From positions 6,444 through 70,443 of the forward strand of contig JBGVEW010000071.1 in the NCBI GenBank assembly GCA_045120465.1: a stretch of 64,000 nt of DNA, read 5' to 3'. The notes beneath the pieces are model-generated. The model ran no database searches, was not told the DNA's origin, and saw only the letters and a program-made list of their open reading frames with translations. Positions 1 through 64,000 of the stretch are shown here, one piece after another; positions within the stretch are counted from its first letter, which is position 1, and each line of letters starts with the position of its first letter. The DNA comes from Eubacteriales bacterium (GTDB lineage Bacteria > Bacillota > Clostridia > Oscillospirales > CAG-272). Made by a program: the position numbers and the translations under genes.

Positions 1-1933
1 CCTTGATACCGGTAACGGTGCCGGTGTAAACAGCTCCTACAACAGGCTCGAATACGATTGCATCGATGCAAGCCTTAGCGGCATCCGCCTGCTCGCTGTT
101 GATCGCGGCAATGCGAATGGTTCCATCGTCCTCGATATCGATCTTAGCACCTGTGTCGGCAACGATCTTCTGGATCACGGCGCCACCCTTACCGATGACC
201 TCGCGGATCTTATCGGGATCGATCTTCATGGTGGTCATCTTGGGAGCGTACTTGGAAACCTCTGCGCGGGGCGCGGGAATTGCCTTGAGAATGACCTCAT
301 CGATGATATAATCACGACCTGCGTGGGTCATTTCGAATGCTCTCTTAATGATATCGGGGGTCAGACCGTCGATCTTGAGGTCCATCTGGATGGAGGTGAT
401 ACCCTTATGTGTACCCGCAACCTTAAAGTCCATGTCGCCGTAGAAGTCCTCAAGACCCTGAATGTCGATCATGGTGTCCCAAGAGCCGTCCTCCGCGGTG
501 ATCAGACCGCAGGAGATACCTGCAACGGGAGCCTTGATCGGAACGCCTGCGTCCATGAGTGCCAGGGTAGAACCGCAAACGGAGCCCTGAGAGGTAGAGC
601 CGTTCGAAGAAACAACGTCGGAAACCAAACGGATCGCGTAGGGGAATTCTTCCTCGGAGGGAAGTACGGGGATGAGGGATCTTTCAGCAAGTGCACCGTG
701 ACCGATCTCGCGGCGTCCGGGGCTTCTTACAGGCTTTGCTTCACCGGTGGAGAAGCCGGGCATGTTGTAGTGGTGCATATATCTCTTGGAGGTTTCGCTG
801 TCGATACCGTCGAGCATCTGTGCCTCGGAGAGAGTTCCAAGGGTTGCAACGGTCAAAACCTGCGTCTGACCTCTGGTAAACAGACCCGAACCGTGGGTGC
901 GGGGAAGAACACCGACCTCACTGCCAAGGGGTCTGATCTGATCCATGCTTCTGCCGTCAACGCGCTTTTTGTCAACGAGCAACCAGCGGCGGACGATCTT
1001 CTTTTGGATCTTGTAGATGAGCTCTTCCATCATGTTGGGAAGCTCGGGATACTTTTCGGTAAACTTTTCAAGGATCGCGTCCTTGATCGGAACCATCTTG
1101 GCATCTCTGACGTTCTTGTCATCGGTGTCAAGTGCTTCCATAACGTCCTTTTCGCAGAATGCAAAAATTTCGTCGAACATATCGTGGTCAAGCTCGCAAG
1201 AGGGATACTCGAACTTCTTCTTGCCGATCTCATCAACGATGCCGTTGATAAAGCCGAGCAGGTCCTTGATCTCCTCGTGAGCCTTCATGATTGCGTTGTA
1301 CATGGTGTCGTCATCAACCTCGTTCGCACCCGCCTCGATCATAACGACCTTCTTCATAGAAGCGGCAACCGTCAGCTGCAGGTCGCTCTTCTTCTGCTGC
1401 TCGGCAGTGGGGTTGAGAACGATCTCACCGTCAACCAGACCCATGAACGCGCCGCCGATGGGGCCGTTCCACGGAATATCGGAGATTGCGAGAGCGGTGG
1501 ATGCACCGATCATAGCGGTGATCTCGGGGGAGCAATCGGGGTCAACGGACATGACCACGAGGGTGAGTGCCACGTCGTTTCTCAGATCCTTGGGGAAGAG
1601 AGGACGGATGGGGCGGTCGATGACACGGGAGGTCAGTACTGCCTTTTCGCTGGGCTTACCCTCTCTCTTGAGGTAGCCGCCGGGGATCTTACCTGCCGCA
1701 TACATTCTCTCGTCGAAATCGACGGAGAGGGGAAGGAAGTCGATGCCGTCGCGGGGTTTTTCGGATGCGGTTGCACAGCAGAGAACTGCGGTGTCGCCGT
1801 AGCGGCAGAGGACCGATCCGTTTGCCAGTCCTGCCATTTTACCGGTCTCGATTACAAGAGGTCTGCCGGCGTAGGTGTACTTGAACACCTTGTAGTTTTT
1901 AAAATTCATGGGTTCGCTTTTGGTAATGTTCAT
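1..1933 (-). CDS. pnp: polyribonucleotide nucleotidyltransferase (PNPase); the 3' end runs off the left edge
   Basis: Absent from the ORF track because no stop lies in the window. My reverse-complement translation from ATG 1933 gives MNITKSEPMNFKNYKVFKYTYAGRPLVIETGKMAGLANGSVL... In the same frame, 238 downward gives MTTMKIDPDKIREVIGKGGAVIQKIVADTGAKIDIEDDG (KH domain), followed by the start of S1. GGAGG lies 13 nt upstream. The 323..1993 + ORF is its antisense shadow. Confidence 0.9.
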   Translation of the reverse strand, partial: MNITKSEPMNFKNYKVFKYTYAGRPLVIETGKMAGLANGSVLCRYGDTAVLCCATASEKPRDGIDFLPLSVDFDERMYAAGKIPGGYLKREGKPSEKAVLTSRVIDRPIRPLFPKDLRNDVALTLVVMSVDPDCSPEITAMIGASTALAISDIPWNGPIGGAFMGLVDGEIVLNPTAEQQKKSDLQLTVAASMKKVVMIEAGANEVDDDTMYNAIMKAHEEIKDLLGFINGIVDEIGKKKFEYPSCELDHDMFDEIFAFCEKDVMEALDTDDKNVRDAKMVPIKDAILEKFTEKYPELPNMMEELIYKIQKKIVRRWLLVDKKRVDGRSMDQIRPLGSEVGVLPRTHGSGLFTRGQTQVLTVATLGTLSEAQMLDGIDSETSKRYMHHYNMPGFSTGEAKPVRSPGRREIGHGALAERSLIPVLPSEEEFPYAIRLVSDVVSSNGSTSQGSVCGSTLALMDAGVPIKAPVAGISCGLITAEDGSWDTMIDIQGLEDFYGDMDFKVAGTHKGITSIQMDLKIDGLTPDIIKRAFEMTHAGRDYIIDEVILKAIPAPRAEVSKYAPKMTTMKIDPDKIREVIGKGGAVIQKIVADTGAKIDIEDDGTIRIAAINSEQADAAKACIDAIVFEPVVGAVYTGTVTGIK

Positions 1934-1989
1934 GTTTGTTTCATTTCCTCCGTTTTTGAGTATTTGAGATGCTTACGGAGGTTTAGCAC

Positions 1990-2035
1990 TTAACCACAAA
2001 TCGGAAGCATCGGGGAAGTCCGATGCATGGTTAAC
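1990..2035 (-). promoter_or_regulatory. long hairpin in the rpsO-pnp intercistronic leader, a possible processing or autoregulation site
   Basis: Outer stem TTAACCA/TGGTTAA and inner stem GCATCGG/CCGATGC (2007-2013 / 2020-2026). It sits between the rpsO terminator and the pnp start. pnp leaders are RNase III-processed hairpins in well-studied bacteria; transfer to this organism is by analogy only. Confidence 0.4.
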
Positions 2036-2072
2036 TGCTAATCGACCGTAGGCTGTTGTGGAAGCGGAAACC

Positions 2073-2128
2073 GAGAAAAAACAACAGGGAGTGAGGGCAG
2101 TGACAATATGCCGCTGCTCTCCACTCCC
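2073..2128 (-). terminator. intrinsic terminator or attenuator after rpsO
   Basis: On the minus strand: GGGAGTGGAGAGCAGCGGCATATTGTCACTGCCCTCACTCCC followed by TGTTGTTTTTTCTC. It begins 11 nt after the rpsO stop. Confidence 0.6.
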
Positions 2129-2138
2129 ATGATTGTTT

Positions 2139-2402
2139 TTACTTTCTCAGTCCCAGCTTGCTGACGATCGCACGGTAACGCTCGATGTCAGTCTTCTGCA
2201 GGTAGTTCAGAAGGTTTCTTCTGTGACCGATCATCTTCTGAAGACCGCGGCGGCTGTGGAAATCCTTCTTGTTGGATCTCAAGTGCTCGGTCAGGTTAGC
2301 GATGCGGCTGGAGAGGATTGCGATCTGAACCTCGGGAGAACCGGTGTCTCCTTCGTGGGTTGCGTACTGCTCGATCAGGCTGAGCTTTTCTTCTTTCTGC
2401 AT
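2139..2402 (-). CDS. rpsO: 30S ribosomal protein S15
   Basis: [54 protein letters not shown]... is a classic S15 sequence. I prefer ATG 2402 (AAAGGTGA 8 nt upstream) to the track's GTG at 2414, which lies inside that RBS. Confidence 0.93.
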
Positions 2403-2509
2403 TGGTTTTTTCACCTTTCTGATAAATTTGGCGCATCACTCAGCATTCGGCGGGTGAAGTGCTGCTCTACAGCCTCGAATCCGAAAACCGGGTGTACGTC
2501 ACGTAGCTT

Positions 2510-2538
2510 ATTATACCACACTTTTTTTCGTTTGTAAA
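2510..2538 (-). promoter_or_regulatory. sigma-A-type promoter for rpsO-pnp
   Basis: Minus strand: TTTACA (2538-2533), 17 nt spacer, TATAAT (2515-2510), preceded by TGg (extended -10). It lies about 100 nt upstream of rpsO. Confidence 0.5.
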
Positions 2539-2580
2539 GAGTTTTTTTGAATTTTTTTATAATATATAGAAAAGTTTTAC

Positions 2581-2613
2581 TAAAAATGCGAAGAGGCACT
2601 CGCGTGCCTCTTC
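2581..2613 (-). terminator. intrinsic terminator after the first LRR lipoprotein gene
   Basis: Perfect 10-bp stem GAAGAGGCAC-tcgc-GTGCCTCTTC (2590-2613). It is followed on the minus strand by GCATTTTTA and flanked on the other side by an A-run, so it could act in both directions. Confidence 0.6.
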
Positions 2614-2627
2614 AAAAAATGCGATTT

Positions 2628-3833
2628 TTACCACGGAGTGGGGACGCCGTCAACATATCTCCAATAATTTCCGTCTGCATCGGGCGCGCGTTTAGGGGCG
2701 TAAAAGTAGACGGTGGCGTTCGTGAGTGAGGCGTTTTCTTCCAAGATCACCATGGAATCCCAATCATCTGTCGAACCGCCGTAATAAATGGTATCAAGAT
2801 TTGCGCAATTGTTGAATGCCCCCCAGCCAATGTTCCAGACCTGCTTGGGAATTACGATGGTTTTCAGCTCTGTGCAACCGTCAAAGACACCGTTGGCGAT
2901 TCTTTCGACGCTGCCGTCGGCGGGGATAACGCTGTTTTTGCAACCTGCGATCAGGGATTTCGATTCGGTTTGAATCAAGCAGTTTCCGTCACTATGATAT
3001 ACGGAATTGCTGGGATCCACCGTAATGCTCTCAATGTTTGCGCACTGGTGGAAGACGAAATTTTCGATACTTGTGACAGAGGCGGGAAGTACGATGTCAC
3101 GCAGACTTGCGCAATCGGCAAATGCGGCATATCCGATGCTTGTAACGCCTTCCGGAATCGTGATATCGGTCAGATTGTTGCATGCGCAGAATGCCATCGA
3201 ACCGATGCTCGTGATGCTCTCGGAAAGGACTATCCCTTCGATGGTCTTGCAACCGCTGAACGCATCCGCGCCGATGCCTGTGACCGTATCGCCGTCTGGA
3301 GAGGTAGAGGGAACGAAGATTTTGGTGTCACGACAACTACCCATGCCCCTGACATAGCAGGTTCCGTCACCGTTGGAAACAAAGTTCAATCCTTGGGATG
3401 TATAGGGAAGATCGCAACGGGTGCACTCATAGTTTTCGTAGAGGTGTCCAAGCTCATCTTTTTGCTGATACGTTGTGTAATCACACCTACTGCAAGCCAC
3501 GTAAGCATCCCAACCGACCTCGGTGCAGGTGGGGGCTTTTGCCGCATGGTCAGCCTTGTCATGTCCCAAAGCATCGATGGATTCTGTTTCGCTCTTTTCG
3601 CAAAGAGTGCAGGAACGGATTTGGAAGCCTTTTACATTGCAAGTCGGTTCTTTGGTCACGACCCACTCGCCATATTGATGCTCACACTCGGCGGGGGAAG
3701 GATTCTGCTGTTCTGCGGGTGGTGTGGTAGCGCCAGGGGCTTCTGTCGTTCCGTCTTCACCATCGCAAGCGCAAAGTGTCAGAAGTAACGACAGTGTAAG
3801 AACAAAAAACGCAAGCCATTTGAACAGTTTCAT
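2628..3833 (-). CDS. surface lipoprotein with Cys-rich modules and BspA/TpLRR-type leucine-rich repeats
   Basis: 401-aa ORF. The N-terminus MKLFKWLAFFVLTLSLLLTLCAC is a signal peptide plus lipobox. GGAGG lies 7 nt upstream of the ATG. Cys-rich modules (CEHQYGEW..., ALGHD..PTCTEVGWDAYVACSRCDYTTYQ) are followed by about 23-aa IPxxVTSIGxxAFxxC repeats. The C-terminal APDADGNYWRYVDGVPTPW is shared with the neighbouring gene. Confidence 0.8.
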   Translation of the reverse strand: MKLFKWLAFFVLTLSLLLTLCACDGEDGTTEAPGATTPPAEQQNPSPAECEHQYGEWVVTKEPTCNVKGFQIRSCTLCEKSETESIDALGHDKADHAAKAPTCTEVGWDAYVACSRCDYTTYQQKDELGHLYENYECTRCDLPYTSQGLNFVSNGDGTCYVRGMGSCRDTKIFVPSTSPDGDTVTGIGADAFSGCKTIEGIVLSESITSIGSMAFCACNNLTDITIPEGVTSIGYAAFADCASLRDIVLPASVTSIENFVFHQCANIESITVDPSNSVYHSDGNCLIQTESKSLIAGCKNSVIPADGSVERIANGVFDGCTELKTIVIPKQVWNIGWGAFNNCANLDTIYYGGSTDDWDSMVILEENASLTNATVYFYAPKRAPDADGNYWRYVDGVPTPW

Positions 3834-3935
3834 AACAGTTCCTCCTTAAAAATGGGGTGAAAACAAGAGAAGAGCCGCTTGTGCGCTCTCGCGCAGGTTT
3901 GAAATTTTTGAGGTTATCAAAACGGTTCGTCTGCC

Positions 3936-5582
3936 TTACCACGGAGTGGGAACACCGTCAACGTATCTCCAATAATTTCCGTCCGCATCGGGTGCGCCGC
4001 CCTCGGCGTAGTAATAGATAGTAGCGGATATGAAGTTATCATAACCGATATTGATTTCTTGCCACTCATCAATATGTCCGCCGTAATAAACATTGTTGAG
4101 ATTCGTACAATTGAAAAATGCATAATCGCCGATGCTCGTGACATCCTCGGGAATTGTGATGCTTTCAAGGCTTGTGCAGTGATCGAACGCATAGCCGTCG
4201 ATACTTGTAACACTGTTCGGAATTGTGATACTTTCAAGGTTGGTACAACCATAAAATGCCCATTTTTCGATGGTCCATGGACCTTCGGGGATCGTGATAC
4301 TTGTCAAGGCGGTGCAATTGGCGAACGTCTGCTTGGCGATGCTTATCAAGTGACCGAGGATCGTGACGCTGTCCAGACTTGTACAATCGATAAATGCCTC
4401 AACACCGATGCTCCAAACGTCCTTGGGAATGGTGATACTCGTCAAGGTGCTACAATTCCGGAACACACCGTTGCCAATGGTCAACAAACGGTCTGGAAAC
4501 GTGATGCTTTCAAGGCTCTTGCAATCGAAGAATGCATAGTCGCGGATCGCTGTGAGACTATCAGGGAGCGTGACGTTTGTTAAACTGGTACAACCGTAGA
4601 ACGTGTAATAGTCAATGTATGTAACACCGCGGGGAATTGTGATGCTTGTGAGGGATGAGCAATCCCAGAATGCGTACTCACCGATGCTTGTGACAGTGTC
4701 GGGAAGTGTGATGCTTGTAAGGCTGGTGCACAAATCGAATGCATTATTGCCGATGCTTGTGACACGATTGGGAATCGTGATGCTTGTAAGACTGTAGCAA
4801 TCTTCGAATGCTCCGTTGCCGATGCTTGTGATGCTATCGGGAATTGTTACGCTTGTGAGGGATGAGCAATTCCAGAATGCTCCGTTGCCGATGCCCGTGA
4901 CAGGCATGCCTTGGTAAACGCTTGGAATTTTAAGCGTTGTGCCGGTATAAGAACCAATGCCACTCACAAAACAGTGATTTCCGTCTTGTGTAAACTCCAA
5001 TTGCCCCCAAACTTCAACACATGCAGAGCAAGTCAGATCTTGATTTTCTGCATTGTGTTCGGCAACGATCTCCTGATACGTTGAAAAATTGCAACGCGAG
5101 CAGGTTACGTAAGCGTCCCAACCGTTTTCCCTACAGGTTGGTTCCTTGGCTTCATGATGAATTTCATTTTCCGCTTTGTGTTGTGCCGGAATCGCTTGAT
5201 ACGTTGAAAAATTGGAACGCGAGCAGGTCACATAAGCATTCCAACCGATATTGGTGCAGGTTTCCTCTTTTGCTTCATGCTCAATCTCATCATGTCCTAA
5301 TGCATCAATTTCCCGCGTTTCACGCTCATCACACAGCCTACAACTACGAGATTGCTCTCCTTTTGTGCTACAGGTTGCTTCTTTTATGATGCTCCATTCG
5401 CCATATTGATGCTCGCATGTATCGGTGGGCGTATTGGGAGTGTTGGAACCATCCTCGGTAGGCGGTGTTTGCGGTGTGCCCGTGTCCGTGGTGGTTTCGT
5501 TTGTTTCTAAATTGCATGCACAAAGTGTAAGGAGCAATACAAGTGTCAACGACCAAAAGATAAGATGCTTGAAGTGTTTCAT
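3936..5582 (-). CDS. surface lipoprotein, paralog of 2628..3833 (Cys-rich modules plus BspA-type LRRs)
   Basis: The track ORF is 3936..5729. I place the start at ATG 5582 (MKHFKHLIFWSLTLVLLLTLCAC, signal peptide plus lipobox) because GGAGGG lies 8 nt upstream. It carries about 13 IPxxVTSIGxxAFxxCxSLTS LRR units and the same C-terminal ...APDADGNYWRYVDGVPTPW. Confidence 0.8.
   Translation of the reverse strand: MKHFKHLIFWSLTLVLLLTLCACNLETNETTTDTGTPQTPPTEDGSNTPNTPTDTCEHQYGEWSIIKEATCSTKGEQSRSCRLCDERETREIDALGHDEIEHEAKEETCTNIGWNAYVTCSRSNFSTYQAIPAQHKAENEIHHEAKEPTCRENGWDAYVTCSRCNFSTYQEIVAEHNAENQDLTCSACVEVWGQLEFTQDGNHCFVSGIGSYTGTTLKIPSVYQGMPVTGIGNGAFWNCSSLTSVTIPDSITSIGNGAFEDCYSLTSITIPNRVTSIGNNAFDLCTSLTSITLPDTVTSIGEYAFWDCSSLTSITIPRGVTYIDYYTFYGCTSLTNVTLPDSLTAIRDYAFFDCKSLESITFPDRLLTIGNGVFRNCSTLTSITIPKDVWSIGVEAFIDCTSLDSVTILGHLISIAKQTFANCTALTSITIPEGPWTIEKWAFYGCTNLESITIPNSVTSIDGYAFDHCTSLESITIPEDVTSIGDYAFFNCTNLNNVYYGGHIDEWQEINIGYDNFISATIYYYAEGGAPDADGNYWRYVDGVPTPW
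5050..5295 (-). repeat. intragenic tandem duplication, period 123 nt (41 aa), of the Cys-rich module
   Basis: gatacgttgaaaaattgcaacgcgagcaggt at 5075 recurs at 5198 as gatacgttgaaaaattggaacgcgagcaggt. At protein level, HEAKEETCTNIGWNAYVTCSRSNFSTYQ... aligns with HEAKEPTCRENGWDAYVTCSRCNFSTYQ... Confidence 0.75.
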
Positions 5583-5760
5583 TGTGTTTTCCCTCCAAAA
5601 TAAAAAGTGCGCAGCCGAAGCCACGCACGAAAAACGCATAGCTCCAATTGCTGCGACACAAGTGTTTCGTTTTCGGAAGAAAAGTATGCGAAACAAGAGC
5701 ATGCATTTTTGCCATAAGCAAAAATACACACTTTTCCGCCGAATTATTTACTTGTGTCGC
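5583..5760 (-). promoter_or_regulatory. structured 5' leader of about 178 nt for the LRR lipoprotein gene, ending in a terminator-like hairpin next to the RBS (candidate riboswitch or attenuator, class unknown)
   Basis: Nested helices: GCGACACAAGT (5760-5750) pairs with ACTTGTGTCGC (5663-5653); UUCGGCGGAAAAG pairs with CUUUUCUUCCGAA; UGUAUUUUUGC-uuaug-GCAAAAAUGCA forms an inner hairpin. Then comes GTGCGTGGC-TTCG-GCTGCGCAC (5628-5607), UUUUUAUUUU (5606-5597), and GGAGGG (5596-5591). Confidence 0.4.
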
Positions 5761-5766
5761 AAAATC

Positions 5767-5795
5767 ATTGTACCACAAAATTTGGAATTTGTAAA
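5767..5795 (-). promoter_or_regulatory. sigma-A-type promoter for the LRR lipoprotein gene
   Basis: Minus strand: TTTACA (5795-5790), 17 nt spacer, TGg-TACAAT (5772-5767). The predicted TSS coincides with the first arm of the leader helix. Confidence 0.5.
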
Positions 5796-5827
5796 GAGCC
5801 TTCACAAAAAATCTCAATTTTGCCGTC

Positions 5828-5865
5828 AAAAAACAGAAAAAGCACCTGACATGGTACTTTTCCTG
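5828..5865 (-). terminator. intrinsic terminator ending the parC-like transcription unit
   Basis: Minus strand: CAGGAAAAG-(14 nt loop)-CUUUUUCUG (9 bp including one G-U), followed by UUUUUU (plus-strand A-run 5828-5833). Confidence 0.55.
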
Positions 5866-5880
5866 CTCTTTTTCATTCCA

Positions 5881-6012
5881 TCAAAGCCCAAACAGGCTCA
5901 AAATAAAGGTGACGAGGTAAACGACAACGCCCGAGGAGACGAGAATTGCCAGTGCCAGCGCCAGCGCGCGGGCTGCGGGGGAGTGGGTGGATTTGTTCGT
6001 GTTGTTTGCCAT
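5881..6012 (-). CDS. small hydrophobic protein (43 aa, one predicted TM helix), hypothetical
   Basis: Below the ORF-track size cut-off. My translation is MANNTNKSTHSPAARALALALAILVSSGVVVYLVTFILSLFGL*. There is a weak AAAGGA about 11 nt upstream. It lies between the parC-like stop and the terminator at 5828..5865. Confidence 0.35.
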   Translation of the reverse strand: MANNTNKSTHSPAARALALALAILVSSGVVVYLVTFILSLFGL

Positions 6013-6039
6013 GATATGTGAGTTCCTTTCGTAAAAAAA

Positions 6040-8232
6040 TCAATCAAGAAGCACACCCGCTGCGGGGATTTTTACTTTTTTGAGCCCCTTTGCGTCAGCG
6101 GGGATCTCATCGGGGTTGTTGGTGGCGGAGACGAGCGTCGCACCCTTCTTTAAAGTCATCAAGGTCACACCGCTTGAAGTACGGGTGGACATAAGCGGGA
6201 TGAGCGAGGATTTGATCAGGATCGCACGTCCGTCGGATGCGGTGAGCAGGATCTCCATCGGTGCCTTTTCGTAGAACGCTGCCACAACGGGAGAGGCTTT
6301 GGAAAAGGCAGAGGTCAGCTTGCGGCGGTTGCCCGTGGTCTCGTAGTTGGAGACCGATACACGCACGCCTTTGCCGTTTGCAAAGATGAATACGAAGTTC
6401 TCCTTGGCGGGGTACTTGTTTTGAATGTTCATCAAAATCGGCTTTTCGTCCGTGTCCATGTGGAGCTTAACGGGGAGATAATCGCCCAGAGCCGATGCCT
6501 TGGTGTTGTCAAAATCCTCGGCACGTGCGCGATAAAGCTGCTGATGATCGGTCAGGAAAATGAGGTTGTCGGTGTTTTGACCGTCCATCAGATTGAGGAT
6601 CTCGTCACCGTCCTTGCATTTTTGCTCGTCGTTTCCGCGCAGCGATTGGAAGGTGATCTTTTTGAAATAGCCCTCACGTGTCAAAACAAAGCGAGCGGGA
6701 TAGTTTTCGGTGTGATCTTCCTCGCGGTAAGCTGCCACGGTGTCGGCACCCACGATCTCGGTGCGTCGGGGCTGGGCGTACTTCTTTTTGATCTCGGTCA
6801 ATTGCTTAATAATGAGCGCCTTTTGCTTGAGCTCGTCCTTGAGCGTTTCCTCCATGTCCGCGATCTCCTTTTTGAGATCCTCAATTTCGGACAGACGGTT
6901 GAGGATGTACTCGCGGTTGAGGTAACGCAATTTGATCTCGGCAATAAAGTTTGCCTGGATCTCGTCAATCTCAAAGCCCTTCATCAAATTGGGAACCACG
7001 TCGGATTCCTTTTCGGTCTTGCGGATGATCTTGATCGCCTTGTCGATGTCAAGTAGGATCTTTCCAAGACCCAGCAAGAGGTGGAGCTTGTCCTTCTTTT
7101 TGCCAAGGTCGTATTTCAGCTCGCGGCGCAAGCAATCCAAACGGAATTTGATCCACTCGGTCAAAATTTCCGCCAGCCCCATCGTGCGGGGCGTGGAGTT
7201 GATCAAAACGTTAAAGTTACAACGGAAGCTATCCTCCAAGGGGGTGAGCTTAAAGAGCTTGGTCATCAGCTTGTCGGGATCGGTTCCGCGGCGGATATCG
7301 AGGGTGAGCTTGAAGCCGTTCAGGTCGATCTCGTCGCGGAAATCGGTCACTTCCTTGATTTTTCCTTCCTTATAAAGAGAGGTTAGCTTTGCCATGATCA
7401 GCTCGATCGTGGTAGAATAGGGGATCTCCACGATGTCGATGCAGCTCTGTTCCTTATCAAATACGTATTTGGCGCGGAGCTTGACCGAGCCTTGTCCCGT
7501 TTCGTAGATCTTTTTCATCTCCTCGCGGTCATAAAGGCAGACCCCGCCACCCGAAAAGTCGGGTGCCTTTACCAGCTCCATCAATTTGTCGATGGAAAGA
7601 TTGGGCTTGCGGAGAAGGGCGATCGTGCCGTCACAAATCTCTTCCAAATTAAAGGAGCAGATGTTGGATGCCATACCAACCGCAATACCCATGTTGGGCA
7701 TGACGAGAATGTTGGGGAAGGTGGTGGGGAGCAGGACGGGCTCTTTGAGGGTTGCGTCGTAGTTATCCACCATATCCACGGCATTTTTGTCGATGCCGGC
7801 AAACAGTTCCGCACAAATTGCATCGAGCTTGCACTCGGTGTAACGCGCCGCCGCATACTTCATTTCGGAGGAATATTGCTTGCCGAACGAGCCCTTGGAA
7901 TCGACCAAAGGATGCAGAAGCGTTGCGTTTCCGCGCGTCAGACGAACCATCGTTTCGTAGATGGATGCGTCACCGTGTGGGTTGAGCTTCATGGTTTGTC
8001 CTACGATGTTGGCGCTTTTGGTGCGCGCGCCGTTGAGCAGACCCATTTTATACATGGTATAAAGGAGCTTGCGATGCGAGGGCTTGAGTCCGTCGATTTC
8101 GGGAATCGCGCGGGACACGATCACGCTCATAACGTAGGGCATATAGTTTTTTTCAATGGTTTCGGTAATGGGCTGATAAATGATCGGGGCGTAAACGATC
8201 TCTTTCTTTTGCTTCTTTTGTTTTTTTGCCAT
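6040..8232 (-). CDS. parC: type IIA topoisomerase subunit A (ParC/GyrA-like, short C-terminal domain)
   Basis: 730 aa. Motifs: IPEIDGLKPSHRKLLYTMY, NPHGDASIYETMVRL, and the active-site context YAAARYTECKL. It is shorter than typical GyrA, hence topo IV-like. No B subunit is adjacent. Confidence 0.8.
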   Translation of the reverse strand: MAKKQKKQKKEIVYAPIIYQPITETIEKNYMPYVMSVIVSRAIPEIDGLKPSHRKLLYTMYKMGLLNGARTKSANIVGQTMKLNPHGDASIYETMVRLTRGNATLLHPLVDSKGSFGKQYSSEMKYAAARYTECKLDAICAELFAGIDKNAVDMVDNYDATLKEPVLLPTTFPNILVMPNMGIAVGMASNICSFNLEEICDGTIALLRKPNLSIDKLMELVKAPDFSGGGVCLYDREEMKKIYETGQGSVKLRAKYVFDKEQSCIDIVEIPYSTTIELIMAKLTSLYKEGKIKEVTDFRDEIDLNGFKLTLDIRRGTDPDKLMTKLFKLTPLEDSFRCNFNVLINSTPRTMGLAEILTEWIKFRLDCLRRELKYDLGKKKDKLHLLLGLGKILLDIDKAIKIIRKTEKESDVVPNLMKGFEIDEIQANFIAEIKLRYLNREYILNRLSEIEDLKKEIADMEETLKDELKQKALIIKQLTEIKKKYAQPRRTEIVGADTVAAYREEDHTENYPARFVLTREGYFKKITFQSLRGNDEQKCKDGDEILNLMDGQNTDNLIFLTDHQQLYRARAEDFDNTKASALGDYLPVKLHMDTDEKPILMNIQNKYPAKENFVFIFANGKGVRVSVSNYETTGNRRKLTSAFSKASPVVAAFYEKAPMEILLTASDGRAILIKSSLIPLMSTRTSSGVTLMTLKKGATLVSATNNPDEIPADAKGLKKVKIPAAGVLLD

Positions 8233-8362
8233 GCTTGGATGGTCCTTTCTATAGGGTATGGGAAGGAATACGGCGACTGTGTCACGGGATTCAATGCATG
8301 GGAGATGGCGCTTGAACGATGGAAAAACGGCATCTCCCGCACATTGAAAGGGGAAAATGCAT

Positions 8363-9397
8363 TTAAACCTTTTGTACGGTATGCGCTGCGGCTCGGATCA
8401 TGCGGTTGTAGAGGGCAAGTCCCAGCCCGTCTAAGGGGGGCAGATGTGCGTAAATGATCTCTGCGTCGGTGCGGTCTGCATCGCGCAGAGCATGGAACAA
8501 ACGGTGCGCTTGCGTCACGAGATCATCACGCGTGCCAACGGGAAAGAGAAAATGAGGATCGAGGTGTTCGACTTCTTCATCAAAGCACAGGATCGCGCAA
8601 TTACGATCCCGTTGCTCCTTTTGCAAAAAGGAAAGCACGTCCGAGGGGGTACCGTCCAAAAGAACGAGGGGAGCGGTGGGAGCATAATGACGGTACTTCA
8701 TTCCCGGGGAGAGCGGACGCTCGTTTGCCGCAAGCTGATGCGTAACGGCATCGGCAACGGTGACCTTGTCGCAAACCATGCAAAGCGCGTCGTAGGTAAT
8801 GCCGCCCGGACGCAACAAAATCAGGCTGTCACCGTCGATCTTGACGATCGTGGACTCCAGACCGATCTCACAGTCGCCTCCGTCAAGGATCATATCGACA
8901 CGCCCGTCCATGTCCTGTGCCACGTCGTCGGCACACGTAGGCGAGGGCTTGCCCGAAAGATTGGCAGAGGGAGCCGCTATGGGAAAGCCGCACAGCTCGA
9001 TCAAACGGTGCGCCACGGGGTGAGCGGGGCAACGCACCGCCACACTGTCAAGCCCTCCCGTTGTGGAATAGGGAATATTCTCTTTTTTAGGAAGGATCAC
9101 CGTCAAAGGTCCCGGCATAAACGCGCGTGCAAGACGCTCGTAGATGGGGTGCATCTCTGCGTAGAGGGCGGCATCCTCGGGGGATGCAACGTGAATGATG
9201 AGCGGATTGTCGGAGGGGCGTCCCTTTGCGGCATAGATCTTTTTTGCCGCAGTTTCGTCGGTTGCGTTTCCGCCAAGCCCATAGACCGTTTCGGTAGGAA
9301 ATACCACCAAGCCGCCGCGTTGCAAAATTTTTGCGGCACGGCAAAGGTCGCCCTCACTTTCGGTCAAGGAATGAATTTTGATATGTTCGGTTTGCAA
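8363..9397 (-). CDS. tsaC: L-threonylcarbamoyladenylate synthase (Sua5/YwlC/TsaC, long form)
   Basis: 344 aa. VVFPTETVYGLGGNA and KGRPSDNPLIIHV motifs, plus a C-terminal Sua5 domain. Start is TTG with AAGGA 9 nt upstream. Confidence 0.88.
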   Translation of the reverse strand: MQTEHIKIHSLTESEGDLCRAAKILQRGGLVVFPTETVYGLGGNATDETAAKKIYAAKGRPSDNPLIIHVASPEDAALYAEMHPIYERLARAFMPGPLTVILPKKENIPYSTTGGLDSVAVRCPAHPVAHRLIELCGFPIAAPSANLSGKPSPTCADDVAQDMDGRVDMILDGGDCEIGLESTIVKIDGDSLILLRPGGITYDALCMVCDKVTVADAVTHQLAANERPLSPGMKYRHYAPTAPLVLLDGTPSDVLSFLQKEQRDRNCAILCFDEEVEHLDPHFLFPVGTRDDLVTQAHRLFHALRDADRTDAEIIYAHLPPLDGLGLALYNRMIRAAAHTVQKV

Positions 9398-9451
9398 AAC
9401 GTTTGTCCTTTTCGCTTTTTTTAATCGGATAGAGGAAGATCAGACAGAGGG

Positions 9452-10516
9452 TTATTGCTGCTTCAGCTTTTCGGCGGTTTCCGCAGTGGCGAGTGCATCG
9501 ATCATGCCGCCGATGTCACCGTCGAGAAACCGTTCAAGGGAGTGCAGGGTCAGCCCGATTCGGTGATCGGTAATGCGCCCTTGCGGATAATTGTAGGTGC
9601 GGATGCGTTCGCTGCGGTCACCCGTTCCAACCTGCGCACGGCGGTCAGAGGCGATGGATTCCTCTTGCTCGCGTTGCTTTTGATCGTACAGGATCGCGCG
9701 GAGCATTTTGAGTGCCTTGTCCTTGTTTTTAAACTGACTCCGTTCCTCCTGACATTCCACCACAATTCCCGTTGGGAGATGCGTCAGACGAACGGCGGAT
9801 TCGGTCTTGTTGATATGCTGACCGCCCGCACCGCTGGACTTACAGGATTCAAACAGCAGGTCGGAGGGGTTGATCTCAATCGACACTTCTTCCACCTCGG
9901 GAAGAACCGCAACCGTTGCGGTAGAGGTTTGAATCCGTCCCTGCGATTCGGTTTCGGGAACGCGTTGAACGCGATGCACGCCACTCTCAAACTTGAGACG
10001 GGAATACGCGCCCTCGCCCTCCACCATAAAGGCGAGTTGGCGGTAGCCGCCAAGCTCGGTTGGGGTAGAGGACATCATGGACGTGCGGAATCCCGCGGAG
10101 GTTGCGTACATCGTGTACATGCGGTAAAGCACCGCAGCAAACAACGCGGCTTCCTCTCCGCCTGCTCCGGCGCGGATCTCCATAATGACGTTTTTGTCGT
10201 CGTTGGGATCTTTGGGAAGAAGCAGGAGGGTCAATTCACGCGTGAGGTCTTCGACCTCTGCCTTGGCATCCCTTAATTCCTCGGATGCCAGCGCGCGCAA
10301 TTCCGCGTCGGTACTATCCTCCAGAAGTTCAAGTGCCTCACCGATGCGGGCGTTGGCACTTTTGTAGGAACGGTAGGTTTCGATCAAGGGCGTGAGAGAC
10401 TTATATTCCTTGGAGACCTGTGCGATCTTTTGGGGATCGGAGGCAAGAGAAGGATCCGAAAGAGAAGCCTCCAGATGCAAATATTTTTCTTCGGTTTCCT
10501 GCAATTTTTGAAGCAT
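9452..10516 (-). CDS. prfA: peptide chain release factor 1
   Basis: 354 aa. GGQ motif (SGAGGQHINKTESAVRLTHLPTG) and an RF1-type P-x-T tripeptide region (RVPETESQGRIQTST). GGAG RBS. Confidence 0.95.
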   Translation of the reverse strand: MLQKLQETEEKYLHLEASLSDPSLASDPQKIAQVSKEYKSLTPLIETYRSYKSANARIGEALELLEDSTDAELRALASEELRDAKAEVEDLTRELTLLLLPKDPNDDKNVIMEIRAGAGGEEAALFAAVLYRMYTMYATSAGFRTSMMSSTPTELGGYRQLAFMVEGEGAYSRLKFESGVHRVQRVPETESQGRIQTSTATVAVLPEVEEVSIEINPSDLLFESCKSSGAGGQHINKTESAVRLTHLPTGIVVECQEERSQFKNKDKALKMLRAILYDQKQREQEESIASDRRAQVGTGDRSERIRTYNYPQGRITDHRIGLTLHSLERFLDGDIGGMIDALATAETAEKLKQQ

Positions 10517-10546
10517 GGAGGCTCCTTTCCAATCGGATTTGATCGA

Positions 10547-11926
10547 TCAATCGAAGTTGTAGAACGCCTTAAATGCGCGGTAAGCCTCATAGAGGTCAAC
10601 CTTGGAGATCAGCTCGTAGGGGGCGTGCATGGAGAGAACGCCGACCCCGATGTCCACGGTGTCGATATTGTGCTTTGCCAGGAATTTTGCAACCGTTCCG
10701 CCGCCACCGATGTCGGTTTTGCCAAGCTCGGAGGTCTGCCAAACGACGCCTGCTTCATTCAGGCAACGGCGAACCCAGCCAACGAGCTCTGCGCTCGCGT
10801 CGGAGGTTCCGCTCTTACCACCGCTTCCGGTGTACTTGCAAAGGCTGACACCGCAGGAAAGCAGAGAAGAGTTACGATATTCGTACACGTCCGAGAAATT
10901 GGGGTCGTAAACCGCGGTAACGTCGCTGGAGAGGCACTTGGAGTTTGCTCTGACAGCGGCTTCGTTTCCGCCCAACGCCTTTGCGATCTCGCGGATCAGG
11001 TCAACGATCAAAAGGCTTTGCATACCGGTCACACCGTCGCTTCCGGTCTCTTCCTTATCAACGAGCAGGCACATGGTGGTGTGCTTTGCTTCGTCCGCGT
11101 CGATGATCGCGGTCAGAGAGGGATATGCGCAAACGCGGTCGTCGTGACCGTAAGCCGAGATCATGGAGCGATCAAAGCCAACGTCGCGCGCCTTGCCTGC
11201 GGGAACGATGCAAAGCTCTGCAGAGAGGAAATCCTCCTCGGTGATGCCGTAGTTGTTCCACAGATATTCGAGAACGCCCATCTTGATGGCATCCTTGTCT
11301 TCACCGTCCAAGGGCTTGCTGCCGACCAGAATGTTCAGACGCTCTGCGGGGAATGCTTCTCTGACGTTTTTGGCAACTTCTTTTGCTGCCAGGTGAGGGA
11401 GCAGATCAGTGATATACATCACGGGATCGGTCTCGTTTTCACCGATGGTTACGTTTACGGAGGTTCCGTCTTGCTTAATGACGACACCGTGGAGAGCCAG
11501 AGGCATTGCGAGCCACTGATACTTGCGGATGCCGCCGTAGTAGTGGGTCTTGAGGAAGCACATGCCGCCCTCCTCGTAAACGGGAACCTGCTTGAGGTCG
11601 AGACGAGGGGAGTCGATGTGTGCCGCAGTAATGCGGATACCGTTATTGATGTCCTCCGATCCGATGCGGAACAGGAAGATGTTTTTGCCGCGGTTGTTGT
11701 AATAGAACTTGTCGCCCGCCTTCATTTCCTGACCGAACGTATAAGGACGGTATCCTGCTGCTTCCGCAATCTTGACACCCTCGGTGACTGCCTCGCGCTC
11801 GGTTTTGGATGCGTCAAGGAACTTTACGTAGTCCTTTGCATACTCGTATGCCTCGGCTACGATTGCTTCACCCGCTTTTTCATAAACGGTCTTTTTTTCA
11901 TAAACGTACTCTTTTTTGTCTGCCAT
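10547..11926 (-). CDS. M18-family aminopeptidase
   Basis: I moved the start to ATG 11926 (MADKKEYVYEKK...), which has AAGGAG 8 nt upstream. Motifs: AAHIDSPRLDLKQ, KTHYYGGIRKYQW, YGHDDRVCAY, VDKEETGSDG. Confidence 0.8.
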   Translation of the reverse strand: MADKKEYVYEKKTVYEKAGEAIVAEAYEYAKDYVKFLDASKTEREAVTEGVKIAEAAGYRPYTFGQEMKAGDKFYYNNRGKNIFLFRIGSEDINNGIRITAAHIDSPRLDLKQVPVYEEGGMCFLKTHYYGGIRKYQWLAMPLALHGVVIKQDGTSVNVTIGENETDPVMYITDLLPHLAAKEVAKNVREAFPAERLNILVGSKPLDGEDKDAIKMGVLEYLWNNYGITEEDFLSAELCIVPAGKARDVGFDRSMISAYGHDDRVCAYPSLTAIIDADEAKHTTMCLLVDKEETGSDGVTGMQSLLIVDLIREIAKALGGNEAAVRANSKCLSSDVTAVYDPNFSDVYEYRNSSLLSCGVSLCKYTGSGGKSGTSDASAELVGWVRRCLNEAGVVWQTSELGKTDIGGGGTVAKFLAKHNIDTVDIGVGVLSMHAPYELISKVDLYEAYRAFKAFYNFD

Positions 11927-11957
11927 AGTGGTAGCTCCTTTGCTTTTAGGTATAATT

Positions 11958-12557
11958 TCAATAATATAATTTTGTATAAAGTGCAACGGCTTTTCGCATT
12001 TGCTCGACAAAATCCTTTGCCGCGGCATCGGGAATTTGTGAGAGCGTTCCACCGTCGTTCGTATATGCGGGATCTTTCAGCCATGCATCCACCGTTTTCT
12101 CATCGGTTGCCCAGGCGGCAAAAACCGTATCCCAGACACCGTAGCGGTGATAGAGGTGGGAAAGATATGCCGCACCGCTTTGCAGATTGGTGGCGGGATC
12201 GTAGAGCATACCGCCCTCGATAGGGGGGAGCTCCAAAATCTCTTTGCGGATCTGTGCAAAACGGTCGGGATGGATCTGTAACAACCCGATGCTCCCGTCC
12301 TCGCCCTTTGCGTTGCTTGCAAAATTGCTCTCGACGCAAGCGCTTGCCCAAAGGATCGCTTCGGGGAGCGCGTATTCCTGCGCGTTTTGCGCAATTTCTT
12401 CCCGAAATTCCTCGGGGCGCGGATGGGTATGCTTTTCCCATGCGGTTAAGATCCCGTCAAAGGCAAAGCCAAAGCCGACCGATGCGGCAAGAATGGCAAG
12501 AAGGATCAAAAGATGCTTCAAATTCAGTCGCAAGGCGAGATGACCCCCGTTTCCCAA
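11958..12557 (-). CDS. membrane-anchored lytic transglycosylase (SLT domain)
   Basis: N-terminal TM helix (LLILLAILAASVGFGFAF). SLT catalytic region ACVESNFASNAKGEDGSIGLLQI with a Glu-Ser motif. The start is uncertain: TTG at 12557 overlaps coaE by 34 nt, and an alternative TTG lies at 12521. Confidence 0.72.
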   Translation of the reverse strand: MGNGGHLALRLNLKHLLILLAILAASVGFGFAFDGILTAWEKHTHPRPEEFREEIAQNAQEYALPEAILWASACVESNFASNAKGEDGSIGLLQIHPDRFAQIRKEILELPPIEGGMLYDPATNLQSGAAYLSHLYHRYGVWDTVFAAWATDEKTVDAWLKDPAYTNDGGTLSQIPDAAAKDFVEQMRKAVALYTKLYY

Positions 12558-13132
12558 AGAATTTTACGAACCTCGGGGATCAGATTTTCCAACGAGCCGT
12601 TGTTTTCAATAATATAGTCGGAGTGTGTGCGGAAATATTCGTCGCTCTTTTGTGACGCAAAGCGTCGCAAAATGCGTTCGGGATCGATGCGGTCTCTTTG
12701 CAGGATTCGTTCGAGCCGCAAGGACTTGTCCGCCAGAACCGAAACGATCGCGGAGCAGAGACGGTGTGCGCCCGCCTCAAATAACTGAGGAGCATCCAAC
12801 AGTGCCGCCCGAACGTTGCGGCGGCGAAGCTGCTCCAATTGACGCTCGATTTCTTCCATGATAAAGCTGTGCGAAATGGAGTTTAAGGTTTCCAGTGCGG
12901 CGGGATTTGCAAAAACGATCTGCGAAAGCTTGGGGCGGTCGAGCGTACCGTCGGGGGCAAGGATATCCCGCCCGAACTGCGCGGTCAGCGCGTTGAGACA
13001 GTAGGATGGGGGGACGAGGATTTGATGATATACCTCGTCCGCATTGATCACGGGGAGCCCGTATTTTGCAAACAACTCCGAAACCGTGCTTTTTCCGGCG
13101 CCGCTGGGTCCCGTTAAGCCGATGACTAACAC
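12524..13132 (-). CDS. coaE: dephospho-CoA kinase
   Basis: MLVIGLTGPSGAGKSTVSELF (P-loop) with typical CoaE length and layout. GTG start with GGAGG 7 nt upstream. Overlaps the stop of the upstream gene. Confidence 0.9.
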   Translation of the reverse strand: MLVIGLTGPSGAGKSTVSELFAKYGLPVINADEVYHQILVPPSYCLNALTAQFGRDILAPDGTLDRPKLSQIVFANPAALETLNSISHSFIMEEIERQLEQLRRRNVRAALLDAPQLFEAGAHRLCSAIVSVLADKSLRLERILQRDRIDPERILRRFASQKSDEYFRTHSDYIIENNGSLENLIPEVRKILWETGVISPCD

Positions 13133-14274
13133 TTGGGCACCTCCATTCTTACACCGCGTGCAAGATCCGAGCGATACGCCGCGTCCATCACGTTCTGAAC
13201 GTACAGACCGTCCGACAGAGAAGGTGCGAACGTCTGTCCGTCAGCAACCGCGGAAAGAAAGGCGTGCATACTCGCAAGGTGACCGTACAGCCAGCCTGCG
13301 GGGGCTTTTACAGAGGGGAATACCAGTCCGGGATAGCGTCCGATGCATTCGATACGCGTAAATCCGCGCTCACCGCCAATGGGGGAGTCGGTTGCGGTAT
13401 GATCGTAAAAGTAGAGCCAGTTTGGCTCCATCAAGGAAAAGCGCAAGGCACCCTTATCTCCGTAAATTTCAAAAGCGAGATCGTCGTTGGTTCCCACCTG
13501 AAGCTTGCCGACCGCAATCGAACCGCACGCACCGCTCTCGGTTTTTCCAAGCAGATAAAAGGATTCGTCTGCGTTGGTGCTCCAAAGCGAGCCGTCGCGC
13601 CCGGTGCGAACGGGGTAAGCGATCTGCGACATTCCGCTCACCTCACAGAGCCTACCGCAGAGAAATCCCAACAGATCGATGACGTGAGAGCCGAGATCAA
13701 AGAGGACGCCGCCACCGCAAACGGTGCGGTCTTGCTTCCAGCCTGCGGGGCGTGAGACGTCGGTGGCACTGCTGTGAAGGTATTTGCCCTCAAAGGAAAG
13801 AATGCGCCCAAGTCGCCCCTCGTCGATCAGTTGTTTTGCGCGAAGCACCGGGGAGAGCCAACGATTGTTGAATACCATACCGCAAACCTGCCCCTCCTTT
13901 AAGGGGAGCGAGGCGATTTCACGGGCCTCCTCCGGGGTTGTACAAAGCGGCTTTTCGCAAAGCACGTGCTTGCCCGCAAGGATTGTTTTTTTCAAGGTTT
14001 CAAAGTGATAAAGATTAGGCGTACAAATATCAATGATGTCAATATTGGGATCATTGATCAGCGCGTCCTCGTCTGTGGTTGCATACGGAATGGAAAACTG
14101 CTTTGCCACCCGTGCGGATTTTTCCGCGGTTGTGGTGCACACTCCTGCAACCGACGCGCAAAACGGAAGCTCTCCGTAAAAGAAGGGAAGATTTTGTACC
14201 GCCCAGGTATGCGTTCTTCCCATGGACCCAAAGCCCAGCAAGCCGATGCGAAGTGTTTTGATTGGTTGCTCCAT
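13126..14274 (-). CDS. Gfo/Idh/MocA-family NAD(P)-dependent oxidoreductase
   Basis: 382 aa. N-terminal Rossmann motif LRIGLLGFGSMGRTH and the EKP motif (HVLCEKPL). Confidence 0.85.
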   Translation of the reverse strand: MEQPIKTLRIGLLGFGSMGRTHTWAVQNLPFFYGELPFCASVAGVCTTTAEKSARVAKQFSIPYATTDEDALINDPNIDIIDICTPNLYHFETLKKTILAGKHVLCEKPLCTTPEEAREIASLPLKEGQVCGMVFNNRWLSPVLRAKQLIDEGRLGRILSFEGKYLHSSATDVSRPAGWKQDRTVCGGGVLFDLGSHVIDLLGFLCGRLCEVSGMSQIAYPVRTGRDGSLWSTNADESFYLLGKTESGACGSIAVGKLQVGTNDDLAFEIYGDKGALRFSLMEPNWLYFYDHTATDSPIGGERGFTRIECIGRYPGLVFPSVKAPAGWLYGHLASMHAFLSAVADGQTFAPSLSDGLYVQNVMDAAYRSDLARGVRMEVPKC

Positions 14275-14448
14275 ACGACGTGTTTCCTTTCTTTTCGAAG
14301 ATTTTTGAAGCGATATCGCCGCGCATAGACTCTTGGCGCATATCTATTCATTATATTATACCGCATTTTTTTGATTTTTGCAAGGGGGTATTCCGCTTTT
14401 ATTTGTAAAAACCTTTCCCGAAAAATGCGATTTTTCAAAACTTTTATA

Positions 14449-14477
14449 TTGCAATTTTGAAATAAAGAGAGTATAAT
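14449..14477 (+). promoter_or_regulatory. sigma-A-type promoter for murB-whiA-dnaE
   Basis: TTGCAA (14449-14454), 17 nt spacer, TATAAT (14472-14477). It lies 37 nt upstream of the murB ATG. Confidence 0.45.
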
Positions 14478-14513
14478 ATAATTAGATTATTATTGCTTGC
14501 GGGAGGAAAGGAT

Positions 14514-15410
14514 ATGAAACTGTTGACGGATGTGTTGGCCGATGCGAAAATCGAATACCAAACCGATCTGCCGCTATGCGATTGCAGTAGCTTTCGTATC
14601 GGAGGGGCTGCGGAGCTTGCCGTCCTTCCTCACAGCAAGGAGGAGCTGGTGCAGGCATTGACGATTTTGCGCAAGCACAAGGTGCCCGTTACGGTCATCG
14701 GTTGTGCCAGCAACGTGGTGTTTCCCGATGAAGGGCTTGGCGGTGCCGTTCTCTTTACGGGGGGATGCCGCGCCGTTTCCATCGAAGGGGAGAGCATTTA
14801 TGCCGACTCGGGAGTAAGACTCGGTACGCTTGCGGCGGCGGCAAGAGACGCATCTTTGAGCGGTGCGGAATTCCTTTACGGAATTCCGGGTACACTTGGC
14901 GGCGCGGTCTTTATGAACGCGGGTGCTTTTGGCGGCTGCATGGCGGATATTTGCGTGGAATCCGAATATTACGATCTGCAAACCGGCAGAGTGGGAGTGT
15001 TGCGCGGTGAGGAACAGGGCTTTGGCACGAGAGAGAGCGTTTACGGACAAAATCCGTCCTACGTGATCCTCGGTGCGCGCATGAAGCTGTGCCAAGGGGA
15101 TTCTTCGGCAATTGCCGACACGATGAAAGAATACCTGGAGCGCAGACGCGCGACACAGCCGCTGGATTATCCAAGTGCCGGAAGCGTGTTCAAACGCCCC
15201 GTTGGACATTTTGCAGGAAAGCTGATCGAGGACTGCGGTTTGAAAGGAATGCGCATCGGCGGCGCTGAGGTCTCTCCAAAGCACGCGGGCTTTATCGTGA
15301 ACCGTGGGGATGCCACCGCACGCGACGTCAGAGAATTGACCGAGGCGGTTCAAAAAACGGTGCTGGAAATGACGGGTGTGCAATTGGAACGTGAGATCCG
15401 TTTTCTGTAA
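14514..15410 (+). CDS. murB: UDP-N-acetylenolpyruvoylglucosamine reductase
   Basis: Start at ATG 14514 (GGAGGAAAGG upstream). N-terminal FAD-binding PCMH-type region. The PSAGSVFKRP and GGAEVSPKHAGFIVN motifs are typical of MurB. Confidence 0.92.
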   Translation: MKLLTDVLADAKIEYQTDLPLCDCSSFRIGGAAELAVLPHSKEELVQALTILRKHKVPVTVIGCASNVVFPDEGLGGAVLFTGGCRAVSIEGESIYADSGVRLGTLAAAARDASLSGAEFLYGIPGTLGGAVFMNAGAFGGCMADICVESEYYDLQTGRVGVLRGEEQGFGTRESVYGQNPSYVILGARMKLCQGDSSAIADTMKEYLERRRATQPLDYPSAGSVFKRPVGHFAGKLIEDCGLKGMRIGGAEVSPKHAGFIVNRGDATARDVRELTEAVQKTVLEMTGVQLEREIRFL

Positions 15411-15466
15411 CAACCCCTGTTTTTAAGCACGTGATATGCAAAATACGAGAAGAAGGAGAAAAACAG

Positions 15467-16354
15467 ATGTCGTTTGCCGATACCTTGCGGGAAGAGCTGT
15501 GTGAATTAAACGTCAAAAAAAACTGTTGCCGTCGCGCGTTTGTCGCGGGATTTTTGGTGAACGGAATAAGAGATTCGGCGACGCACGTTTCTCTCCGTTG
15601 CCGATATCAAACGGTCGTGCCTGTGGTATCCGAGCAGATCGCCAAGCTCTACGTCAAAGCTCCCACGGTGACGGAGGTGGGCAATCACGGTCACCGATAT
15701 TGGGATCTTTCCATTACCTCTGCATCCTGTGCCAAGCTTGTGACACAGCTTCAGGAAAAGGGGGCAAATCACGAGGCACTTTTGCATCTGGATGCCTGCG
15801 AGAGCTGCCGTTCTGCGTATCTGCGCGGCTTGTTCCTTTCGAGCGGAAACGTAAGCGACCCGCAAAAGACCTCGCATTTGGAATTTACAATGTTGGGCGA
15901 AACGATTGCCGACGGCGTTTTCTTGACGCTGGAATCCATGGGGTGCCCACCCAAACGCATCCAACGCGCGGGGGGGATCGGTCTGTACTACAAAAACGCC
16001 GATGCCGTGGGGGATCTGATCACTCTGATGGGCTCGCACAGCATTATTTTTGAGGTCTATAATGCCCGCATTGCGCGGGATATCCGCAATAACGAAAACC
16101 GCGCTACCAATTGCGTAGCGAGAAATATTCAAAAATCCGTTTCCGCCGCCGCGCGGCAGATGGAAGCGATTGGGAAACTCATGGAGCACGGAAAGCTGGA
16201 TACCTTGGAGGAGCCCTTGCGCATCACGGCAATGCTTCGATACCGCAATCCCGATGCCACGTTGGATGAATTAAAGGAATTGCACACCCCGCCCATTTCC
16301 AAATCGGGGCTTAATCACCGCTTGCAAAAATTGATCGACGCGGCGCAAAAATAA
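15467..16354 (+). CDS. whiA: DNA-binding sporulation/cell-division regulator WhiA
   Basis: Start MSFADTLREELCEL... with AAGGAG upstream. LAGLIDADG-like middle region and a C-terminal HTH (PISKSGLNHRLQKL). Confidence 0.9.
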   Translation: MSFADTLREELCELNVKKNCCRRAFVAGFLVNGIRDSATHVSLRCRYQTVVPVVSEQIAKLYVKAPTVTEVGNHGHRYWDLSITSASCAKLVTQLQEKGANHEALLHLDACESCRSAYLRGLFLSSGNVSDPQKTSHLEFTMLGETIADGVFLTLESMGCPPKRIQRAGGIGLYYKNADAVGDLITLMGSHSIIFEVYNARIARDIRNNENRATNCVARNIQKSVSAAARQMEAIGKLMEHGKLDTLEEPLRITAMLRYRNPDATLDELKELHTPPISKSGLNHRLQKLIDAAQK

Positions 16355-16380
16355 AGAACACGAAATACAAGGAGAACAGC

Positions 16381-19300
16381 ATGAACGGATTCGTACACCT
16401 GCATCTGCATAGCGAATACAGTCTTTTGGACGGTGCTTGCCGCATTGACGAGATCCCGCGTCGGGTCAAGGAATGCGGTCAGGAGGCGGTTGCCATCACC
16501 GACCACGGCGTAATGTACGGTGTGATCGCGTTCGACCTGGCTTGCCGACGCGAGGGGGTGCATCCCATCATCGGATGCGAGGTTTACGTTGCTCCCACTT
16601 CACGCTTTGATAAGACCAACGGCGGTGACGGATATGCGGATCACTTGGTGCTTCTTTGTGAAAACATGGAAGGATATCGCAACCTAACCGAGTTGGTTTC
16701 CCGTTCCTTTACCGAGGGCTTTTACAACAAACCGCGCGTGGACGATGAGCTTCTTCGTACCTATTCGGGTGGTTTGATCGCGCTGTCCGCGTGTCTTGGC
16801 GGTCGTATTCCCAAGCTCCTTACCAAAGGGGAGTTTGCGCAGGCACGTGAGGTCGCAAAGCGGTATTCCGAGATCTTTGGAAAGGATCGCTTTTATATCG
16901 AAATTCAGGATCACGGATTGGCAGAGCAAAAAAGCGTGATGCCGCTCCTTTGCAATTTGGCAACCGAATTGAATCTTCCGCTGGTTGCCACCAACGATTG
17001 CCACTATCTGCGCCGCAAGGATGCCAATACGCAGGCGGTTTTGATGTGTATTCAAACCAATACCACCGTTGACGCGGGCAGACCTGCCGCCTTTGCAACG
17101 GACGAGTTCTATCTCAAGGACACCAACGAGATGGAAATGACCTTCCGTCGCTATCCCGAGGCGATTGCAAATACCCGACGGATCGCGGAGCGTTGCAACG
17201 TGGAGTTCGATTTTTCCACCACGTATTTGCCAAAATTCCCATGCCCCGCAGGAAAAGACGCGCATACGTATCTCAAAGAGCTTGCATTTGCGGGCTTTGA
17301 GGATCGTATTGCCAAGGGGCATATCGTGTTCGATACCCATACGCGTGAGGATTATCTTGCGCGCATGGAGTACGAGATCTCCGTAATTTGCGAGATGGGG
17401 TATGCCGACTATTTTTTAATCGTGCAGGATTACGTCAACTTTGCGCGCTCCAAGGATATTCCCGTAGGGCCCGGGCGTGGTTCCGGTGCGGGAAGCCTTG
17501 TCGCATACGTGCTTGGAATCACTGACGTGGATTCCATCAAATTCGATCTTCTCTTTGAACGTTTTCTCAATCCCGAGCGTGTCAGTATGCCGGATATCGA
17601 TATCGATTTTTGCTACAACCGCCGCGACGAGGTCATCGAATACGTCGGCAAAAAATACGGAGAGGATCACGTTTCGCAAATCGTTACCTTTGGTACGCTT
17701 GCCGCACGTGCGGCGATCCGTGACGTGGGGCGCGCTCTCGGAATGTCTTATGCCGACGTGGATGCGGTGGCACGCGCCATTCCGCAGGAGCTGAATATTA
17801 CCATTGCTCACGCATTAAAGCTTCCCGATCTGAAAAATCTGTACGAAAATTCTTCCGACGTGCGCCGTTTGGTGGATACTGCTATGGCACTGGAGGGAAT
17901 GCCGCGTAATATCTCCATCCACGCGGCGGGCGTTGTCATCACCGACCGTCCCATTTCTTCCTACGTTCCTCTTTCGATGAGCAACGGAACGGTGGTTACG
18001 CAATTCGATATGGATACGGTCGCCAAATTGGGGCTTCTGAAATTCGATTTTCTCGCGCTTCGCTATCTGACCATCATTCACGATGCGGAGGAGATGGTTC
18101 GAGAGACCGCCCCCGATTTTGATATCAAAAAGCTACCGTTTGACGATCGTGAGACCTATGCGCTGATCTCGTCCGGCAAAACGGGCGGGGTGTTCCAGTT
18201 GGAGTCGGGAGGTATGCGGCAAATGCTGCAAAATCTCCAACCCGAAACGCTGGACGATATCATTGCCGCCATTGCGCTTTACCGTCCGGGACCGATGGAT
18301 TCGATCCCTACGTTCATCGAACGTCGCCACCACCCCGAATGCGTGGAGTATGCAACGCCGCAATTAGAGCCGATCTTGCGCTCCACCTACGGTTGCGTGG
18401 TGTATCAGGAGCAGGTCATGAACATTTTCCGCGAAATCGGCGGATATACCTTTGGGCACGCAGACGTTGTGCGTCGTGCCATGTCAAAGAAAAAGGCGGA
18501 CGTTCTGCTGTCCGAGCGCGAGGCGTTCGTGGCGGGAGCAGTGGAGCGTGGAATTGAGCGCGAGGTGGCGCAAACGCTCTTTACCGATATGGAGAGCTTT
18601 GCCAATTATGCCTTCAATAAATCTCACGCGGCAGCGTATGCGGTGATCTCTTACCGAACGGCGTATCTCAAACGTCACTATCCTCAGCAGTATTTTTCGG
18701 CACTCCTGACAAGTGTCCTCGGCAGCCAGACCAAGGTTGCCGAATACATTGCGGAGGCTTCCTCTCGCGGGATCCGCGTTCTGCCGCCCGATATCAATGA
18801 GAGCCGTATGTATTTTTCTACCGACGGAGGCAATATCCGCTTTGGTCTGCTGGCACTGAAAAACGTAGGACCGCAGTTTTTGAACCAGATCTTTGAAGAA
18901 CGCCGTCGCGGTGCGTTTACCTCGTTTGAGGATTTTGTTAACCGTATGCCTGCGGGAGATTTGAACCGACGCATGGTGGAGGCACTGATCAAGGGGGGAG
19001 CATTTGACCGCCTCGGTGTGTATCGAAGCCGTTTGTTGGCGGTTTACGAAATGATGCTCGATCGCGCGTCGGAAAAGGGAAGAAACAATCTGGAAGGTCA
19101 GCTTGATATGTTTTCTTCGGTGGGAATGGGAGAAGCGGTTGCACCGTCGGTCGAATTCCCCGAAATTCCCGAGCTTGGTGTGCGCGAAAAGCTGATGATG
19201 GAAAAGGAAGCCGCAGGAATGTATTTTTCGGGCAATATGCTGGACGAATATCAAAGGCATCTTGAAACGCTTTCGGTTACCGAGCTTTCCGAAATTGTTG

Positions 19301-19896
19301 GTGAGGACGCCGATCCCGTGGAAAAGGCACCCGTCACCGTTGCGGGCATGATTACCTCCGTCACGGTCAAAAACACCAAAAACGGTGAACGTATGGCGTT
19401 TTTTACCTTAGAGGATCGCATGGCAGAGATCGAGTGCGTCGTGTTCTCACGCGCGTTTGGCGAGCTGGCGCATCTGATCCGCAAGGACAGCGGCGTATCT
19501 GTGACGGGAACGCTTTCCTTGCGTGAGGACGAGCCGCCCAAAATTTTGGTTCGAACGGTGGAAGAGTTGATCGAAAACAACCGCTTCGATCCCTCCAAGC
19601 ATCAAAAGCCTACCGTCGTCCCGGTGAAGGAAGTGCGTGCGGAGGAGGCGGCCGCGCATAAGTCTCCGACCGTCAAATTGCCGTCAAGGTTGTTTTTGCG
19701 CGTACCCGATGCAAAGGGAGAGCTTTATCTGAAGGCGTGGAATCTTGCCGGGATCTTTGAAGGGGATTTTCCGCTTTATTTCTATTATGCCGACGAAAAA
19801 CGCTATGAAATCACCCCGATCGGTATTTCGATGAGCGACTATTTATTAAAGGAATTCAAAGCCCTTTTGGGGGATGAAAACGTGATTTTAAAGTAA
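16381..19896 (+). CDS. dnaE: DNA polymerase III alpha subunit (DnaE type)
   Basis: 1171 aa. PHP domain FVHLHLHSEYSLLDGA, catalytic GPGRGSGAGSLVAYVLGIT, MPDIDIDF, and a C-terminal OB fold. Confidence 0.96.
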   Translation: MNGFVHLHLHSEYSLLDGACRIDEIPRRVKECGQEAVAITDHGVMYGVIAFDLACRREGVHPIIGCEVYVAPTSRFDKTNGGDGYADHLVLLCENMEGYRNLTELVSRSFTEGFYNKPRVDDELLRTYSGGLIALSACLGGRIPKLLTKGEFAQAREVAKRYSEIFGKDRFYIEIQDHGLAEQKSVMPLLCNLATELNLPLVATNDCHYLRRKDANTQAVLMCIQTNTTVDAGRPAAFATDEFYLKDTNEMEMTFRRYPEAIANTRRIAERCNVEFDFSTTYLPKFPCPAGKDAHTYLKELAFAGFEDRIAKGHIVFDTHTREDYLARMEYEISVICEMGYADYFLIVQDYVNFARSKDIPVGPGRGSGAGSLVAYVLGITDVDSIKFDLLFERFLNPERVSMPDIDIDFCYNRRDEVIEYVGKKYGEDHVSQIVTFGTLAARAAIRDVGRALGMSYADVDAVARAIPQELNITIAHALKLPDLKNLYENSSDVRRLVDTAMALEGMPRNISIHAAGVVITDRPISSYVPLSMSNGTVVTQFDMDTVAKLGLLKFDFLALRYLTIIHDAEEMVRETAPDFDIKKLPFDDRETYALISSGKTGGVFQLESGGMRQMLQNLQPETLDDIIAAIALYRPGPMDSIPTFIERRHHPECVEYATPQLEPILRSTYGCVVYQEQVMNIFREIGGYTFGHADVVRRAMSKKKADVLLSEREAFVAGAVERGIEREVAQTLFTDMESFANYAFNKSHAAAYAVISYRTAYLKRHYPQQYFSALLTSVLGSQTKVAEYIAEASSRGIRVLPPDINESRMYFSTDGGNIRFGLLALKNVGPQFLNQIFEERRRGAFTSFEDFVNRMPAGDLNRRMVEALIKGGAFDRLGVYRSRLLAVYEMMLDRASEKGRNNLEGQLDMFSSVGMGEAVAPSVEFPEIPELGVREKLMMEKEAAGMYFSGNMLDEYQRHLETLSVTELSEIVGEDADPVEKAPVTVAGMITSVTVKNTKNGERMAFFTLEDRMAEIECVVFSRAFGELAHLIRKDSGVSVTGTLSLREDEPPKILVRTVEELIENNRFDPSKHQKPTVVPVKEVRAEEAAAHKSPTVKLPSRLFLRVPDAKGELYLKAWNLAGIFEGDFPLYFYYADEKRYEITPIGISMSDYLLKEFKALLGDENVILK

Positions 19897-19908
19897 AAAA
19901 GGAGAGCT

Positions 19909-20613
19909 ATGATCAAATTCGTTTTTCTGGATCTTGACGATACGCTGTTGGATTTTCACCGTTCGGAGGAGGTCGCCATCCGCAAAACCGTCAAAACGCT
20001 TGCCGACCGCGAGATCGGGGAAGCGGAGATCGCGCTGTATCGCACCGTAAACGAGGGATATTGGAAAAAATTAGAGCGCGGTGAAATTTCGCGCGATGCA
20101 TTGCGTGTGGCAAGATTTGAGGAGTTTTTTGCTGAGCTGGGGCTTCACGCTTCGGCACAAATGGCAAAAAACGTGTACGAGAATGCTCTGGGCATGGGAC
20201 ACTATTTTATCGAAGGCGCACCGAGCCTTTTGATGCAGCTTTCCAAGCAATACGCGTTGTATCTTGCTTCCAACGGTACGGCAAGCGTTCAGCACAGCAG
20301 AATCGAACGTTCGGGAATCGCTCGTTATTTTCAAGGAATCTTCATTTCCGAGGAGCTGGGTGTCAATAAACCCGATCCCGCATATTTTGACGCGTGTTTT
20401 CGCACGATCCCGGATTTTGATCCGCGCAGTGCGATGATTCTGGGAGACAGCCTGACCTCGGATATCTTGGGAGGACTCAACGCAGGGATCTTAACCTGCC
20501 GCTTCAATCCCAAGGCGTTGCCACCGCGTGAGGATATCCAACCGCATTTTGAAATTTCCAAGCTTTCGCAATTTCCTGCACTTTTGGAACAAATCAACGC
20601 AAAAAATGCGTAA
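19909..20613 (+). CDS. HAD-superfamily hydrolase (YjjG-like nucleotidase subgroup is plausible)
   Basis: FLDLDDTLLDF (DxDxT), LASNG, KPDPAYF and GDSLTSDI motifs. Confidence 0.8.
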   Translation: MIKFVFLDLDDTLLDFHRSEEVAIRKTVKTLADREIGEAEIALYRTVNEGYWKKLERGEISRDALRVARFEEFFAELGLHASAQMAKNVYENALGMGHYFIEGAPSLLMQLSKQYALYLASNGTASVQHSRIERSGIARYFQGIFISEELGVNKPDPAYFDACFRTIPDFDPRSAMILGDSLTSDILGGLNAGILTCRFNPKALPPREDIQPHFEISKLSQFPALLEQINAKNA

Positions 20614-20661
20614 AAACAGCGTTTTGCAACCGTCGGTTGACAAATTTTCAAGCCAACTTGC

Positions 20662-20690
20662 TTGAATATACCCCCGAATTTTGCTATGAT
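20662..20690 (+). promoter_or_regulatory. candidate promoter for the XRE regulator gene
   Basis: TTGAAT (20662-20667), 17 nt spacer, TATGAT (20685-20690). Confidence 0.4.
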
Positions 20691-20742
20691 AAGGGTGCGG
20701 AAGGGAACTGCCTTCCGATTCTACCGAAACGAGGTATCGCTT

Positions 20743-21726
20743 ATGAAGTTAGCAGACAAAATTATTCGAGAACGTAAAAAAATGGGCTGGTCGCAAGAAG
20801 AACTTGCCGAGCGGCTTGACGTTTCGCGCCAATCGGTATCCAAGTGGGAGGGCGGGCTTTCCGTTCCCGAATTGGATAAGATCATTGCGATGAGCGATTT
20901 GTTTGGGGTAAGTACCGATTATTTGTTGAAGGCGACGGACGACGGGGAAAAGGAAGAAAAGAGTCCCGAAAACGTTCTTGCCTCCAACGGGGAGCGCATT
21001 CCTCGTGCTTTGGATGAAAACTACGTGGAGGGATATCTGTCCTTGGTGCGCAATTCCGCCGTTCGTATCGCCGTTGGAGTCATGCTTTGCATCCTGTCCC
21101 CCATTACGCTGATTCTTCTTGGTGGCATTTCCGATCTTTACGGCGTACCCACCGAAAATCTTTCCGTATGCATCGGAATGCTGGCGTTGCTTCTTCTGAT
21201 CGGTGCAGCATTGGTGCTGTTTATTCCAACGGGTCTCGCGCTTTCCGTGTATGATGCGCTCGAAAAAGAACCGTTTTCCTTACGCACGGAAACAGAATTA
21301 CGCGTTCGCGCGCTTTATGAAGCATATGCACCGCGTCACCGTTTTTGCGTTACGGTGGGTGTTTTGCTGTGCGTGTTGGGGATCGTTCCGCTGCTTACCG
21401 TTTCCATTTTGACGCAAAACGAGCTGATTTCGATTCTTTCGATTGGATTTTTGCTTCTTTGCGTATCCATCGGAGTTGCCGTTTTGGTGCGCTCCTCCAA
21501 CGTCAACGAGGCTTATGAAAAGCTTCTCAGGATTGGTGAGTATTCCAAATTTCGCCATTCGTTTGGAAATCTGATAGATTCGATGTACTGGGGATTGACC
21601 ACGGTTCTCTATCTCGTCCTTTCTTTCTTGACGGGAGCGTGGGGGGTGACGTGGATCATCTGGGTTTTGGCAGGCGTTCTTTCTCCTCTCATCGAGATTT
21701 GGACGGGAAAACGTGAAAATTCGTAA
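20743..21726 (+). CDS. XRE-family helix-turn-helix regulator fused to a polytopic membrane domain
   Basis: Start at ATG 20743 (MKLADKIIRERKKMGWSQEELAERLDVSRQSVSKWEGG, a Cro/C1 HTH). It continues with about 6 hydrophobic helices. Confidence 0.75.
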   Translation: MKLADKIIRERKKMGWSQEELAERLDVSRQSVSKWEGGLSVPELDKIIAMSDLFGVSTDYLLKATDDGEKEEKSPENVLASNGERIPRALDENYVEGYLSLVRNSAVRIAVGVMLCILSPITLILLGGISDLYGVPTENLSVCIGMLALLLLIGAALVLFIPTGLALSVYDALEKEPFSLRTETELRVRALYEAYAPRHRFCVTVGVLLCVLGIVPLLTVSILTQNELISILSIGFLLLCVSIGVAVLVRSSNVNEAYEKLLRIGEYSKFRHSFGNLIDSMYWGLTTVLYLVLSFLTGAWGVTWIIWVLAGVLSPLIEIWTGKRENS

Positions 21727-21750
21727 AGAAATTTGAACAATCCATAAAAA

Positions 21751-21785
21751 AGAGACCGCTCTCTTGCCAAGGCGGTCTCTTTTGT
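21751..21785 (+). terminator. intrinsic terminator after the XRE regulator gene
   Basis: AGAGACCGC-(12 nt)-GCGGTCTCT followed by TTTGTG. The U-tract is short. Confidence 0.5.
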
Positions 21786-21793
21786 GATATAAT
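21764..21793 (+). promoter_or_regulatory. candidate promoter for the FAD oxidoreductase gene
   Basis: TTGCCA (21764-21769), 18 nt spacer, TGa-TATAAT (21788-21793). Confidence 0.4.
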
Positions 21794-21822
21794 GAGAAAA
21801 AACAAGGATGGGAGTTGTGGTT

Positions 21823-23019
21823 ATGGATATTCAAACGGTTACCAAAAAAGAACGCGACGTGATCGTTGTAGGCGGCGGTATCGGCGGTGTGAGCGCGGCA
21901 GTTGCGGCGGCACGCGCGGGAGCCGATGTCTTGTTGATCGAAAAAAGCATCAATCTCGGCGGTCTTGCTACGCGCGGACTGATCAGCTGGTACGAGCCTC
22001 TTTGCGACGGTGAAGGGCATAAGATGGTAGGCGGAATCGGAGAGGAATTGATCCGCCTGGCCGTTTCGGTGGGGCTGGAAGATCTCCCCGTTGCGTGGGG
22101 CGGAAGTGAAAAACACGCGCACGAGGGGCGTAAACGTTATGCTACGCACTATTCTCCCACCTTTTTCTCCTTGGCTCTTGACCGATGGGTGCTTTCTTCA
22201 GGTGTTGAAATGGTACTGGATTCCCACGCGACCTATCCCGTGATGGAGGGAAAAATTTGCCGCGGTATTTTGGTTGAGGATGCGGGGGGAAGAAGCTTTT
22301 ATCCCGCCAAAATGATTATTGATGCTACGGGAGATGCAACGGTTGCTTACCGCGCGGGGGTTCCGTGTGAGCTTGGGAATAACTTTTTGAGCTATTGGGT
22401 GCATGATTTTACGTTTGAGAGTGCAAAAAAATACGCAAGCGACGGCAATCTTGCGCGCTTTCGGCATTGGAACTGTACGGGTTCTGCCGCAAACGGAACG
22501 GGACACCCCGAGGGAATGAAGCTGTTTCACGGTGACAGTGCCGAGGAGATCACCGAATTTATCCGTCTCGGCAAGGAGATGATGTGGAAAAAATACGAGG
22601 GGATGCCTGTGGATTCCCGTGAGATCATGATGCTCCCCGAAATGCCGCAGTTCCGCACCATTCGCCGCATCGTCGGAAAAGCTACCTTTGAGGGAACCGA
22701 GGATGGGATCGTTTGTGCACATCCGATCGGTGCGATCGGTGACTTCCGCCGCTCGGGAACGCATTATACCATTCCATATGAGACACTCTATCATCCCGAT
22801 TATCCCAACATCCTTACGGCAGGGCGTATCATCAGTGCCGTGGGAGAGGGATGGGAGATCACCCGCGTGATCCCGGGATGTGCCCTGACGGGAGAAGCCG
22901 CAGGCGTTTCCGCCGCGCTGGCACTTCGGCACGGCAATTCCGCCGAAGCCGTGCCGTATGAGGCTCTGCGCACGCGGCTTGTCCAAAACAAGGTTTTGTT
23001 TGAGATCGGCGGGGTGTAA
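21823..23019 (+). CDS. FAD-dependent oxidoreductase
   Basis: Start MDIQTVTKKERDVIVVGGGIGGVSAAVAAARAGADVLLIEK, a GxGxxG dinucleotide-binding fold. Confidence 0.75.
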   Translation: MDIQTVTKKERDVIVVGGGIGGVSAAVAAARAGADVLLIEKSINLGGLATRGLISWYEPLCDGEGHKMVGGIGEELIRLAVSVGLEDLPVAWGGSEKHAHEGRKRYATHYSPTFFSLALDRWVLSSGVEMVLDSHATYPVMEGKICRGILVEDAGGRSFYPAKMIIDATGDATVAYRAGVPCELGNNFLSYWVHDFTFESAKKYASDGNLARFRHWNCTGSAANGTGHPEGMKLFHGDSAEEITEFIRLGKEMMWKKYEGMPVDSREIMMLPEMPQFRTIRRIVGKATFEGTEDGIVCAHPIGAIGDFRRSGTHYTIPYETLYHPDYPNILTAGRIISAVGEGWEITRVIPGCALTGEAAGVSAALALRHGNSAEAVPYEALRTRLVQNKVLFEIGGV

Positions 23020-23027
23020 TATCAATT

Positions 23028-23199
23028 GGGGGTGAGTCAAATGCGAAAACGCATTTGGTACTCACCCCCGTGGTTTTTGTTTTGGCGGTTGAACACCGCC
23101 ATTTTTTCCTCATAAGAGGCAAAAAACAACAAATTCCCCGGCGCAAAAAATCCTACCGTCGCCTTTTTCGCGCGGGGGCTGAGTCATTGACTCAGCCCC
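23028..23199. repeat. structured intergenic repeat of about 170 bp, copy A (five consecutive stem-loops). SL1 doubles as the terminator of the upstream gene
   Basis: SL1: GGGGGTGAGTCAAATGC-gaaaac-GCATTTGgtACTCACCCCC (23028-23069), followed by GTGGTTTTTGTTTTGG. SL2: GGCGGT-tgaac-ACCGCC. SL3: CCTC-ataa-GAGG. SL4: GCGCAAAAAAT..CTTTTTCGCGC (imperfect). SL5: GGGGCTGAGTCA-t-TGACTCAGCCCC (perfect). It is nearly identical to 59320..59489, and SL1 also occurs at 35340..35380. Confidence 0.75.
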
Positions 23200-23217
23200 A
23201 TCAATCTCTTTATCAAT

Positions 23218-24291
23218 TTACCCCTCAATAATTCCGCCGCCAAGTACGGTGTCACCGTCGTAAAGGACCACGGACTGTCCTGCCGTAATGGCGCGTTGCG
23301 GTTCGTCAAATACCAAACGAATGGTGCTTGCCGAGGTTTGCTCCACCGTTGCGGGGGAAGCCTGTGCATTGTAGCGGATCTTTGCTTCTACACGCATGGG
23401 AGACGCGATCGAATCCACGGAGATGAGATTGACATCCTTTGCCGTTAATTCGGTGCGGAACAAGTCGGCGTTTTCTCCCAAGGTCACGGTGTTGTCCGCC
23501 ATGCTTTTTCCAAGGACGTAGGCGGGTTTTCCGAGCGCAATCCCCAGTCCCTTTCGTTGCCCTACGGTGTAGCGCAACGCTCCGTTGTGACGACCTAAAA
23601 CGCTGCCGTCGAGTGAAATAAAGTTGCCCGAGGGAAAGGATTGGTGGGTGTAACGCTCGATAAACGCGGCATAGTCACCGTCCGGAACAAAGCAGATGTC
23701 TTGGCTATCTTTGCGTGACGCATTGCAAAATCCGTGTCGCGCGGCAATGTCACGCACCTCTGCCTTGGTCAATTCTCCAAGCGGAAATACGGTGTGCGCC
23801 AGTTGCTCTTGCGTGAGTGACCAAAGCACGTAGGTCTGATCCTTGGTCGGATCAAGTGCGCGTTTCAACAGATAACGCCCGTCGGGAGCTTTTTCAACGC
23901 GCGCGTAGTGTCCCGTCGCCAACGCGTTGCATCCCAATTCTTTTGCCTTTTGCCAAAGCGTACCGAATTTCATGGTGCGGTTACATTGCACGCAAGGATT
24001 GGGAGTGTCTCCACACAGATAGGTGTTGACGAAATAATCGATGACGTTCGTGCGAAATGCTTCTGACAGATCGCAAATCGAAAAGGGGATCCCCAAGCGT
24101 TCGGCAACCTCTTGTGCCAAGCGGAGCTCCTCCGGATCACAGCAGGAGCGCTCGGTAGAAAAGGCAACGTCCGAGAGCGAAAAAAGCTTCATCGTAACCC
24201 CGGCGCAATCCCATCCGGCTTCTTTGAGCAGGAGTGCTGTGACGGTGCTGTCCACACCGCCGCTCATTGCGACCAGGATCTTGTTATCCAT
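23218..24291 (-). CDS. mnmA: tRNA 2-thiouridine(34) synthase
   Basis: MDNKILVAMSGGVDSTV (PP-loop), conserved Cys residues, and typical length of 357 aa. Confidence 0.93.
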   Translation of the reverse strand: MDNKILVAMSGGVDSTVTALLLKEAGWDCAGVTMKLFSLSDVAFSTERSCCDPEELRLAQEVAERLGIPFSICDLSEAFRTNVIDYFVNTYLCGDTPNPCVQCNRTMKFGTLWQKAKELGCNALATGHYARVEKAPDGRYLLKRALDPTKDQTYVLWSLTQEQLAHTVFPLGELTKAEVRDIAARHGFCNASRKDSQDICFVPDGDYAAFIERYTHQSFPSGNFISLDGSVLGRHNGALRYTVGQRKGLGIALGKPAYVLGKSMADNTVTLGENADLFRTELTAKDVNLISVDSIASPMRVEAKIRYNAQASPATVEQTSASTIRLVFDEPQRAITAGQSVVLYDGDTVLGGGIIEG

Positions 24292-24796
24292 TGCAGTCCT
24301 CCCAAGAAAAACGCGTCAATTCTCCCGCTGTTTTCAGATCTTCAAAGTTGTTTTGCCGCAAGATCTCGTAAACCGCGATCGCTACGGTGTTGGAAAGATT
24401 GAGAGAACGAAGCCCCTCTCTCATCGGAAGTCTGACGCAGGTCTCGGGATTTTGGAGCAACAGCTCCTCGGGGAGTCCCTTCGTTTCCTTTCCAAACATG
24501 ATGAATACGGGATCGGGATAGGAGATTTCGCTGTACACGTGCTTTGCCTTGGTGCTGAAATAATAGATCTTGGCATCGGGGTGCTTGGCGTAAAAATCAT
24601 CCAGACCGTCGTAGTAGGTAATATCCAATTGATGCCAGTAGTCAAGCCCCGCGCGCTTGAGCTTTTTGTCGTCGATGGTAAAGCCCAATGGGCGGATGAG
24701 GTGTAAGGACGCTCCCGTTGCAGCACAGGTGCGCGCGATATTGCCCGTGTTTTGCGGAATTTCGGGCTCGTGAAGAACGATATTGATCTTGCTCAT
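24284..24796 (-). CDS. trmL: tRNA (cytidine/uridine(34)-2'-O)-methyltransferase, SpoU/TrmL type
   Basis: Start moved to ATG 24796 (MSKINIVLHEPEIPQNTGNIARTCAATGASLHLI). SPOUT-type C-terminus (NLSNTVAIAVYEILRQ). Overlaps the mnmA start by 8 nt. Confidence 0.85.
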   Translation of the reverse strand: MSKINIVLHEPEIPQNTGNIARTCAATGASLHLIRPLGFTIDDKKLKRAGLDYWHQLDITYYDGLDDFYAKHPDAKIYYFSTKAKHVYSEISYPDPVFIMFGKETKGLPEELLLQNPETCVRLPMREGLRSLNLSNTVAIAVYEILRQNNFEDLKTAGELTRFSWEDCNG

Positions 24797-24979
24797 GCGT
24801 ATGGAGTCACCTTTCGGGAATTCTTTTTCATACATCATAGCACATTTTTTAAAAATCTGCAAGAGGAAAACGTAAAATTTACAATATTATAATATATTTT
24901 TATGTAAATTATAGTATAATAAATCCGAATATACTTTGGACGACCGTCCTCGGGCGGCAAAGAAAGGATCATACGAACC

Positions 24980-27742
24980 ATGTCACTCATAACAAAGCTT
25001 TTCGGCACTTACAGCCAACGCCAATTAAAGAAGCTCAAGGTCATTGCCGACCGTGTGGACGCTTTGACCGATACCTATCGCGCAATGAGCAACGCCGAGC
25101 TTCAGGCGATGACTCCCAAGTTCAAGGCGCGGCTTGCGGCAGGCGAAACGACCGACGATATTTTGCCCGATGCGTTTGCGGCAATTCGTGAGGCGGATGA
25201 CCGAGTCCTTGGCAAGCGTCCCTTCCGCGTTCAGGTTCTCGGCGGTATCGTGCTCCATCAGGGGCGCATTGCCGAAATGAAAACGGGTGAGGGGAAAACC
25301 CTTGTTGCAACGCTCCCCGCATATCTCAACGCGCTCACGGGTAACGGTGTGCATATTGTTACGGTCAACGATTATCTGGCGCGGGTCGGTGCCGAGGAAA
25401 TGGGACGCGTATATGAATTTATGGGGCTTTCCACAGGATTGGTCGTTCACGGACAGAGCCCTGAGGAAAAGCGCGCCGCATACGAGGCGGATATTACCTA
25501 TGGAACCAACAATGAGTACGGCTTTGACTATCTGCGTGACAATATGGTCATTTATAAGAGCCAGATGGTACAGCGCGGTCACGCCTTCGCCATCGTGGAC
25601 GAGGTGGACTCCATCCTCATTGATGAAGCACGCACGCCTTTGATTATTTCGGGAGCGGGAGAGACCGCAACCGATCTGTACGAACGCACCGACCGCTTGG
25701 TACGTACCATGCGCAAGTTCGTTATTAAGGAAATGGATACCAAGGCAGATCCCGATACCATCGATGCCGATTATATCGTGGATGAAAAGGCGAACAATGC
25801 CGTTTTGACCTCACAGGGAGCGCGAAAGGCAGAGGCATTTTTTGGTATTGAGAACTTTAACGATGCCGAAAACTCCACCATTTCGCATCACGTTCAGCAA
25901 GCGATCAAGGCGCACGGATGTATGCATCGTGACGTTGATTACGTTGTCAACGAGCACGGCGTTATGATCGTTGATTCCTTTACGGGACGTTTGATGCCCG
26001 GACGCCGCTATTCGGACGGTCTGCACCAAGCGATTGAGGCAAAGGAAGGCGTTAAAGTTCAAAAGGAGAACAAGACGCTGGCAACGATTACCTTCCAAAA
26101 CTATTTCCGTATGTACCGTAAGCTTTCGGGTATGACGGGTACGGCTCTGACCGAGGAAAACGAATTCCGTGAGATCTATAATCTTGACGTGGTGGAGATC
26201 CCCACCAATAAGCCCATGATCCGAGTGGATCGCAACGACGCGGTTTATCGCAGCATGGAGGGCAAGTATCAGGCAATCGTCAAGCAGGTCGTTGAATGTC
26301 ACGAAAAGGGACAACCCGTGCTCGTCGGTACGGTTTCCATCGATAAATCCGAGGCACTTTCCCTCCGACTGAAGCGTGCGGGAATCCCGCATACCGTCCT
26401 CAACGCCAAGTATCACGACCGTGAGGCGGAGATCGTCGCGCAGGCAGGTAAGCTCGGTGCGGTCACCATTTCCACTAACATGGCAGGACGCGGAACCGAT
26501 ATTCTGCTGGGCGGTAACCCCGAATTTATGGCAAAGGCAGAGATGCGTTCGCAAGGAATTTCGGAGGAGGCGATTGCCGCTTGCGCAAGCTTTACCGAAA
26601 GCGAGGACGAGGAAATCGCACAGGCAAAGCGCATCTTCCGTGAATTGGTTCAAAAGTATAAGGCGCAGATCGCACCCGAGGCGAAAAAGGTTTGCGAGGC
26701 GGGAGGTCTCTTTATTCTCGGTACCGAGCGTCACGAAAGCCGACGCATCGACAACCAGCTCCGCGGACGCTCCGGTCGTCAGGGCGACCCGGGGGAATCC
26801 AAATTCTTCCTCTCTATGGAGGACGATCTGATGCGCCTGTTCGGAGCCGACCGTATGCAGGGAGTAATCAATGCGCTCAATATGCCCGAGGATATGCCCA
26901 TCGATGCGCGCATCCTTTCGGGAGCGATCGAAAACGCGCAAAAGCGTATTGAGGATAACAACTTCAAACGCCGCAAGTACGTGTTGGCGTATGACGACGT
27001 GATGAATCAGCAGAGAACCATTATCTACAAGCAACGTCAGGACGTGCTGGATGGGGAGGATATTTCCGAGACCATCCGCAAGATGATCATTTCCTCGGTG
27101 GAGGGAACGATCGAGACCTATCTTCACGGAGAAAGCCCCGAGGATTGGGACATAGACGGCTTGCGCGCGCACTATATGGGACTTTTGACCTCGGAGTCGG
27201 ATTTCCGCTTTGAGGGAGAATTGACCTTTGAGCGTCGTGACGAGATTGGAGACGCGCTCTGCAACCGCGCGTTGGAGATTTACAAGGAAAAGGAAGCACT
27301 CTTTGGCTCCGAGACCTTCCGAGAGGTCGAGCGTGCGATCCTGTTGCGCCACGTTGATACGGCGTGGATGGAACATATCGACGTTATGGACGAATTAAAG
27401 AGCACCGTAGGACTTCAATCCTACGCGCAAAAAAATCCGATCAACGAATACCGTATTGAGGGTGCGGATCTGTTTGACGCGATGGTGGAGGATATCCGAA
27501 GCGGTACGGTGCGTGCGATTCTATCGGTGATGCCTCGTCCGCAGGCCATTCAGCGCGTGCAGGTAGCAAATCCCATTAACGAGGGATTGGCGGGTGAGGG
27601 AAGCACCAAAAAGAAGATCGTGATTCGTCGCGGCGGCTCGACCGTGGTCAAGGACAGTGCCTCGGTTGGCAGAAACGATCCTTGCCCTTGCGGCAGCGGT
27701 AAAAAGTATAAAAACTGCTGCCTGAGAAATCAGAATCAGTAA
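24980..27742 (+). CDS. secA: preprotein translocase ATPase SecA
   Basis: 920 aa. Motifs: MKTGEGKTLVATLP, DEVDSILIDEARTPLIISG, and the C-terminal zinc motif CPCGSGKKYKNCC. Confidence 0.97.
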   Translation: MSLITKLFGTYSQRQLKKLKVIADRVDALTDTYRAMSNAELQAMTPKFKARLAAGETTDDILPDAFAAIREADDRVLGKRPFRVQVLGGIVLHQGRIAEMKTGEGKTLVATLPAYLNALTGNGVHIVTVNDYLARVGAEEMGRVYEFMGLSTGLVVHGQSPEEKRAAYEADITYGTNNEYGFDYLRDNMVIYKSQMVQRGHAFAIVDEVDSILIDEARTPLIISGAGETATDLYERTDRLVRTMRKFVIKEMDTKADPDTIDADYIVDEKANNAVLTSQGARKAEAFFGIENFNDAENSTISHHVQQAIKAHGCMHRDVDYVVNEHGVMIVDSFTGRLMPGRRYSDGLHQAIEAKEGVKVQKENKTLATITFQNYFRMYRKLSGMTGTALTEENEFREIYNLDVVEIPTNKPMIRVDRNDAVYRSMEGKYQAIVKQVVECHEKGQPVLVGTVSIDKSEALSLRLKRAGIPHTVLNAKYHDREAEIVAQAGKLGAVTISTNMAGRGTDILLGGNPEFMAKAEMRSQGISEEAIAACASFTESEDEEIAQAKRIFRELVQKYKAQIAPEAKKVCEAGGLFILGTERHESRRIDNQLRGRSGRQGDPGESKFFLSMEDDLMRLFGADRMQGVINALNMPEDMPIDARILSGAIENAQKRIEDNNFKRRKYVLAYDDVMNQQRTIIYKQRQDVLDGEDISETIRKMIISSVEGTIETYLHGESPEDWDIDGLRAHYMGLLTSESDFRFEGELTFERRDEIGDALCNRALEIYKEKEALFGSETFREVERAILLRHVDTAWMEHIDVMDELKSTVGLQSYAQKNPINEYRIEGADLFDAMVEDIRSGTVRAILSVMPRPQAIQRVQVANPINEGLAGEGSTKKKIVIRRGGSTVVKDSASVGRNDPCPCGSGKKYKNCCLRNQNQ

Positions 27743-27753
27743 CGGAGTTGGTC

Positions 27754-28476
27754 ATGGGATTTGGATACGTATTGATCGGATATCTGGTCACGTTTGTGAT
27801 CTATCTGACCGTTCAGGCACTCAACGTAGGCTCCCTTGCAACGCTTTTGGGGTATGCGCTGATGTGCTACGGACTGTGGGGGCTCAACCGCTACCACGTC
27901 GCCTTTTCCATTGCAAAGTGGGCAGGCGTGGCGCGGCTTTGCCTGGTTCCTTATGCCGTTTTGTCGGATGCTTCTTCCATGTTCCTTTTTGATCTTCCTG
28001 TTTTGGGGGAGACTTGGAGCAACGCAGTGCATCTGTGTGGCTTTTGTCTGGAAATCGTCTTTCTCTTTGCAATGCTTTACGCGATTCGTATGCTGGCGGA
28101 TTCGGTCGAGCTTCCCAAGCTCTCCCGCGCGGCACTCCGGAACACGTTGTTCGTTGGGGCGTATGCCGTTTTGTATCTGGTGTGGTGTCTGCCGTTTGCA
28201 GAGGGGATTCGCCCGTACCTGACCTTTTCGATACAGCTGTTGAACCTCGCGGTCATTTTTCTCAATCTGTTGCTCCTTGTGCAGTGTACCAAAAGTATTT
28301 GCAGCGAGGGAGACGAGGAGGTCACACCCAAACGTTCCCGCTTTGAGTGGATCAACCGAATGGGGGATGCGTACGAGTCGGCACATTCCAAGCTGAACGA
28401 GCAGGCAAAAGCCGACGGTGAGGCGTTTATGCGCCGCCGTCGGGAAAAGAAAAATCAAAAAAAGAAAAAGCATTGA
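27754..28476 (+). CDS. hypothetical polytopic membrane protein with a basic C-terminal tail
   Basis: ATG 27754 has GGAG 6 nt upstream, only 11 nt after the secA stop. About 6 hydrophobic helices. C-terminus RRRREKKNQKKKKH. I recognise no family. Confidence 0.55.
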   Translation: MGFGYVLIGYLVTFVIYLTVQALNVGSLATLLGYALMCYGLWGLNRYHVAFSIAKWAGVARLCLVPYAVLSDASSMFLFDLPVLGETWSNAVHLCGFCLEIVFLFAMLYAIRMLADSVELPKLSRAALRNTLFVGAYAVLYLVWCLPFAEGIRPYLTFSIQLLNLAVIFLNLLLLVQCTKSICSEGDEEVTPKRSRFEWINRMGDAYESAHSKLNEQAKADGEAFMRRRREKKNQKKKKH

Positions 28477-28500
28477 TATTTTTGAAAAGGAGGGAAACAG

Positions 28501-29913
28501 ATGCGTCTTGCAATCAAGCAAAGCATGGGATTGTGGCTTTGTATTCCCGCAATTCTGTTTTTGGCAGAACCGAATATCGGCTTTCGTGATCTGTTTCCCA
28601 ACTGTATCGGGTATCTGTTGCTTTGCGCAGGGCTTTCGCGCGCGGCAGAGATCAACGACTACGTAGCCGATGCCGTTGCGGCTTTCAAAAAAATGGTTTG
28701 GATCAGCGTGGGCGCGATGCTGGCGGAGTATTATTTGCACAACGTCTTGCCAACGGAGGAAAAAGCGCTCAACACCTACGAAAGTCCAACGATGCTGTTG
28801 CTTTTTTCCTTTGTCATGCTGGTTCTCAAGTGTTATTTTTTGTTGCCCGCCTGTCGGGATTTGTTCCAAGGACTTGGGGCGTTTGCCGAGCGTCACGGCG
28901 GAGAAAAGATCTGCGAGGAGCGACACGGCAAAACCATCAGCGAGCGCATGAGTCGATTGACAAGAGTCTTTGTGGTGCTTTTGTCGGTGCTCTCGTTGCT
29001 GCCGGAACTTGCGGTGCTTGGCAGATTTGAATACGAGACGGAAAAAACACACGTGGATTGGTTCCGCTTTGTCGAGCTGTTCCGCACGTTGGCACTTTTC
29101 GCGGCGATCGCGCTTTCGATCTACTGGCTGATCCGTGTGCTTTCCTATATCGTTACGTTTCTCTCGGATCGGTCAATGTGTTGCGCCATAGAGGAACGGT
29201 ACGAGCGTGAAACACGTTGTAACGTTCCCATCAGAGAGTGGCGTCGTTATCGCTTCGCATTTTGGTTTTTAATGCTTGGTGCGGTCTTTTTTCTCTCGAT
29301 CCGTATGGACGACCGTGCAGTTTTGCCAAGCGCGTTTTGCGCATTGTTTGGTGTTATCGGTGTTTTTTGGACGGGTGTATCGGTCAAAACAAGGCATCGC
29401 GTGTGGATTTTGCTCACCGCTCTTTTGTCAGCGGTATGCAGTATTGCGGCGGGGAAGATCAACGATGAATATTTCAGACTTTACCTTTCTGCCGAGGCTT
29501 CTTACTATTCTACCACCGCATACCGATCCTTTTTAGCGGTCAGGATTTCTCAAATTGCCGAGGTTTTTCTGGTACTTCTTTTTTGGTTGACCGTCTTGGT
29601 CTGGCTGTATTCCTTTATCAAGGAAAAAGCGCGTGTGGCGTACAACGTTGAGGACGATCGGATTTCTGCCCGCGCAACCGAAAAAATGCACCGTCGTTTC
29701 CGCTTACGAGTGATTGTAAGTGCCGTATTATTCACCCTTTCCGCCGTCGGACAAGTATTCGAAATTCTTTTGCGCTTGCAATATCCGTGGCTGTGGTGGA
29801 TCTGTGTTCCTATCTCGTTGGCGGCAGTTCTCTCGTTTGTCGCGTTGCTGTTTGCGCTTTCGGATCATCTGGAGGAACAGGCACAAAGCGAAAAACAAAC
29901 GTATAAAGCCTGA
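28501..29913 (+). CDS. hypothetical polytopic membrane protein (470 aa)
   Basis: AAAAGGAGGGAAACAG-ATG. At least 9 hydrophobic helices. I recognise no catalytic motif. Confidence 0.6.
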   Translation: MRLAIKQSMGLWLCIPAILFLAEPNIGFRDLFPNCIGYLLLCAGLSRAAEINDYVADAVAAFKKMVWISVGAMLAEYYLHNVLPTEEKALNTYESPTMLLLFSFVMLVLKCYFLLPACRDLFQGLGAFAERHGGEKICEERHGKTISERMSRLTRVFVVLLSVLSLLPELAVLGRFEYETEKTHVDWFRFVELFRTLALFAAIALSIYWLIRVLSYIVTFLSDRSMCCAIEERYERETRCNVPIREWRRYRFAFWFLMLGAVFFLSIRMDDRAVLPSAFCALFGVIGVFWTGVSVKTRHRVWILLTALLSAVCSIAAGKINDEYFRLYLSAEASYYSTTAYRSFLAVRISQIAEVFLVLLFWLTVLVWLYSFIKEKARVAYNVEDDRISARATEKMHRRFRLRVIVSAVLFTLSAVGQVFEILLRLQYPWLWWICVPISLAAVLSFVALLFALSDHLEEQAQSEKQTYKA

Positions 29914-29931
29914 TTTTTGGCGCATACTGTC

Positions 29932-29952
29932 TTTGTAATTCCAAATTACAAA
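29932..29952 (+). promoter_or_regulatory. perfect AT-rich palindrome or stem-loop abutting the SD of the N/Q mini-ORF
   Basis: TTTGTAATT-cca-AATTACAAA, with 9-bp arms. It is followed immediately by AAGGAG (29953-29958). Confidence 0.45.
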
Positions 29953-29967
29953 AAGGAGTACAAAGCA

Positions 29968-30114
29968 ATGCAGAATAACAATCAGAATAACAATCAGAAC
30001 AACAATCAGAACAAGAATCAACAGAACAACAATCAAAACAAGAACCAGAACAAGAATCAGCAGAACAACAATCAGCAGAACAACAATCAGAATCAGAACA
30101 ACCGTTATCAGTGA
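29968..30114 (+). CDS. 48-aa Asn/Gln-repeat peptide (27 N, 15 Q), function unknown; it may be a leader peptide
   Basis: AAAGGAG lies 9 nt upstream of ATG 29968. Translation: MQNNNQNNNQNNNQNKNQQNNNQNKNQNKNQQNNNQQNNNQNQNNRYQ, ending in a double stop TGA-TAA. It lies in the same orientation inside a tightly packed operon. The track ORF 29917..30114 begins at an upstream TTG with no RBS. Confidence 0.5.
   Translation: MQNNNQNNNQNNNQNKNQQNNNQNKNQNKNQQNNNQQNNNQNQNNRYQ
29971..30102 (+). repeat. imperfect 12-nt tandem repeat (CAGAACAACAAT-like, about 10 units)
   Basis: cagaataacaat cagaataacaat cagaacaacaat cagaacaagaat ... All unit lengths are multiples of 3, so the N/Q frame is maintained. Confidence 0.8.
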
Positions 30115-30120
30115 TAACAG

Positions 30121-30136
30121 CCCTCCCTACGGAGGG
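30121..30136 (+). promoter_or_regulatory. stem-loop with an anti-SD arm between the mini-ORF and the ABC gene
   Basis: CCCTCC-ctac-GGAGGG, 6 nt after the stop codons. CCCTCC is also complementary to the downstream SD AGGAGGG (30151-30157). There is no U-tract, so it is not a classical terminator. Confidence 0.45.
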
Positions 30137-30164
30137 TACATAGCAACAAAAGGAGGGAACGGAT

Positions 30165-32474
30165 ATGCTTGAGATCGATCGGATCCCACGGGAAGTGTTT
30201 TTTGCGTTAGAACAAAAATCAATCGATACGGCAGATCTTTTGCTTGCAGTGCGTGCGGATCGCACGAGGGAGATGCAGGTAGGGGAGGTTTATCTGTTTG
30301 CTACGGAGGAGCAATTGATCCTGCTTTCGGGAATTGTTACCTTGCATCGTACCGAACAACTGCAACGCCACGGAGCACCCGTGTTACATACTTCGTTTTC
30401 CGAAAGTGGCTATGAGGTTTATCCCATTCGTACACTCTCGGCTTTTTCGGTTGAGGAATTGCTCTCCTCGGGGCGGCTGATCGCGCGCCGGGAGAAAGAG
30501 GGAGAGGAACCCTCACCGCTTTTGTTGGCTTCCTTTACCAATTTCTGCAAGGAATCCATGCTGATTTTTTCCAAATACGCAAACAAGCTTGCGGCGGGTG
30601 AGTCCCTCGAAATCGATCCCAAGGATCGCACCGAGGATAAGATCTGTCCCAAGTGCGGGATGCGCTATCCCGATCCCAATCGTAAGATCTGCCCCAAATG
30701 TATGGAGCGCGGTAAGCTCTTTCGACGCTTTTCGGTGTTTTTTTTGAAATATCGCAGATATCTGATCCTGTCCGTTCTGTCTTTGGTTTTGCTCAGCGGA
30801 ATGAGCATCCTGACCCCCTATCTTTCCAGCGGCTTCTTTTATGACGAGGTGATTGACAAAGCGGGACAGTTTGCGGGGCAACTTGTTCTTGTCATTTCGT
30901 TGATTATCCTCACCAATCTTTTTAAAATGCTTGCAACCATGGTCAACAACCTCGTTACGTCCGTGGTTGCCGCCAAGGTCGTATATGACCTCAAAAAGAC
31001 CATTTTCAGCGCGATCGAACGCTTGTCCATCAGCTTTTTCACCGGCAGGCAGACGGGAGGTTTGATGACGCAGGTCAACGAGGATGCCAACACGATCTAT
31101 ACCTTTTTCTGCGATAGTTTGCCCTATCTTTTGATCAATATCGTTCAGGTCATCGTTCTGTCGGTGCTGTTGTTTGTCATTCAACCGATTCTTGCCCTGG
31201 TGTCACTCGTCACCGTTCCGATCTTCTTTCTTTTGATGCGGTATATGGTTCGAAAATTGAGATTGTACCACGCTAAGCGCTATGCGGGCTCGCGCCAGAT
31301 GAACTCCTTTTTGGCAGACGTTCTTTCGGGCATGCGTGTGGTTAAAGCGTTTGCAAGGGAAGAGGAAGAAATCGAACGCTTTGGCGTGCGGAACGACAAT
31401 CTGGCGCAAAGCGAAAAAACGCTCGCGCTCTACACCAACACCGCGTGGCCCTTGGCACACTGGTTGCTTTACGTCGGCAACGTGATTGCATGGGGTGTTG
31501 GCGGCTATATGGCGATCAGCGGTCAGTGGAACATGACCTACGGTCTGCTTTTGACCTTTGTGACCTACGTAGGCATGATTTTCTCTCCATTGGAATTTTT
31601 CGTGAATTTTATCGACCGCGCGGCGGATTGTACCAATTCGTTGCAGCGTTTGTTTGAAATCATGGACGCACAGCCCGAGGTCAGCGAAAAGGAGGATCCC
31701 GTTCGCCCGAACCGTCTCGATGGGCGCGTGGAGTTTGACGGTGTCAGCTTCTCCTATCAAAAAGGGAAAAAGATTATCGACAACGTCAGCTTTGAGATTC
31801 CCGATGGGCATATTCTCGGAATCGTCGGACATACGGGAGCGGGAAAAAGCACGCTTGCCAATCTCATGATGCGTATGTATGATACCGAGGAGGGAGAGAT
31901 CCGCATCGGTGGGTATCCCATCAAGGATCTGGAGCTTTCGGCACTCTACCGCAATATTGCCATCGTATCGCAGGAGACCTACCTGTTTATTGGCACGATC
32001 CTCGATAACATTCGTTACGCGCGTCCGGACGCAAGCTTTGAGGAGGTCGTAGAGGCGGCAAAATGCGCAGGAGCGCATGACTTTATTATGAAGCTTCCGG
32101 ATGCGTATCATACGCGCATCGGATTTGGATATCAGGATCTTTCTGGGGGCGAGAGACAGCGTGTTTCCATCGCAAGAGCGATTTTGAAGGACCCCAAAAT
32201 CTTGATTTTGGACGAAGCGACCGCGGCAATGGATACCGCTACCGAGCGTAAGATCCAGGAGGCACTTTCCTATCTGACACGCGGCAAGACCACGATCATG
32301 ATCGCGCACCGTCTTTCCACCTTGCGTGATGCCGACGAATTGATCGTCATCGAGCGCGGACGGGTTGCGGAGAGAGGTACGCATAAGGAGCTTTTGCAAA
32401 AGAGCGACGGTGTTTATCATAAACTCTTTACCCTGCAAGAAGAAGCGCTGAAGAGCGCGGGAATCAGCGAATAA
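30165..32474 (+). CDS. ABC exporter (TMD-NBD half-transporter) with an N-terminal cytoplasmic extension of about 195 aa ending in a zinc ribbon
   Basis: 769 aa. CPKCGMRYPDPNRKICPKC lies just before TM1. Six TM helices. Walker A GHTGAGKSTL, signature LSGGERQRVSIARA, Walker B ILILDEATAAMD. Confidence 0.85.
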   Translation: MLEIDRIPREVFFALEQKSIDTADLLLAVRADRTREMQVGEVYLFATEEQLILLSGIVTLHRTEQLQRHGAPVLHTSFSESGYEVYPIRTLSAFSVEELLSSGRLIARREKEGEEPSPLLLASFTNFCKESMLIFSKYANKLAAGESLEIDPKDRTEDKICPKCGMRYPDPNRKICPKCMERGKLFRRFSVFFLKYRRYLILSVLSLVLLSGMSILTPYLSSGFFYDEVIDKAGQFAGQLVLVISLIILTNLFKMLATMVNNLVTSVVAAKVVYDLKKTIFSAIERLSISFFTGRQTGGLMTQVNEDANTIYTFFCDSLPYLLINIVQVIVLSVLLFVIQPILALVSLVTVPIFFLLMRYMVRKLRLYHAKRYAGSRQMNSFLADVLSGMRVVKAFAREEEEIERFGVRNDNLAQSEKTLALYTNTAWPLAHWLLYVGNVIAWGVGGYMAISGQWNMTYGLLLTFVTYVGMIFSPLEFFVNFIDRAADCTNSLQRLFEIMDAQPEVSEKEDPVRPNRLDGRVEFDGVSFSYQKGKKIIDNVSFEIPDGHILGIVGHTGAGKSTLANLMMRMYDTEEGEIRIGGYPIKDLELSALYRNIAIVSQETYLFIGTILDNIRYARPDASFEEVVEAAKCAGAHDFIMKLPDAYHTRIGFGYQDLSGGERQRVSIARAILKDPKILILDEATAAMDTATERKIQEALSYLTRGKTTIMIAHRLSTLRDADELIVIERGRVAERGTHKELLQKSDGVYHKLFTLQEEALKSAGISE

Positions 32475-32492
32475 GAAAGGAAGGTCTCACAG

Positions 32493-33038
32493 ATGCAAAA
32501 AAACGGTATCATGGAAGAAAACGGAGCCGAGAAAAAAACACGCACACTGGCGGAATTGTCGGTCACGGTTTGGCTCACACCCGAAAACGCGAGCTTTTCC
32601 TTCCAAAATAACTTTTTGTATATCAAATACGGAGAGATCGAGACGCGTGCCTTTCTCTGCCGACAGTTCCCGTTTGAATTGCAATGGGAATTTATTTCGG
32701 TGATGAATGAAGACAGCGAGGAGATCGGAATCATCCGCGACGTATCTTTGTTTGAGGGAGAGGCGGGGGCGATGCTCAAAAACGAGCTTGAACGTCGCTA
32801 TTATGCGCCGGTGATCAAACAGATCTTAAACGTTAAGGAACGTTACGGCTTTTCCTATTGGAAGGTACATACGGGTGAGGGCGAGGTCAATTTTACCCTG
32901 CGCGACACCTATCGCAGCATTATTCATGCGGGCGGCAACCGTATTTTGCTCTTGGACGTCAACGGCAACCGCTTTGAAATTCCCGACACGTCTTTGCTCG
33001 ATCGCAAAAGCTACAAAAAGATCGAGCTGTATCTGTAA
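32493..33038 (+). CDS. DUF1854-like protein (family assigned from memory, uncharacterised)
   Basis: 181 aa, soluble. It sits between the two ABC genes, with gaps of 18 and 14 nt. The C-terminal ..LLLDVNGNRFEIPDTSLLDRKSYKKIELYL resembles what I remember of DUF1854/PF08909. Confidence 0.55.
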   Translation: MQKNGIMEENGAEKKTRTLAELSVTVWLTPENASFSFQNNFLYIKYGEIETRAFLCRQFPFELQWEFISVMNEDSEEIGIIRDVSLFEGEAGAMLKNELERRYYAPVIKQILNVKERYGFSYWKVHTGEGEVNFTLRDTYRSIIHAGGNRILLLDVNGNRFEIPDTSLLDRKSYKKIELYL

Positions 33039-33052
33039 GGGGGCGCGACGGT

Positions 33053-35329
33053 ATGGATTATCGAGAACGGATGTACGAGCGCGCCAAAAAGCTTGATCCG
33101 ACGCTTGCGATCGAGGATATGGTCGATCTTTCAATGGGGAATTTAGACCCCGGCGAGGCAAAGCGCGCAGTCAAGGATTTTTATCTGGTTACGACGCGTG
33201 ATTTGAAGGTTTACCGTGAGGATTCTATGATTCTTTGCGAGTCGATTGAAAATATAGAATCCTTTCGAATCGTGTCGGGAGTTGGGTGTGTATTTGTGGC
33301 GTACGTGCGAAAGAGTGACGGAGAGCACGTGATCTTCGGACGTGCCGACAACCGCAGGCAGGGAATGCTTGCCGGGGCAGTCAAGCGCATCAATCACTAT
33401 TTACGCTATCAAAACGTAGATTTTTCCCATTTGGAAGCCGCGGGAGGCGGGCAGTGTTCCAAATGCGGCAAGCCCTTGCCGCGCGGCTCACGCACCTGTC
33501 CCCGTTGCGCATCCAAAAAGCAGGCGATCCTACGCCTGTTGGGGTTGGCGAGGGACGAAAAAGGAAAGCTCGCCCTTTCGGTGCTGTTTTTCTTTCTCGG
33601 TACGGGCGTTAGCCTTGTGATTCCGCAAATCAACCGCATCCTCGTCGATGCGTTTATCAGTCCCGTTGAAGCTTGGGATACGGCAACTCCGATCGGTAAG
33701 ATCGGAGCATGGGTCAGCTCCGCTCCCGCGGCAGGCTTTTGGGTAGCGTTTATCAGTGTGATCTTGTCCATGCTGTTCGTCAATCTCCTTAGGCGCCTCA
33801 TCGGTATTGCGCGCGGTTATTTTTTGACCGTTGCGGGCAATCGCCTGATTCTTCGCTTGCGCGATACGGTGTTTTCAAAAATTCAGCATCTTTCCATTTC
33901 CAAAATTTCAGAGCGTACATCGGGGGAATTGATGCAGCGTGTCAACAGTGATACGAGGCAGATCAAAATGTTTTTGATCAACCAGCTCCCCAACCTGATC
34001 GAACAGATACTGCTGCTTTTGGGTATCGGAATTTACGTCATCGTTCTGGCGGGGGGGAATTGGATCATCCCATTGTTAATTCTGGTTCCCGCGCCCTTTG
34101 TGGCGCTGGCGTTCCGCTTATTTTGGCGGTTTATGCGTCAGTTGTTTCAAAGGCGATGGCAGATCCACTCCGAGGCAAACGCCGTTTTGCACGATATTTT
34201 TTCGGGCATCCGTGTGGTTAAGGCGTACGGAATGGAAAAAAGAGAAGAGGAGCGCTTTGTCACAATGGCGGCACGCGAGCGCGACGCGCAGCTTCGCATT
34301 GAAAAGATCTGGGCTTTTTTGATGCCGATGCTTCATACGCTGATGGGTGTTGGAGAGTACGCGCTTTTGTTTTACGTGGGGAGCAGAATGCTTGACGGTT
34401 CGATGAGTGCGGGTGAAATGGCACAGTTTTCCGCATATGCGGGAATGTTGTTTGGCCCGATGTCCACTCTGATGAATTTTCCGCGCCAATTTATGCAAAT
34501 GATGACGTCATTGACGCGTGTTTATGAGATCATGGACGAAGAGGTTGAGGAAAAACGTGATGACGGGAGAGAGCGAAAAACGTTTGACGGTGTGATTGAT
34601 ATCAATCACGTGTCCTTTGGTTACGAGGATGCACACGAGGTGCTCAGGGATATCGATCTGCACATCAAGCCCGGGGAATTTATCGGGCTTGTCGGACGTT
34701 CGGGGGTCGGAAAATCTACGCTGATCAATCTGATCATGCGGATGTACGACGTGGACGAGGGCTCAATTACGATCGACGGTGAGGATATCCGAAAGATCCC
34801 CGAGGAGCATCTGCGCTCGCAGATGGGCGTGGTACTGCAGGAGAATTTTTTGTTCACGGGAACGGTATGGCAAAATCTGACCTATGCAAAGCCACACGCA
34901 ACGCGCGAGGAGGTCATTCAGGCATCAAAGACCGCGGGGGCACATGAGTTTATCATTCGCCTTCCCGACGGTTATAATACTTACGTTGGAGAGCGTGGGC
35001 ATACGCTCTCGGGTGGTGAGCGTCAGAGAATTTCGATCGCGCGAGCACTGTTGCACGATCCAAAGATCCTGATTCTTGACGAAGCCACGGCATCCTTGGA
35101 TACCGAAACCGAAAAGCTGATTCAGGATGCGTTGGCGGCACTTTCGGCGGGCAGAACGACCATTGCCATTGCGCACCGCCTTTCCACGCTCCGCAATGCC
35201 ACGCGGCTTGTGGTGTTGGATCGCAGCGGTGTTGCCGAGGTTGGCACACACGAGGAGCTGATGGCAAAAGAAGGCATCTATTACGGACTCGTTATGGCAC
35301 AGCGTGAAATGTCAAAGATGGAAAATTAA
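33053..35329 (+). CDS. ABC exporter (TMD-NBD) with an N-terminal extension of about 170 aa ending in a zinc ribbon; likely partner of 30165..32474
   Basis: 758 aa. CSKCGKPLPRGSRTCPRC lies before TM1. Walker A GRSGVGKSTL, signature LSGGERQRISIARA, Walker B ILILDEATASLD. Confidence 0.85.
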   Translation: MDYRERMYERAKKLDPTLAIEDMVDLSMGNLDPGEAKRAVKDFYLVTTRDLKVYREDSMILCESIENIESFRIVSGVGCVFVAYVRKSDGEHVIFGRADNRRQGMLAGAVKRINHYLRYQNVDFSHLEAAGGGQCSKCGKPLPRGSRTCPRCASKKQAILRLLGLARDEKGKLALSVLFFFLGTGVSLVIPQINRILVDAFISPVEAWDTATPIGKIGAWVSSAPAAGFWVAFISVILSMLFVNLLRRLIGIARGYFLTVAGNRLILRLRDTVFSKIQHLSISKISERTSGELMQRVNSDTRQIKMFLINQLPNLIEQILLLLGIGIYVIVLAGGNWIIPLLILVPAPFVALAFRLFWRFMRQLFQRRWQIHSEANAVLHDIFSGIRVVKAYGMEKREEERFVTMAARERDAQLRIEKIWAFLMPMLHTLMGVGEYALLFYVGSRMLDGSMSAGEMAQFSAYAGMLFGPMSTLMNFPRQFMQMMTSLTRVYEIMDEEVEEKRDDGRERKTFDGVIDINHVSFGYEDAHEVLRDIDLHIKPGEFIGLVGRSGVGKSTLINLIMRMYDVDEGSITIDGEDIRKIPEEHLRSQMGVVLQENFLFTGTVWQNLTYAKPHATREEVIQASKTAGAHEFIIRLPDGYNTYVGERGHTLSGGERQRISIARALLHDPKILILDEATASLDTETEKLIQDALAALSAGRTTIAIAHRLSTLRNATRLVVLDRSGVAEVGTHEELMAKEGIYYGLVMAQREMSKMEN

Positions 35330-35339
35330 ACAGAAAAAT

Positions 35340-35380
35340 GGGGGTGAGTCAAATGCAAAATGCATTTGGTACTCACCCCC
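35340..35380. repeat. solo copy of the SL1 module of the intergenic repeat; likely bidirectional terminator between convergent ABC genes
   Basis: GGGGGTGAGTCAAATGC-aaaat-GCATTTGgtACTCACCCCC. It starts 10 nt after the plus-strand stop (35329) and ends 9 nt before the minus-strand stop (35390). Confidence 0.7.
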
Positions 35381-35389
35381 ATGGTTTGA

Positions 35390-38300
35390 TTATTCACTTC
35401 TCAATGCTTCTACGGGATTGCGCTTTGCTGCAAATCTTGCGGGGAAGATGCCCGCAACCAAGGTCAGGATCATGCTGATCGCAACCAGAATGACTGCGCC
35501 CGCTACGGGAAGCGTTGCCTTGAGGTTGACAAGACCTGTGAGGTTAAAGAGAATGATATTGATGATTACGTTGAGTCCCAACGTGACGAGAATACCGATC
35601 ATACCCGCCACAAATCCCACGATCAGGGTCTCCGCGTTGAATACGCGGCTGACATCCTTTTTGGACGCACCGATCGCACGCAGGATACCGATCTCCTTGG
35701 TTCTTTCCAAAACCGAGATATAGGTGATGATACCGATCATAATCGAGGATACCACCAACGAGATGGCAACAAAGGCGATGAGCACGTAGGTGATGGCATT
35801 GAGGACGGTGGTGATGGAAGACATCAAAAGACCAACGTAGTCGGTAAATTCGATCTTCTTCAACTCACCCACGGAATCGTTATAGGCTCTGATCTCCGCG
35901 CTGATCATATCCTTATTTTCAAAGGAAGACGCGTAGAGATAGATGGATGAGGGGCTTTCTTCCTTCACGTCACCCAAAACAAAGAGGTTGTTTTCGTAGG
36001 TGGAATCCGAGAATTCGCGCGGCACACCGTCAAGCTCGTACAAAGCGGCAAATTGCGCATCGGTCAGTGAAACGGCAACCTCAGCGGCAGTCTTTTCGCC
36101 AAAGACCGTTTGCTTGACCTGTTCCGTGACCGTACTGGTTGCAAGCGCGGTGCAGAGAGCGGCTTTGAGCTCGGGAGAGGCGAGAATGATTTCGGGTGTG
36201 ATACCTGCGGGAATTTCCATTCCCATCTGGGGTGCTTGCAGAAGTGCCATTTGAATGATGGGCTTGAGCTGTTCGTCGGGCATTGCCGCAAACTGTGCGC
36301 TTGCCGCCGCGATCGCTTCCTCGGTAACGAAAATATTCATCAGGAAAGCCTTTGCGGTTTCCTCGTCCAATGTGTTGATATACTTGAGAACGACGTTCTT
36401 TTTCTGCTCTGCGGTAATCTCTTTTCCGGTGTCAAAGGGCTTGCCGGAGAGAACGTCCATTTCGGTATTTTCCTTTTGGAGAGCCAAAAGGTCGCTTCCC
36501 TTGGTGCGCTCCAATGCCTCTGCCGCCAAAGCGGAGGTGTAACCGATCGTGCCTGCGGTCAGGGTAGTTGCGCTCACGCCTTCACGTGGACGGACGATAC
36601 CGACGACCTTCAGCGTAAATCCGACGTCCTTGTCCTTGTAGAGGGTTTCACGTCCTTCTGCGGTTGCGCTCAGATCCACGTAGTTACCGCTTGCTTCGTC
36701 GTACTTGTAGCACTCGGAAGCCAGGATCAAACGGTATTCCATTTGGCGGATCTCTTCAAAGGTCCAGGATTTACGTTCGGAAAGATCAACCTGCTCTCCG
36801 TTCATTGCGGCGTTAAAGCCTTGCATCATTTCCGCTTTTGTGCGAAGACCCAAAGAGTAAAGGGAAAGGTCGCTGATCTCGTTTTTACCGTTTACAACGA
36901 GGATCACTTCGTTTGCGGCGGTAGGCCAGCGGCTGCCCTCATCAACAAATTCATACTGCTCCTTGAGCAGATCGTTGACCAACGCGTCGCTGTTTTGGTC
37001 AATCGGAGCCAGCATTTCCTGCCATACGTCAAGCGTATCGGCGGACATCATGCCACCCATGATACCCGTTGATCCGCCCATCATATTGCCCATCATGCCG
37101 TTGGCACCGGAGAGCCACCCCATCATATCGGACTTGATTACGGGAGCGGTGCTGTTGGGGTTGAGCGCATCACCCTCGCGGACGAAGATGCTCCAGTTGA
37201 AATCGTAGGCGTATTGAACAGCCGAGAGATATTCGTCGAATTTTCCGGATTCCTCAAGATGCTTCTTAAAGGAAACGAGGTCGTTGTAGGAGGTACCGCT
37301 TGTACCCATTGCATTGACGAGCTGAGCCAGAATGATACTTTCGTAGATCTTATCCAGATCGTGATCGAATTCACCGCTGTTTTGCTCCTCCATCAGGGTG
37401 GTCATAATGCCGCCGAGATTCATGGATTGTGCGTGCAGCTCAAGGGGATAGCCCGAAAGTGTTTCGCGCTGCACCGAATCGATATAGGCGTTGACACCGG
37501 TGGAGACCGAAAGGATCAGCGCGATACCGATGATACCGATCGAGCCCGCAAAGGAGGTCATAAAGGTGCGTCCTTTTTTGGTCATCAGGTTATTGAGCGA
37601 GAGCGAGAGGGCTGTTAGGAAGGACATGGACTTCTTTTTCTTGCCTCCTGCGGGAGCAACGCCGCTGCCGCCAAGCTGAAGCGGTACGACGTCCTTTTCG
37701 TTGACCGAGAACATTCCCCAAAATCCGCGTTTTTTCTTGGCGTGTTCCGCACGTGTCGCGGGATCGCTGTCTGCTGAATAGGGATTGGTATCCTCAACCA
37801 CGCGTCCATCCACCACGCTGATGATACGAGAGGAATACTCGCGCGCAAGCTCGGGGTTGTGCGTGACCATAATGATCAGCTTTTTCTTGGAGATTTTGCG
37901 CAGAATGTCCATGATCTGCACGCTGGTCTGCGTATCCAAAGCACCCGTCGGCTCATCCGCCAAAAGGATATCGGGGTTATTGACCAGAGCGCGTGCGATG
38001 GCAACGCGTTGCATTTGTCCGCCCGAAAGCTGATTGGGCTTTTTCTTCAGTTGGTTTCCAAGCCCAACCTCTTTGAGTGCGTTTGCCGCGCGGCGGCGAC
38101 GCTCCTTTTTAGAGATACCCGAAAGCGTGAGTGCCAATTCTACGTTGGCAAGCACGGTTTGGTGGGGAATGAGGTTGTAGCTTTGAAATACGAAGCCGAT
38201 GGAATGGTTACGGTAGGTATCCCATGCCGCGTCATCATATTTTTTGGTGGAAACGTTGTTGATGATCAAATCACCGCTGGTGTACTGATCCAAGCCGCCG

Positions 38301-38452
38301 ATGATGTTCAAAAGAGTCGTTTTACCGCATCCGGACGGACCTAAGATCGATACGAATTCGCTTTTTCGGAATTGCAGGGAAATGCCGTCAAGTGCGCGGA
38401 CCTTTGTGTCGCCCGCTTTATAGTCCTTGACAATGTTTTTCAGTTCAAGCAA
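35390..38452 (-). CDS. fused ABC ATPase / FtsX-family permease (MacB-like) with a very large extracytoplasmic domain
   Basis: 1020 aa. TTG start with GGGAGG 8 nt upstream. N-terminal NBD: [36 protein letters not shown]. The first TM is near residue 300, followed by about 580 aa without TM helices, then a C-terminal FtsX 3-TM bundle. Confidence 0.85.
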
Positions 38453-38549
38453 TTTTGTAGCCTCCCTAATAAAAAATCAATAGAATCATAACACACATTT
38501 TTGAATTCAATGTGAATACAGTGGGGAAATATCCGCTTTTTTTGAAAAA

Positions 38550-40301
38550 TTATTCTTCAAATTGGCTGTGATACAGGTGATGATAAAAGCCACCGCGTTG
38601 CAAAAGCTCTTCGTGCGTTCCTTGCTCCACGATATTTCCGTCCTTCATGACTAAGATCCGATCGGCAGACTCAATGGTGGAGAGTCGGTGCGCCACGACA
38701 AAGGAGGTACGTCCCTGCATCATTTCCGCAAAGGCGTTTTGGATCTTGAGCTCCATTCTCGTATCGATCGAGGAGGTCGCCTCGTCGAGAATCAGCATCG
38801 GCGGCAGACACAGCATGACGCGGGTAATGCAAAGCAACTGCTTTTGACCTTGCGAAAGCGTTCCGCCGTTTTCACCGAGAACGGTGTCGTAGCCGTTCGG
38901 CAAACGCTTGATAAAGGAGTGTGCGTGGGAGGCCTTTGCGGCGGCGATCATTTCCTCGTCGGTCGCATCGGGCTTGCCCATACAAATATTTTCTCTGACC
39001 GTTGCGGCACGCAACCACGTATCCTGCAACACCATGCCCCAAGAGGCGCGGAGAGAGGAGCGGGTCATTTCCTTGATATCGGTTCCGTCCACGGTGATCC
39101 TTCCGCTGTTTACGTCATAAAAGCGCATCAGCAGATTGATCAAAGTGGTTTTTCCGCATCCCGTAGGGCCTACGATGGCAATTCTCTGCCCGGACTTTAC
39201 CGAAAGGGAGAGATGGCGGATCAATTCGCGGTCGGGGGAGTAGGAGAAGGAGACGTTTTCTATGGAGACGTTTCCCGTGGCATCGGTTAAGACCTTCGCA
39301 TCGGGTGCCTCTGCGGGGATCTCTTGCTCATCAAGAAGCTCAAACAAACGCCCCGCGCACGCCAGCGCGTTTTGAAGCTCTGCCAAAACGCCCGAAATCT
39401 CGTTAAAGGGCTTTGTGTATTGGTTGGCGTAATTGAGAAATACCGACAGCGTTCCCACCGAAAAGCTTGGCGTGGCAATGCAGAAAAACGCACCGATGAG
39501 GGCAACTCCTGCATAAACCAGATTGTTGACAAAACGGGTGGAGGGGTTGGTCAGCGAGGAGAAGAAGGTTGCTTGATGCGCAATGCGACCAAGGCGGTCG
39601 TTGATCTCGTTGAACTGTTCGATCGATTCCTTCTCGTGCCCGAACGCCACCACCACCTTGTGGTTTCCGATATATTCGTCGATCATTGCGGTCTGCTCGG
39701 CGCGGGTTTTGGATTGCAGAACGAACATCGAGTGCGTGTGCTTTGCGATAAAGGATGCCACGAACAGGGAGAGTGGAGTGACGAATATGACGACGAGGGC
39801 AACCGACCAATTTAAGATCAGCATAATGACAAGCGTACCGAGAATGGTCAACAGTCCCGTCAAAAACTGTGCAAAGCCGAGAAGAAGTCCGTCGGTAAAC
39901 TGATCGACGTCCGAGATCATACGGCTGACCGTTTCGCCCGTCGGGTGTTGATCGAGATAGGAGAGCGGCAATTTTTGGATTTTTGTAAAGGCTTCGCGGC
40001 GCAAACGCTTGACCATGCCGTAGGTGATACGGTTGTTGAGTACGTTCATTACCCACTGGGAAAGGGCAGAGATCAGCGTGCATAGCGCGATCAGCGTTAC
40101 TGCCTGCCATACGATGCTCCACGTAACGGTTCCCTCTGCAAGAATTCCGTCAATGGCGCGACCCGTCAAAAGTGGGATCGCAAGAGAGAGAGAGACGTTG
40201 AGCGCGGCTAACAAAAGGGAAACGAGCAGTGCCGCGCGGTAGTGGTGCAAGCCCTTCAGCACGCGTTTTACGGTGCTTTTATCAAAGGTTGGGAGCGTCA
40301 T
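38550..40301 (-). CDS. ABC exporter half-transporter (heterodimer partner with a degenerate signature motif)
   Basis: 583 aa. Walker A GPTGCGKTTL and Walker B MLILDEATSSID. The signature is LSQGQKQ rather than LSGGQ. Confidence 0.88.
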   Translation of the reverse strand: MTLPTFDKSTVKRVLKGLHHYRAALLVSLLLAALNVSLSLAIPLLTGRAIDGILAEGTVTWSIVWQAVTLIALCTLISALSQWVMNVLNNRITYGMVKRLRREAFTKIQKLPLSYLDQHPTGETVSRMISDVDQFTDGLLLGFAQFLTGLLTILGTLVIMLILNWSVALVVIFVTPLSLFVASFIAKHTHSMFVLQSKTRAEQTAMIDEYIGNHKVVVAFGHEKESIEQFNEINDRLGRIAHQATFFSSLTNPSTRFVNNLVYAGVALIGAFFCIATPSFSVGTLSVFLNYANQYTKPFNEISGVLAELQNALACAGRLFELLDEQEIPAEAPDAKVLTDATGNVSIENVSFSYSPDRELIRHLSLSVKSGQRIAIVGPTGCGKTTLINLLMRFYDVNSGRITVDGTDIKEMTRSSLRASWGMVLQDTWLRAATVRENICMGKPDATDEEMIAAAKASHAHSFIKRLPNGYDTVLGENGGTLSQGQKQLLCITRVMLCLPPMLILDEATSSIDTRMELKIQNAFAEMMQGRTSFVVAHRLSTIESADRILVMKDGNIVEQGTHEELLQRGGFYHHLYHSQFEE

Positions 40302-42055
40302 TTTACGTCACCCCCTTTTCTGTATTGAGAGTGATGGATCTCACGATAAACCTCGCAGGTTGCCAACAACGCGTCGTGCGTACCGATGCCGACAAGACGC
40401 CCGTCCTCCATGACGAGAATGATATCCGCATGACGAATGGAGGAGGTCCTTTGGGAGATCAAAAACACGGTAGGATGACCTTGCAGTGCTTTCAGGGAGG
40501 CGCGCAGTGCTGCGTCAGTGGCATAGTCGAGTGCCGAGGAACTGTCGTCAAGAATCAGAATATCGGCATTTTTGACCAACGCACGCGCGATGGTCAGACG
40601 TTGGCGCTGACCGCCCGAAAAATTGCTTCCGCCTTGTTCCACAGGCTCGTCCAAGCCGCTCGGCTTTTGCAAAATGAATTCCTTAGCCTGCGCGGCTTCC
40701 AGTGCCGCCCACAATTCCTCATCCGAAGCATCGGGGTTGCCCCACAGGAGATTGGAACGTACCGTTCCGCGAAAGAGTACCGATTTTTGGGGAACGGTTG
40801 CGATCTTATTCCGCAATTCATTTGGGTCATAAGTGCGCACGTCGCGCCCCATGACCAATACTCGTCCCGCGTTTGCATCATAGAAACGGGGGATGAGATT
40901 GGCAAGCGTTGTTTTTCCCGATCCCGTGGAACCGATCACACCGACAGTGGATCCTCGTGGAATCGAAAAGCTGATATCCGAAAGGGTTTCGGTGGCGTTG
41001 CCCTCATAGGTCATAAACACCTTTTCAAAGCGTACCGCCTCGGTTCCGTCGGCTTCTTCTTGATGGGGAAGGACCTGCGTGCCGGAGGGGATATCAAACA
41101 CCTGAGCGATGCGATCGCCCGATGCCAACGCTTTGTTGAGCGCGAAGATCGTGGTTGCGAACTTGACCAGCTCAACCAATATCTGCGCCATGTAATTGGT
41201 CATCGCCACCACGTCGCCCTGCGTCATACTACCGATCTCAACCAGTTTAGCACCCGACAAAAGCAAGCCGATCACGCCTGCGTTCACCACCACCAGCGTC
41301 AAAGGATTCATCAGGGCGGAGATCTTGCCTACAAAATTTTGTGCGCGATTGTGTTCGTCGTTGGCGGCTTCAAAGCGTGCGGTTTCTTCCGTTTCTTTGC
41401 GGAAGGCGCGGAGAACGCGAACGCCGCCAAGATTTTCACGCGTGATCGCAGTTACGCGGTCAAGGCTCTTTTGTACGTTTTTGTAGAGCGGCTTGTTGCG
41501 GAGCATAATGGAGAATACGATGATCGCCAACAGAGGGATCACTGCCGCAAAAATCCACGCTGAGGTTGGGTTGACCGTAAACGCCATGAGTGCCGCGCCC
41601 AAAACGATGATGGGGGAGCGAAGTAGCAGGCGAAGCGTCAGATTGATGCCCGATTGCATCTGGTTGACGTCACTCGTCATGCGTGTGATGAGCGTCGCAC
41701 ATCCCACACGGTCGGTTTGGCTGTAGGAAATGCCTTGAACGTGCGCAAACAGATCGCGGCGAAGATCGGTTGCAAATCCCACTGCGGCACGCGCGGCAAA
41801 GTATTGCGCGATCAAGGCGCAGGTCAAACCTACAATGGCAAACAGGACGAGCACACCGCACATCATTCCGATAAAGCCGTAGCCGTCCGCCCCGGGAATC
41901 GGTGAGGACGCACTTCCGTTTGCAATTCCTTCGTCGATGATCAGCTTGACAACGATCGGTACCAAGAGGTCAAAAATTGCCTCTAACAGCTTAAAGAGCG
42001 GGCTGATGACGCATTCCTTTCGGTAGGGCTTTAAGTATTTTAAGAGTTTTTTCAT
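40298..42055 (-). CDS. ABC exporter half-transporter (heterodimer partner lacking the catalytic Glu)
   Basis: 585 aa. Walker A GSTGSGKTTL and signature FSGGQRQRLTIARA. Walker B is ILILDDSSSALD, with Asp in place of the catalytic Glu. ATGA overlap with the downstream partner gene. Confidence 0.88.
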   Translation of the reverse strand: MKKLLKYLKPYRKECVISPLFKLLEAIFDLLVPIVVKLIIDEGIANGSASSPIPGADGYGFIGMMCGVLVLFAIVGLTCALIAQYFAARAAVGFATDLRRDLFAHVQGISYSQTDRVGCATLITRMTSDVNQMQSGINLTLRLLLRSPIIVLGAALMAFTVNPTSAWIFAAVIPLLAIIVFSIMLRNKPLYKNVQKSLDRVTAITRENLGGVRVLRAFRKETEETARFEAANDEHNRAQNFVGKISALMNPLTLVVVNAGVIGLLLSGAKLVEIGSMTQGDVVAMTNYMAQILVELVKFATTIFALNKALASGDRIAQVFDIPSGTQVLPHQEEADGTEAVRFEKVFMTYEGNATETLSDISFSIPRGSTVGVIGSTGSGKTTLANLIPRFYDANAGRVLVMGRDVRTYDPNELRNKIATVPQKSVLFRGTVRSNLLWGNPDASDEELWAALEAAQAKEFILQKPSGLDEPVEQGGSNFSGGQRQRLTIARALVKNADILILDDSSSALDYATDAALRASLKALQGHPTVFLISQRTSSIRHADIILVMEDGRLVGIGTHDALLATCEVYREIHHSQYRKGGDVK

Positions 42056-42194
42056 CCAAACGGATCTCCTTTGATCATATCATAGATCTTTAACCTTCAT
42101 ATTATACGCTTTTTTTATGTTCAGAATAAATATAAATAATGAATGAAATGTGAATGATAAGCAAAAGGATTGGATTTTATCGAAAAACAAAAAA

Positions 42195-42238
42195 GTCAAC
42201 CTGCGCGGTTGACAAGGGGAGCGGGGGTATGCTATAAT
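42195..42238 (+). promoter_or_regulatory. promoter with an inverted repeat overlapping the -35 element (candidate operator)
   Basis: GTCAACC-tgcgc-GGTTGAC (42195-42213). TTGACA (42209-42214), 18 nt spacer, TATAAT (42233-42238). Confidence 0.45.
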
Positions 42239-42259
42239 GAATTGATTGGAGGTGTTCGT

Positions 42260-43243
42260 ATGAAAAAAGTACCGATCTGCTTGAAAATCGACGATCCCGC
42301 GCCCGTGATCTCGGTGTATCACGAGCACGCAAAAAGTCCTACGACCCGCGATGGGCGGCCGCTGATTTCCACCTACCCAAATTCCTTCCTGTTTTCCTTT
42401 TGCGATCTCATGGAACAATACGGGCTTAAGGGAAAATTCAGCGTTGTCCCGATGCCGGGCAACAAAGGGGATATCGTCAACGGCTTGAATGGTGTTGACC
42501 CCAAGGAGCTTACGGAGTGGCTCGATACCGTCCGCACGCGTGTGGCGAAGAATTTTTCGCTGACGCCCGAAATGCTGACGCATCACAAGGCGATCGATCT
42601 TGCTACGGGGAAGGCACTCGACGTAAGAGAGGACGATTTTTCCGCGACGCAGGACCGTGCGACACTGACCTCCTACGTTGCAAAGGCACTCTCCATTTTA
42701 AAGGAAGCACGCATCCACACGATAGGTATTACCTCTCCGTGGTCGTTTGGAATCAAGGTTGAGGAAGAATACGAAAAGGCAATTTCGCAGGCGGTTTACG
42801 ACGTAACGGGCTCAAAAAAGGCATGGTTCTTCCTTCGCGAGCGTTCGGGCGTTCCCAACGCAAAGCCTTGGATTGCAAGAGAGGAGGATGGTCGCGTGCT
42901 GGTTGCCATCCCCGCCACAACGCGCGATCACATCTGGCAAACGATGGATACCACCGAGGATAGCGCGAAATACGTTTCGTCGGTAGCTGATTTGTGGATC
43001 ACAGAGGACGGAAAAGACGGCGAGATCATCCGTATTCTCGAAACCGGCGGATATCCTATTATGATTACGCATTGGCAGAGCCTGATCTCTAACGGAAGCG
43101 GTGTCGGCTTGCGCGTTTTGAAAGAGGTCGCGCGCCGTATTGAAACGCATCTTCTTGACCGCGTGGAATGGATGACGTGCGATGAGATCATGGAGCTCGT
43201 TCTGGCAAATCCCGAGGAGCATCCCAAGCCTTGCTTTGATTAA
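42260..43243 (+). CDS. hypothetical soluble protein (327 aa)
   Basis: Start at ATG 42260 with GGAGG 7 nt upstream (MKKVPICLKIDDPAPVISVYHEH...). I do not confidently recognise a family. It may have a deacetylase or glycosidase-like barrel, but that is a guess. Confidence 0.55.
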   Translation: MKKVPICLKIDDPAPVISVYHEHAKSPTTRDGRPLISTYPNSFLFSFCDLMEQYGLKGKFSVVPMPGNKGDIVNGLNGVDPKELTEWLDTVRTRVAKNFSLTPEMLTHHKAIDLATGKALDVREDDFSATQDRATLTSYVAKALSILKEARIHTIGITSPWSFGIKVEEEYEKAISQAVYDVTGSKKAWFFLRERSGVPNAKPWIAREEDGRVLVAIPATTRDHIWQTMDTTEDSAKYVSSVADLWITEDGKDGEIIRILETGGYPIMITHWQSLISNGSGVGLRVLKEVARRIETHLLDRVEWMTCDEIMELVLANPEEHPKPCFD

Positions 43244-43258
43244 GGCGAGGGCTGCCTA

Positions 43259-43723
43259 TTATCTTCGCTTGCGCTTTTTGCGAGTTGCCGTGCGTGAGCC
43301 GAGATATCCCCCAAAAACAGAGCAAGCGAAAAACGCGACGTGCAGAAGAGCGGAGAGCCATGCGGGATATCCCGACGCGTGCGAGCGAAAAAAGAGGGAA
43401 GCGAGGAGCATTAAGGCACTCATGCCGCATCCGTTCAAAAGTCCGCACAAAAGTGCCGAATGCTTGTGCATCTTTGCCGCGATCATGCCCCCCACCGTGG
43501 CACTGATACATGCTGCGGCAATTCCGAGCGGCGCGATCAGGGGCGTGGGGTTGGGCGAAAAATAAAGCCCCAAGGATAGCAAAAGCAATAGACCCAAAGC
43601 GATCAGAACGGTAAGAAAGAGGCTTTTTGCAACGTTTTGCATCAAAAAGCCGGGAGAATCCTCAGCCTCAGGTCTTGAAGGCTGTGCGCGACGGGTTCTT
43701 TTACGGGAAAACGTAGAATTCAT
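43259..43723 (-). CDS. small integral membrane protein (4 TM), hypothetical
   Basis: Start at ATG 43723 with GGAGG upstream. Basic N- and C-termini (RKRTRR.., ..TRKKRKRR). Gly/Ala-rich helices. Confidence 0.6.
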   Translation of the reverse strand: MNSTFSRKRTRRAQPSRPEAEDSPGFLMQNVAKSLFLTVLIALGLLLLLSLGLYFSPNPTPLIAPLGIAAACISATVGGMIAAKMHKHSALLCGLLNGCGMSALMLLASLFFRSHASGYPAWLSALLHVAFFACSVFGGYLGSRTATRKKRKRR

Positions 43724-43790
43724 AGAAAAAAACCTCCGTTGGGAAGATGTTGTTCTAACATATTCCAACAGAGGTTTTTTTATGCACGCA

Positions 43791-44069
43791 TCAAGCGTCT
43801 GCGTCTTCTGCTTTTACGTCCACACGGCTGACCGCAGATTTGAGAATGCGGATCTTGGTGCGCTCGTGCGTGGTTTCGATCACGCAGGTTTCTTCCTTGA
43901 TGCTGACGATTTTGCCGATGATGCCACCGATCGTGGTGATCTCATCGCCAACCGCCAGATTGTTGCGCATGTTGTTTTGCTCCTGCTCCTGCTTTTTTTG
44001 CGGGCGGATCATAAAGAAATACATCGCAATCAATACCACAACGATCGGTAAGAATCCAAGAAATTCCAT
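43791..44069 (-). CDS. yajC: preprotein translocase subunit YajC
   Basis: MEFLGFLPIVVVLIAMYFFMIRPQKKQEQEQ...GDEITTIGGIIGKIVSI. I chose ATG 44069 because GGAGGG lies 8 nt upstream; the track start is 44093. Confidence 0.85.
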   Translation of the reverse strand: MEFLGFLPIVVVLIAMYFFMIRPQKKQEQEQNNMRNNLAVGDEITTIGGIIGKIVSIKEETCVIETTHERTKIRILKSAVSRVDVKAEDADA

Positions 44070-44213
44070 AACAGTACCCTCCATAAATGCCATAATTGTC
44101 TATAGCATAACCGATTTTCACGGAATATACAAGTCCTAAATTGTAAATATTTTCAAAACTTACAATCTTTTCTTGAAAAAGAAGAAAAAAGCAAGGAAAA
44201 GCGTTTTCAAATC

Positions 44214-44242
44214 TTGCATTTTTCGGGGGAATGTGCTATACT
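44214..44242 (+). promoter_or_regulatory. sigma-A-type promoter for rimM-trmD
   Basis: TTGCAT (44214-44219), 17 nt spacer, TATACT (44237-44242). Confidence 0.45.
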
Positions 44243-44275
44243 ATAAACAATATCGAGAAAGGATGTTTTACTCTT

Positions 44276-44800
44276 ATGAAGCTTGCCTATCTGCCTGCGG
44301 GCAGAATCATCAATACGCACGGCTTTCGCGGAACCGTAAAGCTTGAGTCCTGGTGCGATTCTCCGGACGTTTTGGCTGCGCTTCCGGTTTTGTATTTTCA
44401 AAGCGGAGAGAGCTACCGCCCTCGCCGTGTCCTTCGCGCCTCTGTTTTTAAGCAATTCGTTCTGGTGGATCTGGAGGGGGTGGAGAGCGAGGAGGCGGCA
44501 AATCGTCTTCGAAACACGGAGGTGTTTGCATCCCGTGAGGATCTTCCCGTAGAGGAAGGCAGCTTCTTTATTTCCGATCTGTTGGGGCTTCCCGTCAAGC
44601 ATGCGGATACGGGGGAGGTGCTCGGAACGCTGTCGGACGTTAACACAAGCGGTGCGCGTGATCTTTATATGATCAAAACCGCAACGGGCGTTTATCCGAT
44701 TCCCGCGGTTCCCGAGTTCATTACGCATATCGACCCCGATGATGCCGTTTATCTCCGTCCCATCCCGGGGCTCCTCGACGGAGGTGCCGAAAACGTATGA
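44276..44800 (+). CDS. rimM: 16S rRNA processing protein RimM
   Basis: MKLAYLPAGRIINTHGFRGTVKLESW..., with a PRC-barrel C-terminus. ATGA overlap with trmD. Confidence 0.9.
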   Translation: MKLAYLPAGRIINTHGFRGTVKLESWCDSPDVLAALPVLYFQSGESYRPRRVLRASVFKQFVLVDLEGVESEEAANRLRNTEVFASREDLPVEEGSFFISDLLGLPVKHADTGEVLGTLSDVNTSGARDLYMIKTATGVYPIPAVPEFITHIDPDDAVYLRPIPGLLDGGAENV

Positions 44801-45507
44801 GATTTGATATTATGACCCTGTTTCCCGATCTTGTGGATACGGTGCTGGGAGAAAGTATCATCGGCAGAGCACAAAAGAGCGGAGCGATCACGGTGCGCAC
44901 GCACAACATCAGAGATTACTCCGAGGATAAGCACCGCCGCGTGGATGATACCCCTTACGGTGGTGGAAAAGGGATGCTGATGATGGCACCCCCGATCTAC
45001 AATTGCTATACCGCCATTCTCCGCATGCAAGAGGAGGAGGGATACGCTACCGAACGTCGCCGCGTGATCTATCTTTCCCCAACGGGCAAGGTGCTCAACC
45101 AAAGCCGTGCTGCCGAATTGGCAAGAGATTACGACAACCTGATCCTTTTGTGCGGACATTACGAGGGGGTTGACCGCCGCATCGTGGACGAGATTGTGGA
45201 TGAGGAGATCTCGATCGGGGATTACGTTCTCACGGGCGGAGAGATCCCCGCGTGTATTCTGACCGATGCCGTGGCACGCCTTGTGGACGGTGTTTTGTCG
45301 GATGCCGAGTGCTACGAAAAAGAGAGCATTTCCTCGGGACTTTTGGAGTATCCGCAATATACGCGCCCTTATGAATTTCACGGTGTCAAGGTGCCGGACG
45401 TGCTGATTTCGGGACACCACGCAAACATCGATAAATGGAGAGACGAGCAGGCAATGGAGATGACCGAACGCCTGCGCCCCGATCTCCTTGAGCAATCAAA
45501 AAATTAA
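44797..45507 (+). CDS. trmD: tRNA (guanine37-N1)-methyltransferase
   Basis: MRFDIMTLFPDL..., LLCGHYEGVDRR, SIGDYVLTGGE. Confidence 0.95.
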   Translation: MRFDIMTLFPDLVDTVLGESIIGRAQKSGAITVRTHNIRDYSEDKHRRVDDTPYGGGKGMLMMAPPIYNCYTAILRMQEEEGYATERRRVIYLSPTGKVLNQSRAAELARDYDNLILLCGHYEGVDRRIVDEIVDEEISIGDYVLTGGEIPACILTDAVARLVDGVLSDAECYEKESISSGLLEYPQYTRPYEFHGVKVPDVLISGHHANIDKWRDEQAMEMTERLRPDLLEQSKN

Positions 45508-45607
45508 AATAAGAATAAGAATTTATCTAAAAAACTCCTACATCTGCCATCAAAAAGGCTTATTTTTGCCGTGTTTGAACCCAAAAAGCAGGTGTGGGAG
45601 GTTTTTT

Positions 45608-47437
45608 ATGTCCCGTGAAAGAAGGGAAGGGGTGTTTTGGTCGCTTGCAAAAAGCGGCGCGATCCGTTTGCAAAACGCATGGAAAAACAGTCTGTTCGTT
45701 GGTGCTTTGCGCGCCTATGAGCGCGTGGAGGAGAGATTTTTGAACGGACGTTTTTCTTCCTTAGAGGAAAAGCCCGTTGCCTCGGATACGCCTTTGATCA
45801 GGGTGAAAAACGCACTGATGCAAAGCCGTGAAAAAAGCGTACTGCTTTCTTTGTACGATGCGATGCGTGCTCGGATTTTGAGATTGCCGATTGCACGGAT
45901 CGGACTTTTCGTTTGGCTTTCGGTTCTTTTCGGCGCGGTATTTGCGGTGTTTTTGGAGTTGCCGGTTTCCGGGGCGGATCAAGCCTTGTTGACCTTTCTT
46001 CTCTTGTCGGTTATTCCGCTGTTCGCCTCCCGTCGAACGCTGGCAAGTGCGATTCGCGGAAGTGCAACGTTGGGGCTTCTCGGTAGGAGAGCTTGGCAGT
46101 GCGTGACGGAGTTGCCCGCGGAAACGGCCCGTTCGACAAGCGTTGCCGTTCCGTCCTTACTGCCGATCTCCGTTTTTGCGGGATGGCTTTTGATCCGTGT
46201 CGGTGCTTGCCGCTTGCTGGGCGCTTTTTTGGCGATGCTTGGGGTGGGCGTTTTGCTTTCCTCGCCCGAGCGGTGTTTGGTTCTTGCGTTGAGCACCTTT
46301 CCGTTTTTGCAATTGCTTGCGCATCCCACGGTCGTATTAGCGGGACTTTGCGCCCTGCTTTTGCTCTCGTGGGGAATCAAAGCGGTGTGCGGCAGGCGGG
46401 AGCTTTCCATTGAGGTGTACGATCTGCCCGCGGTACTGTTTTGCCTCTTGCTGTTATTTGGCGGACTGATCTCGCGCGGAAACGTTGCTGACGGATTGGT
46501 TGCCGCACTGCTCGCGAGTGCCTTTCTTCCCGCGCGTCGCCTGTTGGCGGAAGAAAAATGCCAACGCGCGGCACGGATGGGATTGGTGATTTCTTCGTCG
46601 TTGGTTGCGCTGATCGGTGTTTGGCAATTCTTCTTTGGTGATCTTCCTGTTCTGTGGGTCGATCGCAACCGCTTTTCCGATGCGCCCGGGCGCGTGAGTG
46701 CGTTGTTTGGTAATCCCAATCTGCTTGCGATTTATCTGCTTCTTTGTCTGCCGCACGCCCTGCTTGGCGCTTGCAACCGTCACAGATCCCCCCCGATCCG
46801 CACGCTTTTTGCATTTGGAACAGCTTTGCAATCGTTTTGCTTGATCCTTACGTGGTCGCGTGGAGCTTGGCTCGGTTTTTTGCTTGAGCTGGTGTTGTTT
46901 TTGCTCTTTTACAATTCCACCACACGTGCCGTCGCGCTTATTTCCCCAATTCCGCTTGTCGCCGCGCTTCCATGGGTGCCGCATCGCATCACCGACCGCT
47001 TTTTGAGCATCGGGGAGTTGACCGAATCCTCGATCCGTTACCGTCTTTATACGTGGCAGGGCGTGGGGAGGATGGTAGTGGCATATCCGCATGGGATCGG
47101 TGTGGGCGAACAGGCGTTTTCAGCGGTTTATCCGCAGTATGCCGTCAGCGGAACCGAGCGGGTGATGCACGCGCACAATGTGTTTTTAACCGTTGCGATT
47201 GAGTTGGGCATTGCAGGACTTGCCGTTTTCGGTTTGCTTTTGGCGTTGCCGCTCTTGCGCGCCGTTGTACACGGAAGAATTTCCGCGGGCGCTTTATCCA
47301 TTTCGGGTGCGTTGGCGATGGGGTTGTTTGATCACCTGTGGTACGAGAGGGGGATGCTGTTTTTGTTGCTTGTCTCGTTGGCATGGGCAATCGTCGGAGA
47401 GGAGGAAGAGGAATGGAATCCACGTATTCTCGCATAA
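45608..47437 (+). CDS. O-antigen ligase/polymerase-like (Wzy_C) polytopic membrane protein
   Basis: Start at ATG 45608 with GGGAGG upstream. At least 10 TM helices. Contains TWSRGAWLGFLLEL, typical of the O-antigen ligase domain. Confidence 0.7.
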   Translation: MSRERREGVFWSLAKSGAIRLQNAWKNSLFVGALRAYERVEERFLNGRFSSLEEKPVASDTPLIRVKNALMQSREKSVLLSLYDAMRARILRLPIARIGLFVWLSVLFGAVFAVFLELPVSGADQALLTFLLLSVIPLFASRRTLASAIRGSATLGLLGRRAWQCVTELPAETARSTSVAVPSLLPISVFAGWLLIRVGACRLLGAFLAMLGVGVLLSSPERCLVLALSTFPFLQLLAHPTVVLAGLCALLLLSWGIKAVCGRRELSIEVYDLPAVLFCLLLLFGGLISRGNVADGLVAALLASAFLPARRLLAEEKCQRAARMGLVISSSLVALIGVWQFFFGDLPVLWVDRNRFSDAPGRVSALFGNPNLLAIYLLLCLPHALLGACNRHRSPPIRTLFAFGTALQSFCLILTWSRGAWLGFLLELVLFLLFYNSTTRAVALISPIPLVAALPWVPHRITDRFLSIGELTESSIRYRLYTWQGVGRMVVAYPHGIGVGEQAFSAVYPQYAVSGTERVMHAHNVFLTVAIELGIAGLAVFGLLLALPLLRAVVHGRISAGALSISGALAMGLFDHLWYERGMLFLLLVSLAWAIVGEEEEEWNPRILA

Positions 47438-47922
47438 AGCGGATCCGGTTTTCAACGTTTGATTGGATTTTAGTTGCAATTCTGATTTTAGCGATATCGC
47501 TCACGGTATGGCTGTTTGCAGACCGAAACTACGTGCGCAAGGAGGTTGTAGAGATCCGATATCTTCTTTTAATCGAGGAGATCTCCTTTGATCTCAAGGA
47601 AGCGTGGGCGCGCACTCCCGTTGGAAGTGCCGTAACGAACGGAAGCGGTACTGCAACGCTTGGATGGGTCGAATCGGTTGACGTTGAGCCGACTCGGTTT
47701 CCGAGTGTTGTCGATGGAAAGGTCGTTACAGTCGAATCTGCCGATCGCTTCAACGTCACCGTTGCCGTTACGGGGCATGGAAGCGACGAGGGGGCTCAGG
47801 GCTTGCGGATCCTTTCGTACCGTATTGCCGCAGGGGGTACGGGGAGCTTTCGGGTCGGGAACTGTTATGCCGCCAATGCGCGGATCGTTGGGGTAGAGTA
47901 TCTGCCGGAGGAAGAAGGATGA
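47413..47922 (+). CDS. DUF4330-like membrane-anchored protein
   Basis: ATG 47413 with GGAGGAAGAGGA upstream. N-terminal anchor FDWILVAILILAISLTVWLF. Overlaps the previous gene by 25 nt. Family assigned from memory. Confidence 0.5.
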   Translation: MESTYSRIKRIRFSTFDWILVAILILAISLTVWLFADRNYVRKEVVEIRYLLLIEEISFDLKEAWARTPVGSAVTNGSGTATLGWVESVDVEPTRFPSVVDGKVVTVESADRFNVTVAVTGHGSDEGAQGLRILSYRIAAGGTGSFRVGNCYAANARIVGVEYLPEEEG

Positions 47923-48401
47923 CGCGAGAAAAGAAACGTTGGAACGCTTTGGATGCGTTTTGGATTCTTTTGATCCTGCTTTCCGCCGTAGGGATCGCGT
48001 TGCGCGGGTATTCTCTGCGCTCATCGGATACGGCAACGGATGAAACGCTGGTGATGCTTCGTGTGTCGGATCTGCATCCGCTTTTCGCTGCGTGTGTGGA
48101 ATCGGGTGAACCGTTATACCTTCCAAGCGGAGAGGAGTGGGGAAGGCTCGTGTCTGCGGAGCGCGTGCCGACAACGATACGCCTCATCAAGGATGGCAAG
48201 GAGATCGTCGGCACATATGACGAAGCCGATCGGATCGATCTGCTCCTGACCGTGCGCGTGTCCGGAGCTTGGCAGGGGGAACTTTTTTTGCGCAACGGGC
48301 GCGATGCCTTGCTCGTGGGGGAGAGGCGAGAGCTTTACGGAAAACGGATCTATCTTGCGGCAACGGTCGCATCGGTTGAAAACAGGATTCCCAAAAACTG
48401 A
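47919..48401 (+). CDS. DUF4330-like membrane-anchored protein (second copy)
   Basis: ATGA overlap with the previous gene. N-terminal anchor LDAFWILLILLSAVGIAL. Confidence 0.5.
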   Translation: MTREKKRWNALDAFWILLILLSAVGIALRGYSLRSSDTATDETLVMLRVSDLHPLFAACVESGEPLYLPSGEEWGRLVSAERVPTTIRLIKDGKEIVGTYDEADRIDLLLTVRVSGAWQGELFLRNGRDALLVGERRELYGKRIYLAATVASVENRIPKN

Positions 48402-48460
48402 AAAAAAGACCTATGCCGACAGGAAAATGTATCTATTTTGCACGAAAAGTTGTAAAAGAC

Positions 48461-48515
48461 TTGTGAAAATCTTATAAGTTTGACTATTGATTTTCACAAA
48501 ACATTCTGCTATACT
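48461..48515 (+). promoter_or_regulatory. ptsH promoter with a perfect 11-bp inverted repeat (candidate operator)
   Basis: TTGTGAAAATC (48461-48471), 17 nt spacer, GATTTTCACAA (48489-48499). The right arm overlaps the -35 TTGATT (48487-48492). Another 17 nt leads to TATACT (48510-48515). Confidence 0.45.
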
Positions 48516-48593
48516 ATTATTAAGTATCAAACCTGCGAGTTCGTATTTTCGGAATCGGACGGGTAACATTTTTAGATAGGGAGCGAACGCATT

Positions 48594-48860
48594 ATGATTT
48601 CACGCGATATCGTTATCACCAATACCAGTGGCTTGCACGCCCGCCCGGCAACCTTTTTCATCCAGAGAGCCAACACCTACAAGTCCTCCATCTGGATCGA
48701 GAAGGATGACCGCAAGGTCAATGCAAAAAGCTTGCTTGGCGTACTGTCTTTGGGCATTGCCAAGGATATGACGGTCACTCTGATTGCAGAGGGTCAGGAT
48801 GAGAATGCCGCAATTTCGGGTTTGGTCGAACTGATCGACAGCGGATTTTCCGAAATTTAA
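48594..48860 (+). CDS. ptsH: phosphocarrier protein HPr
   Basis: 88 aa. His15 context TSGLHARPA and Ser46 context VNAKSLLGVLSLG. Confidence 0.92.
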   Translation: MISRDIVITNTSGLHARPATFFIQRANTYKSSIWIEKDDRKVNAKSLLGVLSLGIAKDMTVTLIAEGQDENAAISGLVELIDSGFSEI

Positions 48861-48881
48861 CGGTTCAATCGGATAAGCATG

Positions 48882-48936
48882 GCGGTGCGCATGGGCGAAA
48901 CGACGGAATGGTTCGCACAGCGCACCGCTTTTGTTT
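48882..48936 (+). terminator. intrinsic terminator after ptsH
   Basis: GCGGTGCGC (48882-48890) pairs with GCGCACCGC (48920-48928). An inner GCGAA/TTCGC helix is present. Followed by TTTTGTTT. Confidence 0.55.
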
Positions 48937-48954
48937 ACAAAAGGGGGGAGAGCA

Positions 48955-50814
48955 ATGCCGCAAAGCGAAGAGGTCAGACAACGGCTGTTGGAAAAGGCGA
49001 ACGGACTTCCTTTGTCGTCGGGCGTTTATATCATGCGCGATCGAGGTGGCAAAGTGATCTACGTGGGAAAGTCGAGAAAGCTTAAAAACCGCGTGTCCCA
49101 GTATTTTCAAAACGGTGAAAAGAACGTCAAAACCGCGCGGATGGTCGCATCGGTTGCGGATTTCGACTACTATCTTTGCGACAACGAGATGGAAGCGCTT
49201 TCTCTGGAAAACACGCTCATCAAGCAATACACTCCCAAATATAATATCCGTTTAAAGGATGCAAAATCTTATCCTTATATCAAATTGGAGGCAGGTGCAT
49301 ATCCGCGCCCCAAGTTTACGAGAAAGCGGGATTCAGACCGCGCAAAATATTTTGGACCGTATTCCGGCTCGGGTACCGCATACGCGCTGATCGAATTGCT
49401 TTCCTCAACGCTCAAGCTTCCAACCTGCTCGCGCGTTTTTCCCAGAGATATCGGGCGCGGCAGACCTTGCATCAATTATCAAATCAACCGCTGCTGCGGT
49501 GTTTGTACGGGAAACGTCAGCCCCGAGGAGTATGGTGAACGCATCAAATACGTCAGCGAGCTATTGGGCGGAAGAACGGGTGAGGTCAAGCGTCAATTGG
49601 AAAAGCAGATGTACGCTTATGCCGAGGAGGAGCGTTTTGAGGCGGCGGCAAGATGTCGGGATACGCTTCTTGCGCTGGACCGCATTTCGCAAAAGCAAAA
49701 GGTCGTGGCGTCTCCCGATACCGAGCAGGACGTAGTTGCGCTCTATTCGGATGACGTTTGTTCCTGTGTATCGGTCTTTTATATCCGCGCGGGTGTTCTT
49801 CAGGATAAGGCGGATTTTTTGTACGGTGCGGACAGTATTCTCGAAGCCGAGGATATGACCACCTTTTTGTGTGAGCATTACAAGTCGCGCGAATATATTC
49901 CGCCTCGGATCCTGCTTTCGTTCTCCTTGGAGGACGAGGATACCGAAACCATCGGTGCGTATCTCTCGCAGGTTGCGGGGCGGCGCGTTACGGTGCATAC
50001 TCCCGAACGAGGAACGTTGCGCACGCTTTGCGATATGGTGGAAAAGAATGCCGCCGAGCGCGCAAAGCTTTACCAAAGTGATACCGATAAAACCGAGGGG
50101 ACGCTGGCGCGCCTTTCGGGAATGCTTTGTCTGGAAAATTATCCGGAGCGCATTGAGGCGTACGATATTTCCAATCTCGGTTCGGAGCATCTGACCGCCG
50201 GGATGATCGTTTGCGAAAACGGAAAATTTCAAAAGAGCGATTACCGCTCCTTTTCCATCAAATCGGTAGAGGGAACCGACGACTACGCATCTATGCGCGA
50301 GGCGCTTTCGCGCAGACTTTCGCATCTTTCGGATGTGGAGGGAGCGTTTTCCAAGCTTCCCGATCTGATCCTTCTTGACGGAGGACGCGGACACGTTTCC
50401 ACGGTTCGAGAACTGCTTTCGGAGCTGGGGCTGGAGATTCCCGTGTTTGGTATGGTCAAGGACGATTACCACAAAACGCGTGCGCTTTGTACCGATTGTG
50501 AGGAGATCAGCATTGCAAGAGAACAGGACGTGTTTACGCTGATCTATCGGATCCAGGAGGAGGTTCACCGTTATACCGTAGGGCGGATGACGGGAGCCAA
50601 GCGAAAAACGCTCAAGACCTCGACCCTGACCCAAATCGAGGGGATTGGTGAGGCAAAGGCAAAAAAACTGCTTGCTGCGTTTGGAGGATTGCGTGCTTTA
50701 AAGCAGGCAAGCGAGGCGGAGATGTTGGCAGTGCCCGGCATCGGTGCACGCGATGCCGCCGCCGTTTGCGCATATTTTGAAGAAGAACGAAGAAAAAAGG
50801 AGAAAAAGCCATGA
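48955..50814 (+). CDS. uvrC: excinuclease ABC subunit C
   Basis: Start at ATG 48955. GIY-YIG domain (SGVYIMRDRGGKVIYVGKSRKLKNRVSQYF), a UVR domain, and a C-terminal HhH2 (IEGIGEAKAKKLL). Confidence 0.95.
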   Translation: MPQSEEVRQRLLEKANGLPLSSGVYIMRDRGGKVIYVGKSRKLKNRVSQYFQNGEKNVKTARMVASVADFDYYLCDNEMEALSLENTLIKQYTPKYNIRLKDAKSYPYIKLEAGAYPRPKFTRKRDSDRAKYFGPYSGSGTAYALIELLSSTLKLPTCSRVFPRDIGRGRPCINYQINRCCGVCTGNVSPEEYGERIKYVSELLGGRTGEVKRQLEKQMYAYAEEERFEAAARCRDTLLALDRISQKQKVVASPDTEQDVVALYSDDVCSCVSVFYIRAGVLQDKADFLYGADSILEAEDMTTFLCEHYKSREYIPPRILLSFSLEDEDTETIGAYLSQVAGRRVTVHTPERGTLRTLCDMVEKNAAERAKLYQSDTDKTEGTLARLSGMLCLENYPERIEAYDISNLGSEHLTAGMIVCENGKFQKSDYRSFSIKSVEGTDDYASMREALSRRLSHLSDVEGAFSKLPDLILLDGGRGHVSTVRELLSELGLEIPVFGMVKDDYHKTRALCTDCEEISIAREQDVFTLIYRIQEEVHRYTVGRMTGAKRKTLKTSTLTQIEGIGEAKAKKLLAAFGGLRALKQASEAEMLAVPGIGARDAAAVCAYFEEERRKKEKKP

Positions 50815-51386
50815 TGCGTATTATCACGGGCAAGGCAAGAGGGACGCATTTGGTGACTCTTGCGGGAGACGCGACGCGTCCTACGGCAGAGCGAACCAAG
50901 GAAGCGGTGTTTTCCATCCTTCGCGCATCCATTCCCGATAGCGAGGTGCTGGATCTGTTTGCGGGTTCGGGACAATTGGGGTTAGAGGCAATCAGCCAAG
51001 GGGCAAAGCATGCCGTTCTGTGCGATGCCTCTCGTGAAGCAATCCGCGTCATTCGCACCAATGCCGAAAAAACGCATCTTTCGGAGCAATGCGAGATCGT
51101 TTGCTCGGATGCCGCGGCATTTCTTTCGCGGTGCGTGGGAAATCGAAAGTTTGATCTTGTTTTTCTCGATCCGCCTTATGCATTGCACCTCATTCCGCAA
51201 ATGCTTACAATCCTTTCCCAAAAGCAACTGCTCCAAAAGGACGCTCGTATCATGTGCGAGACCGCGAATGCGGAGGACGTGTTTGGAGGATCGGCGGAGC
51301 TGAATGAGCGTTACGAGGTTTTGCGAGCTTCCCGTTACGGAGCGGCGCAGGTGACGATTTTGAACCCGAAGGGAGAATTCGTATGA
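50811..51386 (+). CDS. rsmD: 16S rRNA (guanine966-N2)-methyltransferase
   Basis: MRIITGKARGTHL, DLFAGSGQLGLEAISQGA, FLDPPY. ATGA overlap with uvrC. Confidence 0.88.
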   Translation: MMRIITGKARGTHLVTLAGDATRPTAERTKEAVFSILRASIPDSEVLDLFAGSGQLGLEAISQGAKHAVLCDASREAIRVIRTNAEKTHLSEQCEIVCSDAAAFLSRCVGNRKFDLVFLDPPYALHLIPQMLTILSQKQLLQKDARIMCETANAEDVFGGSAELNERYEVLRASRYGAAQVTILNPKGEFV

Positions 51387-51859
51387 GTCTTGCAATCGTT
51401 CCCGGGAGCTTTGACCCGATGACCTTGGGGCATTTGGATATCGTTCAAACGGTTGCCGCCCGATATGACGAGGTGGTGGTTGCCGTGATGATCAATCGAG
51501 CCAAACGCTATTATTTTGATATGGAAACCCGTCTTGAAATCGCCAAGCGAACGGTTGCGGAGCTTCCCAACGTTCGCGTCATTGCGGACACGGGGCTTTT
51601 GATCGATCTGTATGACCGTCTTGGAGCGGATGCGGTTTGCAAGGGGTGGCGAAACCAAAAGGACTATGATTACGAGCTGCATATGGCAGATTGGAATCAA
51701 GCGCATAACCCGCGCTTCAAAACCGAAATGATCCGTGCCAAAAACGCGCACGCAGATCTCAGCTCCACCTTGGTACGCCAAAAGCTGGAGTGTGGTGAGG
51801 ACGTCGGTGAATACGTTCATCCCCAAGTACTGCCGCTCCTTTTACAGAACAAACGTTGA
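51383..51859 (+). CDS. coaD: pantetheine-phosphate adenylyltransferase
   Basis: AIVPGSFDPMTLGHLDIV (T/HxGH motif). 158 aa. ATGA overlap with rsmD. Confidence 0.93.
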   Translation: MSLAIVPGSFDPMTLGHLDIVQTVAARYDEVVVAVMINRAKRYYFDMETRLEIAKRTVAELPNVRVIADTGLLIDLYDRLGADAVCKGWRNQKDYDYELHMADWNQAHNPRFKTEMIRAKNAHADLSSTLVRQKLECGEDVGEYVHPQVLPLLLQNKR

Positions 51860-51885
51860 ATGTTGATTACGATTGGAGGAACACT

Positions 51886-52521
51886 ATGAAGGTACAGCAT
51901 GACAAAAACGCAACGATGACCTCTGCGTGGATCACGGCAGGCATCGGTGCGGTATTGGGACTTTTACTGATCTTGATTCCCGTCGGATTTCTCTTAAAGT
52001 TGGTGTTTACGGTGATGGGAATCGTTACGGTTCTTTCCAATCTGCCGGGATTGGCACAGGGGATCGGCACGTTTTCTACGCCCATGGGTAAGGTGTCGCT
52101 CATCTCCTCTGCCATTGCCATTCTGATCGGATGTTTGATGATCTTTTGGGATAGTGGCGTTTTGATGATCGTTCTCGGAGTGTACATGATCCTGTTGCCG
52201 TTGATCAATGTTCTGCTGTCGAAGAACCCGCGTGCGCAGATCAAAGCCGAGCTTCCCAAACTGATCCTCGGGGTGGTTTTGGTCCTTCTCGGACCTGCGG
52301 GTACGTTTGAGCTGTTGTTTGATATTGCGGGCTGGTGCGTCATTGCCCTGAGTGTTTTTTACGTGATTACGGTCTATCTGACGATGCGAAAGCATCAGAA
52401 TACCCCCGGAACACGTGTGTTTGTGGATACCGATGGAAACGGTATCGTTGATACCGTGTACGTGGATACCACGGGAGACGGCAAGGCAGATACCGCGACG
52501 AATTATAAGGAAGAACAATGA
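51886..52521 (+). CDS. membrane protein (about 6 TM) with a C-terminal tandem DxDxDG-like calcium-binding motif
   Basis: ATG 51886 with GGAGGAAC upstream. Tail sequence: VFVDTDGNGIVDTVYVDTTGDGKADT. Confidence 0.6.
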   Translation: MKVQHDKNATMTSAWITAGIGAVLGLLLILIPVGFLLKLVFTVMGIVTVLSNLPGLAQGIGTFSTPMGKVSLISSAIAILIGCLMIFWDSGVLMIVLGVYMILLPLINVLLSKNPRAQIKAELPKLILGVVLVLLGPAGTFELLFDIAGWCVIALSVFYVITVYLTMRKHQNTPGTRVFVDTDGNGIVDTVYVDTTGDGKADTATNYKEEQ

Positions 52522-53921
52522 ATCGTTATCAAAAATTAGCCTCCAATACTGTCATTCTTGCCGTAGGTACGTTTGGCTCCAAGCTGTTGGTCTTTTTGCT
52601 CATGCCGCTTTATACGACGTGGCTGACCACGGCAGAGTTTGGAGCTGCGGAATTGATCACGGGGCTTTCTAATTTTTTAATGCCGTTGGCTTGTGTGGGG
52701 CTGAGTACGGGTGTGTTCCGCTTTGCCGCAGATCGAGAGGCAGACCGCGAGGCAGTGTTTTCTACCTGTATTGTGCTCTTGGGAATTGCCTTGGGAGGAT
52801 TTTTGCTGTTCTCTCCCATTCTTTTGTTGATCAATTACGTGTCAAGCTACCTTTGGTTGGTTGTTTTGTACGTCGTTTTTGCAGATCTTCAAGCGGTGTG
52901 CGCACAATATCTCCGCGCCATCGACCGTACCGTGCTCTTTGCGGGGCAGGGAATTTTAAACACCGTTTTGGTGGTTGCGTTTAACGTTCTGTTTTTGTTT
53001 GGCTTTGGAATGGGCGTTGAGGGCTACGTGCTTTCCGTTGTCATGGGAAACGCCATCACGCTTTTGTTCCTTTTGTTCCGCGCGCGTCTTTGGAAGGTCT
53101 TTTCCTTTTCCAAGGTCAATGCAAGAATGATGAAAAAGCTTTTGCGCTTCAGTCTTCCCTTGATTCCCACTACCGTTTGCTGGCTGATCACCGATCTTTC
53201 CGATCGCTATATGGTGACCTTGTTTTGCGGGGAGAGTGCCAACGGACTCTATTCGGCGGCGTATAAGATCCCCACGGTAGTGACGCTTGTGGCAAGTATT
53301 TTTTTGCAGGCGTGGCAGTTTTCCGCCGTGGCGGAGAACACCGACCGCGAGCAATGCAAACACTTTTACTCAACGGTGTTCGGCGGCTTTTTGTCGGTCG
53401 TTATGATCGGCGCGTCGGGATTGATCCTTCTGTCCCGTGCGCTCACGGCGTTGCTTCTCAACGAGGCGTATTACGAGGCATGGCGGTATATGCCCGCACT
53501 CCTTTCTGCCGCGGCACTCGAAGCGGTGGTCTCTTTCCTTGCCAGCGTCTATCTGGTGCGAAAAAAGAGTATGCATTCTTTCGTTACGGCACTTCTCGGC
53601 GCGCTTGCCAACGTTGTGCTCAATTTTATCCTGATCCCCATGATCGGACCCTTGGGAGCGGCGATCGCAACCCTTGCAAGTTATGCCTTGGTGATGATCG
53701 TGCGTCTTGTCGATGCGCACCGTCTCATCCCATTTCATTTGTGTTGGTTGCGGTTATGCGGCAGCACCGCGTTGCTTCTTTTGCAGGCGGCGGTCATGAC
53801 GTGGGAGACTCCGTGGCGGTTGCTTTGCAGCACCGTGCTTACGGGATTGATGATCGTCATGAATGCGCCCGCGCTTCTCAAGGGTGTCAAACGGATGCTC
53901 GTATCCCGACGGGGGAAATAA
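52518..53921 (+). CDS. polysaccharide/oligosaccharide flippase (MOP superfamily, Wzx-like)
   Basis: 467 aa. MNRYQKLASNTVILAVGTFGSKLLVFLLMPLYT. About 12-14 TM helices. ATGA overlap with the upstream gene. Confidence 0.8.
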   Translation: MNRYQKLASNTVILAVGTFGSKLLVFLLMPLYTTWLTTAEFGAAELITGLSNFLMPLACVGLSTGVFRFAADREADREAVFSTCIVLLGIALGGFLLFSPILLLINYVSSYLWLVVLYVVFADLQAVCAQYLRAIDRTVLFAGQGILNTVLVVAFNVLFLFGFGMGVEGYVLSVVMGNAITLLFLLFRARLWKVFSFSKVNARMMKKLLRFSLPLIPTTVCWLITDLSDRYMVTLFCGESANGLYSAAYKIPTVVTLVASIFLQAWQFSAVAENTDREQCKHFYSTVFGGFLSVVMIGASGLILLSRALTALLLNEAYYEAWRYMPALLSAAALEAVVSFLASVYLVRKKSMHSFVTALLGALANVVLNFILIPMIGPLGAAIATLASYALVMIVRLVDAHRLIPFHLCWLRLCGSTALLLLQAAVMTWETPWRLLCSTVLTGLMIVMNAPALLKGVKRMLVSRRGK

Positions 53922-53923
53922 TC

Positions 53924-53961
53924 AAAAAAACGCTTTCTTCGAATGGAAGAAAGCGTTTTTT
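53924..53961. terminator. bidirectional intrinsic terminator between convergent genes
   Basis: AAAAAAACGCTTTCTTC-gaatg-GAAGAAAGCGTTTTTT, a 12-bp stem flanked by an A-run and a T-run. Confidence 0.7.
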
Positions 53962-53972
53962 GATTCGGTCGG

Positions 53973-54644
53973 TCAGATAATATAAAAGAAGATTCCAAAG
54001 AACTGCAAAATGCTGCCTGCCACCACAAACAAATGGAACAGGGAATGCATATAGCGACGTTTTTTGCCGAGTCCGTAAAGCACCGCGCCAACGGTGTAGG
54101 CGATACCGCCGCCGAGAATGAACAAAAGACCGGGAAGGGGAATGGCTTCCATCGCGGTTTTTGCCGCCAGAAGAATACTCCAGCCCATGCCGATATAGCA
54201 AGCCATTGAGAGCTTGGAATATTTTTTGAGGTCGATCGCGGTCAAGGTGGTTGCCATTGCCGCCAGACCCCAAACGATTCCAAAGAGCACCCAAGCCCAC
54301 ACGGGATCGTGCTCGCGGATGCAGGTCAAAAGGATAGGAGTGTAGGTTCCTCCGATCAGAAAATAGATGGTGCAATGGTCAAGGACCTGTAAAACCTTTT
54401 TTGCCATTTCGGGTCTCAGACCGTGATAGATGCTGGACATGGAGTACAACAAAATGAGTGTTGCGCCGTAAACGGAGCTACCCACCACCGCCCAAGGATC
54501 TTGACGGATAGCGGAAAATACCACGCAAAGCACCAGTGCGGCAATCCCCAAAGCACCGCCCACAATGTGGGAAACCATATTGAAAATCTCTTCGCCGCGC
54601 GTGTAATTGGGAAGCGTGCGGTCAATCAGCTTTGTTCGTTTCAT
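53973..54644 (-). CDS. hemolysin III / PAQR-family membrane protein
   Basis: Start at ATG 54644 (MKRTKLIDRTLPNYTRGEEIFNMVSHIVGGALG). 7 TM helices. Conserved His and Asp positions (YHGL.., LDHCTIY, HLF). Confidence 0.85.
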   Translation of the reverse strand: MKRTKLIDRTLPNYTRGEEIFNMVSHIVGGALGIAALVLCVVFSAIRQDPWAVVGSSVYGATLILLYSMSSIYHGLRPEMAKKVLQVLDHCTIYFLIGGTYTPILLTCIREHDPVWAWVLFGIVWGLAAMATTLTAIDLKKYSKLSMACYIGMGWSILLAAKTAMEAIPLPGLLFILGGGIAYTVGAVLYGLGKKRRYMHSLFHLFVVAGSILQFFGIFFYII

Positions 54645-54808
54645 AGGTGTTTTTCCTTTCGCTTGAGATACTACGTGGGGTAGTATAGCATAAAAGGAGG
54701 TGGAAGTCAATAGATTTTGGCAAAATTGTGGCTTTTGTTTCTACTTTTTACGGTTTTTAAAACCATATTTCGCGATATTGATTGCTTTTTCAAGGAAAAA
54801 CGACGGAT

Positions 54809-54850
54809 AAAAACAAAACACCACCCGTAAGCCATGTCTTACAGGTGGTG
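54809..54850 (-). terminator. intrinsic terminator after the zinc-ribbon protein gene
   Basis: Minus strand: CACCACCTGTAAG-acatgg-CTTACGGGTGGTG followed by TTTTGTTTTT. Confidence 0.6.
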
Positions 54851-54890
54851 TTTGCCCTACCTATATTGATCCGAAAACCGATACAGATAA

Positions 54891-55217
54891 TTAGTCCTGT
54901 GCCTTCTTTCTCAGTTCAAAGCAAGCACTGCAATATACGGGTCTGTCGCTGGAAGGCTGGAAGGTGATCTTCGCCTCGCCGCCGCAATCAGCGCATACAG
55001 CCGTGAAGTATTCACGAGGAGCCTTACCTGCGTTCTTCTTTGCATCGCGGCAAGCCTTGCAAGCCTTGGGCTTGTTCAGGAAACCTTTTTCTGCATAGAA
55101 TCTCTGCTCACCCGCGGTGAAGACGAACTCGTTGCCGCAATCCTTGCAGACCAAAGTCTCGTCAACATATTCTTTTTCTTCAACTGCTACTGCATCGTAG
55201 TTTTCATCCTGGAACAT
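54891..55217 (-). CDS. small zinc-ribbon protein (four CxxC pairs)
   Basis: Start at ATG 55217 (MFQDENYD...) with GAGAGG upstream. Motifs: CKDCGNEFVFTAGEQRFYAEKGFLNKPKACKACR ... CADCGGEAKITFQPSSDRPVYCSACF. Confidence 0.75.
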   Translation of the reverse strand: MFQDENYDAVAVEEKEYVDETLVCKDCGNEFVFTAGEQRFYAEKGFLNKPKACKACRDAKKNAGKAPREYFTAVCADCGGEAKITFQPSSDRPVYCSACFELRKKAQD

Positions 55218-55334
55218 TTGTGTGTAACCTCTCTTGTTGTGAAATTGTGTATAGTGTTGTACCCTTGGCGGATTTGCACCGCTATCTTTGCACATGGAGC
55301 AACGCTTTGTTTAAGCTATTCGGGCATAGGGGTG

Positions 55335-55910
55335 TCAGCGACACCTGCTTTCCTGTGGGGGAAGGGATTGACGCAGCTTTTTGCGGATGCGGTAAATGGC
55401 GTTTTGTACAGAACGCTCGTCGCGCCCGAATATGCTTGCAATCTCGCGGGCGGTTCTTCCCGAAAGATACATCCACCATACGCGGTTCTCGTAAGAGGAG
55501 AGGACCGATTCGATATGGCGGTAGAGCGCCAGATAATCTTCTTTTTCCATCAGTGTCCGTGCGGGATCGGCGGATTCGTCCGATTCAACGGATTCCGAAA
55601 GGCTGACCTCGCCCTCGTGCCGTTTGATGGTGCGGGCATAGGAGATCAGACGGTTGCGGATGCAGGTTTTGGCGTAAAGCCCGAATTGCACCTTTTCCTG
55701 ATCGGTATCAAAATGCTTTATGGCATGATAAAACGCGATGCAGGCCTCCTGACGGAAGTCGTCCGCATCGGGATCGGATAGTGCAAATACGCCGGTGAGA
55801 GAGTCGATCAATGGAGAATAGCGTTTGAGCAGTTCTTCAAAAGCGTGCTGTTCGCCCGCTTTTGCGGCAACCAACAGGGAATTGAGAATCGATCGGTTAT
55901 CCGTTTCCAT
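55335..55910 (-). CDS. sigma-70-family RNA polymerase sigma factor (group 3/4-like)
   Basis: 191 aa. Region 2 (DDFRQEACIAFYHAIKHFD..FGLYAKTCIRNRLISY) and region 4 HTH (SGRTAREIASIFGRDERSVQNAIYRIRKKL). Confidence 0.85.
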   Translation of the reverse strand: METDNRSILNSLLVAAKAGEQHAFEELLKRYSPLIDSLTGVFALSDPDADDFRQEACIAFYHAIKHFDTDQEKVQFGLYAKTCIRNRLISYARTIKRHEGEVSLSESVESDESADPARTLMEKEDYLALYRHIESVLSSYENRVWWMYLSGRTAREIASIFGRDERSVQNAIYRIRKKLRQSLPPQESRCR

Positions 55911-55956
55911 GTGTTTGCCGGATCCTTTCCTGATAGGGTAACGAGATTACAAAAAC

Positions 55957-55985
55957 ATTATAGCAAGTATTTTGTGAAATGTCAA
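55957..55985 (-). promoter_or_regulatory. consensus sigma-A promoter for the sigma-factor gene
   Basis: Minus strand: TTGACA (55985-55980), 17 nt spacer, TATAAT (55962-55957). Confidence 0.55.
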
Positions 55986-56161
55986 CATAATTTTTTTTGT
56001 TTTTTGAGAGCGGTTTTTACATATTGAGCGAATGTGAACAAAAAACGAATGGAATTCCTATTGATTTTCACGATTAAAGCAATTTTTCGTTGGTGATTTT
56101 TCACGATGGATATTTGAAAAGATTGTGAATTATTTTGAATGCAACTTTAACAAGAGGTGTC

Positions 56162-56203
56162 AAAAAAACGGAAAAAGGAACGAATTTTTTGGTCATTCGT
56201 CCC
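56162..56203 (-). terminator. intrinsic terminator after the DUF4364 gene
   Basis: Minus strand: GGGACGAAT-gaccaaaaa-ATTCGTTCC followed by TTTTTCCGTTTTTTT. Confidence 0.6.
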
Positions 56204-56212
56204 TTTTTTCAT

Positions 56213-56770
56213 TCACTTATCAAACAAAAAATCCATTTTTCCGGTCAGGAGTGCCATCACGCCGCGGAAGATGACGTCGGGGCGGCTGCGGAAGGTTTGG
56301 CGGATCTGATGCGTACGGTACTCGGAATCCACGTTGACGGTGGTGGAGAAGATCTGCTTTCCTTTTTCCTTGATGGAAATGGTCACGTCAAAGGTGTTGT
56401 CGTTCAGGCGACGAGCCTCGCTGTCCACCACAATCTCTCTTGCCTGAAAATCCAGATAGCGCAGAGCGCATGCCATGCTTTGATCGAGGATCGCGGGGAG
56501 AATATCGCTCTTGAGTTGCTCCGCTACCACCGCGCCCTTGCGGGTAACCTCATAAAGAGGAAGATTGTCCTTATCGTGTCCGCACTCGCTGATGAGTCCC
56601 AAATCCAGCATTTCGTGAAACGCTTCCGCAAAATCGAGGTACATCACGTAATCGTTTTGCATGACAATATCGTTTACGGTCGAAAAGCTCATGGGATATC
56701 CGATGTTCCGCATCAGATAGAGCACGAAGATTTTGACGTTATTTAAATTTCTTTTGGATGACGGTGCCAT
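56213..56770 (-). CDS. DUF4364-like protein (Clostridia-typical, winged-helix-like N-terminus)
   Basis: Start at ATG 56770 with GGAGG upstream. MAPSSKRNLNNVKIFVLYLMRNIGYPMSFSTVNDIV... Family assigned from memory. Confidence 0.6.
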   Translation of the reverse strand: MAPSSKRNLNNVKIFVLYLMRNIGYPMSFSTVNDIVMQNDYVMYLDFAEAFHEMLDLGLISECGHDKDNLPLYEVTRKGAVVAEQLKSDILPAILDQSMACALRYLDFQAREIVVDSEARRLNDNTFDVTISIKEKGKQIFSTTVNVDSEYRTHQIRQTFRSRPDVIFRGVMALLTGKMDFLFDK

Positions 56771-56860
56771 AAAAAGCCTCCTTTTTTTCGCTTTTCGGAA
56801 GGCGTAAGAACGCAACGAAGAAAGTATAACACATTTTTTTAATTTTTTCAATAGTTTTGT

Positions 56861-56889
56861 TTGCAATTTGAGATTTTTTGTGGTATAAT
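56861..56889 (+). promoter_or_regulatory. sigma-A-type promoter for hom
   Basis: TTGCAA (56861-56866), 17 nt spacer, TGg-TATAAT (56884-56889). Confidence 0.5.
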
Positions 56890-56949
56890 ATGAGGAAATA
56901 GGATTTTCTTCCGAATTTTCACTGTGAAACTACCAAAAGGAGTACTCTT

Positions 56950-58167
56950 ATGATCCAAATTGCAATTCTCGGCTTCGGTGTTGTTGGAAGCGGAACCGCG
57001 CAGGTCCTGCAGGAAAACGCCCGTCAGATCGCGTCCTACTGCGGTGATGAAGTAAACGTCAAATACATCCTCGACCTTCGCGAGTTCCCCGATCATCCTC
57101 TGGGGGATCGCGTTGTACACGATATCAATGTGATTCTTTCCGATCCCGAGGTCGTGCTGGTTGCCGAGATGATGGGCGGTGCGCACCCCGCGTACGATTT
57201 CACTCGCGCGGCGCTGGAAGCAGGGAAGAGTGTCGTTACGTCCAACAAAGAGGTCGTTGCAACCTTTGGCGCGGAGCTGTTGGAGCTGGCGCGCGCAAAC
57301 AAGGTGTCTTATCTGTTTGAGGCAAGCGTGGGCGGCGGCATTCCGATCATCCGTCCCTTGCAGACCGATCTTGCGTCCAACGAGATTCTCTCGGTCAGCG
57401 GAATCCTCAACGGAACGACCAATTTTATTCTGACCAAAATGAAAAATGAAGGTGCAGATTTTGCCGACGTGCTCAAGGAAGCGCAGGCGAAGGGATATGC
57501 CGAGGCAAATCCCGCCGCTGACGTTGAGGGCGTTGACGCTGCCCGTAAAATCGTCATTCTGGCGGCACTTTCTTTTGGTGTTTTGCTTGATCCCAACGCG
57601 ATTTCACGCACGGGTATTACCGGTATCACACGTGAGCATACCGCCGTTGCGGACAAGCTGGGATGCGCCGTTAAGCTCATCGGACACACCGAACGGATCG
57701 ACGGTAAGATCCTCGCGCTCGTCTCTCCCTTTCTTGTTGCTCCCACCAATCCGATCTGTCATGTGGACGACGTTTACAACGGTATCCTTGTCAATGCCAA
57801 TATGCTCGGCAGAGCGTTGTTTTACGGTGCCGGCGCGGGCAAGCTTCCCACGGCAAGCGCTGTGGTGGCGGATATTCTGGATGTTCTTTCCCATCGCGCA
57901 AGTGAGCGCCGTTTGCCTGCATGGAGCGTTGCGAAGGCGTCCGACATGGCGGATGCCGCGGACTTTGCTTGCCGCCGTTGCTACGTGATCGAGGGATGCA
58001 GCAAGTGCGCCGAAAAGGCAAAGGCTGCACTGGCAATCGAGGAATGTATCTTTATGGAAGGCGGCAGATTTGCGGTCGTTGCGCCCAAAATGAGCGCAAA
58101 GGAAGCCGACGCGGCACTCGCTGCGGTTGGCTTGGAGCCGGTATTCTGTCTGCCGATTCTGGACTGA
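56950..58167 (+). CDS. hom: homoserine dehydrogenase
   Basis: MIQIAILGFGVVGSG (Rossmann fold), GILNGTTNFILT, and a C-terminal ACT-like domain. Confidence 0.92.
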   Translation: MIQIAILGFGVVGSGTAQVLQENARQIASYCGDEVNVKYILDLREFPDHPLGDRVVHDINVILSDPEVVLVAEMMGGAHPAYDFTRAALEAGKSVVTSNKEVVATFGAELLELARANKVSYLFEASVGGGIPIIRPLQTDLASNEILSVSGILNGTTNFILTKMKNEGADFADVLKEAQAKGYAEANPAADVEGVDAARKIVILAALSFGVLLDPNAISRTGITGITREHTAVADKLGCAVKLIGHTERIDGKILALVSPFLVAPTNPICHVDDVYNGILVNANMLGRALFYGAGAGKLPTASAVVADILDVLSHRASERRLPAWSVAKASDMADAADFACRRCYVIEGCSKCAEKAKAALAIEECIFMEGGRFAVVAPKMSAKEADAALAAVGLEPVFCLPILD

Positions 58168-58188
58168 TCACCCGATAGGAGAATAACA

Positions 58189-59310
58189 ATGAGTGAGCAC
58201 ACGTTGGAAGCATTACGCGCCAAAGCACGGGAGACGGGGATGCCGGGGTATATGTACGAGCACGTAGAGGAACCCTTGACACCGCCTTCTTCGTTTGACA
58301 CATTGCCTTCATATTACACGGAACACGTGGAAGAAAAGAACGCAAGAGTCCGTCGATTGCTTGGAGAGACAAAGTCTCCCGAGGCGTTCGTCTTTTTCGC
58401 GGACGCTCACGTCAGACAAAACACTATGATCTCGGTTCCGATCGTGCGCTCGATTTTAGAAAACACAGGCGTTAAAACCGTGATATACGGAGGTGATACC
58501 GTCAGCGCGTGGACGACCGAGGAGGACGTTATCACCGACGTTCGGTATTTTGCGGATGCGTTCGCGTTCGCAAAGCCGTATATGGTGCGCGGAAATCACG
58601 ATATGTACGGTAAGGCGTTCGAATATACCGATTCGGGAGTGTGCAAGAGCCGCGATGAGGTATATGAGTTGATCTTTTCCGAGCAAGCTGAACGTGTGTG
58701 CGGAAAGTGGGGAAGAACCTACTATTATTTTGACAGTGAAGAGACGAAAACACGCTATATCGTCATCGATACCAACGAAATTCTGATTCCCCGTCTTGAT
58801 GAAAAAGGAATCTGGGATTGCGAGCTTTCCATTACACGGGAGCAGGTGGAGTGGTTTATCGATTCGCTTTGCGCGATCCCGTCCGATCATGCCGCGGTCG
58901 TCATCGGGCATATTCCGTTTTTCAAGGAGCTACGCTGGAATCATTACAAGGCACGGATTTTTGGAGAATTGATCGAGGCGTATAACGCAAGACGCACGTA
59001 TTCACGGATGTCTTGGGATGGCGAGGACGCGTTCGAGGTCTTTGCGGATTTTTCAAATGCTCCGGGGCGCGTGGTCCTGACCGCGAGCGGGCATGGACAT
59101 TATGACGATTTGTACGTCTCTCCCGACGGTTGCGTCAATCTGGAAATCCATTGCGATTCCTATGCCAACAACAACGGCGGAAGCCCCACCGCGCGGATTG
59201 CGGGAAGCGTGAGCGAAGCGGTTGTGGACGTTGTGATCCTTGACCGTGATACGGGAATCGTGCATACCGTGCGCTACGGAGCGGGCTTTGACCGTGAGGT
59301 ATTACGATAA
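58189..59310 (+). CDS. metallophosphoesterase-family protein
   Basis: Calcineurin-like motif series: FFADAH, YGGD, VRGNHD, GHIP, SGHGH. Confidence 0.7.
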   Translation: MSEHTLEALRAKARETGMPGYMYEHVEEPLTPPSSFDTLPSYYTEHVEEKNARVRRLLGETKSPEAFVFFADAHVRQNTMISVPIVRSILENTGVKTVIYGGDTVSAWTTEEDVITDVRYFADAFAFAKPYMVRGNHDMYGKAFEYTDSGVCKSRDEVYELIFSEQAERVCGKWGRTYYYFDSEETKTRYIVIDTNEILIPRLDEKGIWDCELSITREQVEWFIDSLCAIPSDHAAVVIGHIPFFKELRWNHYKARIFGELIEAYNARRTYSRMSWDGEDAFEVFADFSNAPGRVVLTASGHGHYDDLYVSPDGCVNLEIHCDSYANNNGGSPTARIAGSVSEAVVDVVILDRDTGIVHTVRYGAGFDREVLR

Positions 59311-59319
59311 TTTCAAAAA

Positions 59320-59489
59320 GGGGGTGAGTCAAATGCGAAATGCATTTGGCACTCACCCCCGAAATTTTTGTTTTGGCGGCTAAACGCCGCCATTTTTGCC
59401 TCATAAGAGGCAAAAAACAACAAATTCCTCGGCGCGAAAAAGCCTACCGTCGTCTTTTTCGCGCGGGGCTTCATCAATGACTCAGCCCC
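59320..59489. repeat. structured intergenic repeat of about 170 bp, copy C
   Basis: Same five-stem-loop order as 23028..23199. SL1 is 59320-59360. SL2 is GGCGGC-taaac-GCCGCC. SL3 is GCCTC-ataa-GAGGC. SL4 is a perfect 11-bp stem, GCGCGAAAAAG..CTTTTTCGCGC (59432-59464). SL5 is degenerate. Confidence 0.75.
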
Positions 59490-59493
59490 TTTT

Positions 59494-60123
59494 TTAGTAC
59501 CAGTACGCTGTTTTTTCTTTGGAGAGCACCGCTTTTTGCAGAGAGAAGAAGTAGTAGCGACGAACGAGAAACAGATCCTTTTCTTCCATTCTTGCGGTCA
59601 CGTAAAAGGGGGAGCGCTTGCGGATGCCGCGAGAGGAGAGATAGAATGGAGAGATCACGATCACGGCGTTCCCCTCTTGCGCGGCGAGCGAGCGGGCATT
59701 GGCTTTGAAAAATTCTCCCGATTCATTTTCCCAAAACAAAACGTGGATCTGCTTTTCCTTGATTTGAGAAGCAATCTCCCGATTCTTTTTCGGGGCTTCC
59801 CAGAGCACCGTCAAAAGGATTCCGAGCGAGAGAAAGATCAGAATCGGAAGGAAAAACAGCAAAAGCAGCGCGGAGAGCAGAGCGAGTGCTCCCGCTTCCA
59901 ATACCGACAGTACAAACGCTGTGAGCCGAAGGATCAGCGTTACCAACCGAAATCGGCGGAAAACGGTTACGAGGCGCATCCAATGGGCATATAGCTTTGC
60001 GGATCGGCGCGCGGTGTTCAGGTAGCTCCAAAAGCTGTTGTGATGACGAAGCCTTTGATGAGCGAAGGCTCGTTTCAGTGCGTCGGATTCGCCAAACGAA
60101 CCGTTTGAACGGTCAGCATTCAT
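59494..60123 (-). CDS. hypothetical membrane protein (two central TM helices)
   Basis: 209-aa ORF. Hydrophobic core LTAFVLSVLEAGALALLSALLLLFFLPILIFLSLGILLTVL. I recognise no family. Confidence 0.5.
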   Translation of the reverse strand: MNADRSNGSFGESDALKRAFAHQRLRHHNSFWSYLNTARRSAKLYAHWMRLVTVFRRFRLVTLILRLTAFVLSVLEAGALALLSALLLLFFLPILIFLSLGILLTVLWEAPKKNREIASQIKEKQIHVLFWENESGEFFKANARSLAAQEGNAVIVISPFYLSSRGIRKRSPFYVTARMEEKDLFLVRRYYFFSLQKAVLSKEKTAYWY

Positions 60124-60194
60124 GTCTTTTTCTCCTTTTTTACGTCCTCAATGGAATTGTGCGCCGATTTGAACAAAAAAATTCCAAAAAGCTA

Positions 60195-60223
60195 TTGTAA
60201 AAAGCAAACGGATTTGGTATAAT
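60195..60223 (+). promoter_or_regulatory. sigma-A-type promoter for 60260..61033
   Basis: TTGTAA (60195-60200), 17 nt spacer, TGg-TATAAT (60218-60223). Confidence 0.45.
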
Positions 60224-60259
60224 ATGATATTAGATGCAAAACGAGAGGAGTGAGAGCGC

Positions 60260-61033
60260 TTGAAGAAGAGAACCATCGCGCAAGCCGCCCAAAAAAGAGC
60301 GGGAGAGCGTTTGGCGCAAAACGGACATCGCTTGCTTTTGATCGAGGCGCTGTCGGTCTGCCTCTTGTTTGTGCCAATGTATATTTTGCTTTCCGCTGCA
60401 TCGGCGGCAGGCTTGAGCCTGATCGATCCCACATCGCCCGCGGTGTATCCGATCCTTGCGGTCTTTGGTGTGCTTTTCTTTGCGATCATGCTCTTTTTGG
60501 TGCTTCCCACGCTCCTTGGCTTTTGCGCCGTGGCAGAGCGTGTGGCGCATGACCGCTCCCCGATCCTTGCGGATCTGTTCTGCTTTTTCACCTCGCGTGA
60601 GCGCTATTTCGCGGCGCTTTCGCTCTCGGCTCGCTTTTTGTGGAAGCTGACGCTGTGTGTCACCGCGGTGCGCTTGACCGCCATGCTTGCGGTCCTGCTT
60701 TTGCCGGATACCTTGTGGAGCGTTCTGCTTTGCGCGTTGTTGATTGCCGCTGAAATTCTTGCGGGAATTGCGTGGGAGCTCTCCGAGTTTCCGCTTTTGT
60801 ATCTGTTACTTTGCAGATCGGAAGAGGAGTGGGAAGAGGGGGCAGTCTTATTCCGTGCTCCCGCCCTGTGCGCACTGCGCTTTTTGGGAAGCTTTTTGGC
60901 GCAAATCCTTCTGGGACTTCTGACCTGCGGTGTGCTTCTTGTTGCGGATACGATTCCACGTATGGCGGTGGCGTATTTTGCGTATTGCGATTCGTTTTTT
61001 AAAGGGAACCGCGATTCCGATTCTATGGATTGA
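60260..61033 (+). CDS. hypothetical polytopic membrane protein
   Basis: 257 aa. TTG start with GAGGAG about 11 nt upstream. About 6 TM helices. It may be DUF975-like, with low certainty. Confidence 0.5.
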   Translation: MKKRTIAQAAQKRAGERLAQNGHRLLLIEALSVCLLFVPMYILLSAASAAGLSLIDPTSPAVYPILAVFGVLFFAIMLFLVLPTLLGFCAVAERVAHDRSPILADLFCFFTSRERYFAALSLSARFLWKLTLCVTAVRLTAMLAVLLLPDTLWSVLLCALLIAAEILAGIAWELSEFPLLYLLLCRSEEEWEEGAVLFRAPALCALRFLGSFLAQILLGLLTCGVLLVADTIPRMAVAYFAYCDSFFKGNRDSDSMD

Positions 61034-61112
61034 TACGCGTCGGACATCCGATGCGTTCAGATAAATTCCGTCCGCTCATTTGCGGATTTGGAAAAGAAAG
61101 GAAACTTTGACA

Positions 61113-63065
61113 ATGAACGAAAAATTCTACATGACAACAGCGATCGCGTATGCGTCGCGCAAGCCCCACTTTGGCAACACCTACGAGGTGATCATGAGTG
61201 ATGCCGTTGCACGCTATCAGCGCATGTGCGGCAAGGACGTATTCTTCTGTACGGGTACGGACGAGCACGGACAAAAGATCGAAAATCTTGCCAACGAGCA
61301 GGGCATCACACCCCAGGCATACGTGGACGGCGTTGCGGGCGAGATCAAGGGCGTTTGGGATTTGATGAACTCCTCTTACGACTACTTTATCCGTACCACC
61401 GACGATTATCACGTAACCGCGGTGCAAAAGATCTTCAAGCGTTTTTACGATAAGGGCGATATTTATAAGAGCAAATACGAGGGCTGGTACTGCACCCCCT
61501 GCGAATCCTTCTTTACGGCAACGCAGGCCGCGGACGGGAAGTGCCCCGATTGCGGCCGTGAGCTCAACCGCGCGGAGGAAGAGGCATACTTCTTTAAAAT
61601 GAGCAAATATGCGGATCGTTTGATGAAGCATATCGATGAAAATCCCGATTTCATTCAGCCCGAGCTCCGCAAAAAGGAAATGGTCAACAACTTCCTCAAG
61701 GTCGGGCTTCAGGATCTTTGCGTTTCCCGTACTTCCTTCAAGTGGGGAATTCCCGTCGATTTTGACGATAAGCACGTCGTTTACGTGTGGCTCGATGCGT
61801 TGACCAACTATATCACGGCGCTGGGCTACGATCCCGATAAGACCTACGAGGAGCAATCCGAGCATTTTAAAAAGTATTGGCCTGCCGACGTACACATCAT
61901 CGGTAAGGATATTTTGCGTTTCCATACCATCTATTGGCCCATCTTCCTCATGGCACTCGATCTGCCGCTTCCCAAAAAGGTATTCGGGCACCCGTGGTTC
62001 AACTTTGGCATGGACAAGATGTCCAAATCCAAGGGCAACGTTATTTATGCCGATAAGCTGGCAGAGCATTTCTCGGTGGACGGTGTCCGCTACTACGCGT
62101 TGGCGGAAATGCCCTTCGCATCCGACGGATCGATCACCTACGAGTCGGTGATCAAGCGATACAACATGGATCTGGTCAATAACCTCGGAAACCTTGTGAA
62201 GCGTACGCTGGATATGCAAAAGAAGTATTTCGATAAGGTCGTACAGGCTCCCTCTGCTCCCGACGTTTTGGATGAGGAATTGAAGGCGGCTTGTGCTAAG
62301 GCATACGCAAATCTGCGCAGCGCGATGGACGATTATCACATCGCGGACGCTTTGGAAGGGCTGTTTGAGATGTTCAGCCGTGCCAATAAATATATTGATG
62401 AAACCACTCCGTGGACGCTTGCAAAGGATGAATCCCTGCGCGCGCGCCTCGGCACGGTGCTTTATAACTTGATGGAAGCCATCCGTCAGGGCGCGGTTAT
62501 GCTCGCTCCCTTTATCCCCGCAACCGCAGAGGAGATTTTGAACGAGCTGAATACCGAAAAGCGCACCTTTGATACGCTCGAGGGCTTTAACGGTATGGTG
62601 GCAGGCGATATGGTCAACGATTCCAAGGTGCTCTTTGCCCGTGTGGATGAGGAGAAGAAGCTGGCAGAATTTGAGGCGGAGCGTCAGGCAATGATTGCGG
62701 CGGCGCAAAAGGAAGAGGAGAAGATCGAAAAGCCCGAGGGCTGTGCTTTGATCGGCATTGAGGACTTTATGAACGTGGAGCTCCGTGTTGCAAAGATTTT
62801 GGAATGCGAAAAGGTTCCCAAGGCAAAGAAGCTGCTCAAATTGCAGGTCGATCTCGGATATGAGAAGAGACAGGTGGTGTCGGGAATTGCCAAGTGGTAC
62901 GAGCCGGACGCGCTGATCGGCAAAAAGGTAGTGCTCGTGACCAATCTTCGTCCCGCAACGCTTTGCGGAATCGAATCGCAGGGAATGATACTCGCAAGCG
63001 GTGAGGAGACCGTTCGAGTGCTCTTCCTCGATCCCGAAACGCCTCTTGGCGAAAGAATTCGATAA
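61113..63065 (+). CDS. metG: methionine--tRNA ligase with a C-terminal tRNA-binding (Trbp111/EMAP-like) domain
   Basis: Start at ATG 61113. HIGH-type motif PHFGNTYE, zinc knuckles CTPCESFF..CPDCG, and KMSKS. C-terminal VAKILECEKVPKAKKLLKLQVDLG. Confidence 0.95.
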   Translation: MNEKFYMTTAIAYASRKPHFGNTYEVIMSDAVARYQRMCGKDVFFCTGTDEHGQKIENLANEQGITPQAYVDGVAGEIKGVWDLMNSSYDYFIRTTDDYHVTAVQKIFKRFYDKGDIYKSKYEGWYCTPCESFFTATQAADGKCPDCGRELNRAEEEAYFFKMSKYADRLMKHIDENPDFIQPELRKKEMVNNFLKVGLQDLCVSRTSFKWGIPVDFDDKHVVYVWLDALTNYITALGYDPDKTYEEQSEHFKKYWPADVHIIGKDILRFHTIYWPIFLMALDLPLPKKVFGHPWFNFGMDKMSKSKGNVIYADKLAEHFSVDGVRYYALAEMPFASDGSITYESVIKRYNMDLVNNLGNLVKRTLDMQKKYFDKVVQAPSAPDVLDEELKAACAKAYANLRSAMDDYHIADALEGLFEMFSRANKYIDETTPWTLAKDESLRARLGTVLYNLMEAIRQGAVMLAPFIPATAEEILNELNTEKRTFDTLEGFNGMVAGDMVNDSKVLFARVDEEKKLAEFEAERQAMIAAAQKEEEKIEKPEGCALIGIEDFMNVELRVAKILECEKVPKAKKLLKLQVDLGYEKRQVVSGIAKWYEPDALIGKKVVLVTNLRPATLCGIESQGMILASGEETVRVLFLDPETPLGERIR

Positions 63066-63132
63066 AATCTGTCTTTGAACTGTAAAAAGAAGAAAAAAAC
63101 TAAAAAATATCCAAAAAAATTCCAAAAAGTAC

Positions 63133-63161
63133 TTGCAAAATCGATTGGAGTATGGTATAAT
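63133..63161 (+). promoter_or_regulatory. sigma-A-type promoter for rplS
   Basis: TTGCAA (63133-63138), 17 nt spacer, TGg-TATAAT (63156-63161). Confidence 0.55.
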
Positions 63162-63247
63162 ACTCACGTTGCGCTATGTCGCAAGAATTTTAGGGTGGTC
63201 CGCTGCATGCTCGCATGAACATCCGATATATTTAGGAGGGCTCAAAA
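63162..63247 (+). promoter_or_regulatory. rplS 5' leader, a possible L19 autoregulatory leader
   Basis: An untranslated leader of about 80 nt with a GUUGCG..CGCAA hairpin and GGAGGG as SD. L19 leaders are described in Firmicutes. I cannot verify the match by eye. Confidence 0.3.
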
Positions 63248-63589
63248 ATGAATTTGATTGAGGCTTTTACAAACGAGCAATTGAAGCAAGAGGTACCCGT
63301 AATTCGCATCGGTGACACCGTTCGTGTTCACAACCGTATCAAAGAGGGTAACCGCGAGAGAATCCAGATGTTCGACGGAACCGTTATCGCAAAGCATGGC
63401 GGTGGCATCTCCGAAACCTTTACCGTAAGAAAGATCTCCTACGGTGTTGGCGTTGAGAAGACGTTCCCGATCCATTCTCCCAACGTAGAGAAGGTGGACA
63501 TCATCCGCGTCGGTAAGGTCAGACGTGCAAAGCTGTACTATCTGCGTGGCCGCGTCGGTAAGGCTTCCAAGGTCAAGGAGCAGATCTGA
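63248..63589 (+). CDS. rplS: 50S ribosomal protein L19
   Basis: [53 protein letters not shown]... Confidence 0.96.
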
Positions 63590-63608
63590 TTCTGTTTCTT
63601 GTACAAAT

Positions 63609-63650
63609 AAAACCCGTTTCCATGAATTTGGGAGCGGGTTTTATTTGCTT
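63609..63650 (+). terminator. intrinsic terminator after rplS
   Basis: AAAACCCGTTTCC-(8 nt)-GGGAGCGGGTTTT, 13 bp with two G-U pairs. The trailing sequence is ATTTGCTTTTT. Confidence 0.65.
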
Positions 63651-63694
63651 TTTAACGGTGATTGAAAAATCCACCATTCGGTTGATTTTTGATA

Positions 63695-63723
63695 TTGACA
63701 GACCGCCCGTGTGGGAGTATAAT
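63695..63723 (+). promoter_or_regulatory. consensus sigma-A promoter for the last gene
   Basis: TTGACA (63695-63700), 17 nt spacer, TATAAT (63718-63723). Confidence 0.5.
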
Positions 63724-63756
63724 AGGTAAGTATTTTTCATGGAAAGAGGCATATCA

Positions 63757-64000
63757 ATGTCACAGTTTCTTCAATTTGTCATGATTCTTGCGTTGGTCGT
63801 GCTCGGATGCACCAAGGTGACCCTCCAAGGTCAGGTCAGCCGAAAACATATTCGCAACACAGCGGATAGCGTACTGTTCAATGCGCAACTCTTTTTTGCA
63901 ATGGCGGCGGTCATGGCACTGATTTTTCCAATCGGCGGAATCGGTTGGAGTGGGATTGTGCTTGCCCTGTTGGGGGCACTCGGAACGTTTTTGTTTCAGA
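63757..64000 (+). CDS. membrane protein, N-terminal fragment that runs off the right edge (possibly DMT/EamA-like)
   Basis: ATG 63757 follows GAAAGAGG. My translation is MSQFLQFVMILALVVLGCTKVTLQGQVSRKHIRNTADSVLFNAQLFFAMAAVMALIFPIGG... It is not in the ORF track because no stop lies in the window. Confidence 0.5.
   Translation, partial: MSQFLQFVMILALVVLGCTKVTLQGQVSRKHIRNTADSVLFNAQLFFAMAAVMALIFPIGGIGWSGIVLALLGALGTFLFQ

Follow-up and report, generated by a model that had tools for sequence, protein, structure and literature searches.

A conserved mini-gene for an asparagine/glutamine-rich peptide upstream of an ABC/DUF1854 exporter operon in uncultured gut Clostridia, a candidate spore-stage product

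The window, that is, the whole stretch of 64,000 nucleotides (64 kb) analyzed here, carries on its + strand a string of genes in which secA is followed by two multi-pass membrane proteins of 242 aa and 470 aa (27748–29913), a short cassette built around a mini-ORF, and three genes encoding ABC exporter 1 (ABC1; 30165–32474, 769 aa), a DUF1854 protein (32493–33038, 181 aa) and ABC exporter 2 (ABC2; 33053–35329, 758 aa). Pfam assigns ABC_membrane and ABC_tran domains to both exporters and DUF1854 to the protein between them; for the 242-aa and 470-aa proteins, which occur in the same clade as the cassette, neither Pfam nor NCBIfam returned a family. The gene order SecA-242aa-470aa-[cassette]-ABC1-DUF1854-ABC2 was found only in loci L006–L049. 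ABC1 is preceded by its own Shine-Dalgarno (SD) sequence, AGGAGGG (30151–30157), and starts at ATG 30165.

The mini-ORF (29968–30117, + strand) comprises 48 codons followed by the double stop TGA-TAA (30112–30117), with a coding part of 29968–30114, and its SD, AAAGGAG (29952–29958), lies 9 nt upstream of ATG 29968. The coordinates given in the original prediction for this region all proved correct to the base when checked against the sequence. The product, MQNNNQNNNQNNNQNKNQQNNNQNKNQNKNQQNNNQQNNNQNQNNRYQ, is a cationic peptide with 27 N, 15 Q and 3 K (N+Q 88%), and inspection of the translation bears out the earlier statement that it has neither a signal peptide nor a double-glycine motif. 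At the DNA level, Tandem Repeats Finder reports an imperfect array at 29966–30092, with a period of 12 nt, 9.8 copies and 81% matches; the alternative periods of 15, 27, 30 and 39 are also multiples of 3, and only a low-scoring period-8 row is not divisible by 3. The mini-ORF has been called as a gene by the gene callers used for public assemblies.

In total, 35 species-level loci carry the mini-ORF, spaced alike from its SD and followed by the same kind of hairpin, always on the same strand as ABC1 and 46–123 nt upstream of it. The SD, AAAGGAG or GGAG, precedes the ATG by 8–10 nt in essentially every locus, it is kept throughout together with the ATG and the MQN start, none of the 31 intact ORFs contains an in-frame stop, and the stop codon always lies just 5′ of the downstream hairpin, all of which agrees with the claim that the ORF is coding and conserved. 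Length varies from 38 to 74 aa across the family and, within the species from which the window derives, six alleles with identical flanks encode 38, 40, 46, 47, 48 and 53 aa, an in-frame polymorphism that agrees with the earlier expectation of slippage changing peptide length in frame; array units of 6 and 9 nt were also seen in relatives. The composition is conserved, averaging N 52%, Q 28.5%, K 5% and R 4% (N+Q ~81%), with almost no hydrophobic residues, a net charge that ranges from +2 to +5 throughout the family and basic residues that recur near the C terminus. For Asn and Gln, codon choice follows genome-like ratios (AAC:AAT 68:32, CAG:CAA 62:38), with common rather than rare codons, which argues for selection on the residues, not on a nucleotide motif. 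These observations establish the mini-ORF as a real, conserved small gene of uncultured gut Clostridia, and they are best explained by selection for composition rather than for exact sequence or length.

One could object that no functional peptide is made and that the frame is open by chance, in an A/C-rich spacer prone to slippage or in some element acting as RNA or DNA, such as a protein-binding platform. Indeed, the region is T-poor, with frame +1 also free of stops in 29/31 loci, so that openness of the frame alone is weak evidence for coding, and repeat units that are multiples of 3 keep the frame automatically when whole units slip. Chance openness does not, however, account for an SD at optimal spacing and an ATG and MQN start conserved in all loci, nor for a stop codon invariably placed just before the hairpin. 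Synonymous codons interchange freely among loci while non-N/Q codons stay rare, alleles that differ by only one or two codons (46, 47 and 48 aa) remain in frame, and the diverged versions in L041 and L045 have kept the ORF while losing the repeat. We therefore consider a functionless spacer very improbable.

The peptide fits no described family, as had been surmised. Pfam gave no match at E ≤ 0.01, the exact peptide of the window is absent from a collection of 15 billion proteins, and a profile search with 28 aligned peptides against 5.8 billion proteins yielded 8000 word candidates and no significant hit. The failure of the profile search, which might be counted in favor of a functionless region, is attributable to low complexity. 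A metagenome pattern scan for an SD followed by an MQN start found no N/Q-rich ORF among the at least 120 matches listed, all of which were unrelated. The assemblies themselves break at the array, with a run of Ns in L047 and contig ends in L014 and L210.

Two stem-loops flank the ORF. Hairpin 1, TTTGTAATT-cca-AATTACAAA (29932–29952, + strand), abuts the SD at the predicted 5′ end of the transcript and has a folding energy of -4.9 kcal/mol (z = -2.9) in the window. It is weak in most loci that have one (-2.5 to -8.6 kcal/mol); stems of 5 bp or longer occur in ~22/33 loci, with a conserved core GTAAT..ATTAC, and L024, L043/L049 and L045 carry hairpins of other sequence at the same position. Hairpin 2, CCCTCC-ctac-GGAGGG (30121–30136, + strand), begins 6 nt after the first stop and lacks a U-tract. 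In 35/35 loci a perfect stem of 5 bp or more ends at a common position; no fewer than 14 different stem sequences occur, among which compensatory changes are seen, for example CTCTCC/GGAGAG, CCCCCTT/AAGGGGG, CCCGC/GCGGG and CATCCCC/GGGGATG. Only 5% of shuffles of the same bases yield such a stem, and together with the recurrence in 35 loci this indicates that the feature is more than chance. Of the features whose preservation among repeat-number variants the original prediction had wished to see checked, namely the frame, the SD, the ATG and both hairpins, only hairpin 1 is not generally kept, being missing in ~10/33 loci. A scan of the + strand for terminators found nothing between the mini-ORF and the ABC gene, the sole site being a weak one inside the upstream gene (29701–29722). 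Rfam gave no match at gathering thresholds for the whole window and 11 related loci, and a permissive scan of 29850–30200 was equally negative. The possibility that the purine arm of hairpin 2 serves as the SD of a hidden ORF starting with AUA was rejected, the frame not being conserved between loci.

Directly 3′ of hairpin 2 lies TACAT(A) (30137–30142, + strand). The columns T-A-C-A-T are identical in 35/35 loci, followed by A in 29/35 and C in 6/35, and the element is unpaired in the predicted folds. The combination of hairpin and TACAT occurs once per locus, always right behind the mini-ORF, the sole exception being a weak match with a 5-bp stem that lies within the ABC gene in the species of the window. 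An interpretation of TACATA as a -10 box was rejected, given that the conserved T at position 6 is missing and no consistent -35 is present. The strict MazF site in Bacillota is U^ACAUA, and a weak secondary preference for C at the sixth base has been reported for Staphylococcus aureus MazF (bioRxiv 10.64898/2026.08.06.743204); the element described here shares with such sites a UACAU(A/C) hexamer in a single-stranded stretch and the same strict A and weak C at the sixth base. By this resemblance, we infer that UACAUA is a candidate site of MazF cleavage. The same preprint describes no conserved, hairpin-flanked MazF site acting as a fixed intercistronic processing signal. No PemK/MazF gene was found in the 64-kb window, and TACATA is not depleted there (11 observed versus ~11 expected), so that avoidance of the hexamer, considered genome-wide as a proxy for MazF, was not seen in the window count.

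Upstream of hairpin 1, a bipartite promoter-like motif, GTATA(AA)-N17-CATACTG (29901–29929, + strand; -35-like box 29901–29905, -10-like box 29923–29929), overlaps the final codons of the 470-aa gene. Across the family it takes the form G[ACT]ATAAA-N17/18-gCATA[CA]T, with both boxes present at a spacing of 17 or 18 nt in 31/33 loci and a spacer of variable sequence. The strict motif matches once in the 64-kb window, and 32 of its 43 matches in 1.68 Mb of loci lie before a mini-ORF. Mapped sigma-F/G promoters of Clostridioides difficile, compiled in Table S6 of PMC3789822, are said there to resemble those of Bacillus subtilis. The family motif agrees with mapped forespore promoters of C. difficile, such as those of spoIIR (GAATAAA-..-GGACATAATT), a SASP gene (GTATAAA) and rbr (GCATAAA), and is unlike the textbook sigma-E promoter TCATAAT-N14-CATATAAT found before spoIVA in related MAGs. 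The presence of spoIVA with its sigma-E promoter in these MAGs shows that the wider group forms spores; no sporulation genes were found across the 64-kb window. By consensus similarity, the motif suggests a promoter of sporulation type, putatively of the forespore sigma-F/G class, the discrimination between sigma-F/G and sigma-E being modest.

The cassette has a fixed order, promoter-like motif, hairpin 1 (in ~2/3 of loci), strong SD, ORF, hairpin 2 and UACAU(A/C), and it is gained and lost as a unit. The whole cassette (motif, ORF, hairpin and TACAT) is absent from the syntenic loci L042, L044 and L048, and it is equally absent from 36 distant ABC/DUF1854 loci, where the operon has sigma-A promoters of the form TTGACA-17-TATAAT or is placed behind a MarR gene. 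In L011 and L012, a canonical sigma-A promoter is located between the mini-ORF and ABC1. A conserved + strand element before distant ABC operons, 'SSTKVFH..EQEGHFPIHLG', is nothing but the beginning of a divergent radA gene read on the opposite strand.

These data bear on the proposal, made in the original prediction, that the mini-ORF is a leader peptide whose Asn and Gln codons, at least 40 in number, report amide-nitrogen or aminoacyl-tRNA status to the exporter genes. Control could be exerted through altered pairing of the anti-SD-like arm of hairpin 2 or, alternatively, through an A/C-rich, G-poor, unstructured RNA that becomes a Rho-loading site when exposed on ribosome stalling. The position directly before the operon, the extreme bias toward two amino acids that share amide chemistry, and the conservation of composition alone, rather than of sequence or length, would all suit such a device. 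Rho utilization sites are C-rich, G-poor RNA, a profile matched by the RNA of the ORF (44–63% A, 21–30% C, 7–24% G, 3–13% T), and SDs in general can pair with the 5′ arm of hairpin 2, at a mean duplex energy of -11.5 kcal/mol. In these respects the mini-ORF is reminiscent of the his, trp and pheA leaders and of TnaC/Rho control, in which a short, codon-enriched upstream ORF or a C-rich, G-poor RNA is likewise involved. In contrast to those leaders, however, the mini-ORF is much longer, its 38–74 codons far exceeding known leader peptides, is not associated with a terminator/antiterminator alternative or an Rfam leader match, uses common rather than rare codons, and precedes genes for exporters, not for biosynthetic enzymes.

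The specific pairing predicted between CCCTCC and the SD of the ABC gene fares no better. The anti-SD arm does not covary with the SD of its own ABC gene, which pairs no better than the SD regions of other species (mean rank 0.48); in at least 5 loci the pairing is weak (-4.4 to -7.5 kcal/mol), and the local hairpin with its 4-nt loop dominates the predicted folds. Nor does the geometry suit the envisaged ribosome-controlled switch: termination at the mini-ORF stop would release the purine arm rather than the anti-SD one. The sigma-A promoters 3′ of the ORF in L011 and L012 bypass any leader control in two species, three relatives have lost the cassette without replacement, and the conserved positive charge, with basic residues near the C terminus, points to selection on the product. 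Taken together, the lack of a terminator/antiterminator, the lack of SD covariation and the L011/L012 promoters leave the leader-peptide reading poorly supported, and we regard it as improbable.

A different link to the exporter would be that the peptide is its cargo. The best NCBIfam match of both ABC proteins is NF052233, the cyanophycin metabolism-associated ABC transporter (490 and 528 bits against a cutoff of 880), and that of the DUF1854 protein is NF052234 (73 bits against a cutoff of 150); with scores below the curated cutoffs, the proteins appear to be relatives of these families, not members. The likeness extends to the pairing of an N-terminally extended ABC exporter with a DUF1854 protein. 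The system described here differs in being heterodimeric, in having a zinc ribbon (CxxC..CxxC) at the end of the additional cytoplasmic N-terminal domain, ~170–190 aa long, of each ABC protein, and in the lack of a nearby cyanophycin synthetase, none having been found among the window ORFs scanned, which comprise all but a few short ones, or among the sampled neighbors of distant loci. For the DUF1854/ABC family, export of a nitrogen-rich polymer of amino acids has been suggested (Price et al., bioRxiv 10.1101/072470), and a passage of PMC5532821 citing Liu et al. 2016 names cyanophycin as a possible spore matrix material in Clostridium perfringens. The original prediction had included neither this published link nor the promoter-like motif nor the invariant UACAUA.

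On this basis, the adjacent heterodimeric ABC/DUF1854 exporter could have the N/Q-rich peptide, a polymer-like product of the ribosome, as its substrate. The peptide would be moved out of the cytoplasm, or from the forespore to the spore envelope, and there give rise to a matrix of hydrophilic polyamide or amyloid-like character. Attenuating hairpins behind the structural genes of bacteriocins and lantibiotics set a high peptide-to-transporter ratio, and hairpin 2 with UACAUA would do the same here. The ORF lies close to ABC1 on the same strand in 35/35 loci with no terminator in between, a peptide without a signal peptide would need a dedicated exporter, and the extra N-terminal domains of the ABC proteins could dock a substrate. 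Leaderless exported peptides offer a precedent: phenol-soluble modulins are exported by Pmt, and in bacteriocin and lantibiotic loci the structural gene is followed by a hairpin and then by transporter genes. The mini-ORF resembles these in being a short ORF without a signal peptide, with strong expression signals and a stem-loop before transporter genes, but its peptide has no amphipathic helix and no double-glycine leader, no C39 peptidase domain is present on either ABC protein by Pfam, and no modification enzymes were found among the neighboring genes by Pfam or NCBIfam, so that the locus lacks the hallmarks of a RiPP or bacteriocin system. To our knowledge, its composition is unlike that of any exported peptide.

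Other evidence further weakens the case for cargo. The exporter operon is widespread without the peptide (the 36 distant loci as well as L042, L044 and L048), and the peptide therefore cannot be the general substrate of the exporter. The promoter classes differ, with a sigma-A promoter of its own driving the exporter in L011 and L012, and the AlphaFold model of the DUF1854 protein (pLDDT 81) offers no informative fold match, with none in the PDB at E ≤ 0.001; nor does the protein have a sequence relative in the PDB. The adjacency itself is confounded by the conservation of the whole syntenic block. Cargo of the exporter, the main rival of the reading favored below, is a rather unlikely role for the peptide, and a bolder version of it is somewhat less likely still, namely, that the peptide is a ribosomal polyamide 'polymer' and the dedicated cargo of this clade's DUF1854-ABC exporter, genetically replacing a cyanophycin-like polymer, and that it is made at the spore stage, severed from the transporter message at a built-in MazF site, and placed outside the membrane, where it forms an N/Q-rich gel or amyloid matrix of the spore envelope. 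Unlike cyanophycin, the product of a dedicated synthetase, the candidate polymer here would be ribosomal.

The second hypothesis of the original prediction, a genuine N/Q-rich peptide, is the better supported of its two, given the conserved SD, ATG and MQN start, the composition and charge, the motif of its own and the flanking hairpins. The mini-ORF is best explained as a separately promoted small protein gene, not a leader, and the strong SD, the 5′-end hairpin and the covarying 3′ hairpin suggest a high-expression architecture. The account we favor, tentatively but as a quite realistic prospect, is that of a stand-alone, strongly expressed, spore-stage peptide serving as a storage or matrix product, with promoter class, timing, mRNA processing, abundance, spore location and function inferred from what the sequences show directly, namely the ORF, its SD, the two stem-loops, the conserved motifs, the in-frame variation in length and the gain or loss of the cassette as a whole. 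The cassette would be transcribed during sporulation, and the two stem-loops and strong SD would yield a stable, heavily translated short mRNA. Cutting at UACAUA by MazF or another single-strand endonuclease would part the peptide mRNA from the exporter message. The product would be an abundant, disordered, cationic polyamide peptide that may constitute an amide-nitrogen and amino-acid reserve of the spore, a hydrophilic matrix, or both. The cargo proposal overlaps this account and differs only in where the peptide ends up.

Such a peptide would be a functional analog, not a homolog, of the Gln/Asn-rich gamma-type SASP that Clostridia lack. SspE, the Q/N-rich gamma-type SASP of Bacillales, is absent from all clostridial genomes examined; its sole presumed role is to store amino acids for outgrowth and, like other SASPs, it is encoded by a sigma-G-dependent gene (PMC3533761); with SspE absent from Clostridia, the reserve role would be unfilled there. 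Both products are small, hydrophilic, repeat-containing, Gln/Asn-rich and highly variable in length and sequence; SspE is made from a sigma-G promoter, and the putative promoter of the mini-ORF would, by consensus similarity, be of forespore type as well. The differences are equally clear, in that the peptide has no homology to SspE, a far more extreme N+Q content (~81% on average, 88% in the window) and a basic character, whereas SspE is near-neutral. Gamma-type SASPs are cleaved by the GPR protease at a motif like E-[FIY]-[AG]-S-E-[FT]. In the peptides, E, F, A and S are essentially never arranged in this way, and the lack of this motif, together with the lack of Pfam homology to any SASP family, counts against a spore role. 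The mini-ORF also departs from typical ssp genes in having no U-tract terminator and in being embedded in a gene string, 50 nt before the exporter. This placement favors a functional link with the exporter over a stand-alone spore product, but the conserved position may only mirror the synteny of the whole block, and position therefore cannot decide either way.

Because the family is of low complexity, invisible to homology searches, and breaks assemblies, genes of this kind are likely under-reported. For MazF, the hairpin-UACAUA element offers a conserved candidate processing site, built into the cassette, that can be put to the test; if borne out, it would strengthen the recent argument that this enzyme is a precise regulator of mRNAs and not a toxin. 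If exported, the peptide would be the first defined, genetically encoded substrate for the uncharacterized DUF1854/ABC transporter family. Accumulation in spores would instead make it the first candidate for a small spore protein of storage or matrix type that is specific to Clostridia. It would also be an extreme natural bacterial polypeptide of little but Asn and Gln, of interest for nitrogen storage and for the study of prion-like and gel-forming sequences.

The mini-ORF (29968-30114) starts with an ATG at 29968, lying 9 nt downstream of the SD sequence AAAGGAG (29952-29958), and ends with a TGA-TAA double stop (30112-30117); the coordinates in the original prediction were all confirmed against the sequence. 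The 48-aa product consists of 27 Asn, 15 Gln and 3 Lys residues followed by R-Y-Q, and is encoded by an imperfect tandem array with a 12-nt period; the other array periods (15, 27, 30 and 39) are all multiples of three, save for one low-scoring row of period 8. The gene is flanked by hairpin 1 (TTTGTAATT-cca-AATTACAAA; 29932-29952) on the 5' side and hairpin 2 (CCCTCC-ctac-GGAGGG; 30121-30136) on the 3' side. Further upstream are secA and genes for two uncharacterised membrane proteins (242 and 470 aa), and downstream are genes for an ABC exporter (ABC1, 769 aa; SD AGGAGGG, ATG at 30165), a DUF1854 protein (181 aa) and a second ABC exporter (ABC2, 758 aa).

Scanning one genome per species with DUF1854 as the anchor yielded 80 loci, every one of them in a MAG of an uncultured Clostridia/Oscillospiraceae-type bacterium from an animal gut. 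Among the loci whose contigs cover this region, an ORF of 44-74 codons rich in N/Q is located 46-123 nt upstream of ABC1 throughout the clade with the SecA-242aa-470aa-ABC1-DUF1854-ABC2 gene order (35 loci in total, including the window), except for syntenic loci L042, L044 and L048, from which it is missing; it was not found in 36 more distant ABC1-DUF1854-ABC2 loci. In two diverged members, the ORF is kept and the extreme bias is lost: the L045 peptide (3425-3592) is built of NNAQ repeats, and that of L041 (3444-3590) has about 35% N/Q, is rich in K/E and carries two Cys and an RCDKCKK motif. Both retain the promoter-like motif, SD, hairpin 2 and TACAT, so conservation is stronger in the regulatory shell than in peptide composition. 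In locus L022 (2682-2879), the normal stop is lost and the frame reads through hairpin 2 and TACAT (..NRKSGFCLPMGGTYLPAR), ending 18 nt upstream of ABC1; the stop may truly have been lost, or a frameshift have occurred, unless the repeat is misassembled. Assembly often fails in the array: the L047 sequence has an N-run there, and in L014 and L210 the contig stops. The 5' end of the L024 cassette (3198-3420) is apparently rearranged: the promoter motif, hairpin 1 and SD are located about 170 nt upstream of the present start, followed by an insertion, and a new GC hairpin and a weaker SD now precede the ATG.

An open frame by itself is weak evidence of coding because the region contains little T and 29 of 31 loci are also stop-free in frame +1. 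However, the loci consistently share a strong SD at 8-10 nt, the ATG, an MQN start and a stop just upstream of hairpin 2. Synonymous Asn and Gln codons occur in genome-like proportions and other codons stay rare; every member is positively charged (net +2 to +5) with hardly any hydrophobic residues, and in most, Arg, often with Cys or Tyr, is among the last few residues. Public assemblies of the window's species (ABC1 more than 90% identical, identical flanks) contain six length alleles (38, 40, 46, 47, 48 and 53 residues), all in frame, including those one or two codons apart, and gene callers annotate the mini-ORF in public assemblies. We conclude that it is a protein-coding gene selected for composition and charge.

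A motif of two boxes, G[ACT]ATAAA and gCATA[CA]T separated by 17/18 nt (counted from ATA), is found about 45 nt upstream of the ATG; the boxes, and not the spacer, are conserved in 31 of 33 loci. A strict match occurs nowhere in the window but in front of the mini-ORF, and in 1.68 Mb of sequence from related loci, 32 of 43 strict matches have this same position. The motif overlaps the 3' end of the 470-aa gene in different reading frames, and its conservation is thus not owed to the stop codon. The sigma-A class gave no fit. Judged by its sequence, the putative promoter agrees with the forespore sigma-F/G promoters that were mapped in C. difficile at spoIIR (TGAATAAA..GGACATAATT), a SASP gene (TGTATAAA) and rbr (AGCATAAA) (Table S6, PMC3789822). 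Its -35 G, spacing and -10 set it apart from the sigma-E promoter of textbook form, TCATAAT-N14-CATATAAT, that precedes spoIVA in related MAGs. These MAGs also make clear that spore formation occurs in the wider group. In three distant relatives, the next gene after ABC2 is spoIVA with this promoter (L051:8812-10389, L059:8864-10442 and L083:8809-10370), and radA is divergent upstream of ABC1; the closeness of spoIVA to the exporter genes may be a coincidence.

The predicted transcription start falls at hairpin 1, which would thus form the 5' end of the transcript. Its stem has at least 5 bp in about 22 of 33 loci and is lost in about 10, with different sequence at this position in four lineages. 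Hairpin 2 is present in all 35 loci, with many compensatory pairs (only 5% of shuffling trials qualified), and has no U-tract behind it. Directly downstream of its stem, T-A-C-A-T is invariant (35/35), followed by A in 29 loci and C in 6. This combined element occurs once per locus, save for one weak 5-bp match inside an ABC gene in the window's species, and is missing from loci without the mini-ORF. In B. subtilis and Listeria, MazF cuts strictly at U^ACAUA; for the S. aureus enzyme, UACAUC serves as a weak secondary site, and MazF is activated on stationary-phase entry (bioRxiv 10.64898/2026.08.06.743204). The element is a candidate MazF site. Within the window, no mazF gene was found and TACATA is not depleted. 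Two more sense-strand TACATA hexamers lie at 30385 inside ABC1, preceded by a 5-bp stem, and at 32866 inside the DUF1854 gene; MazF action here would mean that the exporter message is cut as well.

The proposal that the anti-SD arm of hairpin 2 switches the ABC1 SD found no support in covariation: the pairing of the pyrimidine arm with its own SD region is no stronger than with those of other species (mean rank 0.48), and pairing is weak in several loci. The purine/pyrimidine asymmetry of the stem would be kept by compensatory evolution through transitions only. In the distant operons, the genes are preceded by a canonical TTGACA-17-TATAAT promoter or by a MarR-family gene; L011 (3567-3700; TTGACA-17-TATGAT) and L012 (3582-3690; TTGACT-17-TACAAT) carry a sigma-A promoter between TACAT and ABC1, in a spacer of about 100-130 nt versus about 25-80 nt elsewhere; and in L042, L044 and L048 the 470-aa gene is followed by ABC1 within about 40-90 nt. 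The exporter is thus normally a vegetative operon, and the cassette is gained or lost as one unit. A leader peptide sensing Asn/Gln-tRNA charging, including a Rho-loading variant with which the A/C-rich, G-poor RNA would agree, is improbable: the defining alternative structures are missing, downstream promoters bypass it in two species, and selection on charge and the C-terminus is left unexplained.

The evidence agrees best with a small protein gene that stands alone, is strongly expressed and has a sporulation-type promoter; its promoter class, mRNA processing, abundance and location are inferred. The peptide is small and of low complexity, and probably belongs to the spore stage. A storage or matrix role in the spore, analogous to that of gamma-type SASP, is a serious if tentative possibility; Q/N-rich gamma-type SASP are absent from Clostridia (PMC3533761). 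An overlapping alternative, in which the adjacent exporter carries the peptide as its cargo, seems less likely, and position cannot separate the two because the whole block is syntenic. The best NCBIfam matches of ABC1, ABC2 and DUF1854, all scoring below cutoff, are the ABC transporter and DUF1854 families labelled "cyanophycin metabolism-associated"; in C. perfringens, a role as spore matrix material has been suggested for cyanophycin (Liu et al. 2016, as cited in PMC5532821). Both ABC proteins have cytoplasmic N-terminal extensions of about 170-190 aa (30165-30764 and 33053-33640), each with a terminal CxxC...CxxC zinc ribbon that immediately precedes the first TM helix. In Pfam, only the ABC2 ribbon gave a match, weak and below cutoff, the remainder being without family match, and the alignment to the NCBIfam ABC model starts only at about residue 120-140. 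The DUF1854 structure model (pLDDT 81) returned no informative PDB match.

Exporter density around the locus is unusually high, with a further MsbA-like exporter gene pair (38550-42055, minus strand) and a gene for a MacB-like 1020-aa protein (35390-38452, minus strand), which has an ABC ATPase domain at the N-terminus and an FtsX-type permease domain at the C-terminus; synteny of the latter gene is limited to some relatives. A 191-aa sigma-70 family factor (54891-55910, minus strand), with weak SigH/SigI-like matches all far below cutoff, adjoins a 134-aa protein with two treble-clef zinc-finger domains that may be its anti-sigma partner. Two adjoining genes (2628-5729, minus strand) encode proteins with leucine-rich-repeat, adhesin-like (HupY/LrrG-type) repeats.

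Pfam, NCBIfam and Rfam gave no family match for the mini-ORF or its peptide, and no description of such a peptide was found in the literature searched. Were it a ribosomally made "polymer" cargo for DUF1854/ABC, or its transcript to carry a hard-wired MazF processing site, either would be new in kind.

What the first reader, a model, noticed from the sequence alone, without database searches (positions are those of the whole stretch)
30165..35329. ABC / DUF1854 / ABC operon in which both half-transporters carry a large N-terminal cytoplasmic domain ending in a zinc ribbon
Three genes sit with gaps of 18 and 14 nt.
- Both ABC proteins (769 and 758 aa) have canonical TMD-NBD exporter cores. Walker A, signature and Walker B are all intact in both, so both ATP sites appear catalytic.
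- Each core is preceded by about 170-195 aa of non-membrane sequence that ends in CxxC-N10/11-CxxC immediately before TM1: CPKCGMRYPDPNRKICPKC and CSKCGKPLPRGSRTCPRC.
- Between them lies a 181-aa soluble protein. From memory I assign it to DUF1854 (PF08909), an uncharacterised family usually encoded beside ABC exporter genes.
- I recall that some proteobacterial members are annotated as cyanophycin-metabolism-associated. This is a recollection and must be verified. If true, a link to nitrogen-rich polymers would be intriguing given the N/Q mini-ORF immediately upstream.

The substrate and the role of the zinc-ribbon domains are unknown. Cytoplasmic substrate or partner capture, or regulation, are possibilities.
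Basis: partly seen in the sequence, partly recalled or inferred. Interest (0 to 1): 0.65.

Follow-up and report, generated by a model that had tools for sequence, protein, structure and literature searches.

The report
Clostridial ABC exporter with DUF1854 partner
This is a real three-gene operon, conserved across gut Clostridia, for a two-subunit ABC exporter whose subunits each carry an N-terminal PH-like domain plus zinc ribbon and work with a small DUF1854 protein; the family is already catalogued but its cargo is unknown, and the neighbouring Asn/Gln-rich mini-gene belongs to a different gene module.

Summary

New findings:
- The two N-terminal extensions are paralogues (hhalign 99.1%).
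- AlphaFold2 (pLDDT 89) models them as seven strands plus a C-terminal helix. Foldseek's best matches are almost all PH domains.
- The domain is found only at the N-terminus of ABC exporters (582 clusters at 50% identity).
- NCBIfam's "cyanophycin metabolism-associated ABC transporter" model (NF052233) is the best hit for all of them, always below its cutoff. In some relatives the alignment runs into the N-domain.
- Natural fusions (N-domain–TMD–NBD–DUF1854, 935-1013 aa) show that DUF1854 is a transporter subunit.
- ABC1–DUF1854–ABC2 is conserved in all 88 related Clostridia loci, with no cphA-like gene within 10 kb.

The N/Q mini-ORF is real and conserved. It travels with two unknown membrane proteins downstream of secA, and that module and the ABC module each occur without the other. 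The suggested N/Q link is therefore weak.

Verdict: a new heterodimeric, cphA-independent variant of a known but uncharacterised exporter family. The accessory domains most likely recognise or gate cargo. The cargo itself is unknown.

The parts
30165..32474 (+). ABC1: half-transporter of 769 aa, built as PH-like domain, zinc ribbon, type IV (ABCB-like) TMD and NBD
   Evidence: ORF and Shine-Dalgarno site. Pfam PF00664 and PF00005. Best NCBIfam hit NF052233 at 489.5 bits, below the 880 cutoff. The closest solved structures (ABCB11, ABCB1, TM288, Sav1866, TmrAB, MsbA) all align only from residue ~180 onward.
30165..30593 (+). ABC1 N-terminal PH-like domain (aa 1-143): seven beta strands followed by a C-terminal helix at aa 126-143
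   Evidence: AlphaFold2 with a 17-sequence alignment gives pLDDT 89.2 and pTM 0.80. Foldseek's top PDB hits are almost all PH or PTB domains (E about 1e-2, probability 0.97-1.0). There is no Pfam or PDB sequence match. The domain is conserved from residue 1 in 72 orthologues.
30645..30701 (+). ABC1 zinc ribbon CPKCGMRYPDPNRKICPKC (aa 161-179), directly before the elbow helix (aa 182-196) and TM1
   Evidence: CxxC-N11-CxxC is present in 74 of 75 orthologues at an invariant length of 19. RYPD..R in the loop is at least 90% conserved. Pfam Zn_Ribbon_1 and DZR hits are weak and below cutoff.
30762..31592 (+). ABC1 transmembrane domain (PF00664, aa 200-476)
31779..32225 (+). ABC1 nucleotide-binding domain (PF00005, aa 539-687) with all motifs at consensus
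32493..33038 (+). DUF1854 protein (181 aa), a soluble accessory subunit. The PF08909 domain spans aa 56-178 (nt 32658-33026). The N-terminal 16 aa are predicted disordered.
   Evidence: Pfam E 2.9e-32. NF052234 scores 73.2 bits, below the 150 cutoff. AlphaFold2 gives pLDDT 85.4 and two beta-rich lobes, each ending in a helix. No convincing PDB neighbour. In other Bacillota the domain is fused to the C-terminus of an ABC1-like NBD.
33053..35329 (+). ABC2: half-transporter of 758 aa with the same architecture, a paralogue of ABC1
   Evidence: ORF and Shine-Dalgarno site. Pfam. NF052233 scores 528.1 bits, below the 880 cutoff. Its N-domain is homologous to that of ABC1 (hhalign 99.1%, E 4e-19, 137 columns).
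33053..33412 (+). ABC2 N-terminal PH-like domain (aa ~1-120), inferred from homology to the ABC1 N-domain
   Evidence: hhalign. Conserved GVGC..EY.RK.DGE and VKR.N.YLR motifs.
33455..33508 (+). ABC2 zinc ribbon CSKCGKPLPRGSRTCPRC (aa 135-152)
   Evidence: Present in 67 of 74 orthologues and lost in 7.
33572..34462 (+). ABC2 transmembrane domain (PF00664, aa 174-470)
34643..35092 (+). ABC2 nucleotide-binding domain (PF00005, aa 531-680) with all motifs at consensus

Best explanation
The three genes encode one transport machine.

Architecture:
- ABC1 and ABC2 form a heterodimeric type IV (ABCB-like) ABC exporter with two catalytically competent ATP sites.
- DUF1854 is a soluble third subunit that docks on the cytoplasmic (NBD) side.
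- Each half-transporter starts with a cytoplasmic PH-like beta-sandwich. A four-cysteine zinc ribbon ties it directly to the elbow helix and TM1, which places it beside the cytoplasmic entrance of the translocation pathway.

Proposed mechanism:
- The two PH-like/zinc-ribbon modules and the two-lobed DUF1854 protein most likely act as cargo receptors or gates.
- They would capture a hydrophilic substrate made in the cytoplasm, probably a polymer or peptide destined for the cell envelope or the exterior.
- They would feed it into the inward-open cavity and couple its presence to ATP hydrolysis.
- The analogies are the N-terminal C39-like domains of HlyB and PCAT exporters, and the C-terminal carbohydrate-binding domain of Wzt. 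This comparison rests on my own knowledge.

What is shown here: the gene and domain architecture, its conservation, the paralogy of the N-domains, the predicted folds, and the fusion of DUF1854 to the NBD in relatives.

What is inferred: heterodimer formation, cytoplasmic docking of DUF1854, a cargo-receptor role, and the polymeric nature of the cargo. The last is extrapolated from cofitness of distant beta-proteobacterial homologues with cphA/cphA' genes.
For: - The architecture and motifs are confirmed.
- ABC1-DUF1854-ABC2 keeps the same order, with both N-extensions, in all full-length loci of 88 related Clostridia contigs. The flanking genes vary (radA, spoIVA, ffh-rpsP, GH106, MarR and others), so the three genes form a self-contained unit.
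- DUF1854 is nearly as conserved as the ABC cores. Median identities in 29 loci are 71% for DUF1854, 76% and 69% for the two ABC cores, and 83% for SecA. The N-domains evolve faster, at 53% and 45%.
- Rosetta-stone fusions (N-domain-TMD-NBD-DUF1854, 935-1013 aa) occur in Limnochordales, Clostridium sp. Marseille-P299 and Oscillospiraceae.
- The N-domains are paralogous and confidently modelled as PH-like.
- The N-domain profile finds 582 clusters at 50% identity. The domain is always N-terminal, and the 10 full-length hits that were scanned all carry ABC exporter domains.
- All ten tested hits have NF052233 as their best NCBIfam hit. Some of those alignments run into profile positions 23-125, so the N-domain is shared with the proteobacterial cyanophycin-associated family.
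- Price et al. (bioRxiv 10.1101/072470) report that DUF1854 and the adjacent ABC gene are cofit with cphA/cphA' in Acidovorax and Cupriavidus. They propose that DUF1854 is a subunit of an exporter for an amino-acid polymer.
- The region is transcribed in bovine gut metatranscriptomes.
Against: - There is no experimental or structural-complex evidence for this system.
- The cargo is unknown, and no polymer synthetase lies nearby.
- The window proteins score well below the NF052233 and NF052234 equivalog cutoffs, so function cannot be transferred from the proteobacterial cofitness data.
- The PH-like assignment rests on one AlphaFold2 model built from 17 sequences. The Foldseek E-values are weak (8.7e-3 or worse) and the TM-scores modest (0.3-0.55).
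- The DUF1854 model has pTM of only 0.59 and no convincing structural neighbour.
- The ABC2 zinc ribbon is dispensable in 7 lineages.
- The fusions show physical association. They do not show what DUF1854 does.
Confidence: 0.55

Rival explanations
1. The exporter's cargo is the Asn/Gln/Lys-rich mini-protein encoded just upstream (29968-30114). That peptide would be a ribosomal counterpart of the CphA-made amino-acid polymer, and the PH-like, zinc-ribbon and DUF1854 modules would recognise it.
For: - The N/Q ORF, with a Shine-Dalgarno site and an MQNN start, lies directly upstream of ABC1 in 35 distinct loci.
- One metatranscriptome contig spans the 3' end of Y, the N/Q ORF, the hairpin and the ABC1 start.
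- Proteobacterial relatives are linked to an amino-acid polymer.
Against: - The modules separate in other lineages. Y-N/Q without the ABC module occurs in L098 (followed by pcrA-ligA) and L099, and L100 has secA-X-Y without it.
- ABC1-DUF1854-ABC2 occurs without any N/Q ORF within 10 kb in at least 25 loci.
- L042 and L044 keep X, Y and the ABC operon but have no N/Q ORF.
- Promoter-like sequences lie between the hairpin and ABC1 in L011, L012 and L058.
- The exporter has no leader-peptide or peptidase (C39) features.
Confidence: 0.1
2. It is an MsbA-like flippase for a lipid or a lipid-linked envelope precursor. The PH-like domains would bind membrane lipid head groups, and DUF1854 would regulate activity.
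For: - The second-best NCBIfam hits are MsbA (397-415 bits) and a glucan exporter.
- The module shows housekeeping-like conservation and variable housekeeping neighbours.
- The PH-like domain sits at the membrane surface.
- Eukaryotic PH domains often bind lipids (my own knowledge).
Against: - The MsbA scores fall below the 602-bit cutoff and well below the NF052233 scores.
- Bacterial PH-like folds have no established lipid-binding role.
- No lipid or glycan biosynthesis genes are consistently linked.
Confidence: 0.2
3. It is an ordinary heterodimeric multidrug or toxin efflux pump, and the extra domains are lineage-specific decorations with only a regulatory or stabilising role.
For: - The closest solved structures are ABCB1, ABCB11, TM287/288, Sav1866 and TmrAB.
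- A MarR gene lies upstream in one locus, L064.
- Two further ABC exporter loci lie immediately downstream in the window.
Against: - The accessory parts are conserved across at least 582 sequence clusters and are fused in some lineages.
- DUF1854 is about as conserved as the ABC cores, 71% median against SecA's 83%.
- Both ATP sites are at consensus, whereas heterodimeric bacterial multidrug exporters such as TM287/288 and TmrAB have one degenerate site (my own knowledge).
- No regulator is consistently linked.
Confidence: 0.1

Closest known systems
NCBIfam NF052233 / NF052234: 'cyanophycin metabolism-associated ABC transporter' plus 'cyanophycin metabolism-associated DUF1854 family protein' (beta-proteobacteria; cofitness data in Price et al., bioRxiv 10.1101/072470)
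   Same: - These are the best NCBIfam hits for all three window proteins.
- The pairing is the same: a DUF1854 protein with a ~766-aa ABC exporter that carries an N-terminal extension.
- In some relatives the N-domain aligns with profile positions 23-125 of NF052233.
- DUF1854 was already proposed to be a transporter subunit.
   Different: - Scores are far below the equivalog cutoffs: 489.5 and 528.1 against 880, and 73.2 against 150.
- This system has two paralogous half-transporters flanking DUF1854. The proteobacterial system is described with a single ABC gene.
- No cphA or cphA' lies in the 64-kb window or within 10 kb in 88 related loci.
- The host is a spore-forming gut Clostridia lineage.
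Exporters with an N-terminal cytosolic cargo-handling domain: HlyB (C39-like domain) and PCAT1/bacteriocin exporters (C39 peptidase)
   Same: A soluble N-terminal domain is tethered immediately before TM1 of an ABCB-like half-transporter, where it can hand cargo to the inward-open cavity (architecture; mechanism from my own knowledge).
   Different: - The domain here is PH-like plus a zinc ribbon. It is not a papain-like C39 fold, and there is no PF03412 hit.
- No double-glycine leader substrate, membrane fusion protein or outer membrane factor is evident.
- A third soluble subunit, DUF1854, is present.
Wzm-Wzt O-antigen ABC transporter with its C-terminal carbohydrate-binding domain on the NBD
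   Same: A beta-rich accessory module is attached to, or acts with, the C-terminus of the NBD. In Wzt it recognises the polymer terminus, and it can work in trans (my own knowledge). Here DUF1854 is encoded right after ABC1 and is fused to the NBD C-terminus in some relatives.
   Different: - Wzm-Wzt belongs to a different ABC fold class (type V, with separate TMD and NBD polypeptides).
- No fold or sequence similarity of DUF1854 to any solved structure was detected.
Heterodimeric bacterial type IV exporters TM287/288, TmrAB and BmrCD
   Same: These are two adjacent paralogous TMD-NBD half-transporter genes. TM288 and TmrA are among the closest solved bacterial chains.
   Different: Those pumps have one degenerate ATP site and no N-terminal soluble domain or third subunit (my own knowledge). 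Here both sites are at consensus in all orthologues, and each half carries about 170-195 extra N-terminal residues.

Membership tests
Pfam PF08909 (DUF1854) | Score above the gathering threshold (26.8 bits) | tested here: met
   111.7 bits, E 2.9e-32, covering profile positions 7-128 of 130
NCBIfam NF052234 (cyanophycin metabolism-associated DUF1854 protein, equivalog) | Score of at least 150 bits | tested here: not met
   73.2 bits
NCBIfam NF052233 (cyanophycin metabolism-associated ABC transporter, equivalog) | Score of at least 880 bits | tested here: not met
   ABC1 scores 489.5 bits and ABC2 528.1 bits. Both alignments start only at profile positions 124-127.
Cyanophycin-associated system | Genomic linkage to cyanophycin synthetase genes (cphA/cphA') | tested here: not met
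   No such gene was found among the Pfam-scanned ORFs of the window. No ORF of at least 600 aa with a Mur-ligase P-loop occurs in the window or in 88 loci (a crude test).
Type IV (ABCB-like) ABC exporter | PF00664 TMD followed by a PF00005 NBD with Walker A, Q-loop, signature, Walker B-E and H-loop | tested here: met
   The closest PDB chains are ABCB11, ABCB1, TM288 and Sav1866.
Heterodimeric ABC exporter with one degenerate site | Non-consensus residues (catalytic Glu, signature, H-loop) in one subunit | tested here: not met
   Both subunits have LSGGE, ILILDEAT and IAHR in 73-75 of 74-75 orthologues.
PH-like fold | Seven-stranded antiparallel beta-sandwich capped by a C-terminal alpha-helix, with structural similarity to solved PH domains | tested here: met
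   The AlphaFold2 secondary-structure order is seven strands followed by helix 126-143, at pLDDT 89.2. The Foldseek top hits are nearly all PH or PTB domains with probability 0.97-1.0, but E is only about 1e-2 and TM 0.3-0.55. This is a fold-level call, not proof of homology.
Described bacterial PH families in Pfam (bPH families) | A significant Pfam hit in the N-terminal 150 residues | tested here: not met
   No Pfam family at E of 0.1 or better in that region, and no PDB sequence relative.
Zinc ribbon | Two CxxC knuckles 10-11 residues apart, conserved, with a Pfam zinc-ribbon hit | tested here: inconclusive
   The motif is conserved in 74 of 75 ABC1 and 67 of 74 ABC2 orthologues. Pfam Zn_Ribbon_1 scores 14.1 and 20.1 bits, below the 25-bit cutoff. 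Metal binding cannot be tested with these tools.
Peptidase-containing ABC transporter (PCAT/bacteriocin exporter) | An N-terminal C39 peptidase or C39-like domain | tested here: not met
   No Peptidase_C39 hit. The NHLM and bacteriocin ABC models score far below their cutoffs.

The most novel reading that the evidence does not exclude
The DUF1854-type exporters would be a widespread, undescribed secretion route for leaderless, highly hydrophilic amino-acid polymers. The cargo would be non-ribosomal (made by CphA-like enzymes) in beta-proteobacteria. In this Clostridia clade it would be ribosomal: the hypervariable Asn/Gln/Lys-rich mini-protein encoded next door. The PH-like/zinc-ribbon domains and the two-lobed DUF1854 protein would form a cytoplasmic cage that recognises and threads the polymer.
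Probability: 0.1. Interest if true: 0.75.

Novelty: new variant of a known kind. Interest (0 to 1): 0.45.

Why it matters
DUF1854-linked ABC exporters are common in gut and rumen Clostridia. The genome scan found 174 species genomes with a relative, and the N-domain defines 582 clusters at 50% identity. DUF1854 and the ABC cores are only somewhat less conserved than SecA. Even so, public records call these proteins only 'ABC transporter ATP-binding protein' or 'DUF1854 domain-containing protein'.

This work defines the architecture: two PH-like/zinc-ribbon N-domains plus a fusion-validated third subunit. It also shows that the system exists independently of cyanophycin synthetases. Together these give a concrete target for structural work and for finding the cargo, and they caution against transferring the 'cyanophycin-associated' label to Firmicutes.

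A PH-like domain tethered by a zinc ribbon to TM1 of an ABC exporter has, as far as the searched literature shows, not been described.

Tried and rejected
- N-domains as diverged DUF1854 copies: rejected. BLASTP found nothing. hhalign gave less than 1% probability against whole DUF1854 and against each lobe.
- DUF1854 as an internal tandem duplication: no sequence support (hhalign 5%).
- Solved-structure relatives of DUF1854, the N-domain, X or Y by sequence: none.
- Foldseek on the DUF1854 model: only weak, low-TM hits such as HIN-200 at TM 0.22.
- tblastn of DUF1854 against PLSDB plasmids, to reach proteobacterial loci: no match.
- Rfam scan of 24000-36000 for a leader or riboswitch: only chance-level hits.
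- Promoter and terminator scan: nothing informative in the Y-N/Q-ABC1 interval.
- Automatic consensus folding of the post-N/Q hairpin. The MAFFT alignment anchors on the invariant TACAT but misaligns stems of variable length, so only 4 pairs were recovered. The per-sequence folds are clearer.
It was repeated with 4 sequences.
- The paper on an 'uncharacterized ABC transporter' in Cupriavidus zinc resistance concerns an unrelated glycerol importer.
- N/Q ORF as a classical attenuation leader: considered unlikely, not excluded. It is 40-74 codons long, mostly Asn and Gln, and hypervariable in length. It is followed by a single hairpin without a U-tract.
Full report
**1. Observation.**

Each has a Shine-Dalgarno site at the right distance.

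Pfam finds ABC_membrane plus ABC_tran in both large proteins. The middle protein hits PF08909/DUF1854 at E 2.9e-32. The quoted zinc-ribbon strings are present at aa 161-179 of ABC1 and aa 135-152 of ABC2, just upstream of the first hydrophobic helix. Walker A, Q-loop, LSGGE, ILILDEAT and the H-loop are at consensus in both proteins.

The recollection about cyanophycin annotation is also right. NCBIfam contains NF052233 (cyanophycin metabolism-associated ABC transporter, 766 positions) and NF052234 (cyanophycin metabolism-associated DUF1854 family protein). These are the best NCBIfam hits for the window proteins. The scores are 489.5, 528.1 and 73.2 bits, all far below the equivalog cutoffs of 880 and 150.

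**2. Are the N-terminal extensions real?**

Yes, on several grounds.
- I collected 88 related loci: 5 through exact-protein look-ups, 80 from a scan of one genome per species (in which 174 stretches encode a relative), and 3 more.
- Every locus long enough to show it has the same order, ABC1-DUF1854-ABC2. tblastn detects both N-domains down to 25-40% identity.
- Orthologue lengths are 748-800 aa for ABC1 and 714-774 aa for ABC2.
- Alignments have full occupancy from residue 1, with a conserved MxEIDxIP start in ABC1.
- CxxC-N11-CxxC is kept in 74 of 75 ABC1 orthologues at an invariant length. CxxC-N10-CxxC is kept in 67 of 74 ABC2 orthologues. Seven lineages have lost the ABC2 ribbon but kept the rest of the domain.

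**3. What the N-domains are.**

Direct BLASTP between the two N-domains sees only the ribbon. Profile-profile comparison of the orthologue alignments gives 99.1% probability (E 4e-19) over 137 columns, so the two extensions are paralogous. They are not related to DUF1854 (less than 1% probability).

AlphaFold2 on ABC1 residues 1-200 with 17 homologues gives pLDDT 89.2 and pTM 0.80. The order of elements is:
- a short helix;
- seven strands;
- a long C-terminal helix (aa 126-143);
- the ribbon;
- a helix at aa 182-196 leading into TM1.

Foldseek against the PDB returns almost only PH and PTB domains at the top (PDZ-RhoGEF, TBC1D23, Net1, Tiam1, BRAG2, Exo84 and others). Probabilities are 0.97-1.0, but E-values are weak (about 1e-2) and TM-scores are 0.3-0.55. 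I therefore call it PH-like at the level of fold. No Pfam family or solved structure matches by sequence. Solved ABC exporters align only from residue ~180 onward.

**4. How widespread the domain is, and what it goes with.**

A profile of the N-domain was searched against 1.84 billion cluster representatives. It finds 582 clusters at E of 1e-3 or better and 235 at 1e-10 or better. The match is always at the N-terminus. Full-length members are about 742-823 aa.

Ten full-length hits were scanned, and all are ABC exporters. All ten have NF052233 as their best NCBIfam hit (475-591 bits, below cutoff). In several, the alignment to the NF052233 profile starts at positions 23-71, inside the N-terminal domain. 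The PH-like/ribbon extension is therefore a hallmark of the whole DUF1854-associated exporter family, including the proteobacterial cyanophycin-associated branch.

Four hits of 935-1013 aa are natural fusions, N-domain-TMD-NBD-DUF1854. They come from Limnochordales, Clostridium sp. Marseille-P299 (WP_066712443.1) and Oscillospiraceae. This is Rosetta-stone evidence that DUF1854 works physically with the transporter, attached at the C-terminus of the ABC1-type NBD. That is also where its gene lies here.

**5. DUF1854 itself.**

With a 90-sequence alignment, AlphaFold2 gives pLDDT 85.4 and pTM 0.59. It predicts a disordered N-terminus and two beta-rich lobes, each ending in a helix (strands at aa 33-83 plus helix 90-100; strands at aa 107-163 plus helix 171-180).

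Foldseek finds no convincing neighbour. The best hit is E 5.6e-3 at TM 0.22 (tandem-OB HIN domains), and one PH domain appears at rank 24. PDB sequence and profile searches find nothing. The lobes show no sequence similarity to each other.

DUF1854 is strongly constrained. In 29 loci with all features, median identity to the window is:

| Protein or region | Median identity |
|---|---|
| SecA | 83% |
| ABC1 core | 76% |
| DUF1854 | 71% |
| ABC2 core | 69% |
| ABC1 N-domain | 53% |
| ABC2 N-domain | 45% |

. The extreme C-terminus (…IELYL) is nearly invariant.

**6. Context.**

The window is a chromosomal segment of an uncultured Clostridia lineage (Oscillospiraceae or Eubacteriales-like) from gut metagenomes, many of them bovine. 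It carries housekeeping genes: a gyrase/topoisomerase IV subunit A, dnaE, mnmA, secA, uvrC and hom.

No cyanophycin synthetase is present in the window. A crude motif test found no CphA-like ORF within 10 kb in any of the 88 loci.

In the more distant half of the loci, the three-gene module is flanked by unrelated genes: radA, spoIVA, MarR, SDR, GH106 and ffh-rpsP-khpA. The module is therefore self-contained.

Metatranscriptome contigs from bovine gut cover the whole secA-to-ABC2 stretch at low depth, so the region is expressed in vivo.

**7. The N/Q mini-ORF.**

It is real. ATG 29968 to stop 30114 encodes 48 aa (MQNNNQNNNQ…), with AAAGGAG upstream. Equivalent ORFs of 40-74 aa occur at the same place in 35 distinct loci.

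A GC-rich hairpin follows, whose arms differ between loci while pairing is kept, and then an invariant TACAT motif.

The ORF does not travel with the exporter.
- It always follows two unknown polytopic membrane proteins, X (27754-28476) and Y (28501-29913), downstream of secA.
- A scan for Y relatives found Y-N/Q without the ABC module. In L098, Y-N/Q-hairpin-TACATAG is followed by pcrA and ligA. L099 has Y-N/Q and no ABC or DUF1854 match. L100 has secA-X-Y followed by a GNAT gene.
- Conversely, at least 25 loci have ABC1-DUF1854-ABC2 with no N/Q-rich ORF within 10 kb.
- L042 and L044 keep X, Y and the ABC genes but lack the N/Q ORF.
- In L011, L012 and L058, promoter-like sequences lie between the hairpin and ABC1.

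The adjacency in this clade is thus most simply lineage-specific synteny. N/Q as cargo is not excluded, but it is weakly supported.

**8. Mechanism.**

What is shown:
- two paralogous ABCB-type half-transporters with consensus ATP sites;
- a PH-like module tied by a Cys4 ribbon to the elbow helix of each;
- a conserved soluble two-lobed protein that in other species is fused to the NBD.

What is inferred:
- The three proteins form one complex on the cytoplasmic face.
- The accessory modules capture or gate a hydrophilic cytoplasmic substrate. The analogies are the C39-like domains of HlyB and PCAT, and the Wzt C-terminal domain (my own knowledge).
- The only functional data concern distant beta-proteobacterial homologues. 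There, DUF1854 and the ABC gene are cofit with cphA/cphA', and an exported amino-acid polymer was proposed. Because the window proteins fail the equivalog cutoffs and lack cphA neighbours, this is a lead for cargo type, not a transferable annotation.

Rivals are an MsbA-like lipid or lipid-linked flippase, an ordinary drug pump, and N/Q-peptide export. They are set out with their evidence in the Rival explanations section.

**9. Novelty and verdict.**

The gene pairing is already catalogued in Pfam and NCBIfam, and a function has been proposed. The searched literature holds nothing else on DUF1854 or PF08909, and nothing on a bacterial ABC exporter with a PH-like N-domain.

What is new here:
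- the fold assignment of the N-domains and their paralogy;
- the heterodimeric arrangement with two consensus sites, around DUF1854, in Clostridia;
- the demonstration that the N-domain is family-wide;
- independence from cphA;
- the uncoupling of the N/Q mini-ORF from the exporter.

I rate it a new variant of a known, uncharacterised kind, of moderate interest.

Noticed in passing
window 29968-30114 (+): A conserved mini-ORF encodes a 48-aa peptide made almost only of Asn, Gln and Lys (MQNNNQNNNQNNNQNKNQQ…RYQ), with a good Shine-Dalgarno site. Equivalents of 40-74 aa occur in 35 distinct loci, with hypervariable repeat number and subclade-specific C-terminal tails such as YEQKKNER. It co-occurs with the membrane proteins X and Y, not with the ABC module. 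Its function is unknown.
   Followed up: partly
window 30120-30142 (+): A GC-rich hairpin (GCCCTCC-CTAC-GGAGGGT) starts 5 nt after the N/Q stop codon and is followed by an invariant TACAT(A) motif. The stems differ in sequence between loci but pairing is kept (for example GCCCCC/GGGGGT and ATCCCC/GGGGAT). There is no U-tract. The motif also precedes pcrA in L098, where no ABC operon follows. Whether it is a terminator, a processing site or a protein-binding site is unresolved.
   Followed up: partly
window 27754-28476 (X) and 28501-29913 (Y), + strand: Two polytopic membrane proteins have no Pfam, NCBIfam or PDB match and lie immediately after secA (stop at 27742). The arrangement is conserved in about 45 loci, including distant ones (L058, L100). 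Y shows an internal duplication (aa 3-237 against aa 246-464; hhalign 80.6%). X weakly resembles one Y half (19.6%, E 1e-3).
   Followed up: partly
L040, L042, L043, L044, L045, L047, L063 (ABC2 orthologues): These seven lineages have lost the ABC2 zinc ribbon while keeping the PH-like part and TM1. The ABC1 ribbon is never lost, apart from one assembly-gap case (L046).
   Followed up: no
P0179, P0192, P0219, P0228 (not in the window): Natural single-chain fusions, N-domain-TMD-NBD-DUF1854 (935-1013 aa), occur in Limnochordales, Clostridium sp. Marseille-P299 and Oscillospiraceae. One (P0219) has a long Gly/Ala-rich linker, and another (P0228) has a Lys/Asp/Glu-rich insert inside DUF1854.
   Followed up: yes
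window 29989: One bovine-gut metatranscriptome contig carries a 12-nt (one NNNQ-type repeat unit) deletion inside the N/Q ORF. Local contig depth there (8.9-27.8 in three of the four runs) exceeds the ~2-5 of the flanks. This could reflect higher expression or collapse of related repeats.
   Followed up: no
window 35390-38452 (-) and 38550-42055 (-): A 1020-aa fused ABC-ATPase/FtsX (MacB-like) protein and a further pair of half-transporter genes (583 and 585 aa, no N-extension) lie directly downstream on the opposite strand. The MacB-like gene is also found near the module in many related loci, at 47-88% identity.
   Followed up: no
window 25254-25961 (secA): Metatranscriptome contig depth is 30-215 here against ~1-5 elsewhere in the region. 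Cross-mapping from conserved secA segments of other taxa is the likely cause.
   Followed up: no
window 2628-5729 (-): Two adjacent BspA-type leucine-rich-repeat proteins (401 and 597 aa).
   Followed up: no
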